From contig CM022673.1 of NCBI GenBank assembly GCA_012295275.1, forward strand, positions 18,972,001 through 19,036,000: DNA of 64,000 nucleotides, given 5' to 3'. A model generated the notes under the pieces. It saw only the letters and a list, made by a program, of their open reading frames with translations. It was not told the DNA's origin and did not search any database. This stretch comes from Chrysomallon squamiferum (Eukaryota > Animalia > Mollusca). A program made the translations under genes and the position numbers. Below are positions 1 through 64,000 of this stretch, in pieces. Position 1 is the stretch's first letter. Each line of letters opens with the position of its first letter.

Positions 1-2096
1 CGAAACTTCAGTTAATGTCAGCCTGATGAATGCTTTAAAACATTAATATATAAATACAACGTTGTTCGGTACGCAGTGGTAGGTACAAATGGTAAATTAG
101 TTTAAGCTTGTTTTTAGTACCAAGAATTAATTAACATGTTACTACCTTGTATGAAAGATAGATTTAGAATTACATACACAAAATCATTTGTATCCACTTC
201 ATCATCAGAAATAGTTGATTTTGTTGTTGTTGTTGTCTTTTTTTTAAATTTATTTATTGAAAACGGTTCTACATTTTTAACTAATTAATTTCTTGTTTAT
301 AAAATTGACTTAAATTGCTCCTTTTGATTGGTGTCTATGTTCAGTTTGATTAGTGAAGAACTGATAAAATACATGAAATGTTACTTATTAATAAAGTCAT
401 CTATTTGACAAATTACTGACAAACACAAAGTATGTCATAGACAAACAGTAATATATAAATACGAAAAGAATTGGTAAATACTGTCTGGCCAGTTCAGCAC
501 GTCATACATTATTATTCTTTAAAACTAGATTGTTAATGTAATATCTATGGGTCGTTTGATGCTGGACAAATCGTTAATGAAATATTGTCTGTTTAATAAA
601 TTTTAATTAAAACGTAAGTTTCCTATTTTAAACTTGTATTTTGCAGCATTTGTGACTACACACACTCCATCTACCTAACTGTTTTGAATCTGTGTGAAGT
701 TGTGTAACCACCTGCCCTAACTGAGATATTTTTGTCCAAGAATTATGGAAATTTGATGAAAAATCCATCAATAGTTAAACAAATGTAACCACTGATAACA
801 AGTTTTATCATTACAATCTTAGTTTTGTTTCTGCACGAGGAAGAACGAAAGTTTATTTGGATATTTCTATTAAAAAAAATATATATAAAACAGAAACAAA
901 AAAAATATATATATATAACAAAATAAAAAATTAAAGAACAAATGCAAAAAGAATGAACATTTTGATGCCTGTTGTCAATTTATATTGACTTCCTGACAGA
1001 TGAACGTGGAATAGTGAGTTTCTTCACCTTCATCTTGTCGGTGTGATACTCAAATCATTTGCTAATGATGTTTGTTTCCCTTCATTTTAGATCGATTCAT
1101 ATCTCAGACAGACAAACTGCTTTTCCAAATGCAAGTTAATACAATTGTTATCAGGTGACTGTTTTATTTCCTAGCATATTTTTAAATCGTCATCAATACA
1201 AAATTGTGAGAAATGTTAACCTATAATGTACAAAATAGTTAGGTAAATATAAACATATGTAAAAACTCTGTTTCAAGATACAGTTGTTTTCTTTAGTTTT
1301 AAGACATATTTACAAAAGTTAGCTTTGATAATGATGATATTATTTGGCTAGTTTTATCTGTTTAGTCTTTAAACCGCAGTTACTACTTCGTGAACAGTTG
1401 TAAAAACATAGTGAGTTTGCCGTTAAATAAATACGAATTTCTTATTTTCGCATTATTATTAACCTCTTCATGAATTTAAAATTACGTACATATATATAAA
1501 CACCTAATTTCTGTGTTTTAAAGTTTACATCAATAGATTTTAAAGTTTGTATTTTAGTGTTCCCATCATAAAATGGAAGCTAATAGAACTGAAATATATT
1601 GTACTGTCATCATGATGAAATCTATGACACTAGTATTAACATAATCACTGAATCACCAGTCATCGCAATGTTACTAATTATGTATAATTTTAAACATTAT
1701 GTTTTTGTTTTTTTTGTTCTTTTATTGTTGTTTTTTTATTTTGTTTTCTTGTTCTTATTTTGGGTGTGTGTGTGTTTTTAATAAGAATAGATGCATAACG
1801 ATGTTATAATTACTTCTAATTTGATGGCGAAGAATAATCATTGAAGTTTAAAATTAACGCCTATGTCTTAAATTTCCGTTTTTATTTACAAATATTTTGG
1901 TAATTATGTTTTTAACCTATAAATCCTTCAGATAATTAAAATGAAGCAAACAGTATTTGGTCAGATGTCAGTTAATTATTAGATTCTCCTGGAAAAAGGC
2001 AATTAAAGTTACTTCATTGAATGACAATATTGTTATTATACTTTGATTTACATGGTGTGAGGTGTAGGAAATAATGTTATTACTGCGATAGCGATA

Positions 2097-2119
2097 ACAC
2101 ACACACAAACACACACACC

Positions 2120-2155
<36 letters not shown>
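2097..2155. repeat. (CA)n microsatellite, with a degenerate CA-rich tract continuing at 2230-2420
   Basis: Direct reading. Confidence 0.95.
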
Positions 2156-2159
<4 letters not shown>

Positions 2160-3266
2160 TGTGTTTGTGTTCGACAGTATATTAATTTAACAACAGTATC
2201 CGATTATTAACCAGAACCTTAATTAGCAACATATACATACGTATACACACACACACACAAACACAAACACGCATACAAAAACACATTCATACACAGACAC
2301 AAATATACATTCAGCTACATATATACATACATACACATACACACATACACATAAACACATATAATACAAAAATAAACACAGAGACACAGATACAGAAATA
2401 CACAGAAACACACATAAACATATAACCATCTGTTTTTACTATTTCAATATTATTACATTATGCAACAGACATATTCAATTATTTCCCCGATCACATCCTT
2501 TAGAATATCTTTACCATTGTGTCTTTAGGTGTTTACCTTTTACAATGTAATGGGGAGACGACATTCCCCCTAAAAAAAATAAAATTAAATAAATAAATAA
2601 AAAAAATAAAATTAAAATATTTGGGAAAAGAAAAGAAAAGAAAGAAAGAAAAAATGTATTTTAAATATTGTAAAATTGACATTAATTAAACGATCTTTAA
2701 AAAGCAGCTTGTGTCATTTTGTATATATTTATCCATTCTTATCCCAGTGACATACTGATAAAAAAAAAAAATAATAAAACAACAACCAAAAAACAAATAG
2801 TTAGAAAAAGCAGAAAATACTCTCCAATTATGGAAACTGAAACTTTCTTTTCAAAATTATCTTGGAATATCGTGAAACTAAATTGTACTAAAGAAACAAT
2901 ACATTCTTGTTTGAGTTATTTAAAGCAGCTGTCAAATTCACGCAGATACTGTTTGTCATGTTGTTCTTTTCTTTGCGTCTCCACACTGAAGCTGACTTAA
3001 CGCCACATTTGATGTCAAAAGATTTATAATGTCATGGCTTAGACATTAAGGATATACGAACCGATTACTTTAACACTTCAAAAATCAATTTCCTAACAGT
3101 TCGACGATTAGTTCTTTTAATATCGTTGTATTCCCAAAACAATTTAGGAATTATGGCGCTGTTATTAGACGAAATAGAGTGCTGTTCTAAAAAACAAGAA
3201 GTAGAAGAAGGAAAAAAAAAAAAACTCCAATCTTTATTTATTTTTTGTGAACAAGAGGGTTAAATG

Positions 3267-4625
3267 CTAATTGTATTGACTGGCCCAATTGTTAAAATCG
3301 ACATATCTAGGTCCTCTGGGATGGGTCAGAGTATATTTTCTTTCAATTTCAGTTCTAAAATATTTAACTCTTTGATTAATATCCACTCTTGTGTTGTATC
3401 CATTTCTCAAATCAGCCGTTATATAGGTCAGTCTAAGTTCTTGTGAACTTGTATTGCTGGACGATGACCCCAGTGGACGTCTTGAAAAGCGAATGACTTC
3501 TCTTCTTGAATCGCTTTGTATTTTCGCAGGAGGATCGCAGCAGAATATTTGTCTGTATGTGCGACAAAATTTCCGACTGAAAGCCTTATAAATTATGAAA
3601 TTTACCGATGAATTGACGGTTTCTAGGAAGTAAGTCACATTTGAAATACACAAATAAAAATTACGCTGATGACCCAGTCGTGAAAAGTCGTTCCTTATTT
3701 GTGAAGCAATACTGCTAAGTGCACCAGGTAGAATGCACACGAGAAAGACACCAGAAACAGTTAGAAGCATAACAGTTATGCGATTTTGTTCCGATGCTCT
3801 AGCATGACTACCCTGACTTGTCATAACACGTCGTAAACTCCACGTCTTCCGGATCGCTAAGATAATGGCAACATTTAGCACTATTAGCATTGTTATCGGA
3901 ATAAAACGAAAAATAATATTCAGCAAAGTTCCATATATTACACAGAAATTTTTATCATCTCCTAAAGCCGATCTTGACAAAATCACAGTGGATGAATTTG
4001 TTTTATTGCTGAAGACATACTTAGCGCTGTATTTCAATGGTGTTGGAATGAAGGCAACTGCGGTAGAGATATATATCACAGCAATCCCAATGCAGGTCAA
4101 TCTTTTGCCACATATAGCTTTGGCTTTTATAGGACAGTACACAGCAATAAAGCGCTCAATGCTTAGCATCGCTGTAAGCCACGATGTGATCCTTGCTGTC
4201 ACAACGCTCCCATAGGCACCCAAGACAGGATAGGTCAAGAATCTCAGATTCTTTCCTGCACTTTTATCATGTGCTTCGTAAATATTTAACAATCCGTACC
4301 AAAGACTATGGAAAAGAACAAGAAAATCAGAAATCGCAAGTGCTGCTAAACACAAGTTTATAGAATTTCTCATTCTATGATGAACAAGAACTATAAGACT
4401 TAAGATATTGCCCATAAATCCAAAAAGTGAAAAGACAGGTATCAATATCATACCAAAGACAACTGAAAATGTGTTAGCGGTATTCATGGAAACAAATCCC
4501 GCATTACTCCTATCTTTGAATGGCGGTGTGTCTGTGGTAATGTTCATTACATCAAGTTCATCATGTACTAAGTCATACATCGCAGAGTACTCTTCTATAG
4601 AACTGTTTAATAACAACATATCCAT
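3267..4625 (-). CDS. Rhodopsin-class (class A) GPCR, FMRFamide/peptide-receptor-like, intronless CDS, 452 aa
   Basis: Seven hydrophobic segments with class A motifs: TM1 GFMGNILSLIVL, TM2 LAALAISD, TM3 SIERFIAVYCP, TM6 FLVCILP, TM7 NSSVNFIIY. A polypyrimidine+AG acceptor at 4677-4678 (minus strand) implies upstream UTR exons. The ligand cannot be assigned from sequence. Confidence 0.92.
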   Translation of the reverse strand: MDMLLLNSSIEEYSAMYDLVHDELDVMNITTDTPPFKDRSNAGFVSMNTANTFSVVFGMILIPVFSLFGFMGNILSLIVLVHHRMRNSINLCLAALAISDFLVLFHSLWYGLLNIYEAHDKSAGKNLRFLTYPVLGAYGSVVTARITSWLTAMLSIERFIAVYCPIKAKAICGKRLTCIGIAVIYISTAVAFIPTPLKYSAKYVFSNKTNSSTVILSRSALGDDKNFCVIYGTLLNIIFRFIPITMLIVLNVAIILAIRKTWSLRRVMTSQGSHARASEQNRITVMLLTVSGVFLVCILPGALSSIASQIRNDFSRLGHQRNFYLCISNVTYFLETVNSSVNFIIYKAFSRKFCRTYRQIFCCDPPAKIQSDSRREVIRFSRRPLGSSSSNTSSQELRLTYITADLRNGYNTRVDINQRVKYFRTEIERKYTLTHPRGPRYVDFNNWASQYN

Positions 4626-4806
4626 GTGGTGACAAAAGTAGACAGGAGTTAACTGAGGAAGCGATTTCTAGGGAATCTGGGGAAAAAAAAGAAAACAAAA
4701 GGGAAAATTATCATTAAATTTCCAAACAGATTTACACAGCAAATTTTTCAAAGCTCAGAAGGTGCCGTATTTAAATTATATTTAAAGGTATTGTCCTATA
4801 ATTATA

Positions 4807-4809
4807 TGT

Positions 4810-4865
<56 letters not shown>
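4807..4865. repeat. (TG)n microsatellite
   Basis: Direct reading. Confidence 0.95.
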
Positions 4866-4867
<2 letters not shown>

Positions 4868-6285
4868 ACATCCTTTATCACCGTTTTTATTACTATTATT
4901 ATTATTATTACTACTACTATATTAAAGAAAGATCAAAGAAATTAATTCTTCATTATGACAGATCTAATATTGATTTGTTTTTCTAGCAAGAATGACAAGA
5001 ATAGAACAGCAATTACTTTAATAATTCTGAAACACTAACATCATGAAAAAGCAAGAAGGAAATATGAAACTTGACAACGCATGCCTGCATCCTATAAATT
5101 CTTACAATTCTTCCAGAATAATCCTTAAATGCCAGCAATAAAATACAATATAAACACTTCAAATTTTTATTCAACGATTATCTAGCAATGGAAAACACTA
5201 CAGTTATGTTTGTGTCATCATCAGAAGAAATTCACGCGAGCAAAGTCTTTGACTTACAGTTTACAATTACTCTCGCACTACCTGGCTACAGTTTTGTATT
5301 TTATTCCACAGTTTATTTATAAAACAACTGCTGTGATAGTTTATTTATACATATACTAATAAAACATGCATATTTGTTACAATTTCATTAAATTATATTC
5401 AGAAAGATAACAAGTTTTCGAAATTTGTTTTCTTGTTATACAAAGTCAATTAATAAAAGTTACAATATTATAATAAACTGTCATTGTAATATTTATAGCT
5501 GATGTTCAAATAATAAATCAGCATCCTTTGTTGAGCTGTATATAAAATGATATTATTATTTTCAATTCTTAATCTATGACTAAACAAGTTCCAGATGTAT
5601 GTCCTTCAGTTATTATTGTTGCTGCTACTCCTTTTACAACCGCTATTATGAAACTTTCAACTACTAGATTTTATAATTATTTTACATATATATATAGAGA
5701 GAGACAGAGTTATAACATGATTATTGAAATGTGTTCTTTCATTAATTGTCGTTCTCTGATGACATTCGTGTGAATGAGGTTTCTGGCTGGAAATGTGCAG
5801 GTACACAGTAGTTGATACGCGAAGAGGATTTACTGAGATATTGCGTCGTTTTACTCAGCAACTCCGTTCCACACACAGCATCGCCTTTCGGAAATACATT
5901 TGATTTCCTATTCATAAAATGTATCAAACGAACTGCTAATTCAATTTAACCAAATTTAAATTCGAAATAATTAAAATTTAAATAAAAATTAATATCATCA
6001 TCATCAGCAGCAGCAGCAGCATCATCATCATCATCATCATCACTCTTCTTCTTCTTCTTATTGTTATTATTAAATTTTATATAGAACTACTGCAGAGGTG
6101 AATTAGTTAATTTTTACAGACAACTTGCAGCCGACTCTCCAATTTGGCATTTAATTAACTGACTGTAAATGAGTGCAGCAATAATTATTCCATTTATCAC
6201 ATAACTTACCATTTCGAAACTTCGTCTTTTCATTTTAATCAGAGCTCTCATAACAGTGAGTCAGTGCATTACAGTCAGAAATAAT

Positions 6286-6329
<44 letters not shown>

Positions 6330-7156
6330 CAACAACAATACAATTATAAAATTTAAAAAAAAATTATAATAATAACGAAGAAATGACAAAATCATTAAAT
6401 TTTTAACGTCTGTTACGGAATACATCATTCTTGTCTGTAAAATATGAATAAACGAGAAAGACAAATCTTCATTACAGATTAAAGAAATACAGCGACAACA
6501 TAGATAAAAACATCTGTGTGTGAAATTTTACCAGCAATATTGTCTTAACTGAATTTAAAACTTCCCAGAAACCTTAATAAATAAATAAATAAAGAATTTA
6601 AAGAATTTTGAATGCTAGAAAAAGTATAAATCTAAATTAAAAAAAATAATAATAAAATAAATAAATAAAAATAATAATAATAATAATAATAACAATAATA
6701 ATAATAATAATAATAAAGAAATGAAAAAGAAAAAGGAAAGGAAAGGAAAATAACATATTAAGAAGGCAGTAGATATATAAGACAGCATCAAAATGTAATG
6801 GTAGAAGATACACTCTTACCTGAAATAGACGCCGCGTTCTTACTGTAGCATTATCACCTCAATCCGTCGAGCAAAACTCATCTTCGGCAGACGACAACCA
6901 GCGTTTATCAGAGATTGGATCGAACTATTTTTAACCTTTGATTTGACCTCCCTCGGCGATTTTGGTTTTCAGGTAGAAATCAGCCGTCTCATCATTGATA
7001 ATTATAAAAAAATATATACGGAATTATGTAGTATTTGCTGTTGAATGACTGGTCCTTACAATTTTATAGATAATTGGTTTGCTTTCAGAATAAATCTTTC
7101 CTGTACAAATTTTGTAGAATTTTAGAAAACTAATTTACTCTAGATGTATAATGAAA

Positions 7157-7160
<4 letters not shown>

Positions 7161-7230
<70 letters not shown>
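7161..7230. repeat. (GA)35 microsatellite
   Basis: Direct reading. Confidence 0.97.
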
Positions 7231-7233
<3 letters not shown>

Positions 7234-10200
7234 AGATTTCAGAACATTAATTTTAATGACTTAATACTTGTTAATTACAGCAACTTGGTAATAACAGAGG
7301 AAATGCGCCGGTTACTGAACCTTCAGTGTTTATTCTTGTCTTGTGCTCTTTTACTGATCTTCCTATTGCTTCACTGATTATTTCCGCACAGAATGTTTGA
7401 ATTAATAATACTAATAAGAACATTGATCGGCAAGAAAGTGCAAGTCCGCGAAACATTCAAATCCATGCTTTTCGTTTCGCAGCTTTGCAAATTTCTTGAC
7501 GAAAACTAAATAGCCGTCTGGAAATTGATTATAATTACTATGAAATAAATAAATATTTGTTAAATACAGTACTTAATTATGTTACTGCAGAAAGAGGGTT
7601 ATGTGATATAGAGTAGTCATAGCGTTAAACTAAAACGAGAACAGTTATTTGAAATACTTTGAATAGCAAATGTTATGTGGAATTGTGGATCGATACTCGA
7701 CAGAGAAAAGCTTTGATACAGTATTACAGTTGACCAACATCGAATCCCAGTTCAAAAAAACCCTTTGAAAATCTGCCTTTGGAACTCTTGTTAGACATAA
7801 TTAAAGAACAAGAGATTATTTTAATTATTTATTTGTCTTTCTGGTAGTTTAAACACCCGAAAATACACTCCCATTATAATCAATTCATTATTACAAAAAT
7901 AAACAAAACAAATCTAAGGGAAACAAATAATTTAGAATACAGACAAAAACAATACAAGCTCTTTCCAAAGCCTTCCCAAAAATCCATATAGAATAGACAG
8001 AAATAATTTTGTGCAATAAATAGTTCTAATAGTCAATCATGGAGCTATTGTAATTTTAATATAATTAATTTTCTTATCTTCTTCGGAAGCGTTATTACGA
8101 AGTATTAAATATATCTTATTTCAGATGTGTATCTTCAAGAAACTGAAAAACAGTACTGACTGAATGATATAATAGCACAATTCCCAAGACGTGTAATCAG
8201 CATTAAAATAGTTAGGCTTTTTTTCTTTTCTTCTTCTTCTTTTTGTTACTTACATGTTCAAAAATTATAATTGCTGAAAAAAAAGTCGTTTTATTAATTT
8301 TATTATTATTATTTAGCTGGCATTATTAAATGCGTTAGGTTTTGTTGTTCTTTTTCAATTTCTGATTAGTGCTAAGGAACTTGTTCGCTCTGCTTTTGAT
8401 ACAATATGCTGAGCTTTAGGAAGAAAAAGTAGGGGAAGTATATGTATATTGAACCCCCTAACTTCTGACCTTCATTGCTTAGTCCAGATGGAATCAGTCT
8501 AGTTGTAGTTGATAGATATTAGATACCCTAAGACCCTCGTAAGGTAAAACAAATAAAAAAAATTAAAAAAAAAAAAGAAGAAAGAAAGAAAGAAAGAAAA
8601 ATATTTAACTTATACAAGTTTTATGGACCATAACAAAATTTCGACATTGTTCAAATGAGGGACCCCGTGACTTATATTGAACCTTATCGGCTCTTATACT
8701 GAATATAAGGACAAACTGTTTTAATAAAAGAAATTTCGAGTATCCTAAATTCAATTTTCAGTACATTATCTTTCGCCTAACTGAGACTGCTGCACCATAG
8801 AAGTGGTGTAGAGTTAAAATGTAGGATTAGAAAGATGAACAGGAAGGAATAAACATCAATTCAAAATAGCATATTCACTGGGTGAATTATAGACGCAGCA
8901 TATCTGACTGTCAACTCAGAAGCCAACTTAATGTCCATCTTCATCTCTGGTGGTATTGTGAAGTTGTGGTGTCTGGCAATTTAAGTCTCTGTAGAAGCAT
9001 TGACCATCCCGATTTGTTGGTACTAGTTTCAAGAGGTAAGATAAACATTAGTGGTGCTTATGTCGGGCCCTTGTGTCGCACGGTGCTCTTCTCTCTGGGA
9101 CCACGATTCATAGTCTACATTTTCAGGTTAGGAATCTTCATTTACGGATTCGGGCGGAACCCAGTTCTGTTTATGTTCGGGATGATTGTCAGGCTTGGTA
9201 GTGTTGCTGCTGTTGCCACGATTATGACGTCTCTGCGACGAGGAGTTTTGTTGTCCAGACTGTATCTGAACTTTCCACTTCAAATTAGCATCGGACCACA
9301 CATTTGGTTTGCAAGGCCAAATGCCACAACATTCCGACCGGTGGCTCGATATAGAGCACTAGACATAAAAATATCAACATGAGATTTTTCTGACGTGGCG
9401 TGAAATTCAAATTTTTGGATCCTCGCAAAGACTATATACAGTTATTGCAAAACAACTTTCGACTCATCATAGGCTGAGAAATGCCAGAGGTTGAATATAC
9501 GTGCACTTCCCCTATTTACTCTGAAACCGCAGTTAACCGATATCTTTTCTGAAGTACATTTTACCGGATACAAATTATTTTTACTTTCAAATCAGTGTAA
9601 TAATAACAGCTTTTAATGATTGCGAACGTCAGGAGGAAAAAATAAAATAAAACAATAATATTAATACTAATAACAATAAATAAATAAATAAAAATAATCA
9701 GTTAAAATAAAAAAAAACACGAAAGAATGTACTGCAGCTAAACAGTGTTACCTGGCAATAATACATTTTAATTCATTAAAATAATTTTAGCCGAATTTTT
9801 AATACGTAAGTTGTAAAACAACTATAATGTTATCATGTTACAGAGAATTGTATTATGGAACTACTACTGTCGTTTTTTGTTTCTTTGTAGTTGTTTTGTG
9901 ACTTCTTTTTGTTTCTTTAGTTATTGTTTATTTATTTATTGTTGATGTTGTTTTAAAGGTTTTGCTTTTTTATACTGCATTTCAATCCTTATTAACAATT
10001 CAGATACATACAGTTTGTCCATTTTCATTTATTAATGAGTAAAATCTGTCACGCTATAAACTGAAAGTTTGCACAGTACAGTTTTATAAGTAAAGATATA
10101 ACAATAACAAAAAAGAAAGAAAGAAAAATAAAGGAAAAACAAAATGAAAGAAATTCATCTCATTGCCTTTGGCAAGTTTAAACTGGTTAGTTTGTTTTCT

Positions 10201-10933
10201 AGTTACTGCTTTGAATGGTGGAACCTTTTAATTACACAATATTTAAAATGATGTAAACAGATACTTTCAAATAAATATGAGTTCAGTTAAGCTGAATTAA
10301 CTTAATGTTGATTTAATCAATTCAAAAGTATGTAATTTTGCTATTCAAAACACAAGGAAAAGAAAAGGAGGAGTTATTTTCTAAAAACATTTAAAAAAAA
10401 AAGAAAATAGAAACAGCTAATGAAATAGACACAATTTCAGATTGGAAGATTTTAATGTTTCAAAATAATAAAAACATTAAAAGGAATAAAAACTTTTTTT
10501 CGATTTGTGTAATAATTCCTGAACGGACATTCAGTGTGTTGAAGGAGGCATGTGCCTCACGTTGTCACAGTTTAAGCAAAAGATCATTTGGCATTAAGTT
10601 TCAAAACATGATCAGGCTAAATGCAACAACTTAATAACATCAATGGTAAAAGCATTTTCACTAGTGCTAGGCCTAGCTAATTTCCTCTGAAACATTTGTG
10701 GATGGCAGTTAGCAGTAAAATCAGCAGCAGCAGTAAAATCAAAGTAAATATGTATATATTTAACTACAGACTATGAATGGTCATGTATTTCCTGAACGTT
10801 ATTTATAAAGAAGTATTTGTAGTGGTAATAGTAGTAGTAGCAGTATATAGCTAATTCTGTGATTCAAATAAATCCAGTAATTAATTCTACCAGTAGTAAT
10901 AGTAACAACAACATAATAGTCGTAATAATAATA

Positions 10934-12828
10934 CAATGGCACCTCGGGTTACGAACGCCTCGAAGCACGAACAAATCAGATTACGAATCTTGATCTTAGG
11001 CAATTTTTGTCTCGGTTTACGAATAATGTCCCGAGTTACGAACTATAGTCGTGCTACGACAAGCTTTCTCTTGACGTCAGTAAAGATAAGAATAGATGCT
11101 TAGGTCAAAACCGAGGTCAAAGTAAGGATTACAGGCATGCATTATAGCAAATATATATCATGAATTAGACCTTTAGTCTTCGATACGCAGTTGCAGCTCA
11201 GTAGCTTTTACACTGAGATTGTGCTCTCGCATTTTTCAAAGCGTTGCTGTTTTTACGTGTATATATATATATATTTTTTTTATACCTTATACAAAATGGC
11301 GCCCATGAAAACAAAAAGTGAAAGCGATAATGCTGGTGGAAAGTATAAACGTATCGCCGCAGAGGTTAAAAAAGAAATAACTGCAAAAAATGAGAGTGGC
11401 ATTCGTGTGTCTGACATCGCTAGGAATTCATCGAGAAAAAAAGGTAATCAAAACAGGCAATGTAGCCAAAGGTGTGACTATACTAACAAGGCAAAGATCC
11501 AAATTTATAGATGAAGTTGAAAAGCTTCTCTTAATTAGGATCAATGAAAAGCAACTTGAAGAAGATAGCGTTAGTGAGGCAATATTATGCGAAAAGGCTA
11601 AGCTTTTGCACACTTATCTGTTGTCAAAATCACCTAGTACTTTTGCTAAAAGTAATGAGTTTGGTACAGGTTGGTTTTAGGCACGGGGAAGTTGCAAGTT
11701 CCAACGAGAAAGAAGCGGAAACGTTTAAGCTGAAATTTGCCAACCTTGTCGGAGAGGATGGCTACACTCCACAACAAATCTTTAACTGTGACGAGACGGG
11801 TCTCTTCTGGAAGAAAATGCCAAAGAAGACATTTATCACCCAGAAGTAGAGCACAGCCTTACCTTGTTGTTAAGTGCTAATTCAAGTGGCGACTGCAAGA
11901 TTAAGCCATTGTTTGTCTACGACCCTGAAAATCCTCGCGTCTTTAAGCGCAATAATGTCCAGAAAAACAAACTCCCTGTGATGTGGAGAGCTAATGAAAA
12001 GGCATGGGTGACGACACTTATCTTCATGGAATGGCTGACTGAAGTGTGAAGAGGTATTTGGAGGAAAACAGCCTACCCCTTTGATGTCTCTTGATTATGG
12101 ATAATGCTCCTGCACACCCCCTAGATTTGAAGGTGGACCTGGTCTTTGAGTATAACTTTATTAAGGTCAGATTCCCGCTACCCAAAATGACTCCTTTGCT
12201 TCAACCTTTGAACCAACAAGTGTTCTCAAACTTCAAAAAACTGTACAAAAAGGCTCTCTTTCCCAGGAGTTTTCATATCACAAATTATACTGATTTGACC
12301 ATCAGATACTTCTGGAAAGATCACTTCAACATTTTCAACTGCATCAACCTCATAGACAAGACCTTCAATGGCATCTCTACCCACACTTGGCACTCTGCCT
12401 GGATAAAACTTTGGCCAGGTTGTGTACCAGAAGAAGGCATAGAAGTATTCGAGGTAGTGGATGAGACTGTGTCCTGTGGCCTGGAAGTGGATAGTGATGA
12501 CATAGAGGAGCTTGTACATCTCCAGAGTGAACAACTCAAGGCATTAAAGGATGAGCAATTGTCTGAATGTTTCCTTATGTAGAAAAAAGCAGAACCCGGT
12601 GTCAAAAGACAGCAAAAACAAACCCCTGAAGGAGCGTTCCCCAGTGTTACTATGGAAGAAGGCTTGCTTTCCAAACAATAATTTCCTGAAAACAATGAAA
12701 ATAAAAGTATTCTGGGGGCTGCAGTGGATTGTTTACATTTGCATTATTTCAATGTTTCAATTTATGTACAATATGGTTTGTGAACCAAGCTCTGGAACAA
12801 ATTAAATTTGTAACCTGAGGTTCCACTG
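10934..12828 (+). mobile_element. Decayed Tigger/pogo-family DNA transposon with fragmented transposase
   Basis: TA flanks on both sides. Terminal inverted repeats CAATGGCACCTCGGGTTACGAA vs (revcomp) CAGTGGAACCTCAGGTTACAAA. Subterminal TTACGAA repeats at the left end. Frameshifted ORF pieces carry CENP-B HTH (EVEKLLLIRINEKQ) and DDE_1 motifs (QIFNCDETGLFWKKMP, KAWVT, IMDNAPAHP, LQPLNQQV). Confidence 0.93.
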
Positions 12829-12998
12829 TATTGTTGCAGAGATAATCATTGTTGTACCGATCTCACTTCGTCACTAAACAGAACACATTTGTACTATTTC
12901 CTGAAGCCTGTAATACATAGCTTTATGTTACTATTCAATTTAAAAAGTATCCTAAGTTAAGCTTGCAATCTATCTGCTTAAAGATAATCAGCAAAAAC

Positions 12999-13051
<53 letters not shown>
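12999..13051. repeat. (AAT)n microsatellite (similar tracts near 6290, 6670, 23100 and 41650)
   Basis: Direct reading. Confidence 0.95.
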
Positions 13052-13054
<3 letters not shown>

Positions 13055-14514
13055 TTACTAATAAATAAATAATATATAAATAAATAAAAACAAAAACAAG
13101 AACAACATGGCAACATGATTAAGAATAAATGTGACTTACTGTGCCTGGTGTCATAATTCTAACAACTGAGTGCCAGTTGCAGCAGCAGGAACATGTTTAA
13201 ATGTGACCATTTCAGATAAAAATTGTTTGGAAAGATAAACAAATGCTGCTCTCTCCAACAGACACAAATACACAGACATACATGATCACAAACCATTTGC
13301 ATATTTGAAAATGTAATATAAATATAAAAATATATTTGTATTATTTAGCTGGATTAACATATTCAGTCTTTTGTATTCCTCTGAATTTCATTATACCAGT
13401 TACAGCAGAAGGTTTTTGGTCATTTTAGTTAATAAAATTCTCTCTTTAGGTGCCTCTGGTGAAAACTGAAAGGAAATTTCTGTGCAGACTTTAAATCTGT
13501 GAATTCTAACAAGTCACAGAAGAATGCTTTCCCTTTACTCCCATCCCAAATGTTAAAATATAATGTCAACATTTACAGCATACTGACAGGACTAAACAAT
13601 AATTTCAGATCTGATCATACCAGTCTAATCCAATTAATTCAAGAAAATGTAAATTTCATAGAATGGGCAAGTCAAACCCTTAACCCATGCTGCCCACATG
13701 ACAATACAAAATAATAATAATTATTATTATTATTACAAAAATGTATTATTAATTTATTAATAGAAACAGTTTATTCCACATTCAACCAATACAGTCTGTT
13801 ATTTTGAAGTTGTTGGACACAAGAATAAAAGATGCAGATTAATTATATATAAAGGATAATTTTTATCTTTAAGCAAAATAAAATTACGAAATATACAGAA
13901 TAAATAACTTTATATTTTGAGTAACAGAGTTTATAGGACTGCCACTATTCAATGTAGCAAGCAAGAATTTTGTTCATTTAGTTTGGTTATGTTGAAAAGA
14001 CACTTTTGAATTAAGTTCTCAGATTTGTATTTTAGTTTTAAATGTAGGAGTATTAGAATGTGGCTTAATTTCAATCTGAATCATTTGATCAAGGAAAGTT
14101 AAACAGTCTAGACATATTGTGCATACTTTCAAAGAATGATGATTTCAGTCATCCGGTCTTAATTGATAATCAAGTATGACAGCAAAAAAAGTGCAGTTTT
14201 AAAATATTTTGGCTTTGCTATCTTTCTGCAGTTGAGGTGTTATCAAGTACTGGACGGATCTATTTTGCCTAAAGCAGCTGTCAGCAAACTGGTTTACAGT
14301 GATTACTGGCTATGGTGGTCACTTGGCCTTTGAAGGAAATGAATGGGCACTGAGCTTCTATGGAGCAATTGATGGGCATTTGACTTGAACCCCATAACTT
14401 TTTAGAAATGGCCATTAAAATGTCATGACTAATCAATCTGACTAAATAAATAGTCATGGATGTGTTCCCCCAACAGAGAGGGAATAGAAAAAAACAATGC
14501 ATCTTCTCACAGTA

Positions 14515-17500
14515 TTATTTTTTAATGAACTTAGCAATGAAAAAGCCTATAGTGTCTGTATCACTGCTTATTCTGTCACTGAATGACAAAACACTTGGAT
14601 CAAATCTCTGGACAAGTTCAAGTTCATCTCTGGTAAGGTCAGATCCAGGAAAGCCTGTCCCACCAATATGTACATTCTTCAAAGCAAAAAAAAAAAAAAG
14701 AAAATTTATAAATTTTTTATTCAGTTACTTGTAATAAAATTGTATAAATATAATTTGTTCTATTATAGGATGAATAAACAGTTTACATATGGTACGTATA
14801 TATTCAATAGATGTTGTGTTTCTTCTGGCTGTTAAACTTAATGAATAAGAAAACAAAAATATGTTTGTAAAGATAATTCATTATAATTTTATAAAATCCA
14901 AATTACTAAAAAGTTATCAGCATTAGGTTAATGAAATTAATACATAATTTGATCATTATTTCATGTTTTTGCATTTAATTACATTCAGTATTTTTTTTTT
15001 AATTTATTAGATAAAATAACAACTATTTTGTTCAACTGGTATTAAGTAATAGAAAAAGTTATGTCGTGGACAAATTTCAGACACCAATCCAAAAACTTTA
15101 ATGATTTTTATCTCAAAAGTAAGTCAAATACCTTACAAAATAAGATAATCCATTTCGAGTGCATACACAGTACATACTATTCTCATATATGATACTTCAC
15201 CGATTTCATGTCTAAAAACTTGTTAACTGAATTACTAATACAGTATAGTCATCTGATCATTAATAATATTAAAAACCTAAAGCCATATCCAATTAGTCTG
15301 TATATAGGACAAATATTAAGATATTAAAAAAAAGTTAAAACTGTAATATTCTGCACCAGATAAAATTCAAACATAATTCTTTCCTTTTTTCCATGCTAAC
15401 TGCTGACAGAATTAATAATATTCTAGTTACCTGTTTGATAAGACACAAACATGGAAATGTTTTCAAAGCCCAGGCAATCTGTGCCTCATTTTCATCCACT
15501 GTGACAGTACATGTACTGTATACCAGAATACCTCCTTGTTTTAACAGCTGCACTGCCTGGAGTTACAGAAATAGAAACAATAAAATCATAGTATGTGATG
15601 TGCTACTGTAAAAACGGGATATTTAATTATTTTAATTATTACTGTTTAGGGTACAGCTTGAAAGAATAGTGTTGTGAATTATACATGAAAATGTAATAAA
15701 TATACAAATTCTAGAATTCAAATGAAATATTTTAGATATTTATTAATAATTATATATATATTTATTAGGTTTAAAAAAGAAATATTTATTTATAATTTTC
15801 ATTACAGTTCAAACTTTTCCCTTACTTTTATTATAAAGTCAACATAATATTTTATATCATATTTGTTACTACAAAATGTAGTACTTAAAAAAAAAGAGAA
15901 AAATATGTAAACCAATTATGATGAACTGGTATTATGTCAAAGTTTATCTTCATTTGCATCTTGCATAGTAAATGAAATGAAAATAATTAACAAATGAATT
16001 TTTTTTTACTGTGCTCTTTAAACTGTTTTTAACTGAGTTACAAACAGATGCTAACTGCATAAAAGAATTTTCTCTGGTACTGTGGATAAGACAGGAGATC
16101 AGTGACTCTTAATTTATTTCTACTAGCAGGTCTCTGACCTAGAGCGCTGCAAGGTGCATCAAGAAGAATTCTGTCAAACATTTCTGGGGGATATGGAGGA
16201 GAACCTGAGATGTCTGAAAACAAAATGAAAGTGCTTTGTTCAAATGTTTTTTTCTTATCTCAGGTAATCTATATTTAATTCTGCAAAAATGTTTAATTCC
16301 AGATTTTTTGTTTATTGTATAAAAATTCTGTATATATTTATTTACAGAAGATAAACTACAATATTATTACTTTTTTTTTTTTTTTTTTTTACTTTAAGAA
16401 AAAATAAAATAAAAATAAATAAATAATAAAGATATAGGTAGGAAGATAGATATATTTTCAATTTTAGTCTTGGGAAACTGATGTTGCTAATTTATTTATT
16501 CCAACTCAATGCATTCTTCAGAAACTGACAACACTTGATCTAACTGATTCCAAGTAAAGAAGTTTTACTGATGTTTAAAATGTTAATATAAAGTAATCAG
16601 CACCTGCATTAATAGATACAGAATCACTGGCATCGAAGTTGTACACCTCAACACAAGTAATTCCCCATTTGCCAGCATTGTCCTTCACCTTGTCAACCTT
16701 CTGCTGTGTTTTGTCAAATGCAACCAAACGACCCTGTAACATAACAGCAGAAAGTTAATAATTGATATTAATGTTATTATGAATAGTAAACACTGAATAG
16801 TAAGCACTTCATTAGTGCTGTAGAACATTCTTTAGACAAATACTCCATAACTGTTATCTCGAAATTAAAAAATTTCCACCAAATTTACAACAAAAATGTC
16901 AGGAATATTTTATTTATGAATAACAGCCAACATTGCACACACATCTCTCTTTAATATCCAATGAAAGAAAGGTGACTGATTAAAAAGAGAATTAAAAAAA
17001 CAACAACAACAGAAGTTAATTAAATGTTATAAATTTATATTTATAAAATTTATACTTTCATTATTAAATTTTAATACTCAAAGAAATCACACGGTCAATA
17101 AATTTATTAATACTATACCATGTTGTTCATAAGAGTTGCAATGTGGACAGTTTTTCCTCCTGAGAATTAAACAAAAATTATTTGTTAGAAATATGTAAGT
17201 TATTTTAATATATATTTTTTGGAAATAATGCTTTTGTATTACTATTTAATTAATTTGCATTATTTGTTTAACATTACTGGTCAAAATAAATAAGTGAAGT
17301 TATCATGAAGTACTACTGCTTAATTATGTTTTTTATACTTTTCTGCTTAAGACTTTTATAGGATAGTTTAGTGATAAAACATTTAACTGTTATAGCTTGT
17401 TCAGTTGATCACATCTGACTGAGGTGTTATACACTTCACTTCCAAGTGAGGTGTTACAGACTGTACAGCTAGCTGACCGAAGTGTTACAGACTGTACAAC

Positions 17501-20500
17501 TAGCTGACTGAGGTGTTACAGACTGTACAGCTAGCTGACCGAAGTGTTACAGACTGTACAGCTAGCTGACCGAGGTGTTACAGACTGTACAGCTAGCTGA
17601 CCGAGGTGTTACAGACTGTACAGCTAGCTGACCGAAGTGTTACAGACTGTACAGCTAGCTGACCGAAGTGTTACAGACTGTACAGCTAGCTGACCGAGGT
17701 GTTACAGACTGTACAGCTAGCTGACCGAAGTGTTACAGACTGCACAACTAGCTGACCGAGGTGTTACAGACTGCACAACTAGCTGACCGAGGTGTTACAG
17801 ACTGTACAGCTAGCTGACCGAAGTGTTACAGACTGTACAGCTAGCTGACCGAGGTGTTACAGACTGTACAACTAGCTGACCGAGGTGTTACAGACTGTAC
17901 AACTAGCTGACCGAGGTGTTACAGACTGTACAGCTAGCTGACCAAAGTGTTACAGACTGTACAACTAGCTGACCGAAGTGTTACAGACTGTACAGCTAGC
18001 TGACCGAAGTGTTACAGACTGTACAACTAGCTGACCGAGGTGTTACAGACTGTACAACTAGCTGACCGAGGTGTTACAGACTGTACACCTAGCTGACCGA
18101 GGTGTTACAGACTGTACAGCTAGCTGACCGAGGTGTTACAGACTGTACAGCTAGCTGACCGAAGTGTTACATATTATTGAAGTGCCTTTACTGTTTGTAA
18201 CAGACAGTGTAAAAAACATATACTTTAAAAATGTAAACCTTTTTCCTATATAAACTCAGCTAAAAAGGAGTCAACAAATTTTGAAATATTTTCAATAATT
18301 ATTTGCTGTAAATCAGAAGTGAAAACAAATTACATCTGATGTCAGCTTACCTGGTGCTGCACCCATATCTAGAATTATCTCTCCTGGCTGAGGATCAAGG
18401 ACATGAGAGCAGACTACTGATGGAAGATTCTGAGCAAATACAAGCTTAGGCAAAATGTCAGTCAACACTGGAGCTTCGAAGAGTGGCTCTGTCATCAACA
18501 CACCAACACCACTGAAACAGACAAAACGTAATTATATTACAGCTAGTTTTCCTACAGAACATTTAGGAAACCAATGAAACAGAAACGTTTTATTCAGTCA
18601 GTAATACAGCAGAAAAGGATAAAATAAAAACTCACCTCAACTGATTAGATTTGCAGAACAAGTCTTCTCGACTTATCTGAACAAGGCCATTACCAACAAA
18701 TATTTTGTTTTCTTCATATTTCTGTTTTAAACCTTTCAAACACAGCCCATCAATGTCAGAGAAAACAGAGACTTTATCTCCTTTCTGCATTCCTGAAAAT
18801 TATACATCAGTCCAGGTAAGTTAATTCATCAAGATTTAAACCCTTTGGACAACAGCAGCTTTAAAATTTACACTAAAGTTATGAAAATAGACACACATGC
18901 ATTTATTTTATTTCCACCATTGTGTTCATGTTCTTTTTCTAATAAATTAGAACATCTTTAGCTAGTATGATGAAGAAAAATTTACCTTTGTTTTAATATT
19001 ATTAAGAAAGAATATTTACAACAGTTTTATTCTTTCCCTTTACAAAGTTTACATTAAATGATTAAATTTTATGTCTTTTGTTATTAAAAATGTTAGAAAC
19101 CTGTGGGTGCACCCATAATTCCCTGAATAAAAACATCAGCTCCTCGGAGAACAGACATTCCACAGAGATAATCAACTATTACTTCCTTCTCTGCCTTAAA
19201 AATAAAAATAAAAATAATATTCATTGTGTTACATTTCAATAATTATGGACAATTCTTCATGCGGTTCATTTATAATTAAATTTTGAGGCAGTTGTTTAAA
19301 AAAATGTATATCTATAGTATTTAACTGTTCATATGCTCTGATAAAATTAAGTGGCTACTTAATTAAACTGTATAAATGTGCTTAAATATACTACAGTGAG
19401 AAAAAAAGAAAGAAAAATTAGCAGAAGGAAACAATACAATTACTCATGTCAGTTTGGCTGATTATAAAATTGTTAGCTATTTGAGCTTAACAGTTTTTCT
19501 TTTAGTCCATGAGAATCATATACAGAAAAAAGAAATAAAAAATAAAAAATATTTTAAATAAATATAGAAACAGGCTTCAAAACTGATTACTCATGTCCTA
19601 CACCTGAAACCAAATATATATATATATGCGTGTGTGTGTGTATGTATTGCAAGAAGGAGCAGATTTTGAAATTTAAAAATTATGTTTTTATAGTCAAACA
19701 AATTATTAGAGACACTGTAAGAATATTTGCTGAGAATAAACTTATAAAGGAGTTACTAACGTTTTAACAAAAATTAATAATTAAAGTCACCAGGAATAAA
19801 TGGATACACTGCTGAATATATCAAATTCTTTTGGTTTAATAGTATCCAGAGATCAAAATGGATTTATACATGACCAATAAACAGGTAATAATATTAACTT
19901 ATATATGAAATCTTACTTTATACAGGCATACAAAACAAGCCTGGGATGTTATAAATTGTAGATTTTGAAAAAGCTTTTGGAATTTTATTAAAAAAAAGTT
20001 TAGCTTATTTTAAGTTTGGGGTCTTCATTCAAAGATGGATATCAACTTTTTATAATGAAAGTGAATTGTGTTTATATCTAAATAGTAAGATCACTAAATG
20101 CTTCAAACTTGGTAAAAGTATAAACAAGGAAATCCATTATATCCAGATATATTTATTTTATGTGTTGAGATTCTTGGAATCTTGATAAGAAATAATAAAG
20201 ATATAAACAGGATTGAGATAAATATTAATGAAATTAAAAGTTCTCAGTTTGCTGATGACACAACATTGCTATCAGGCTGGTGTGATAAAACTCTACAGCA
20301 TCTATAGAAACATTAGAATATTTTACCAGTGTATCTGGTCTTAAAATTAATATAGATAAAACAAATATTGTAAAATAAGGCAAAGGGTGTAATGATCCCA
20401 GAAAAATGTGTTCTAAACATTTATTGATAAAATTGGACTACAGAATTTACAACACTTGGGGTATGGCTTTCCACAGATTAGTATCAAATACATGAATTAA

Positions 20501-22755
20501 ACTATAATGCAAAGTTGAATGAGATTAAAAGGCTGCTTGAACAATGGTAAAAATATTTGTCTTCTCTAGGACAAATTACTGTAAACAAAAAGTGTAAGTT
20601 TAGTTTTATCCAATTTGTTTATCTTTTTTCTTCACTACCAAATCCAACAGATTCTTTATTTAAAATATTAGAAACTTTGTAATACATTAAAAATATTGTG
20701 GATTAGAAGTATGTATATGAACAAAGACATTGCCTCTCTTTTGAGTAATTGTTTACAATCTAGAACTTTACTAATATTAGTTTTGGGGTCAGCCTACAGT
20801 AAAGCAAAATCGCTGATATGCAAAAATCCCTTTGTGAAAAATATATTATATACATAGTCAGATTTCTAGAAAAATGTGAAGCTACAAGAGACAAAAATAC
20901 TAAGTCTACCGATTTGGTATAAATCATATCAAAATTGATAATAAATGTGTTTATTATAACACATGGGCAAATAAAGGAATTTTATTTTTAAAAGATAATA
21001 CTCACAGGCTGTAGCTTGCTGTTTATACTTCGGTTTTTTATCACAAGACAGTCTTTGAGAGATGGATGTCTGAACATCTCAAACATATCTATATTTCTCT
21101 CTTTACATTGCTGGTAGGGAAAAAAGATTTAATTAATATTTAACACAAAATTAAAACCCCAAAAACAAATGAACATGTTATGTGAATTGTTCCATATTTA
21201 GTTATGAATATATGGTTTTTAACCAGTTTATTATGAACAATAATTAGATAAAAAAAAAAATTGAAGTTAATGAATAAAAATCTACATATAACTGAAAACA
21301 TAAAAATTGATCTTTATATCATATTGTTTAAAATAAAATAATTACTTTCTCTATAATTTCTCTGACACTATCAATTATCTCATGCTCTGAGTAGCATCTT
21401 GTATTTATTCTCAGAGTTGTGAAAGCAGGAGGTATCCCAAGCCATTTGAGTAAGGACAGAAATCGTTCATTTGATTCTGGGTTTGTATTTCCTACCTGAT
21501 TAGAAAGAAGCAGAAAACAAAAATTATAATGACAAAATTTATTTAAATCATATACGAAGAACTGAAATTAGAAACAAAATTTTTTTATTATTTTCTTTAT
21601 AGATATCTCACTGTAGCTTTATTATGTCATGATGTCCAGAGTCTGTTTATTATGATAATTATTTTTCTTCTGTTTTTACAATAAATTATTCTAAAATTAA
21701 TGGACAGAAGTCACCACTTACTCAAAGTATATTGTATCAACAACTGTATATGTATTGTAAGACTGACTGAAATAGCATATTATGAACAAAACTTTATGAA
21801 TGGTTCAGATAGGTTTTATAGAAAACATGCAGATCTAGTTTCAAAATGATATTACATGCTTGCTGAGTATGATGGCAGTGTTTGTATATACAGAGCTGTA
21901 TGAAGCAGATATGTAACACAATAAAGCTTGTATTTATTCACTTATAGAATTCATCTGTAGCTGCTCTGTTTTAGCATACACAATGTGCAGCACTAATTCA
22001 GTAACTATAAAATATAGTATTGAACCAGCAATTAACTTTTTGTTTTCCATAAAATTTGTTTTGGTTCTTTAAGCAGAATGTAATGAAATAAAAAATTACC
22101 AATTTTAAATGGCAGTTTATAATAACATTTTGGTAAAAATTATTATTTCTACACATTTGTTGTCATTTTATTTTCAAATATAATACAATCAATAAATCAA
22201 ATATCCCTTCATTTACAGCAACACAGCATCTATCATTGTGCTGCCTCATGAGAATTTTTTATTTAAATTTTAATTTTTTTATATCCAGATTATAATGTAT
22301 TCTTAATTCTTATGACAGTGTAGGGTATGCTTGAATATGCTTGAATGTACCCCTAGATGACGTTTTGAGATATGAACATGTATTAGGTAAAATCATGTCA
22401 TTTTTTATATATATATATAATAATTATATATAAAAAATTAATAATCAGCATCTGCAGTTTCCAAAGTTAACACACAATTATTATTGAGTTTAAGTCGTAT
22501 ATGATCGCACCATCTCTCTCTCTCTCTTTATCTTTTCTTTTTTTTTTTTTCTTACAGAATCTGCATATGCAGTAAAAGATTAAAAATAAAATATTCAGTA
22601 AAACCAGTAATTACCGTCATAGTCATGGATGTCCAAAATTAAACTGACCCAACTAAAATTTACCACGATAAAAAGGTTCTTACATCCATAGCGCTGAACG
22701 AGTTAGCAAGCCAGGCTCTAACCTCAGGATGCAGTCGAATACTGTAGACAGCCAT
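14515..22755 (-). CDS. NSUN6: tRNA (cytosine-72-C5)-methyltransferase NSUN6, about 451 aa, 11 coding exons
   Basis: Exons (minus): 22755-22684, 21495-21346, 21110-21006, 19194-19101, 18792-18636, 18511-18351, 17159-17119, 16733-16604, 16213-16056, 15556-15431, 14676-14515. All introns are GT-AG and the phases join into one 1356-nt frame. Motifs: PPAFTTLRINT, PUA domain (CGMSVLRGADVF), QNLPS, DMGAAPGGKT, FDRILLDAPCS, YSTCT, DTIGFFIAKF. Confidence 0.95.
17451..18170. repeat. 31-bp minisatellite, about 23 copies, in NSUN6 intron 6
   Basis: Tandem unit GTGTTACAGACTGTACA(G/A)CTAGCTGACCGA(G/A), with no spacers. A degenerate copy lies at about 17415-17450. Confidence 0.97.
19720..20998 (+). mobile_element. 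Degraded L1/Tx1-type non-LTR retrotransposon ORF2 (reverse transcriptase) fragment in NSUN6 intron 3
   Basis: RT motifs readable in order across stops and frameshifts: KSPGINGYTAEYIKFFW, DQNGF, IVDFEKAF, KQGNPL, SQFADDTT, SGLKINIDKT, and C-terminal PIWY...TWANKGILFLKD. Confidence 0.85.
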
Positions 22756-23097
22756 TTCAGTTATGTATATATACTTTAAAAAGAAAAATAAGGTTTGAAA
22801 TTATTTTTCTCTATCCCAGATCAGACAAAAAAAAAAAAAAAAAAAAAAAAATTAAAAATAACTGCGAAATACTGTCTAAGGGAAATAACTGTAATTAATT
22901 AGTATCCATTTAATTCATTTAAAAGACTGAGTCTTTTTTTTTTTTTTTTAACTATAATTCATTTTCTAGACAATTCACGCGATAATGTTCTACTGTTATC
23001 TTTTTATACTATATAAAGCAAACTAAAAATGGAATTCAAAGGAGACTGTCAAATGCTTATTTCTTATTATGCGTTCACTGTAAATAATAATTAATTA

Positions 23098-23136
<39 letters not shown>

Positions 23137-23279
23137 TAAGATGCAGTATTTTCTGCAAAAAAAATATGTAAAACTTCAAGTGAATTTTAAATATATAGTA
23201 TCTGTATGTAATAATTGTTTATTTATAAGTATTATTTATCTTTCACTTATAATTTTTTTTTTTTTTTTTTTTTTTCAAC

Positions 23280-23910
23280 TCCGAACGTCATGCCGAATAG
23301 AGTTTAATGTGTTTAATTCTCTCATTTTGGAGTTATTTCATTTAAGCACCAACCCAATACCAACTTAATATACTAGATAATCCCTTCAGATAAACGAGTG
23401 TCTGTCATTCGAGATCATAAGCTCGTACGTCCTTTTTAGCCCTATCCGGATGTAAGGAGACGACAGTTCGTTTTAGTTAGCCAATGAAATAAGTTGAATG
23501 CGAAGTCTGCGTTATATCCTACGTCAATAGTCTTACTATTAATCAACGAAGTAAATATTAGTAAATTAGTAAATATTAGGCACCATATGGTTGAAATCAT
23601 ATTTTATAAATCTCAAAAATGTACATGGCTTATTACATGGTCCAAAATACCAGAATTAGCATCCTAACAGGTTACTGAATTCATTCTGATTGGGAACTAT
23701 TTGTTTGAAAGGCTTGACGAAAGATAATTGTTCGCGTAAGATATTATACATCGGTACTAAAGCTGTTAGAATTGATTCGTTAGTTTTATTTCAGTCTTGA
23801 CAAAGCATGTGCTGAGATTGCGCCACAAGGGAAACGCAATAGTTGACGTATTTAGTAAGTTTCACGTTATCCAAATAATCACTAATATAATAACGTTACA
23901 TTTTCAGGTA
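23280..23910. promoter_or_regulatory. Probable bidirectional promoter region between head-to-head NSUN6 and ABCF2
   Basis: Locally CpG-enriched. CCAAT boxes in both orientations (AGCCAATGA near 23479, GATTGG near 23689). Both ATG-bearing exons are preceded by splice acceptors, so the first exons must lie in this intergenic span. The TSSs cannot be determined. Confidence 0.45.
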
Positions 23911-25749
23911 ATCCATCGAAAAGTAGTCAGTTTTCATTTACTTATTTCTAAATATTGATAAACAAACATTGTACGTTTCTAACTGGAAAAGCGGAAGATG
24001 GAAACTAAAATTCATCTACCATTTATTTAATGATTTCATTTATTGAATGCAGGAGTTCCAGATCGATGTGACACGCAGTGTTATACAATGTTACATATAT
24101 ATATATTTTTACAGTTCTGATATTCGTTATTTGAAGATATTTAACAAGGAAAGTAAAAAAAAAAGGTGATCTAAAAAATATTAATAATAATGTATCGTAA
24201 TTATCGACAATAAAAGAATGATGAACAAATCAGAATGATAGTTCAATTAGTTGATAATAATTGATATATGCTAGTGCTATATTCCAGACCACGTGCTAAA
24301 TTCTTTTTTCTGAGTCATTAAAAATTATGAATCAATTCAGATTTTGTATTGCTTTAGCTGAGTAGCTTTGATTAATTAATTATTCAGTCAATTTTAAATT
24401 TATAAAAAATTTAATTTTCTTTACAAAAAAAAGAAATATATATATATTTCTTATCATTTTATAATTTAATTCCAATATATATATAATCTATAAACTCTTT
24501 AACATGTGCCAAATAATCAGTTGGCAAATCATATTTTTTCCCTTTCCTTCCCATATGGCGTTACTGTTGACAGAACAAAATAAAAGATTCTTTCTAAACA
24601 CTTACCTCTTGTATGGATGGTACAATTGCAAACAGTATCATAATGCACTGTACCTATGTTCTATTAAGTGGAGATAGTGTAGTCTTTCTATGTATGTGTT
24701 TTTGGCAGTTTGCTTTTTATACATGTTTTCACTATAAAACACATTGCCATGGTCATGGAAATTGCTACCATCATTTACAGGTAACTCTGCAAATAATGGA
24801 ACCTGAAAAGTAATAGATTTTTTCCCATATCCGGTTTTGTATCTTTCTTTATAAATATTAACATACAAGATCTTGTACAGGATGACAGTAAAAGGTATTA
24901 GAATGTTCCACGAATTTCCCCAAAATGACAGCTATTATCTGTTTATGGAAGCAATTGTTTTAAAGTAATAATCTTTATTTCCAAAATTGTTACATAATCC
25001 TTTTTGTCAGTGTTGATAAAATAATTCAGTTACATCAGCAGTTTTATGATCAGTTGAGTATATTGTTACATATGACGGGTTTGAATTTTACCGTATCACC
25101 TGCAAGTGCTGTGGTTGTCCTCCTCATTTAGCTTAGTGTTTCAAAATTTGGACAGTATCTATTGCAATAAAGACCTGTGAAGGTACTTTTAATCTAGAAA
25201 TGCAACTTTAAAAGTTGAAAAAGCACAAATGTATTAGGCAAGCTAGCAAGTATTTGTTAGGTACGAGTGATTCAAATGAACACAAATGGCAGCAGGCTCT
25301 TCATTTGTGTAAACTAGATAAAAAGTATTAATTATAAAAAAATATATATCATTGTGTTTGTATTATGAATAAATAGAAGAAAGTATTGTCTTTTCTTTTT
25401 TTAATATGAGTAAAGTGCAGTTTGATCTAAAGGGATTTTATTCAGTTACCATCTATATGTCCTTTTTACAATCAGATTATCAGCTTTGTCAATGTACACA
25501 TATATTTGAATTTGAATATATACTGTTCATAAGATGTAACATGACATATTTGAATATTATCTATTGAACAAAAATGGCTATAAAATTTTCCTTATTTTCA
25601 AATTTATATGATGTAACTGGTAAGGAATAACTGTAGTTAGCAAATGTGCATTTAAAAAAAGAATATGTTTACTGATAATAAAAATAACATTAGTTGAGCA
25701 TATTCATGAAACTATAAAGCCAGCAATTATCACGTTACTTAATGTAGTA

Positions 25750-26083
25750 ATGCCATCTGACGCCAAAAAGAAAAGAGATCAGAAGAAGAAAGAAGCAGCA
25801 AAGAAGAGGACTGCTGCAAAACCTGTCAAGAATGAAGACGCACAAAATGGAATAAATGGTGCTTCAGGTAATTGTTGTTTTATAAATCTTTAAACAGTTA
25901 ATACACTGTGTACATAGTGAATAAATTATTCTTGCAACCAAACTGTCACTAAAGAAATACAAAAGTTTTTGTTTATTCAATCACATTTCAGTAAAGTCTA
26001 GGCGTTAGTAAGTAGTACATAGAAACAGATCACAAACTAGCTCTGTGTTTAAATTGATACACTGAAGGGATAAATTCCACCTA

Positions 26084-26116
<33 letters not shown>

Positions 26117-29100
26117 CACACACATGTATATATACTCATGTTCAAATTTCTGGAGTTCATACCACATAATAATTCATACCACATACTACAAAATAACAGA
26201 AAGAAGTTAATCTTTATTTACAAAAGAAATAATTGAAAAGTTTTTCATTCAGATTTTGTTGTTTCTTTCTAACTATGTGTATACCAAATTTTAAATCTGT
26301 AGCACAAAATGTTAGGGTAGTATCAAAAATAATGTCATTAAAAAACCCCAAATGAAGTTTTATAAACCATATTTCCATTTATTGTGACTCTAGAAGACTT
26401 GTTATGCACCATTATTTTGTTATTCATGTATATTCACTTTCTTTGCAAAAATACCTGAAACATTTCTGTGAAAAAGTAAAGTTTTTATATATGTTCTCTA
26501 AATGGCCATGTCAAAAACTAAAAAAGTGTTTTTGTTTATTCAGATTTTTTCATTTTACACTTAGCTTGTCCACTTTCTCCCTAGTAATAGCTTTTAAACT
26601 AATGGAGACATGTTTTCTTAATGGTTTCTTTTTGTCAACACTTTTTAACATTATTAATCAATTATTTATTTATGTACTTTATATTATATATATATATATA
26701 TATATAAAACTTCATAACAGTCAGATAATAACATTCATAAGAAATGGCAAAAACCTGTATTATTGATGATTAAATTTTGTTTTCTTTTTAGCTACAGAAA
26801 TTGATGAAGTCACTGATGCTCTAAATGATATTGGCCTAGATCTTGCAGCAAAGCACAGATCTTGTACAGGAGTACTGGCTTCTCATCCTGACAGCCGGGA
26901 TGTACACATTGACACGCTTTCTATTGCTTTCCATGGTGCTGAGTTACTTCATGACACACGGCTTGAACTCAATGTTGGCAGGAGATATGGTCTCATAGGA
27001 CTGAATGGCTGTGGTAAAATTTTGTTTGTTTTGGCATTTTTAGCTGTGGCAGCATTTGAAATTATTGGGTGCAAATAGCTTGAATATCCCATTTGCACCA
27101 GAAATGTCATTATTGCAGTCTACTTGGAGCAGTTGTGTCAGTAATTTTTGTTTACTGAAACTGGAAGCAGTTCAAACTTAAATACTAAATCTGTTATAAC
27201 TAATACAAAAACTACATATGTGATAATTGTGATTTAGATTTTGTGAGAAAGACTGTTAAAGTAATCAGATGTTTTGGATAAATAATTGTAGTTGAAACAC
27301 AGTTAATTCATGTAATTTAATTTTATTCAAATTTATGTTGATTAGATGAAGAATACAAAAAAGGAGTTCCTCCTGCCATTTTGCTTACTTGATGCTCAAG
27401 GGTTATTTATAATTAAATAGAGGCATAATGATAATACAAATGGTCAACAGAATAAAAAACATTCTCTACCAATCATGTTTGTTTATTTTATAGATGTTTT
27501 AGTTTTTTAAATGCATGAAAATAAAAAAAATAAAAAAGTACTGAATAATAAAACACTAATTTTTATTAATTCATTACAAATATATATATAAAATGAATTA
27601 ATAAGAACTAGTAATGTATTGTTCAATATTTCATTATCTTTGTATACTAGAAAATGAAAAAACAAACAAATATATATATATATAGATCTGTTAAAAAAAT
27701 GTTTTTAAGCTATAATCAAGATTAATTTAAAATTAGTGAAAATTACTACAAACTAGTGAACCACAGTGTTCCCACTATGTGTTCATAAACAGACACACAA
27801 AATAAAACTTTCAGACTTCAAAACTTAAACCATAAAAGACAAAATGGTAGTGTAGGAAGCAAATATTTGGTATAGTTCAATTTTGGGTTCTAATTATTTA
27901 TTATTAGAAAAGGTGATATTTCATTTCAAGGAACATCAGGTAATAAACAATGTAACATTCAACCGTCCTTATTTGACAGCCAGTTGAAAACAGCTGATTT
28001 ATTCTGTTGTGATTACAGGAAAGTCTACACTGTTGAAGGTTCTGGAAATGAGAGAAATTCCAGTGCCAGATCATGTTGATATTTTCCTGTTGCGCAGAGA
28101 AATGGCTCCCTCTGACAAGACAGCAATCCAAGCTGTTATTGATGTTGATGCTGAGAGAGTCAGACTAGAAAAAGAAGCTGAAATCCTTGGTGCCAGAGAT
28201 GATCCAGGTAATTTCTTTTAACATAAAATTAAAAAATTTCACCAAAACTTAATTGGATTTGTATGTTATTATGTATGAAAACATCATTGTTTAACCCTTA
28301 GACTATTTCATTATTTTCTGATTTTAATTTTTTATAATACAATCAGGTTAATAAATCATGAAATGTTAAAATATGTATTACTTTTATAAAATGAACATGA
28401 TAGTCTGCAGTGAAGATTTTAAAATAAAAACACCTAAAGTAAAACAGTTGCACTGATACCACTTGCAGTTTTTTTGTTTTTTTCTGGCCAGTCATATAAG
28501 CAAATCAGTTATAATTTATGAATGGATCCATACATGACTTGGGTCAGTCGTAAATGAAATGTTGTAATTACCAATTTTCATTCATCATAATTGTAATTGA
28601 TCAATTACAGTTCAGTTAATGTAATATGAATGTGACATCTTATATATATATATAACCAAATGTTTCTTTAAATAACAATTATAGATTTAGGGAGTGTTTT
28701 TTTTTTAAGAATAAGGATTATTAATGCAAAATATTACATTTATGACGAGGTTGTCATGAACAAGCAAATAAATCTGATATTTGAAAATAACTGCAGGATA
28801 TCCATTTTACTCTTTGTAACAGTCACTGGGATCTTTTTTATTTATGTTGCTATGTTCCTTTATAATCATAAGTGAGGTATAGATTAAAATAAATAAATTG
28901 TAACAGACAACAATGAAAGAGGTAACAATAGTGATTGTTTTTTAAGCATTGGGAAGAGGATTGTAATTCTGAATGAAGGTTAGAAAGCAAAATAATTGTA
29001 ACTATAATGGGAAATGAATTAACCCTGTCATCCTAGTGTGATGAACATCGTACTTCTACTTTGATTATATCATGACTTATCTGCAAATTTGTGAATATTT

Positions 29101-32100
29101 ATGCATTTCACTAAGTTGTGACTAACGATATTTTTTAGAATCTCATGAACGCTTGCTGGATGTATTTGAACATCTAGATGAAATGGATGCTGACAAGGCA
29201 GAAGCAAAAGCTGCATTTATACTCAATGGTTTGGGCTTTACAAAGGAGATGCAGTACCAGAAGGTAATTCTATATACCTTTTGCATGTGAATATTAATAT
29301 TATTAGTAACTATGAAAATATTTACGTATTTTAAGAATAAAAGTGAAAGATTATTAGTTTAATTAAAATATTTAAAACACAGGGACTGTGGATTAATTTA
29401 TGATGAAACGGATATAGAAATGATTCTTTTATATAAATCAATTTTAAAATGATTGTCTTTTGTATATTTTTCATTTTTATAATATTTAAGAACAGCTAAT
29501 TATGTCAAAATGTTAATTTATATTTATTGCTGGTCAACTGGCAACTATATTTTTTTTTTTTTTTTTCGTCTCATTAATTATTAGAACTATCCTGTTACAA
29601 AACTTCAGCATTAACTTTCCAACAAATAAAATTTGCCATATTTATGTCTTTCAAATTAAATGGTTTATTTTTTTTGTTTTTGTTTTTTTATAAACTCCAA
29701 AATTAATGTTAAAAATTCTCAAAAATGTAAAAAAAAATTAAAAAAAAAATTATTATTCCTGGCCATAAAGATATGAAATGTGAATTCATTACAATATAAA
29801 TATTGTAATTAATTATTAATTTTCAAATTGACTGTGAAATTACAGGTCTAGTTTTTTTTTACCAACTCTTAATCATCCAACTATATAAAATAAATCACTA
29901 CTTGAAAGATCAAGTATTTCCCTGCATACATAGTTACAATAATAAACAGCTTTTAATTTTACTCTTTCCAGGTAAAGAATTTCTCAGGAGGTTGGAGAAT
30001 GCGCATTGCTCTTGCCAGAGCCTTGTACATCAAACCAGCACTACTGTTACTGGACGAGCCCACTAACCATCTGGATCTTAATGCTTGTGTTTGGCTGGAA
30101 GAAGAATTAAAAACGTTTGTTAATTTTCTGTTGCTCATTTCTTGTCACTTTTAAGAAATTTGTGTTAAATGAAATGGAATATGATGACAAAAAAGGCCGA
30201 GGTTCAGTGTTTAAGCTCTCTATTTCAGATTGATGCTTGACACAATGGTCTAAACTTCGTAGCGATTTAATGTTACTGATTCCATTTTGTTTTAAAACAA
30301 TATTTTGCATTCAGTTTTTGATTTTCATATATAAATCCAGAATTGAAATTTCATTTCAAAACCATAGCTTTTTTGATTCTGGTCATGAAATTAAAGAGAA
30401 ATCAGTCTTCTCCAGTTACAAATTGATGATTTTGTTGGTTTTGGGAACCAGCAATCAAGGTTCAAAGTTTGAACTCTGATTTCAGATAGATACTTCAATG
30501 TTTCTATTTCACTTAATGTCATTTTATTTTACTTAAAAATGTGTTACTTCTTATCAATTCATTTCACTGTTATGAGAGTGTATCTCAATATTTGGTCTTG
30601 TTTATGGACAAAAATTTTCCTTTCAGATACAAGAGAATTTTGGTTATAATTTCACATTCTCAAGATTTTCTGAATGGTGTCTGTACAAATATAATCCACA
30701 TGCACTTGAAAAAACTCAAATACTATGGTGTAAGTGTTTCGCTGTTTTTATTATTGATTGTTATTACTGTTTCAATTTATTAAACGCTACCAGGCACATG
30801 CACACAAAATGTTGTATTAGCACTTATACATTTAGGTGTTTCAACTGTTAAATTTTTACAGTTTACTTCAAATTTTCATTTATTGGTTTTAATGGTATAT
30901 CATGTATAAAGATGTTGTTTTTGTTTGTTTTTGGTTAAGATTTTTTTTCTCCATTAATATCCTCCATTCATCCAAAAGGCAATATTGTAAATGTAAGGGT
31001 TCCTTGACATTTTATTTTATTTTTCTAGGGTAATTATGATTCATTTGTTCAAACACGAATGGAATTGGAAGAAAATCAGATGAAAAGATACAAGTGGGAA
31101 CAAGATCAAATAGCTCATATGAAGGTGTGTGTACTGGCAAGAGTAATGTTTTCCTACTTTATGAAGAAAGTTTTCCTTGTTAAATTATCAAATAATAGTG
31201 ATGTATGGAATATGATGACAAAAAAGGCCGAGGTTCAGTGTTTAAGCTCTCTATTTCAGATTGATGCTTGACACAATGGTCTAAACTTCGTAGCGATGAA
31301 ATTTTACTGATTCCATTTTTCTGTAAAATTATTTTTGATATTGTTGATTTTCTTTGTTCAACTAATTACACTTTTGTTTTAATTCTGAATATTGTTTGTT
31401 ATTTAAAATACTGAATTGTCACAACAATCTAGCAGTTTAAAAAATAATTTACAGTCTCACCTCAGTAGTGTTTATTCTCTTCAGCGCTTAATTATACAGT
31501 ATGTAAGTACGTAAGTGTGAAAAATAAAACTGCTAAATGTTATAAAAGTTGACAATCAAAATTTGTGTATCAGAATAAATAAACATATGTATCATTTTAT
31601 AGATATTCATAACATATTATAAACCATAAAAAAATTCCAAGGCTCTTTTTGAGACATCATTTAAAAATAGATGCATCTGAAAAGGGCCTTTTTGCAAAAT
31701 AATGAATTGGATGTAGAGAAAAAATTTGAAGTTGAGAATTTAATGACAAATGACAATCAATTTGTGTGTGTGTGTGTGTGTGTGTGTATAAATATATACA
31801 CACACACACAGTGCTTTACTGCTTAATCATACAAAATATGATGAGAATACGGTTTGAAAGAGATGTTCTTTTTTAAAATTGCTGTGATCGATATAAAGGC
31901 CACAATTTCTTTGCTTTTTACAGCTAAATCTCTCTTCTTTTACTTTTTCTTTTTTTCTCTTTTTATAAACAGCAGTAAACTGCCCTGCAAATGTTTTAGC
32001 TTAGTTTGCCAGCTGGCCACACTGACTGTAAACTATGTTTTGATGAATGTTTGATTTTTTTATTTGTGAAAATGAAAATGAAGAGTATAGCATGAAATGT

Positions 32101-34565
32101 TAACATTGGAAAGAGGATGCAGTTGAATATCTGTGTTCAGCAACCATGATTAATTCATCTTCATTTAAAATCTTATGTATGAAGAATGACTAGTCTAACA
32201 AACCATACAAGATATATGTAATCATTATCACACAGTACAAAAACAGGCTGATTCACTAATAGTATTTATTTGTAGGACTACATTGCCCGATTTGGTCATG
32301 GCAGTGCCAAACTTGCAAGGCAAGCACAGAGTAAAGAGAAGACACTGAAGAAGATGGTTGATAGTGGTTTGACTGAGAAAGTTTCATCTGATAAGGTGTG
32401 ATGTTACCATAGTGTCTTCAATAACAGAATGATTTTTAATGACAGAATATCTCTAATTTTTTCTCAATTAAAAAATTAATGTTTAAGTTTTTAAACTATA
32501 TATTTATGTATATATTTATAGAATATATATTTACTGAACCATTGGATAGGTAAAGTACTATTTCCTGATTTTTGTAATATGTTTGAGAAATGAATATTCA
32601 GACTACATGCAGAAACATATATTTATTAGCGTTTAGCTGTTACCTATTTTGGTTGTGGAGTTTATCTCAAAATTATTAATTTTCCATAAATCACTCTTCC
32701 TTGGTCCTTTTTAATTCATTTTATTATTGATGAGCACTGATTTGCCCTGGATATGGTATGATGCTGGCTAATCAAACTTGTTTACAGCACTGATACAGTG
32801 AATCAGAAAAGTGTTGTACATATGTAAATGAAAAAAAGAAGTGTTACCATCTTTCATTTCCCAGGCCTGCACTGAGAATATTTTTTTTTTTTTTTTTTTT
32901 AGCTTTTGTCATTTTACTTCCCATCATGTGATCCAATCCCACCACCAGTCATAATGGTGGAAGATGTCAGCTTCAGATATGGTCCTGATAAAGTAAGTTG
33001 CTTGTTTCCTGTTGAAACAAATAAAACAACTTATGTTCTGCTTAGAAATTTTGAACCATGATTATAATATGTAAGAAATTAAAGCCAACATTTATAAATT
33101 AAAGTAACATGACCAGATAATTTTAAATATATTTTTTTAGAACAAAATTCATTTGTATCTCAAGGAGGTTTTTTTGATGCCATAAAATAAGTTGGTTAGA
33201 ATGAAATTTATTTTGTAATTGAATATAAATTATTTATCTGCAGCCATACATCTACAAGAATCTCGATTTTGGTGTTGATTTAGATACACGTATAGCTCTG
33301 GTGGGACCAAATGGAGCTGGAAAATCGACTCTGCTGAAATTAATTACTGGCGAGGTAATTTTTGTTTAAAATATCTAGATAATTTTCAGTCATTTTGTTT
33401 TCAGTATCATCATAAAGCTAAGGGATTTTGTATGTATTTCATATGTTTATATTTGCTTGCAGCTGGTACCTACTGACGGATTTATTCGAAGACATTCACA
33501 CTTGAAAATTGGAAGATATCACCAGGTAATTAAGAGAAGATGGTAAAATTATATTGTAAACAATACATGTATAAACTGACAATTAATACGTTACCCCATA
33601 AGTATGAAAATAAATATCCTTTTAAATTCTACCTCAGTATTCTGTGACAGTTCTTTATTTTCATAATTAATTAGAATGTAAAGTAGAAAAAATAATATTG
33701 CTTTTTTGTAGACAGTTTTTTTTTTTTTTTAATAGTTCTTCAAATTATTACCAAAAATGTAAAGGATGCTAAGGTGTCTGTCTGTTAAAATTTATTTTTC
33801 TTTCCACATATAGCATCTGCAAGATCAATTGGACTTGGAAGTATCGGCGCTTGATTACATGATGAGGTGTTATCCTGAAGTTAAAGAACGAGAAGAAATG
33901 AGGAAAATTATTGGTCGATATGGTCTTAGCGGATTACAGCAGGTTTGTAATACTGATGTATTACAGTATTCTCATTAATGTAAAAACATTTCTGCTATTA
34001 ATTTTTATGCTTGGATTTTGGTTAACAATTTTAAATTACTTTTATTATTATAGACATGTCCTATTAAAAATCTGTCTGATGGTCAGCGATGTCGAGTAAT
34101 ATTTGCCTGGCTTGCATGGCAATGTCCACATCTCCTTCTGCTTGATGAACCAACCAATCATTTGGATATTGAAACAATTGACTCTCTGGCAGATGCCATC
34201 AATGACTTTCAAGGTGGTCTCCTATTAGTCAGTCATGACTTCAGGCTTATATCTCAGGTAATTTACACACACTCAATTACTGAAAATATGAAAAATAACT
34301 GCTTAATACATAGAGAACTGAACTGTGTTTGTGTGTGTGGATGATTTTACTTCTTCAGTATTATTAAATTGGCAAAATTTCAAGATATTTTATCCATAAA
34401 GAAAAGATTTTCAGACATTACAATAAGATTTTTGACTTTCAGGTTACAGAAGAAATCTGGATATGTGAAAAACAAACAGTGACAAAATGGGACAAAGACA
34501 TATTTGAATACAAGAAACAACTGGCTGCAAAAGTAACAAAACAAAATGCCAAACTTCGAAAATGA
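25750..34565 (+). CDS. ABCF2: ATP-binding cassette subfamily F member 2, about 611 aa, 14 coding exons
   Basis: Exons: 25750-25867, 26792-27013, 28019-28207, 29139-29263, 29972-30114, 30627-30729, 31029-31124, 32276-32395, 32903-32992, 33244-33354, 33463-33525, 33814-33942, 34054-34257, 34443-34565 (1836 nt, in frame). N-terminus [18 protein letters not shown]. Two ABC domains ([28 protein letters not shown]; [26 protein letters not shown]) and linker [21 protein letters not shown]. No TM domain. Confidence 0.97.
30172..30287 (+). ncRNA. Box C/D sno/scaRNA, SNORD89-like, copy 1 (ABCF2 intron 5)
   Basis: Terminal stem AAATGGAAT/ATTCCATTT, box C ATGATGA (30181-30187), box D CTGA (30276-30279), internal stem GTGTTTAAGC/GCTTGACAC. 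Antisense AAAAGGCCGAG is complementary to U2 snRNA CUCGGCCUUUU. Layout matches human SNORD89 as I recall it (not searched). Confidence 0.85.
31205..31316 (+). ncRNA. Box C/D sno/scaRNA, SNORD89-like, copy 2 (ABCF2 intron 7)
   Basis: Stem ATGGAAT/ATTCCAT, box C 31212-31218, box D 31307-31310. Identical to copy 1 over about 93 nt while the flanking intron sequence is unrelated. Confidence 0.85.
31969..32108 (+). ncRNA. Candidate box H/ACA snoRNA (ABCF2 intron 7)
   Basis: 5' hairpin ACAG-CAGT..pocket..GCC-CTG-CAAA / TTTG-CAG-GGC..ACTG-CTGT is followed directly by an ANANNA H box (AAACTA, 32030-32035). An AU-rich second hairpin follows, then ACA at 32103-32105. About 140 nt, sense to the host. 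Target not identified. Confidence 0.4.
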
Positions 34566-36614
34566 TGACTGGATAAATTTAGGCAATATCTGTACTTTGT
34601 CTTTCTTAATTTATGGCAACCATTATTTAAAATTTAAATTTGAGATCAGTTAATGCACATCTGTGTTATTTCGAAATAAACTGAACCACTCCGTATATTT
34701 AACAAATTGTATTTATTTGTATGTCATTCACTGTCAGCAGGTTCTGAAACTGAAAAACCAGATCTGGGAGTAATAATTAAAACTTGAGAATTGTCCATGT
34801 TTAATGTGGGTTTTTTTTTAAAAAGTATTAATTATATGTGGATTGTCTTCTCTGAAAATAAATTCATATTACATCTCATGAATTAATATTTTTAACTTAT
34901 AATTAGGGATGAATGTTATTTTTAAGTTCAATTTAATCTTTAAAACCTTTCAACCTCATTGCTATTTATGTAACTAAGCAGTGAATCTAGGTAATCTACG
35001 AATACAGCAAGATGTTTAAATCTCCAGGAAAATAGTACTTAGCAAATTCAGATTTTAAAAAAAAGAAAAGAAAAGAAACATTTTGCATAGTATGTTTAAT
35101 TTTAAAATAAAGTTAGTTCAAGGGGATTGGAAATTTGTTTTCGTGATTTTAGCCATTTTAAAAGCATTATTTCTCTTATGGAAATAATCCACATAATTGT
35201 TTAGTTGGTTGAACAAAATTAAGATACTTAACACCTTAGTTTTTCAATTTTTTTAGAGATGAGCAATTTAAGTTTAATAAAAAAATAAAAATAATCTATT
35301 TGCTGAAAACAGGTCAGTTTTAATCAAGTTCTTTGGCATGCATGGATATTTTAATATATTTTGACCAGTAGAAGCCACTTGATCTAAAAACTTTTTATAA
35401 TCTCATTTGTTATTTATATAAAATTATCTGTGTTTTGTTAATATTCAAACTAAAAAATTTGTTGCCTGTAATAAGAAACAATAAAATTGGTTCTTGACAC
35501 GGCTCGTTTTCCCATTTCTTTTACTGAAGTCGTATAACTTGGGTGTTTTGACAAATATTGATCGGTTGCTGTTGACTTGGTAGACTAGTAAAGGTTCACA
35601 CACGGTTTGAGATCAGAACAAATGCTTTTATTTTTGGTATATATTTTTTAATTTTATTAAACTTTATTTAGAAAATAAACATGTTTATTAATTTTATGAC
35701 TAGTTACCAGAAACTAATGAAAGTTATTTTCTCTTACAGGTTTTGCTTTTTAATAATGTCACATGTATTTGGCAAAACAGACATCAGAATAGGTCAAACA
35801 AATTTAATAAACCAATTAAGAGTACATTTAAAAATAATTTTCCAGATACATCAATTAATATTACAATAGTGGCGGTTAAACTTTATAATTATCTAATTAC
35901 AGAGATGCCCATAACAGCTCTTGTACATCAAAAGTTTAGAATTGTTTGAAGCGGGGATAAAAACAGTTAACTACAAATGGTTAATGCTGACATAAAGCAG
36001 TTGTAATATTATGGATAATGCTCCAAGTGTGAAATAATATGGTCATTTTCATTTTTGAAGATTTATAAACTGATATCTCTCGATATATTTACACAATTTA
36101 GCTATACTAATTTATATTGAACAAATTCCCATGCTGTGAAAATTCCCTTGTAAAAAACCCCTGGCTCCGATTTAGCAAACAAAACATTTATTTTCAGTTA
36201 ACACATTTCAAATTTTAAGGCAGTACAGCAGCAAATGCCAAATTCAACACAGATAGGACAATTAACAATCTTTGTGCCACTACATTTTATTCAAAATGAC
36301 AAAAAAAAAAAAGCATCTATAGAAACACAAACAATTATATTTATTACATCAGTGTTTATTAAAAATGAACAAAATGAATCACTTAAGAGCAAGATGAATA
36401 CAAGACAAATACAAAAAATGTTTTGTAGCAGCAGAAATTACTGAAAATGAAACAATAACAAATTCATTGTTATAGGAACGTTGACATCTCAGACAAAAAT
36501 CCAAGTCTGCCTTGCAGGTATCCATAAAAAGGTGTGACTGTCAATTGTCCTGTCTGCTGCTCATGTACATAAATCACAATATAATTGCCTTGGATAATCG
36601 CAAGCTTTACTACT

Positions 36615-39600
36615 TCAGTTCAGGTCAGGTAAATCTGAAAAAAACATGCGCCTTTATTAAAACCAGTGACATTTTATTTTGATTTTTAATTTATTTGAGA
36701 GGACATTTAACACATACCAGCATCCATCATTTCTGAAACTTTAACACACATTATCCTTTTTTATGTAGATAATGTTGCTCTAAACAGGGTCTACACAGAA
36801 AAATAATTAGCTTGCTACTTACCATCATCATCACTGTCTTCGTCTTCTTTATCCTGAAAACAGAAACATACTCAAACATGAACCAAAAATATGTAATAAT
36901 AATATATAAAAATACATAAAAATAAATACGAAACTAACACATAAATCCTGCTTATAAAATTACAACAAAAGCGTCTTCAGTAAGTATTAAATGTTACTCA
37001 TTCATTGTTTTTCTTAATTCATTTTCCATAGAATTTATACACGTACCTCATTTTAAGGCAAGCTATGTGATATTCACATTTAAAAGTTTTTATTTAAGAC
37101 AAGATCATATTTATGCTGAGCTGACCTCAAAACTGATATTAACTACAAAAATGAAAAATCAAATAAAACTCACCATATCTAACGGAGCATCTTCACCACC
37201 CAGACCTCCCATAGAACCCATCATCTAATTAAAACCATTTATATAATTTAAAAAATGAGTCAATAAATAGTAAATTAATAAAGATGTTATTTGACTTAAT
37301 GAACATGAAAATATCATTTAAACCACATTTTAAAATCTGCATGGCCAATTCTTTTTTTATAACTCATCTTGTAAAATTTCTTGCCATTAGACCTCAGCAT
37401 TTAAGTTCATTTATGAAACGTTAATACATGCATTAAGATATTTCAAAATATTTCTTTTTAATTAATAAATAATGATAAGAAGCAATTTGTTTTTAACTTC
37501 TTCTAATTTTTTAGTTTGTGATGTCAATAATTCCCAAAATGAGCATTTAAAAATGTTAGTATTCATTTACCTGCTCAAGATTAAAATCATCTGCAGGTTC
37601 ATCAATATCTGAATCATCTTCATCCTTCCATCTTTCAAAATCTGTTTTGATATAATGAACCTGTAAAATAAAAATTATGCATGAAAAAATCATATAATTC
37701 AAACTGCTCTGAGATAAACAATAAAATACACCTCGTTCTCATACAAGATTTGCTTGAAAAGTATTTTAAAAATACATAAATTTAGAGTGCTCACCTTTTT
37801 TGTATCTTTTAATAACCGTGGCCAGAAGGCTTCATCTGTGTGTTTTTTCTTTAATGTAAAAGCTATTTCCCTACCTCCAACAATATATTTAGAAGTCTGG
37901 AAATAATAAAAATAATATTTTAAGGATTATGAATAATCTATATTTATAATTTTTTAAATTATATAATGAAAAATATAAAACAACACTTTTTTAATAAATA
38001 TATTTTTATTAAAATAATTTAAGATGTAGTTATCTAAATAACTTTCTAAAAAACATTCACTTCAATGGTACTTACATCAGGACATATAGCTGCGTAGAAT
38101 TCCAAAGTAACTTCATAAAGCTGTTTTTCTGTACCACCTTTTCCTCTGAAATTAATATATATATATATATATATATAAATATACATACTCATACATACAC
38201 ACAAAGCATAAGATAAATATACATATGGTATCTTGAATGTCGAATCTGATTATAAACATGCTTTAATTAACTGTTTTCTTGTTAGAAATTCATTTAATCA
38301 GTTTTATAGTGTTCGTCTACAAAAGAACAGTATAAACACACACACACACATACATCTATAAAGTGATTATAAAGATAAACAACTTTATTATTCATTAAAT
38401 AAAACTAATTCCAAAATAATGTACAAATGTGGTTGGTCCTGTATTTCACATATTCCTCATATTGCATTTCTTAAAATGCTAAGCAGTAGACATTTCATGA
38501 AAATCTTTATGTCAAACTTATAAATTAATTCTTTGATAAAACTGTTTCACTCTTACAGATATTTTTATTCAAGATGAATTTTTATAATGTATATGCTCTT
38601 TTTCAGAATATTTAAATTATGTGTCCATTTATCTTAAGTGACACTTGTATCAGGTCCATATTCGTATATGGAAGCACACAAAGGTACTTTATTTAGCTAG
38701 CCAGAAACTGACTCATACTTACTTGAAATGTAGTGTGTTCTCTGTCAACTCAATTAATGGATTATTGCAGTTTTCCAAGACTACTGTCAAAAGGACTCTA
38801 TCTTTACGTTGTGCCCAAAGAATTGCAGGGGGATAGCTGCTGGTGAAAAAGAATAAAACAAATAAGAAATATAATTCATTGATTTAAATAAAAAAATATT
38901 AATAATAAAACTGCCTTTTCTGATTTATAAATACAGTCTCTGGCAATATCCCTATGTATTTTATGCATCTGTAACAACACAGGACTAGTACAACACATTA
39001 ATGTATAAAGGTATTATCCTTGAGTTCATACTGTTTGTATTATTTAATAATTTTACTTTTAAAGTGTAAATAATTTGAATATGTCCAACTCACATTAATT
39101 AACTGTTTATACTGAAATCAATCCATTCCATAGTGATGGTATTCGAAATTTAGGCTATCATCAAAAGCCAGCAACATTAAAGTGGAATTGTGTGTGCCTG
39201 CACACACACGTGCAGTATCAGGCGTTAATAATCTTACATCTGAACATTACAATCAAAAGATGCATTTGGTATAACATTATTGCCCTGATATAAGCAGACA
39301 TCTTTAGCATTTGAATACACTGGTTATTCAAAATCTGCATTTTATTTGAATGTACTGAATGATAACGTTTAATAATGCAATCATTTTAAATGTACAGCGT
39401 CTCCACCCACCGATTTTGATCAGTAGTGAGATTGCCCTACTTCAAAAATACAATAATGCACATATCACAAAGTATGTTCGCCTTAAATGTGGATAATTAC
39501 AAGACCAGTAAGAAGATTACATATAGCAAACCAAAAAAATATTATATTGCATGTTCTAATAATTTCCAAATGAAAACTGGTATCAAAACGTGGTAACGTG

Positions 39601-39988
39601 GTTCTATTATTCATAGACTTTTTTTTCGGTAACGATGGCTGCGAAAGAGTTAAATCCAAACTATTTCAGAGATTTAAAAAATGAATTATTTATAATGCAA
39701 AACAACACAATTATTTATCTTTTTACTTAATAAATAAAAAGTGTAATATCAAAAACAACATATGAGAATTCATTGTAATTATGAGTCAATTGGAACCAGT
39801 CTACCGTAATATTAATAAACATTTTAATGTTGTAAAACATTGCAGTTTTTGGTAAAAGAAATATTGGTATTTAAATTTAAGATAGTTTTCATAAGTATGT
39901 TATCTGTTATGATACACTATAATACTCTCTGACTATCAATAAAACATATTTACATTTCTGTAGCGTGATCGGACATAGCTTCAGGCAT
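36615..39988 (-). CDS. PTGES3: Prostaglandin E synthase 3 / Hsp90 co-chaperone p23, about 171 aa, 8 coding exons
   Basis: Exons (minus): 39988-39954, 38839-38723, 38145-38076, 37896-37795, 37660-37571, 37224-37174, 36853-36823, 36634-36615 (516 nt, in frame). Motifs PPAILWAQR, FWPRLLKD, IKTDFERWKDEDDSD, and acidic tail EDSDDDDLPDLN. Confidence 0.95.
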
Positions 39989-39989
39989 G

Positions 39990-40170
39990 CCTTCCGTCTC
40001 GACTGTTCACTGCGTCTTTTTTTCGCGGGTCTACCGAGTCAAGAAAAAGGGCAGAAAAGAAACAGACATAAAGCGTAAAGAACCGTACAACTAACAAATC
40101 GCTGAAAGGAAATTAAAAACTGTAACAATTTTTCAAGTGGTTTTAAGTGTCAAACATTAGGTACGATGTA
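39990..40170. promoter_or_regulatory. Probable shared promoter/5' region of head-to-head PTGES3 and NOSTRIN-like genes
   Basis: CpG-enriched patch just upstream of the PTGES3 ATG. A plus-strand donor TAG|GTACGA at 40160 could supply the UTR exon for the acceptor at 41426-41427. Confidence 0.35.
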
Positions 40171-40210
40171 GATAAGTGAATATGTTAATAAATATTTTTA
40201 TATTTTAAAT

Positions 40211-40249
<39 letters not shown>

Positions 40250-40956
40250 TGTATATATGAAACTGAATAAGCAAAGTATTTAAGTTTTTAAATTGCATTA
40301 TTATTTAGTGATAATATTGATAAAAGGTTAATTAATATTTTATCATAAAAGGAAATATTGAAATATATCTAAAATCTGGGTGTTTGTATATTTAAAATGT
40401 AACTTTTAAATAATATATTATACAAAATATATCTTTTGCTATTAAAAAGTATGATAAAATATAGTAGAGTAATTATTTATTTATTATCTTTGGTTGTTTA
40501 TCAACATTTAGAAATTCCATACGCCCGCTTGGAAGAGAATGCCAAAAGAGATCAGTCTATTATTACATTTTTGGATTTTTAGAAATAAAAATGTATTGAA
40601 CAAAGATTGTTCCTATTATATTTATTAATTGTATATTAATGAGCATTAGATCACCAAATATTATTCACAAATTTTATATTAGTTATTTTAGATAATTTAT
40701 TTCCCGTGTATTTTTTGTTAAATTTTATCATTCAGTGTACCAGTCTACGAATGTGCCTATGATACATAGAAACGAAATGAAATATAACGCACATTTTGAA
40801 ACATGATAATAAATACTACCGCGCATAAGGTCATTCACATGTGATAATAATAAAGTATAATATAAATATAACAATAAATGTACAAATACATCTGAAATAA
40901 CGAACACTTAAAGAATATATTATAAATAGTTTAATTTGCACTCAACGAACGTGAAA

Positions 40957-41030
40957 GGCCTGTTAGCTCAGTTGGTTAGAGCGTCGTGCTAATAACGCGA
41001 ATGTCGTGGGTTCGATCCCCACATGGGCCA
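40957..41030 (+). tRNA. tRNA-Ile (anticodon AAT)
   Basis: Full cloverleaf: acceptor GGCCTGT/ATGGGCC, A-box TAGCTCAGTTGG, anticodon loop CT-AAT-AA (AAT at 40991-40993), B-box GGTTCGATCCC, discriminator A. Oligo-T terminator at about 41040. Confidence 0.95.
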
Positions 41031-41430
41031 TATAATTCCTTTTTCTTTCTTGAAAAAATTACGTAATAGTATTTAAAAAAAGAGAAGATAAAAATATTTC
41101 TATAATATTTTCAATTTCTGAAAATGATGTGTACTAAGCAATAATAACTTTGTGGACAAGTTTGTATGTTTTGACTAAAGAAAGTCATTTCATTTATTTA
41201 TTTATTATTATTTTTTTTTTTATATATATATATTTTTCATCTTAATTTAAATTGAAATTCAGATATGTATTTAAGTTAACTAAATAATAAGTGCTTGGAG
41301 AAACAGTATTCCTATGTCGTTTCATTATTTGCTTTGTGTTTTATATTTACTGAAATCTGTTGTTTCCTGTTTTCATGTTCGATATGTCAAATGGATTAAG
41401 TTGGGACTAATATATTTCATCTTTTAGATA

Positions 41431-41647
41431 ATGGCCCAGTTTAAAGACAGCTTTAAGGTAAGAAAGACATTTGGTATATTTTTTCTTTATAATATCGTTA
41501 TTAAAATTTCGGTTCCTTCTTTTAAATAGCGAATATTAAACGGGCATTTCCTCAACTTGCTTGTGGCATGAGAATTAAAATGGATTTCACTTGAGAGTAA
41601 TGTCCCTTCCAGTGTTATAGGTATCAATAAATGTCGGTAAATTTGTC

Positions 41648-41681
<34 letters not shown>

Positions 41682-44600
41682 TAAAGGCAGTCACTGAGTC
41701 AGCTTGTTAATTTAGATTGTAGATGTATTCCAACTGAGTAATTTAATAAAGTGTAATTATTCTTAGTAGCTTAAATTGTTTAGATTTTAAAGTACAGTTT
41801 TGTTAATAGTTTAAAACGTAATTCATATTATATGCTATCTGATCATATTTGCTGATTCTTAAGCTATACCTCTACCTCTGCATGTCACTGGTGAAGACTG
41901 TTCATATTTGAAGAACAAATAGAATATATTGATAAACAAATAAAAATACTACTTAATATGAATTATTTATTATTATACTATAACTTAGTATTCAGTTTTT
42001 GCTATAGTTTCAAATTAATGAATCTTATGGAAAATATATTTAATAACACTTGAATATTACCAGCAAAAGCTCTGGTATTGAATTTTTCTGTGATTTATTC
42101 TTAAACAACCAGAATCTGCTCTACTATTGATGCAGTTTTAGTTAGAACCTTCATTTCATCTACTATTACTATTAGTTGCAATGATTTGCTCATTTATTCT
42201 CAAAGCTGGGATTTGTGTTTATATCAGCAAATGGATTAAGACATGCCTACTTTCAGAGACTTCTTCTAATCCCATAGTATCGATCTCTGAATACAGCACC
42301 TTATGACTTTCATCTATATAAAACTAAACATGTTTCTCTGGTTTATTACAATCAGTACATGATGGCAGAATCCTATGAACATAAATTTAAAACTAAGCTT
42401 TACAGAAAGTACAAAGTTTGTAAAAAAGTGCTAATTCCTAAAGATGATATTTCACAATGCTTTAGGAACAAGGAGCAGACATGAAATAACTACATTAAAA
42501 GTAAGTATATTTCACGATTTTCAGTGCCAATCTACTGCTTCATTGACAAATTCTAATATTTCTCTGAAATAAATACACCATTCTACTGAAACTTAATGCA
42601 GTTGATTCTGTGTTGTTTGTTTAATTGATCTCTTTATAGACTAAGTGTAAATATTTTGTTGTGGCATCGTGGTCAGTTGGCCAAATAACAAGTGTTTTTC
42701 AATGGGAGACCATGTGTTACAAATTATCAGGGTAATAACTTTGATATAACTACTAAATATATCAGTATGGCTACTTTTCCTTCCAAACAGCCATAAAAAA
42801 AAAAGAGTAACTCTTGTTTAACAACAGTTTTTCTTACTATTTTCCGGCTGTCACATGTATAGATCTGTTTTAATTTTAACTAAAGAATTTTTTTTTTTTT
42901 TTTTTAAAGAACAAGAAAAGATAAATAACAATTTAAAAACAGACATTAGGTGCTAACCATCTTTCTTATCCATCCATTTTTTATTATAAACTTTTATCTG
43001 TCATTTATTTCATTCTTTTAATTCCGTTTGCTAACTTGCTCAAGTTATCAGTTCTAGCTTCTTTCTGCATGCTTTGGGAATAACACAAAACTGTTGACAG
43101 AAAATACACAATGGTTTTAATGCAAACATATTCTGTTGAAATGTGCTGACGTTTAACAAGTGTAACACCAGAATGTTTGTCTATTTTCTTTAGTTTTTCT
43201 TTTTTCCTGCATCAATATTGAAATAGGGTAACATAAATAGCAATGGAAGTCTGTTAATCAAAGTATAAAGAACATATGTTCTATGTATTTTTTTATCCCC
43301 ATCTTCAGTTGTTATTATTATTATTATTATGTGTTCTTTACTTTAGATATATAAATTATTGTTTTACTATAAAACAGCCCGTAATTTTACCATGTTTGAT
43401 GGTAAAGAATGTTTAGCAAATAGTGTAAATATTTCTTGAGTAAAGAAAATGTTGCTTAAGTAAAGAGGTGGATATTTTGACAGAGCTGTTTTTAATTTTC
43501 ATACAGAAAAAACTCATATATTTTCAAACAGTATATCCATTTCGTACAAATTATTTATATAAATAAATAACTGTTTTTTAAAATGTAATAAAACAAGTAT
43601 ATTATGATACTAAAGATCAGTTTGTCTCAGACTTCAGTAATCTTATTTATACCAGAGATATATATATGTATGTGTAAAAAAAAGAAAGAAAAATGTCCTC
43701 ACCTGGACTGTATATATATATATATATATATGTATGAGCAAAGTCATTAAAAATGGGACATTTGTGTAAAAAACAGCAGTGGAAAATTTTCTACCTTTAA
43801 ACAGTTTGTTTGTAGCTTTAATTATGGTATGAAAATCCATGTATATGAAAACAATAATTAGAAGATAATGGCTTGCCTTGCTTTTAAAATGGATACTTTA
43901 GAATTAAGCAATTCAGTACCTTGTGTCATGTCCATCGCATTTGCCTAGCAATGTTTATATGTAACGGATTTAAAAAAAAAAAAATTGGACATTTAATAAT
44001 GCAAAGAGATGAAAACTATCAGAAAAAAATAATTAGAGTATGTCTGCGATGGATAAAAGATAACATGGTTACATTAGTAATCCTAAATTTGTGTCCCTTT
44101 ACCATAGTCTATTAACAGTATGTTGTCCTCTTGAAAATATTTTGGGGTGGCAGGAGATAACATACAACCAAAATATGTTGTATTTCAAGTGTTTTCATTT
44201 TGCCCATTCTAGCCCACAGACTTGAGTAGATTTTTACCATCAATATGATGTAAGCAACAATGTATTTTGTTATTTTTCCATAATGTATGTTGTTAGTTCA
44301 CCAAGAAGTCTTTCTAAAAAGTATGAATATTTATTGATAAAAATAAAAGAAACACATGCAGCATGTCAGTTGCCAGTTGTTACAATCTGACAACAAAAGC
44401 CACCTGACTGGCAACATCGTCAAGATCATTCTCCAGTTTTGCTAAAAGTTCATGTAGAGTGCCATCTTTTTTGAAGCAGGACAAGCAGAGAGAAGAAGTT
44501 TAGACTGCATTACTACAGATCTCTGCTCCCTTGATGTTGGCATCCTTGCTAATGGTCTTTGCTTATGATAATAGCAGTTTTGGCTAGTGCTAGTTGTAGG

Positions 44601-47600
44601 TCAGTTCTGACTCTGAGTGTGGTGCTATTTTTTGTGACATCATATTTTCTGACTCCATGCCCACTTTAGTTTCTCATAAGTTCTTTTTTTCTGCAGGTGT
44701 CATGGACTTTACATCCTTCTTGGCTTTCCTATGCACTGTTGTCCTGCCTTCCTTTTCAGTCTGTGCCTGTCTACAATGTCTTTGCCTCAGTTTGTAATCC
44801 TTTCATTACTTCCTCTTTTTCCTCAGTGTTATTACTTGTTTACCTTTATCGTGTTCTGCCTTTTTCACGTCTGCATTCTTTTCTTAAATTTTCATAGTTG
44901 TTCACAGTGTTAGTTCAACTGTGCTCTCCGTTTTCTTTGTCACTCTCATGCTTTTTGCCATATTGCTTAAGAAAGGAAAGGTAATGAAAATATCTAAATA
45001 AATATGATTCATGATGTTCATGGTAATTGAACCCAGATGACTGTCATTATATTTTGTAAAACCTAGAAGAACACTTCTTGGCCATGAAAAGCTGAAGCCC
45101 AAGTTTGGATTTAAATTAAAAAATAGGACTCTGCAATTCAAAGAAGTCAGCAAGCTCTCTGAATATTACAAGATGATTTCCTTTTGTTTCACATGACCAT
45201 TGAAAGTATCATGGGCTTTACATAGCATGGGAGTTCCAATTGTTTTACATGGGCAACTAGAGAAAACACATTTACAAATTAAGCACATACTGATTAGACA
45301 TTGTTGCCACTCATCAAATGTTCAATAGAAAAGGATGTCAGACCTCTGTAAGTGTTAACCATGGTTAGATATGATAACTGAGATGCATAGACTCTCAGTA
45401 AAAAGAAAGTAATTAAGATAACACCTTATTTTATTACATAATTTATAAATTTATAAATGCATGAAATTAGCAAATTGGTAAATTCTGTTACATTCATTAC
45501 AATGATGTCCATTGAGGTCACTTGGCTCTCAATACAAATTCATTCAGATGCAGTATTACATCTTATTTCATTATAACTTTGAGTACAAATGCCAAATGGT
45601 AGCTCCATTGTTGTTTGGTAATAGCTATTGGAAGCTGTCTAATGCATATTTTTTCATGCTTTTTGAATAAATCATTTTTTCCATAATTCATAACAATTAT
45701 TTTATGACAGATCTTTCTTGAATTTTACTTTTTTATGTCTGTATAGGATGGTACATACAACATAAAAATGCAAAAGATAGAGTCAGTTTGTTACTTACTA
45801 TTTGTAAAAGAATACTGTGATAATTAGTGTCATGAAAACTGAGGTTTCTTTGAAAATAGCATAAAATCTTAACAAATCAGTTACTCTGCAATGGAGATGG
45901 ATAGAAAGATAATTCTTTCACTGAAATAATCCTTAGCATTTATTTTTGACAGAAAAGAAAGAGGAGACACCTCAACACCTTCCTGTTAATATTAAATCAT
46001 CAAAGAAATGTCCAAGTGCAAACTTTACAGTTTTTGGCCCTTAAAACTGTCATATAAGAGCCAACATTTTTTTATATTAAAGTTGTTTCTGCAGGTAGAG
46101 CACATCCATTTCTTGTCATATAACTGTGAAATAATTGCTTTTAAAATGATTTTTTTTTTTTTCATGTCATGTTTTGTTCCAGGAAACAGTATGTATATAT
46201 GACAACAGCATTTTGTTGCCTGCCTTATTAACGGTATAAATTATAATTACAGCTTTTTAAATAAAATAAATACTAATTAGATAATAATCTGTATATATTT
46301 TTATATCAATTATATATACATAAATTAATTTAGAATATATTTCCAAAAATTTAACAACAACATATTTTTAATCTAAATATATATTATGCTGTGAAAGTTC
46401 ACTCCCACCCAACCTAAAACTTAAAAAATATGTCTCCCACATAGCCAAAATGATACCTGGGCCAAATGTTTTGAAAGTAAATTGGTATTAAGGGCTATGG
46501 TCTGTTTTTTATATTACGTGAATATAGCTCAGTAGATAGCAGTGCTCTGGTAGTGATGCTGACGAGTGTATATGAGTGAATAAAATTCAGGGAAAATTAA
46601 CATCGGTATTAAGGGTGAATAGTGAATATGAATGAATAGAATACAGTGAAATAACTAGATGGCATTGAGTGAACAGATAGTCTTGTACAGTTTAAAAGCC
46701 AACCTAGTCACTCCTGTACCTGCCATTTATGAGGACGAGCTATCAGGTAAATAGTATGGCTTATGAGAGACTATTATTACTTTTAAAACCAGTGTATTAA
46801 TAAAGGTTATTATTTCTAATAGATGTACAGTTACCCACACAGATGTTCTTTTCCTTACACCCAGTGTATCATCTGATACACAAGAGAATCTAGCCATACA
46901 AACTAGCCATTCCTTTTAGGGACATTGCTGATGTCTAGAAGTATTGATACAGACTACGACACGAATACAATAGACTGACCAAAGTTAATCTCATACCACC
47001 CAACTCCCACCTATCCAAAACTCAATGCTGTTGTAATAGATTGATTTGGTTAGGTTTTTGGTTAGGTGGGAGGACACCACTGTGAATGACTACATGTATA
47101 TAAATGAGAGAAAACATTTGCTGCTGACAAGCAAGGAGCTAAGTTTTTAAAGTTAGCAGCAAGCAAACTTTTAAATACATGTACCAGAGACAGTAAAGAT
47201 ATAACATTGCCTTAATGAAAAGCAGGGAACTAGCTAAACTTTTTAATTTTAATTTTAATTTTAATTTTTCTAAAATGAAATATATGTTACCAAATATATG
47301 TTTATAGAATTAATCGTAAATTTATCTGTTATTCTATTTTTAAAAACTTTTTACCAGGACAGAATTAAATAAATAAAATAGAAATACTAATTTAAAATAA
47401 ATAACTTTAAAGGATAAAAAAATATGATAATACTTTTTCCTTCTGTTTCTCCAGTTTTTGTTTTCTAAGTATATTTTTAGTTTGATTTTCAGATGTCTAC
47501 AAACAAAATAATTATTTTTGATTATTCAGTATGACATCATTTTTTTATACAGTCTAACACTAACTGGTCCAGTCTTTCCTTAGAATGATGCATACTTTGG

Positions 47601-50600
47601 AGTTCTTTTCTGCTGAGTCATGTGAAAACAAGTTTTATTTGACAGTTTTTAGTCAGGTTTTCCAGTCCTAATTAAATGTTTTTGGTGAAGGAAGCTTTAG
47701 AAATATGATACTACTCATTAAATTTTGTGAATATTATTTCAAACGTTTATTAACACTTAATATTATTCATATTGATATTTGCAAAATTTTAGATAGGTTT
47801 ACTCTTCAATCAATATGGAGCACTGGATCAAGAGAAGAGAGTTTTAGCTTATTGATTTTGTTTGTAGTTATCTTTTTCATTTATTTGCATCAAGTGAATT
47901 TTCTGGACAAGCTTGAAATAGAAATAGATGAATGAATCATATTCCACTGGACAGTTAATAGTTTGTATTTAAAAAAAAAAAAAAATATCTTTTTTTGTTT
48001 TTTAATTAATAAGCATTGTACCAGCTTGGTCTTTTCAGTATTTATATCTGCAGTAAGAGTTATATAATTAGATTACATTTTAGATCCTGGATTATTACAT
48101 ATTTTATCAATATTTGTATGAGAAGCTAATTATTGACTTTTAATATCCTTTTAAAAAATTATACACAAAATTAAAACCATATAAGAAAGTATATTCACAA
48201 GGAAAATGTAGCATGAAAATTGCTATAAAAATTATGCTATGAGCACACTAAATTCGTATAAAGGCAGGTTTTCAGCATGTGAGAGACAATGTGTACATGC
48301 ATGTATTTGATAAACAGACCTAACTTAATGATTGTTATGTGCTTTATGATTTGATTTTGTAGAGAGAAATTAAATAATGCAGGCTATTGCTAACATAGTG
48401 TTATTTCTGATGATGTATATATAGCTACCAGGGAGGAGAATGTGTGACGTCAAACTGGTGAACTCTGTTATAATCTCATAAACACTGAGTAACAACAACT
48501 GATGTTCAGGAAATGTTAGTGATATATATATTGTTGTTGTTTTGGCACTAACTCTCCATCCCAGTTTATAACTGTTCACAGTGGTCCAGCTCTTGGCAAG
48601 AAGAATGCTAGCTCTTACATCAGTGCAGTAATAGAGGCATGAAAAATTCTATATCTGTGGTGTTATATAGAAGAATCTGAGAATTACTGTTTCTGTGTTT
48701 TTCCCAGTGATTTACAGTAAGTGACACAAGGACAAAACTATGGATTAAACTAGAAAACAGTAAACAAATGGAATGTTTATGCAAAAGTTGACCTAATCAA
48801 TATGGGCTCTGCATATCTAAAATATTCACACATTGTGTTGCAGTTCATTTTTTTTTATGTGGATGTGGTAACTAGAAATGAAGGAAAGAAAAATATTTGC
48901 TATATATCAGTTTGACATTCTTTTAGAGTTTGCACATACATGTTTGTGGACAGTGATTATCTTTAAAATTTAAAAAAGTATAAGCTGTAATTGTAAATTG
49001 TGGAACATTAATAATTACACATATTTTGAAATACATTTTTCTATTGATTTTTGACCTGTTTACCATTAGAAAAAAAAAAACAAAAAAGGGCATGTAATTT
49101 ATGCTAAAACATAAATATTAGATAATTAGTACTTAAAATATTATTTACTATACTAGTAGTCTTTGATTTTAGAAAATAGTATAATGCACAATACAGAAAT
49201 AAATTATTAAATTCTTCAGTGAGTTAACATTATTGAAAAGGTTTCAGTTTCTGTTTAAGTCATAATATTTATATTACTAATATACATGTTTGAAAAAAGA
49301 AGAAATTCTAAGTAATCAGTAACCGAAGTAAAGTGACTGTGCTGTTGAACCAAGTTTCAAAAGATTTTGGCACTGATGTTGTTTTTCTCTTGCATCTTAA
49401 AAACATAGAATTTGTATTTATTTTCTAATCTCTGCTAATGTAATTGAAATTGCCTCTTGTATTACATATGAATATCAAAAAGTAGCTTTATTGTTTCGTT
49501 GTTGTTCTCTAAGAAGAATTTAGGGTGCCAAAATAAAAAGAATTGGAGTTACTAGCAGATGTGTGGAATCCAGTACTGGCAGTCAGTTTTGTTTACTTAA
49601 TGTCTGCTGGATGTAGCAACAAGATTAGACATTTGTGACCTTGGAAAACGTACAAAGATAACAAATTTGTATATAAACAAACAACTCAAAATATATATTT
49701 TTATTTTTACATTATTCTTGGACTTGAGCAATCTTAATTTTTTCTGATAATGAGCAACTTAAATTTAAAAAAAAAAAAAATTTCATTATTATTATTGGAG
49801 CATATATGGACATATGACAGATATTTGTGATTCGTGGAATGAGTCATTCACCTGATTGTCAACGTTGTTTTTCTCGACAACAAAGTTCCTGCAGATTTAG
49901 AAGAATTTCAAATATCATGCCAGGAGCTATCCAAAATGCTGTGAACACTTACATGCTTCCTTTGACTATTGAAACCATTGCCAAGGTAATGTTACCCTTA
50001 AACTTCTTTTTATTTAAAAATAACAAGTTTCTGTGACCATTTAAGAGTTGTCTGATCAGAGTTGCACTTGATAACAGATTAGCCGTTGTTAATGACAAGC
50101 ATCAGAAAGGTTAGCTTATGCTTTCATTTCTGGGAAGAGGGTCCTATAAAATATGTCTTATTACGTAATCACTGCACACTTTTTTTTTTAGACTTTGCTT
50201 CTGCAAAACAAACATGAGCTGTTTCATATTAGTAACCATAAACATAAATTATGTTTAAGGATTTTTTCACATTTGTGTAATCATTGTAATGTATTGTTGA
50301 TTTACCGTATCAGCTAACACTTTATATTTTATTTTTAAATTTTTATTTTCTTACGTTTTCATGATAGATTATGAGCTTTAGAAAGATTGTTTTTATTTTT
50401 CCTGATCGACGCCTGCATGCTCTGTTACTTGAACAATGTAAAATTATCAAGTGATTTCTGCTTCCCCTTACATAATATTATTCAAATATCATTGATGATG
50501 ACTAGTTTCAAACCTTTTTGGGGTAAATAAAAGATAGTGGTCAGTGTTATTACTTCTGGTAACTAAAGATTTAGTGTTCTTAAAACCTTCCAAATTATTG

Positions 50601-53600
50601 TCCTATTAATTGATAATATATGGATTAGAAAAAAATGCAAGCTCCCATTAACAAAGTTTAAGGATCTTACTTGTTTTGTAGGCAACTCATTTTTACACAA
50701 GGATGATCACTTAAGCTATAGTAGGAAGTATGAGGAGGCATAACTTATAAATGTTTTGTTTGTTTTTACAATACTAATTAAAACATAACAACAACAATCT
50801 CAACAATACATGCCACTAAAGTGTACTGAATTTACTTGTATAGCTTCTTTTCTCTTGCATGTTTATTCAAATGAATACTATTTGTGTGTCTGTGGATACA
50901 AATTATCTAGGTCCCTTTTTACACTATTTTGAAAGGTATGGTCCTAAAGGCTTTTCTACATTGTGTGTGTGTGTGTGTGTGTGTGTGTTAATTTTAATGT
51001 CAATGGAATAAAATTTTGATAAATGTTTTAAACAGTCTTTAATCATAAAAACATATTTAAAGTAAAATATCAAAAATAAAATCTGCAATATGTATAAGCT
51101 CTGTTGTGATATTAGTCAAACATTGCCTAAAAGTAAGAGTTGCATAGTTAGATGTCCAATCAGTTTGTCACAGATGATCAAATTACTTAATTAATTTTGA
51201 AGCCGAATAAGTCTAGTGATAACATTAATAATAACATGTTGACCTTTCTTTTTGTTTGTAATTAATCATACAGCCTGTGAGTTTTGTTTTAGTCCAAGAA
51301 AGCTTCTTTAAAATATTTTTCATGACAGTCTAGAAATTTAGTTTTAGTAGATCAGTCATTCAGTCATTTTAATTGTAAAACCTAAATAATTAAAACAGAA
51401 AAAAAAAAGCCTTTATAAAACTACAATGAGTAAAACTTTATAGTTTAGTATTGAAAGGAAGATTGTTATCAAACATTATGCAGTTCTGTTGTTGATAAAG
51501 TATCAGTTAATTACAACAACAACAATATGGTTAATATTCTGTCAGTTTAGCTGTGGATGAATGTTTATGATTGCAGATGGACCTTGCCTTGTGACCATGT
51601 TCCATTCCAACTATCATTGTGCCAGCACATGTCATGCTTATTATGACATTCTGGGGATAAATGCATTTAGATTATCAGGAATTAGTAAATTTTAAAATGT
51701 GACTACAGTTAGTGCAGTTTGAGTTATTTATTTATTTACAAACATGTTTTGTAATAATATACAAGAAAATAAACACAAGTAAATTATTTACAATTCTGTG
51801 GAAACTTAAATTAAAATACTGAATCAGTTAGATCCTAATTAAAAAAGGAATCAGTCACAGGAAAATACAGTAATTATGTTAACATAAGTTTATATGTGTG
51901 TGTGTGTATGTGTGTTGTATAATATACATCCATGCATATAGCAGTTCCATGAGTTATGAGTGCTCCAACTTATGAGTTTTTCAAGTTACGAGCAGCCACG
52001 CAGTTGATTTTTTTGTTTTGAGTTGCAAGCCAAAATCTGAGTTAAGAATGAGCTTGGCGCAATGAACAACACAACATACTCCCAACATTCCATGTCTTCC
52101 TCGTTTGCCTCACATGATTACCTTGTCATGGAAGCATCTCTGTTGTGTTGTGCTCATGTTTTGTGCAGTATTTTGCGAAATTTCCATGGATTCTTAGAAA
52201 GTCAATACAAAGGACAGTGCTGAGAAGAAGAAATGGATGATGTCCATTGAATTGAAGAATGAAATCACAGAAAAACATGAGTGAGGTGTGCAAATAGTCA
52301 ACATCGCTAGGCAGTATGAGCTTAGTACTTTTATGATATGTACCATACCGAAGCAGAAGAAGTCAAATAAGGCTATAACGCCAGCCAGAGGTGTTAAAAT
52401 AAGTTCTAAGCTGCAGATCTCTGTCCATGAAAAGATGGAGAAACCTTAACCCTGTACACTTTACAAAACCAGTTTATTTCTTTTCATTCTCTTCTGTTTT
52501 GTCATTTATATATATACATTTTTCTTATTTAAAAATATGTTCAAAAAAATTGGAGTGGTTTTTGTGGGGCTGGAATGGATTAATGGTATTTCATTTGGAA
52601 AAACTGATCTGATCTATGAGCAAATTGAGTTACAAGCTCGGTCACAGAACAAATTAAACTCTTAAGTCAAGGAACCACTGTGTATGTATATATATATATG
52701 TGTGTGTGTTAAACAAATATGCTTTTAAATACAGTATAAAAAAATAAGGGAGAACTTTTTTTAACATATTCTGCTGCCAAACATTTTCAAAGCAGGCCAA
52801 AGTTTCAGATTCTCTCTTGTGACCTCCATGTTCATCAACCACTTGTCGCTTTTTCTTTGAGACCTAGAATTTGCACCTAAAGCCCTTATTAGAAACTGCA
52901 GAATCAGTGAACAAAAAAAATGAAGCCATGCAGGTGAACAAATTTCAACACTTTGTTTGTTTATCACACAAAATGTGCCATATCTTCATCACTAATTAAC
53001 GTAACTTTAAACTTTAAAAGCTGCCTTTACAGGTTTGTCAACACATATTTTCCTGTTAAAGGTATTACAAATGGTCAAACAGAACTTCAGTTATTTGCAT
53101 ATATTGACATTATTATAATTATTAATACATATTTATTAAATATTTGGCATTGATTTGTCTTTTCTCATTTTCATATGTATTGAAACTAGATTATCTCAAG
53201 ATTACATACATACATAATTAATATTATCTATAGTCAGTATACACAAAAGAAATGTGTCTAATGAAACATAGTTTCTTATATAACCAGTTTTATGTTAAAC
53301 CCAAAGACAAGAATATCTGTTTCCGTTGCACCAACCAATTGTTGTTAGACATAAATGGGACATCTGTCTTTATAGAATCCATATTATTGTAGGTAAAATA
53401 GTCTTTGTAATTATGACATCTCAACCTTAAGTTATACATAAGTTTATTCTTTTTAGTAAATCAAACCCAGTTTGAACTACAATATGTTTTATATTTGCAA
53501 CCAAACAAATCCACCAAAATGAAATAAACATAGTGCTGTTCTGGATAGATGGTGGAGGTCTTTTTGCTTTCAAAATAATTCTGTCAAACATATTTGCATG

Positions 53601-56600
53601 TAAGGCACATGCAAAATGACATTGCAAAGTGTGAGAAACTGAAGTTTTTCGTGAGTACCCTAGATCTATTTCCAGTCAACTTAAATAAAGATGATTGGAT
53701 CAAAAATATTCCCTTTTCTTCAATAGAAAATAAATTCTCATAATAAGTATCCAAACCTGTATGAGACCAGTTTACCAGAATGCAACAACCATGGATGGAG
53801 AAAACACTTGTATATTGCTATAAGCACCAGACATAACAACATGCAGAGTAGGAATTATCAGTAATAAAAATACATGAACATTAAAATACATTTTCTGTTG
53901 ATCAGCAAGCAAGTATGCGGAAAACCCAGTATGAACCCTAGCTGTGGCTGCAGCACCACTGTCAGTCATAAGTCACATAGGTAAACTTTTTTTTTCAATA
54001 ACATGCTCACTTCCATCCAGCTATTCTCAATTCCAGCAATTGCCTAGCATTTGGAATGTCAGAAGCAGTTGTATGCACATTCCTGTCCTACAAAAAATGA
54101 AATATATTTATACAGTGGTACCTTGACTTACGAGTTTAATTTGTTCCATGACCAAGCTCATAACTCAATTTGGTCATATAACAAATCAATTTTCCCAACT
54201 GAAATTAATTGAAATATTATTAATCCATTCTAGCCCCCCCCAAAAACAACCACATTTTTTTTTTGTTGTTTCCTGTTTTTAAATAAGAAAAATGTATTTA
54301 TAAATGACAAATATTGTATAAAAACAAAATAAAAGAGAATGTAAAGAAATAAATTGGTTTTGTAAAGTGTATTTATCTTGGAGATCAGACAAATTATTTT
54401 AACACCTTTGGTTGGAGTTACAGCCTTTATTGACTCCTTCTGTTTCAGTATGGTACATGTGGTAGAAGTACTATGCTGCATATCTTAGAACCACTATGCT
54501 TGTACTGACTAGCCAAGTTGACTACATGCTCACCTTGCTCATGTTTTTCTATGATTTCATGCTTTAATTCAGTGGACATCATCCACTTCTTCTTCTCAGC
54601 ACTGTCCATTTCACTTTCTTTCTTACGATCCATGGTCAGAAAAAAGAAATTTGGCAAAATACTGCTCAAAACACAAACACAACACAACAGAAATGCTTCC
54701 GCGGTGAGTGAGACATGGGATGCTGGGCGGTAGTTGTGTTGTTTGTTGTCCCAACTAGCGGCTTCGAATCTGAAGCTCACTCATAACTTGGATTTTGGCA
54801 CAACTCAAAGCAAAATATTGACCAAGTGACTGCTAGTAACTTGGAACACTTTAAGTTGGGGCACTCTTAAGTCAAGGTACCACTGTATATGTATATATAT
54901 ATATATATATATACACACACAGCAGTTTTTGCATCTTGGTTTGGTTGCTTATAAAAAGTTTTGTTTAACAATAATATGACTATAAGTATTACAAGTGCAG
55001 CAGTTGTGTATATTTGCTATATGTATCTTTTCGTGGGACTGTACTATAAACTGATATTGTTAACAGAACATCTTATATCTGACTAATAGAACATTTATTA
55101 GAATCTGTGGCTGAATGCATTTCACAGTTTCCATTGGATACCTGCAGTTTGTAGGTAAAACATTTAATTTTGTAAACAAAATTTAAAAATAATGTTTTTA
55201 GGTTATTATTATTATTATTTTTTTTTTTTTCTTAAATTGAAAAAAAAAACACCAAAAAAGAAACAACCCCAAAACCATTTATTTTGTTTTGTTTTTATTT
55301 TAATTATATTTAATAAAATATTACAATCATTCTTAGTAGCAGATATTGATCATATTGACATGATTTATATATTGAAAGATTAAATGGCAGGAATTATTGC
55401 TCTCTGCTTGTTTGAAGGTCTGTAAGTACAGACATTTTTAAAAAGAAAAACTAAACAAAATCAATTTTACAAATTATAATTTTTTTTTTTTTTTTTTTAA
55501 AGATTTCAATGATATATTTCTAATTTCTTTCCTGGATAAGTTTTCCTAAGCACATTAAAGACCTTTCTCATGTTGTACATTTGTCAAATATTATTTCTAT
55601 GATTTAGCAAATAACTGGCAAGAAGAATAATCCAGGTAACACTCTATCATTGTTTAAAAGCCCAGTGAAAACAAACTATTTCCCAGGAAGCAATCCTTAA
55701 ATATAAATATTACAAGTTTGATGATCCATTCATGTTTACCAAGTCTTGATTTAACCCAGTCAGTCTGGAAAATGAGAAAACTGCTGGTATTAGCAGGTGC
55801 CTTTAACTGCTGAAACTGTCTCAGGTTTATAAAAAAATAAAAACAGGGGGAAAAAAGAAAAACAAAAGAAGGAGAAAAGGAGTGAACTGTTCCTGGCTTA
55901 CTAGTCTTAGTATTCCACTGTTTTAGTGTGTCTAATATCTAGGACATTATTATTACTAAATTCATTGCATTTTTATTGTTATTTTGATTATCTTAGTGGT
56001 TTATTTGTGATATTTCAATTGAATGACAACACTTTTATATCAACTTTTATCACAAAAACATAATACTATTAATTTAAAATATGAAAATGTTACTTTTTAA
56101 ACTTTTTTTTAGAAAGGTACATAGCTCTCTTGTTTGACAGATGAAAATTAGGCCAATCAGTGAAGTCTTTGTGTTCAGAATGTCAACAGTGTGGATATAA
56201 TGCATGCCCAGATAGTAAATAATTTGAATGATGTGTTATCGCTGAAATAACTCATTACTATTAGAAGACTAAATCCTACATTTTGCTGTACAGGTGCAGT
56301 TTGAAATAAGAACACACCTTGTTGAAAGTGTCTGTTACTGAATTTAATTATTTTCAGTGTAAACAGATGATGTGTTCCCAATAACCAAGTGTGGAAAGGA
56401 AGATTATCTACTTCATCCGATAAATCTGTTGCCAAACCTGTTAGTTTACTCATAGTGTGACAAAGGATAGGCTGCAGTTGTGTCACATCTCATGTATTTG
56501 ACATGATATTTCATATCCCATAAGATGTGTTTCCTAGAGTTAACCAATTAAAATGGTTTTTTATTTTATGAATATGCTACTAAAATGGTTATCTTTACTA

Positions 56601-59600
56601 ACTGGATGGTTTTTATGGATTTCTTCACAATAGTTAACAATGATTTGATATCGACAAATATATTATTACAAATGATGAAACATCTTTCTTCAAGTAAGTG
56701 CAGATCTCAGGAATCAAGTCCCCAAAAAGTGTCTAAAGAGGTTAGTAAATTCAGAATAGAAAAGACATTTATTACTGTTACTGATATCGTTTTTTATTTT
56801 AATAATATTTAATAATAAATGTATACTTATTTAGGCCTAACCATCTAGACACATTACATCTGATCTTGAAAGTATTTGATAGGGTCGGATTGTTTCAAAT
56901 TAATGATATAAATTTTCTCTCTCTGTATTTGTATATAAAAACAGAATATCTCACAAAAATATTTTTAGGTAATAATTGTGCTAATAACATTTATGCAAGG
57001 TATTAATCCTATATGTTTTGCTGAATAAAATGTAAATCTTTTTAAATCTTTTTAAAAGTAAAATAAAATTAAGATGACATCATATTCTCAGTCAAATTAC
57101 ATATTAATGTAATAAGATATCAGTACATTTTGTGATGCACATATATGTCATTTGTATATATATATAAATATATATACTTTTTTTTTTAATGGGCATTAAA
57201 CATATTCAGCTGTGTATGATTTGTATATAATATGTTGTTTCTTGAGGGAAATCAAAATGATATAAGCAGTTTACCAGAAATTGTCTTTGAATCAGTGTAA
57301 CAATAACTGTATATTTGTAATTTTAATAGATAATTTAAATTCATGCACCATAATTTTCTGGGTGACTGGAAAAAGTCACAAAATGTATGGGTTTGTAGAG
57401 TTGTGGCTTTATAGCATGGGGTAATTCTTAAGCTTATTGATTAGGCTAGATTAAAGAAAGGGGCTTTATATTGGGTCTAGCTTGGGTTTAGCTTACTGAT
57501 TATGATAGATTTAAACTAAGGGCTTCCTATTGTAAATGATTTATAAAATGTCCCAGGTTAAAATGGGTTTCAGTATATATTCTCCAACTTGCTCTAATAT
57601 CAGAAGTATGTTTAATACGGAAGTTATTCATAGCAATAAGGGTGATAACAAAATCTGTTATGAGGAGTTCATGTATTACAAACATAGAAGTTGCAAAACA
57701 AGTTTGTGGTGGAAATGTGACCAAAAAATCTAGCTGCAGTTGTCGAGGTTCAGTGAGAACAGTCTTACAGACAGAGCCTTGAGGACCGCAATTTGTGACT
57801 GTGGCAGAATTTCTTCATGGTATTGGGTGGAACATCCTCCTAAACCACCAACATTAAAATCAAAGAACATGTGATTCATCTATCTTTCATTTCTAATAAA
57901 AAATTGTGATTTTTTTCCTGTAACAGTTTTTCCTAGAACCAATTTTCTGTCCTCAGTATTAAATGGAATGCATTATGTTCAGCGAATCTCAGAATCCATT
58001 ACAAAGGAAAAAAAAAATAATAATAAGTAAACATGGACATTTACACAGACAGATGTAGTATGATTTCAGTATAGAGGTTGACATTTTAAGGCACAAATTC
58101 AAAATTGTGTTAATTACACAATTCACTTAATTAAAGTTTGTTGAGGTATAATTGTTTGATTAAGGAGGCAATTACTTCTGACTGATTATGAACATCAAAG
58201 GCATAAAATGTGTTTCAGATACAGGTGTTAAATACTAATTACAGTATAACTCTAGGATAACTACTAATTATTTCTCATTTTATTGGTGAACAATTGTTTG
58301 TACACACACATGCACACCTCCTCCACATACACATACAGCAGTGTATGAGTTTGAGAAAACGGCCATTGTCTACGATATAAAACTTTATTATGAACATGTA
58401 AATTAACTCTTGTTTCAGATTGTTACTTTTTTTTATTTCATATAGTTAAATAGAAAATTCTGTTAAGTATTAAATAAATCAGAACATAAAGAAAGGAGAC
58501 ATAATGTATGCTCAGAGAAATATCTTGACATGGAAAATAAAGGCAAGTGCTGGTATATTATTCATATTGAACTAAATACTTCTGATTTAGAATTTATAAC
58601 TGTCCCTTGTGACACTGTAATAATGAAATAAATGCATTCCTTCTGGTATTGTCAACATAATTTCATAACCCCCATGGTTAAAATTTGGTACATATTATGC
58701 ATGTCCATGCTTTCCATTTATAATATATGTTACATTTTTCGGTATATCAGCTGGGACACATCAAGGTATGTGATTAACAGTTAAAAAAACAAATAAAAAA
58801 AAACTTCAGGTTTTTATGAATCTTGTCAACATTAAATTTTATTTACCAGTTGTCTAATTTAAAACTATTCATGAGTAAGTACTAATCAAGTTTTTTAATG
58901 ACATGCTTTTAATATTGTTTTATCAGTGCATTTATCCATCAGTCCATTTGTTCATCCATCCAGTTTTTTAATAGTTTTAGCAGTTAAACAAAATATATTG
59001 GATCTTCAAACATACCATAAAGAACAGTATGATTCATATACCTTGTTTGGAGATGTATCATGATATGCTTCACTGACAGGTCTGTTTTGTGGTGATTATA
59101 TCTGAAAAGAAGCCCTACATTAATCTTCACAGGAATAACTGGTTTTGTTGACTTAGCCTGTTATTTAACTTGGAAATAGAACTATTAGCCAGTCTGTGGT
59201 AGCAAAGTACATTACAACAAAATACAATCATTATTTCATAGCAGATTTAAGAGACAACAGTATTTCACATATCTTGTCGCAGAAAATGTACATTTTTCTC
59301 AAATATTAATATTTAAAATGCAACAAATAAATAAATAAAATAATAATAATAATAAAAGCTCTTACAACACATATAACTTGTGATAATATCTTTGTTTGGC
59401 TAATAGCCATTACTTCCTGCTTGGATCTGAAATTGGATCATTTGTGTTATTCTGCATTATATAAATAAACATTGGATTGAACTACCTGGTTCAGATGTTT
59501 TTTTCTTAACTCCACTCTGATATCAATTTGTTTAGTTGATTCACGTTTTAAAATAAACATGTCTGAGGAAGGTATTTCTTTGGACAGTGGTCACATACAA

Positions 59601-62600
59601 TTAAATAGTGAGTGGTCAGGTTCTCTAACAAATGTTCATATTTTGTGTTTACAGGTAAGACATTCAGGGTTAGCTAATTCTAAAATAGGCAGATATTTAA
59701 ATTAATCAATTATTTCTTATATATTTCTTAGATAATACTATGGATGGTTTTATTTTATTTTATTGATAGATGTATGCAAAAGATTTTTTTGAAATAGTCT
59801 CAGTTTTATAAAATAAATACTAAATCGTTAATAGGCATACATTTTCTTTTTATATAGATGATACTAAGTGTGTTGTGTTTGGTACATGTAGATAAGGTCA
59901 TGGTTTATACCAGTTGGCTGACTTACAGATTTAGACATTTTAATGATAGCTATCTTACTATGTGATGTAAAAACAGGTGTGTTTCATGTTCTGCAATACA
60001 GGCTACTGGAAAGAAGATTAATTTGCAGGTTTATCAGATAGATCTTGTTTTAAATTCTTTTTCAGGGTCATGATGGATTTGAGGAATTGAGGAAGTACAT
60101 TAAGCATGGAAATGATTTTTCAAAAGAATTGTCTGCAATCATGCATGAAAGGTACATAAAACTTGATTTATTATTAGTAAAGTTCTACATTTATTTTATT
60201 TTTGTATTTATTATTTAAATAATAATATTAGTAATATCCATGAACAATACTATCTTTTAAATATTAAAAAAATCAGTAGTTATTTTAGTTATTATTTTAA
60301 TTTTTAATAAATATCTATATTTCAGGTCAGAATTGGAAATTAGTTATGCTAAAACTTTATCAAAGCTGGGATCAAGGTTAGCAAAAGCAGCAGGCAGTGG
60401 TATTGGGTAAGGATTAGTAATATTTTTACATATTAGTGGAAAATATAATATTTTGCTTTTAATTTGTTTTGTAGTTTTGTTTCACCCATAGTCACTAATT
60501 CAGTGATTCTTAACAATTTTTTCAGTACCTATATTCAAATTATTTTGAAGGTTGGCATCTTTTAGGTTAACTTGTTCAGTGATAATGAATTATGTCATGA
60601 AGTTATAAACTTTAATAAATATATCACATTTATAATACTTTCTGTATTTTCACAGTACTTAAAAGGAATGCCAGATTGAGAATCACTGCTTTAATATTTG
60701 TGAATAAAAATGTTTTTCTTATTATTTTTCTGAAATTTAAACTGTAGTAAGTCATTTCAGTACCCTTTTTCAAATTATTTTGAAGGTTGGCATCACCTAG
60801 GTTAAATTGTACAGTGATAGTTAATTTTGTCATGAAGTTATAAACTTTCAAAAAATTTAAAACATTCACAATTCTTTCTGTATTTTCTGTTGTCTTTTGT
60901 AGGAACACATTAACACCTAGCTGACATCAGATTAATGGGTGTGATTTCATGTTTATCTGTTTCTGGCACTTGGCCACTGGCCTACTAATACTAATACAGT
61001 ACATCCTTCTGTAATAATTTCTACCACTTATGTTAACTAGAACCAATTTCACAGTACAAAAGTTTCTTATAAAAATCATTTATACATTTATAAGATATTA
61101 ATAAGCCTTTTAAATACATATATACAGATATAAATTTCTATAATTATTATTCATATTATGGGTATCTGAAAACATAAATACAGTATTGAGACATTTATAT
61201 TTAAAGAAAAGAATAACAGCTATCATAGAGATACAAATAGCAGCACATTAAATTAACAATTATACACAGTCTAAGTATTGATATCAGTAACATTACCCCA
61301 CACATCCAGTGTCACCACCTGGACAGACATAATATGTATCAGCTCATTGCTGAGATAATTCATTGGGTATCAGTCATGTTTATTTTTAAATCTGTTTCCA
61401 TATGAAAACTGATACAGATCACATTAATTATTATAAATTGTAACCATTGTTATTTGAAATTGTGCCAAGGCATTTAATAAATTGTGTGCTAGTGTATTCA
61501 AAATAAATGGAACTCCACAAGTAATATAATTATTGTCTCATTTTTTATTATATAATATATTAATTATTCTATTTAGTAGACATTAAAATGAAAGCAGTAA
61601 GCCTAAATTAAGTACTGACCTCAGCTGATGTTTAACATATATAAGTAAAACCATTATTAACCAAATATAAAAATGCTTACTTTCACTTACATGTCATGTC
61701 AAGTCCTGTCATGTCAAGTACCAGAGTGTAATCCTTGCTTTCTGAGAAGGTTTTCCCCTTTAAATTCTAGGCAGCAATTGGCTGCCATATGTGGTCCTGT
61801 CACATTAATACAGTCCCCAGTGCTAACAAAACATCAAACAGGAAGCAGTCATCTTAACCTATCTTACTCCCTCCAATTTTTTTTATGAACTAATTACTTT
61901 AAAAACATTAATTACTTATCTTTATAAAATAGGAAACAGTGGTTATTATTTTTCTATTCTACAGTTAAAATGGAAATGCAATATAAAATACTACTACAGA
62001 ATTGAATTAACAAATACGTACCACAAAATGTCGAAGAACTATATTTTTGCAATAGTTTTCAATGTTTCACTTTCAACACATTTGGACAAGAGCTGATGAG
62101 TATTTGAATATTTGAATACTTTTATTACATATCCACATCACTCTAAATTGATCCCCTTTTTCTCTATTGTTTTTTGTTGGTTTTTTTGTGAGAAAAACAG
62201 TCATATTTCAAACTTGAAGATCCTTTTCAAACATTTAATATTCCCTTTTTTTTTAAATTATTGATATGAGAAAGCAGTTTTTACATGTAATGAACAGGCA
62301 AAATAGAGTTTGGTATTTTTGTTTTGTTTACAGAAGTCTGGCTGATGGCTGGAAGGCTGTTGCCACTGCTATGGAACAAGAAGCAGAACTTCACAAGTGA
62401 GTATGATTAAGTAAATATAGAATCATAAAAGTGTTAGTTTTTTAAATTATTCTTTCACACAGATCATTCAAATTAGTGATTTACATATACACAATTTTTT
62501 TTTTTTTTTTTGGTATTTATAACTTTATTTCTTTTATAATTTAGGTGTAATATCTTCCATTCTTCTCTCAGCAGGTTTGTTTGAATCACAGATGAAAAGA

Positions 62601-63846
62601 TCTCTTAATTCAAATCAAATTATACAGTCAAATGCTTTTTTTTATACATATATATATATAAAATAAGCACTTCTGTTTATTTTTATTTTTAGAAATCTTG
62701 GTTCTGGGTTAATAGAAGAAATAGGAAAACCTGTTAAAGGTTTGATTGAATCTCAAAGTAAAGCCAGAAAACCAGTAAGCCACTAAATCCTTAACAGATT
62801 AATAATGTTATTATTTATTTAACACTGTTTTATGTAAATTCTTATCTGGATATTTTTACTATTATATATATATATAATAGTATTTTAACTTCTTCAAGAA
62901 CAATTAACATAAACATATTTTACATAAAAGCTGTAAGACATTTCTTATTACTGTATATTATCATTTTTACTGTATACTTTGTACATTGACTTCTTTTTCA
63001 ATTTTTAAATTTCTTCACAATAAACAGATGTAGTTTATAACTCTAAAATGTTTTGATGTTAATGAACAGTGTATTTGCTCCAACATTTTATTGTTTCCAT
63101 TTCAGGTTGAGTCAATGGTAGACAAAGCCTATAAGAATCTTACTGACAGAAGAGCTGAAGAATACCGAGTAAGAGACAAATATTAATACAATTATTATTT
63201 TCCCAAAAACTGTAACCAAACTGTTTTACACCTAGTACTTTGCGATAATGCTGTATTAGGTTAGAAATGTGATATAAAAGATTATTAAGTACTGAATCTA
63301 GACATGAACTAAAGTAATTGCATTAACATTAATATCAATAAATCTCTAAATCTGATGTGTCATTGCAGGCTAAAAAACAATGCTATTCCTGTGCAAAGGA
63401 GTATGAGAAAGCAGAAGATGCATCAACTGATGCTAAAGGTGGCAAACCTAAAGATATGACCAAAGTAAGTGGCCAAATCTAAGTGTGGTTTGCTGGAAAG
63501 TGAATTTTAACTTTGTCTATTGAAGTCTAAAATACTTTTGCTTTAAATGGGTATTACACTGGAATTGCTAGGATATCAATAACAATATATTATTTGAAAA
63601 CACTCATCCATTCACACCGCTCAGTTACTGAATTCACTTTATTTACTCAAAATTTTAGTCTTTCAGGATTTTTCTTCCTTAAAATGTACAGAATGGTAAT
63701 GCATTTAATTACACGTTTGTCATTTTCAGATTGAAAAACGATGCAAACATTCCCTATCTGCTGTTACGAAGGCTGATAAAGACTACACAGAGTTAAGTTA
63801 CAAAGCAGAGTCAGTGAGGCAAGACTGGGATCTTACAGTGTGCAAG
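41431..63846 (+). CDS. NOSTRIN: NOSTRIN-like F-BAR domain protein, 5' part (gene continues beyond the window)
   Basis: Exons 41431-41457 (MAQFKDSFK), 60066-60151, 60326-60406, 62334-62396, 62693-62774, 63106-63168, 63369-63464, 63730-63846 join in frame. The translation GHDGFEELRKYIKHGNDFSKELSAIMHERSELEISYAKTLSKL...SLADGWKAVATAMEQEAELHK...KP is an FCH/F-BAR helix pattern closest to Nostrin. The first-exon link spans an 18.6-kb intron and is inferred. Confidence 0.85.
44400..44810 (-). mobile_element. Possible highly decayed 3' end of a LINE (RTE-like)
   Basis: GC-richer patch. The minus strand gives fragments such as LARMP, reminiscent of RTE ORF C-termini. No continuous frame. Confidence 0.25.
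51939..52680 (+). mobile_element. Internally deleted Tigger/pogo element (non-autonomous), copy A
   Basis: Right end AAACTCTTAAGTCAAGGAACCACTG, degenerate left end TAGCAGTTCCATGAGTTATGAG. Retains the transposase N-terminal HTH (DSAEKKKWMMSIELKNEITEKHE). Confidence 0.85.
54113..54885 (-). mobile_element. Internally deleted Tigger/pogo element, copy B (same family as A, inverted)
   Basis: TA flanks. TIR CAGTGGTACCTTGACTTA is perfect at both ends. The minus-strand ORF piece MDSAEKKKWMMSTELKHEIIEKHEQG is homologous to copy A. Confidence 0.92.
57361..57940 (+). mobile_element. Mini Mutator-like (MULE) element, internally deleted FLYWCH-transposase derivative
   Basis: Perfect 9-bp target-site duplication AATTTTCTG (57352-57360 and 57941-57949). 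GG...CC termini with imperfect TIR (GGTGACTGGAAAAAGTCACA vs revcomp GGTTCTAGGAAAAACTGTTACA). Encodes FLYWCH-like EVIHSNKGDNKICYEEFMYYKHRSCKTSLWWKC..CRGSVRT joined to a MULE-type C-terminus VAEFLHGIGWNI. Confidence 0.8.
60520..60890. repeat. Diverged direct duplication of about 130 bp with a period of about 237 bp in a NOSTRIN intron
   Basis: TTTCAGTACC..TTCAAATTATTTTGAAGGTTGGCATC..GTCATGAAGTTATAAACTTT occurs at about 60520 and about 60756. Confidence 0.85.
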
Positions 63847-64000
63847 GTAATAACACTAACTGATGTAGTTCAGATGTAGTTCTTTGATGATGATATTGTA
63901 AGATCAGTCCTCTTGAGCCTGGCTGTTGGGCTGTGTAATGTTCCATCAAATACCATACCAGTGTTTTATGTTAAATATAAGTTTTGTTTACTTGTGAAAG

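What the first reader, a model, noticed from the sequence alone, without database searches (positions are those of the whole stretch)
30172..31316. Two intronic C/D RNAs antisense to U2 snRNA: an invertebrate SNORD89-like spliceosome-methylation guide hosted in ABCF2
Seen: two copies with box C, box D, a terminal stem and the element AAAAGGCCGAGG shortly after box C. Established: metazoan U2 begins AUCGCUUCUCGGCCUUUUGG and is 2'-O-methylated at G11/G12 in vertebrates. The element pairs with U2 nt 7-18 (11 Watson-Crick pairs plus one G-U). Counting five nt back from a degenerate D' (UUCA) lands on G11, or on G12 with a one-nt shift. The order UGAUGACAA..AAAAGGCCGA..CAGUGU-stem-ACAC..AGCGA..CUGA matches human SNORD89 as I remember it, and as I recall the human gene sits in a different host. 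Inference: this guide predates vertebrates, has changed host gene and is duplicated here. It is invisible to ORF-based annotation.
Basis: partly seen in the sequence, partly recalled or inferred. Interest (0 to 1): 0.8.

Follow-up and report, generated by a model that had tools for sequence, protein, structure and literature searches.

The report
Duplicated snail SNORD89-like U2 methylation guides
Two near-identical small-RNA gene candidates sit in two introns of an ABCF2 gene, likely of a snail; they are likely the counterpart of vertebrate SNORD89 and are predicted to grip the start of the splicing RNA U2 at two places and direct sugar methylation of two neighbouring guanosines, so they are a new member of a known kind.

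Summary
Observation confirmed. Two box C/D copies with a 93/93 identical core lie in spliced GT-AG introns of ABCF2 of a gastropod close to Gigantopelta. The duplication also shows in DNA contigs of two studies. The D' guide pairs with vertebrate U2 nt 7-18. Rfam SNORD89 is the best hit but below threshold (20.4 and 16.6 bits vs 41). A model built only from other organisms' homologues scores the copies at 62 and 61 bits; seed-only controls reach 34 at most. Homologues sit in the same ABCF2 intron in an arachnid and a third animal, so ABCF2 is an old protostome host; human SNORD89 is in RNF149. Two additions: the conserved AGCGAU before box D is a second element complementary to U2's first nucleotides, and it follows the plant-type U2 end in snoR113. 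D' comparison favours G11 at +5 and G12 at +6. Function is published for SNORD89 and a plant guide for the equivalent site is assigned. This scan already noted the same family in ABCF2 introns on other DNA (three findings, at least two genomes). Not shown: a discrete RNA, this species' U2 sequence, or methylation. New member of a known kind; interest 0.35.

The parts
30172..30287 (+). Copy 1 of the SNORD89-like box C/D RNA gene, with terminal stem (mature RNA predicted at about 105-112 nt)
   Evidence: (62.2 bits); in the 512-nt intron 30115-30626
30181..30187 (+). Box C (AUGAUGA), copy 1
30191..30202 (+). D' guide, complementary to U2 nt 7-18 (11 Watson-Crick + 1 G-U), copy 1
   Evidence: U2 motif
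30203..30206 (+). Degenerate box D' (UUCA; +5 = G11, +6 = G12). Alternative register GUUC at 30202-30205 gives +5 = G12
   Evidence: the assignment is inferred
30207..30243 (+). Internal hairpin closed by GUGU/ACAC, followed by a degenerate C' (CAAUGG, about 30243-30248), copy 1
   Evidence: predicted fold; same closing stem in mouse Snord89
30261..30266 (+). Second antisense element AGCGAU, complementary to U2 nt 1-6 (predicted extra pairing), copy 1
30276..30279 (+). Box D (CUGA), copy 1
31205..31316 (+). Copy 2 of the same RNA gene: box C 31212-31218, guide 31222-31233, D' 31234-31237, hairpin 31238-31274, second element 31292-31297, box D 31307-31310
   Evidence: (60.7 bits); in the 1151-nt intron 31125-32275, the intron that also holds the homologue in L006 and L008
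29972..30114 (+). ABCF2 exon upstream of copy 1
30627..30729 (+). ABCF2 exon between the copies
31029..31124 (+). ABCF2 exon upstream of copy 2 (ends in ...HMK, phase-0 intron follows)
25750..34565 (+). Host gene ABCF2, coding span (start codon inferred from the six-frame translation)

Best explanation
The two intronic copies are likely SNORD89 orthologues: box C/D guide RNAs predicted to be released from ABCF2 introns and to direct 2'-O-methylation of U2 snRNA at G11 and G12. Shown: two intronic C/D-shaped sequences in a spliced ABCF2 gene, their complementarity to the vertebrate U2 5' end, and homologues in the same intron in distant animals. Inferred steps: (1) after splicing the intron is trimmed to an RNA of about 110 nt protected by the C/D proteins; (2) the D' guide pairs with U2 nt 7-18 while AGCGAU before box D pairs with U2 nt 1-6, so the two elements would tile the first 18 nucleotides of U2; (3) fibrillarin placed by the degenerate D' (UUCA) methylates the nucleotides at positions +5 (G11) and +6 (G12), the double specificity known for yeast U18, snR13 and U24; (4) box D has no adjacent guide and would serve assembly only. 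The second copy is a local duplicate kept identical by selection or gene conversion, most simply for dosage.
For: Guide complementarity 12 bp, -19.8 kcal/mol; co-fold of copy 2 with the U2 20-mer gives the tiled 1-6 plus 7-18 duplex. Rfam SNORD89 has the lowest E-value of 13 weak hits (0.46). Model R1, built from 7 non-window sequences including a true vertebrate SNORD89 (L094, 101.7 bits on Rfam), scores the copies 62.2 and 60.7 bits, next hit in the window 15.4; in 100 of the 122 loci, the 86 non-training matches, which share the seed motif, score 33.9 bits at most. Same phase-0 ABCF2 intron after ...HMK in the window, L006 (chelicerate) and L008. Second element: 7-8 bp with U2 nt 1-8 in 7 of 7 animal homologues, 6 bp in both window copies; 0 of 23 seed-only controls that have a CTGA (88 controls in all) reach 6 bp; random 26-mers of the window do so 0.76% of the time. 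Read by eye, Arabidopsis snoR113 has AAAGGU at this place, complementary to nt 3-8 of Arabidopsis U2, whose 5' end differs. The G11-register 4-mer ends in A in 15 of 15 candidates, the G12-register 4-mer in 2 of 15; controls 26 and 37 of 88. Literature: SNORD89 guides Gm12 in yeast (PMC6984369); mouse knockdown lowers Gm11 by 72% and Gm12 by 37% (PMC11863803); +5/+6 precedent (PMC8053127 section 14).
Against: Both copies miss the Rfam gathering score (20.4 and 16.6 vs 41), and L006, L008 and L032 give no SNORD89 hit at E<=1. No discrete RNA is shown: RNA contigs over the copies are at depth 2-5 and run into flanking intron, and the second RNA run has essentially no cover there. This species' U2 was not obtained; its 5' end is assumed from vertebrate and fly sequences. 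The window's second element has a U-U mismatch against U2 nt 7, and its C' is degenerate. The animal homologues were chosen with a screen that rewarded AGCGA, so 7 of 7 is partly circular, and they represent about four lineages, not seven. Copy 1 did not form the second duplex in the co-fold. A pair count on alignment A2 gave no covariation support (54% paired, 360 of 500 shuffles as high; my columns were misregistered). On register: PMC11863803 names UUGC as D', the yeast test reported Gm12, and snoR113 has CUUA in the G13 (= G12) register.
Confidence: 0.85

Rival explanations
1. Same RNA and target, but a classic single-site guide: D' is GUUC and only G12 is methylated, as assigned for plant snoR113; G11 methylation is a vertebrate addition.
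For: Arabidopsis U2 G13 (= G12) is the listed site and snoR113 its guide; Gm12 detected in yeast; chicken GGgCD74 predicted for U2-G12; PMC11863803 names UUGC as D'.
Against: Final A in the G11 register in 15 of 15 candidates, with the predicted hairpin starting right after it in 9 of 15; mouse knockdown hits G11 harder than G12.
Confidence: 0.3
2. A functional U2 G11/G12 guide that arose independently of vertebrate SNORD89; the likeness comes from sharing a target.
For: Much of the shared sequence is forced by boxes and by complementarity to U2; Rfam score is low; host genes differ.
Against: Features not forced by the target are shared with mouse Snord89: the C-to-guide spacer CAA/CAU, the 6-nt linker, the GUGU/ACAC stem, the A-rich stretch after C' and the spacing to box D.
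Confidence: 0.08
3. The guide targets large-subunit rRNA instead of, or besides, U2.
For: snoR113 was first assigned to 25S G1446. This animal's rRNA was not available to test.
Against: That Arabidopsis 25S site is unmethylated and snoR113 was reassigned to U2; the second element matches U2's first nucleotides; mouse chimeras map to U2 nt 0-24.
Confidence: 0.04
4. One or both copies are unexpressed leftovers of a recent duplication, or an assembly artefact.
For: 93 identical bases; no discrete RNA shown.
Against: The shared 93-nt unitig has about twice the depth of its flanks in DNA runs of two studies (196.5 vs 81-91; 142 vs 60-65), so the duplicate is real; flanks are diverged while boxes, guide and stem are intact.
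Confidence: 0.05

Closest known systems
SNORD89 / HBII-289 (Rfam RF00578), vertebrate box C/D guide for U2 Gm12 and Gm11 (PMC6984369, PMC11863803)
   Same: Box C followed by the AAAAGGCCGA guide, 6-nt linker ending in A, GUGU/ACAC stem, AGCGA element 8-10 nt before box D, length about 110 nt, intronic location, predicted target.
   Different: Host ABCF2, not RNF149; two copies; divergent hairpin and C'; guide extends to U2 nt 7 while the second element covers nt 1-6 (nt 2-8 in the vertebrate locus L094); scores below the Rfam threshold; Cajal-body signal not identified.
Arabidopsis snoR113 (Rfam RF01420), assigned guide of U2 Gm13 (PMC8053127; sequence from PMC2685112)
   Same: Box C followed by the same guide core, internal hairpin, equivalent target, and a short element before box D complementary to the plant U2 5' end (6 bp, read by eye).
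   Different: Intergenic; D' CUUA in the G13 (= G12) register; no sequence similarity beyond boxes and guide in the Rfam alignment (17.2 bits), so homology is not shown.
Dual-specificity D' guides (yeast U18, snR13, U24; Arabidopsis U24, SnoR58Y, SnoR29, SnoR10) and extra-pairing C/D guides (PMC8053127)
   Same: One D' guide for two consecutive nucleotides at +5 and +6; an extra duplex next to the primary one on the substrate.
   Different: Those act on rRNA; here the substrate is the capped 5' end of U2, and both features are predicted only.

Membership tests
Box C/D guide RNA | Box C (RUGAUGA) and box D (CUGA) closed by a terminal stem | tested here: met
   both copies; stems of 8 and 6 Watson-Crick pairs
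Box C/D guide RNA | 10 or more nt of complementarity to the target upstream of D or D' | tested here: met
   12 bp with vertebrate U2 nt 7-18; this species' U2 not in hand
Box C/D guide RNA | Intronic, on the sense strand of a transcribed host | tested here: met
   splice joints
Box C/D guide RNA | Accumulates as a discrete RNA bound to fibrillarin, NOP56/58 and 15.5K | tested here: inconclusive
   only contigs, low-depth intronic cover without discrete ends
SNORD89 (RF00578) | Reaches the Rfam gathering score (41 bits) | tested here: not met
   20.4 and 16.6 bits. So it is not a formal member of the Rfam family as curated; orthology is inferred from the other rows
SNORD89 (RF00578) | Detected by a broader model that includes vertebrate SNORD89 and excludes the query | tested here: met
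   62.2 and 60.7 bits vs at most 33.9 for seed-only controls
SNORD89 (RF00578) | D' guide placing U2 G11/G12 at the methylation position | tested here: met
SNORD89 (RF00578) | Conserved internal stem and (GA)AGCGA element before box D | tested here: met
   by motif and per-sequence fold; statistical covariation not shown
SNORD89 (RF00578) | Orthologous host gene (RNF149 in human) | tested here: not met
   host is ABCF2; human host RNF149. Hosts vary: L066 and L089 lie in an eIF3b gene
SNORD89 (RF00578) | Methylates U2 G11/G12 in vivo | not testable with these tools
   needs RiboMeth-seq or a yeast assay
C/D scaRNA | Cajal-body localisation signal | not testable with these tools
   PMC6984369 says SNORD89 has CAB boxes but the text and rows seen do not give them
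snoR113 (RF01420) | Rfam gathering score (47 bits) or similarity beyond box C and guide | tested here: not met
   17.2 bits, box C and guide only

The most novel reading that the evidence does not exclude
SNORD89, these ABCF2-hosted invertebrate RNAs, a protist-like group and plant snoR113 are one family as old as the eukaryotic crown: a two-armed clamp that tiles the first 18 nucleotides of U2, whose second arm has co-evolved with the U2 5' end (GAAGCGAU against the animal end, AAGGU(AU) against the plant-type end). In animals the true D' is UNNA, so G11 and G12 are the +5 and +6 positions of one guide, which explains the two-site effect of SNORD89 loss in mouse. ABCF2 would be the ancestral bilaterian host, left by vertebrates.
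Probability: 0.45. Interest if true: 0.55.

Novelty: new member of a known kind. Interest (0 to 1): 0.35.

Why it matters
U2 Gm12 is needed for splicing in vitro and SNORD89 loss shifts hundreds of exons in human cells (PMC7960923, PMC11863803, passages read). An invertebrate guide that Rfam's threshold misses shows that the modification system is older than vertebrates and supplies sequences to widen the family model. The comparison yields two predictions that can be tested in human SNORD89 itself: an extra duplex with the first nucleotides of U2, and a D' register (UGCA) that makes G11/G12 a +5/+6 pair. It does not open a new class of RNA.

Tried and rejected
Rfam at gathering score over the window: only a tRNA. 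Rfam at E<=1 over 25600-41500: tRNA and microsatellite-driven miRNA hits, no SNORD89 at that search size and no further snoRNA in ABCF2. No whole genome is held, so U2 of this species and other copies could not be searched. A U2 5' motif scan of viral contigs found 0. Single-strand folding is no evidence by itself (z -1.99 and -0.18). Pair counting on A2 gave no support because my column string was misregistered and MAFFT does not align the stems. Intronic cover in RNA run X9 (depth 2-5) is not taken as expression. The weak SNORD19B/SNORD30 hit at 30410-30491 was not accepted: score far below threshold and the stretch before CTGA is a self-complementary hairpin. L008's ABCF2 could not be placed (70% to several phyla; unresolved in the quick tree; the careful tree did not finish). 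The phylum of L066/L089 was not determined. Most of the 101 distinct seed hits (88) lack the family features and were used as controls. Papers without use: PMC2875012, PMC4914119 (no SNORD89 in main text), 10.1101/2021.08.01.454689. Drosophila papers gave no G11/G12 guide or ABCF2 link in the passages read.

Full report
Observation. Copy 1 has box C at 30181-30187, the guide at 30191-30202 and box D at 30276-30279; copy 2 lies 1031 bases downstream. The 11-mer occurs twice against 0.21 expected, and 1 of 100 shuffles reached two. The copies are 93/93 identical in the core, differ at 3 of 9 bases just before box D, and are 3/20 and 13/20 alike in the nearest flanks without gaps. In DNA contigs of two studies the shared 93 bases form one unitig at about twice the depth of the flanks (196.5 vs 81-91 and 142 vs 60-65), so the duplicate is real.

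Host. tblastn maps the ABCF2 exons across about 26,800-34,560. One exon is 93% identical to Gigantopelta aegis ABCF2, the best of 99 hits, and the quick tree makes the two sisters (SH-aLRT 100; the careful search did not finish). The animal is likely a vent gastropod of that group. RNA contigs of two runs splice 30114>30627 and 30729>31029 at GT..AG and continue from 31124 into the next exon. Copy 1 lies in a 512-nt intron, 66 nt after the donor and 347 nt before the acceptor; copy 2 in a 1151-nt intron, 87 nt after the donor. Low-depth intronic contigs (depth 2-5) in one RNA run overlap both copies but run into the flanks; they do not show a discrete RNA.

Family. Rfam at gathering score finds nothing here. 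At E<=10 over 1241 bases, SNORD89 has the lowest E-value of 13 matches (20.4 bits, E 0.46; copy 2 16.6 bits, E 4.2; threshold 41), and plant snoR113 matches box C plus guide (17.2 bits). Most are chance matches in microbial DNA. A screen for box D, terminal stem and AGCGA picked seven animal-type sequences: L006, two in L008, L032, L066, L089 and L094. L094 is a true vertebrate SNORD89 (101.7 bits); L089 and L066 score 28.6 and 24.2; the others give no SNORD89 hit at E<=1. A model built from these seven, without the window, scores the window copies 62.2 and 60.7 bits, with the next hit at 15.4. Searched over 100 of the 122 loci (22 duplicates or near-duplicates left out), the 86 non-training matches score at most 33.9 bits although they share the seed. 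About 30 bits therefore come from outside the seed. Mouse Snord89 (supplement row) has the same linker, GUGU/ACAC stem and GAAGCGA element.

Host history. L006, L008 and L032 carry the RNA in ABCF2 introns. In the window, L006 and L008 one copy lies in the same phase-0 intron after ...HMK. L006 is a chelicerate (86-87% to scorpion and mite proteins; tree); L008 could not be placed. ABCF2 has therefore likely hosted this RNA since the mollusc-arthropod ancestor. L066 and L089 use eIF3b, and human SNORD89 lies in RNF149 (PMC12152556, passages). Which host is ancestral is open.

Target and mechanism. With the vertebrate U2 motif from the supplement of PMC6984369, the guide pairs nt 7-18. The fly U2 primer in PMC13228274 (passages) shows the first 14 nt shared with vertebrates, so the snail's end is probably the same; it was not seen. 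The motif before box D is itself antisense to U2: 8 bp with nt 1-8 in six invertebrate-type sequences, 7 bp with nt 2-8 in L094, 6 bp with nt 1-6 in both window copies. None of 23 seed-only controls with a CTGA (of 88) reaches 6 bp, and random 26-mers do so 0.76% of the time. The seven were chosen partly for that motif, so their count is not independent; the exact match to U2's first bases was not selected for. Six further candidates, picked by stem and by eye, carry a different motif there, matching the Arabidopsis-type U2 end by 6-7 bp in 4 of 6. Arabidopsis snoR113 (PMC2685112 supplement) has AAAGGU, complementary to nt 3-8 of Arabidopsis U2 (PMC8053127 supplement; compared by eye). Extra pairs next to the primary duplex are common in C/D guides (PMC8053127, passages). 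In the co-fold, copy 2 formed both duplexes and copy 1 only the guide duplex.

Register. The 4-mer that puts G11 at +5 ends in A in 15 of 15 candidates and is NNGA in 6; the 4-mer that puts G12 at +5 ends in A in 2 of 15; controls give 26 and 37 of 88. The predicted hairpin starts right after the first 4-mer in 9 of 15, in fragments that began at that 4-mer. With that D', G12 is position +6, the pattern of yeast U18, snR13 and U24 (PMC8053127 section 14). This fits mouse knockdown, which lowered Gm11 by 72% and Gm12 by 37% (PMC11863803, passages). Against it: those authors name UUGC as D', the yeast assay reported Gm12 (PMC6984369, passages and supplement rows), chicken HBII-289 was predicted for G12 (PMC2653536, one passage), and snoR113 has CUUA in the G13 register, the site listed for Arabidopsis. 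The 15 sequences are a handful of lineages. A pair count on the MAFFT alignment gave no covariation support.

What is known. SNORD89 function is published, and Gm12 is needed for splicing in vitro (PMC7960923, passages). I found no paper on an invertebrate SNORD89 or an ABCF2 host in these searches: SNORD89 + invertebrate (5 papers, 3 listed), ABCF2 + snoRNA + intron + host gene (0), mollusc + snoRNA + scaRNA + U2 snRNA + methylation (1), HBII-289 (7), snoRNA + U2 snRNA + Gm12 (21, 16 listed); these were seen as listings except where cited. 'Extra base', 'additional base' and 'second antisense' do not occur in PMC11863803. Figures are not held, so Fig. 2 of PMC6984369 may draw the second duplex; the Arabidopsis snRNA guide table (S12) lay beyond the stored cut, and one supplement file of PMC2685112 was not searched. 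Subscription papers and snoRNA databases were not searched. This scan noted the same family in ABCF2 introns three times, in at least two other genomes, two of the notes mentioning a split antisense element; these are unchecked AI notes, seen after my note on the second element, and are not counted as support.

Verdict. A real, duplicated, intronic C/D guide candidate, likely orthologous to SNORD89 though below the Rfam threshold: a new member of a known kind. Confidence 0.85 in the U2 G11/G12 guide reading; interest 0.35. The value lies in the comparative predictions about extra pairing and D' register.

Noticed in passing
L072 (747-838, -), L075 (1340-1437, -), L107, L086, L036, L103: A second group of shorter C/D-shaped sequences from AT-rich, probably protist contigs with the same box C and guide. 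The element before box D matches the Arabidopsis-type U2 5' end by 7 bp in three, 6 bp in one, 5 and 4 bp in the others.
   Followed up: partly
L066:3993-4100 and L089:293-388: SNORD89-like RNAs inside an eIF3b gene, a third host; second element 8 bp, only 3 nt before box D.
   Followed up: partly
L008:3164-3282 and 282-395; L032:108-226: Another animal also has two copies in ABCF2, one in an earlier intron than in the window: duplication inside this host has happened at least twice.
   Followed up: partly
window 30410-30491 +: Box C-like TTGATGA and CTGA in the same intron as copy 1, weak SNORD19B/SNORD30 hits (21.9 and 20.7 bits); probably chance.
   Followed up: partly
window about 15300-21600 -: Exons of an RsmB/F-type RNA cytosine methyltransferase (NSUN6-like by my recall), divergent from ABCF2.
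   Followed up: partly
window 37559-37926 -: Exon-like peptides that recall the co-chaperone p23 (recalled; no Pfam hit on the one piece tried), tail to tail with ABCF2.
   Followed up: no
window 40957-41030 +: tRNA-Ile, anticodon AAT.
   Followed up: yes
window 3270-4667 -: Intronless rhodopsin-family GPCR frame of 466 codons (7tm_1, Srw).
   Followed up: partly
window 11381-12579 +: Frameshifted DDE_1 transposase remnant; similar-looking fragments near 52100-54800.
   Followed up: partly
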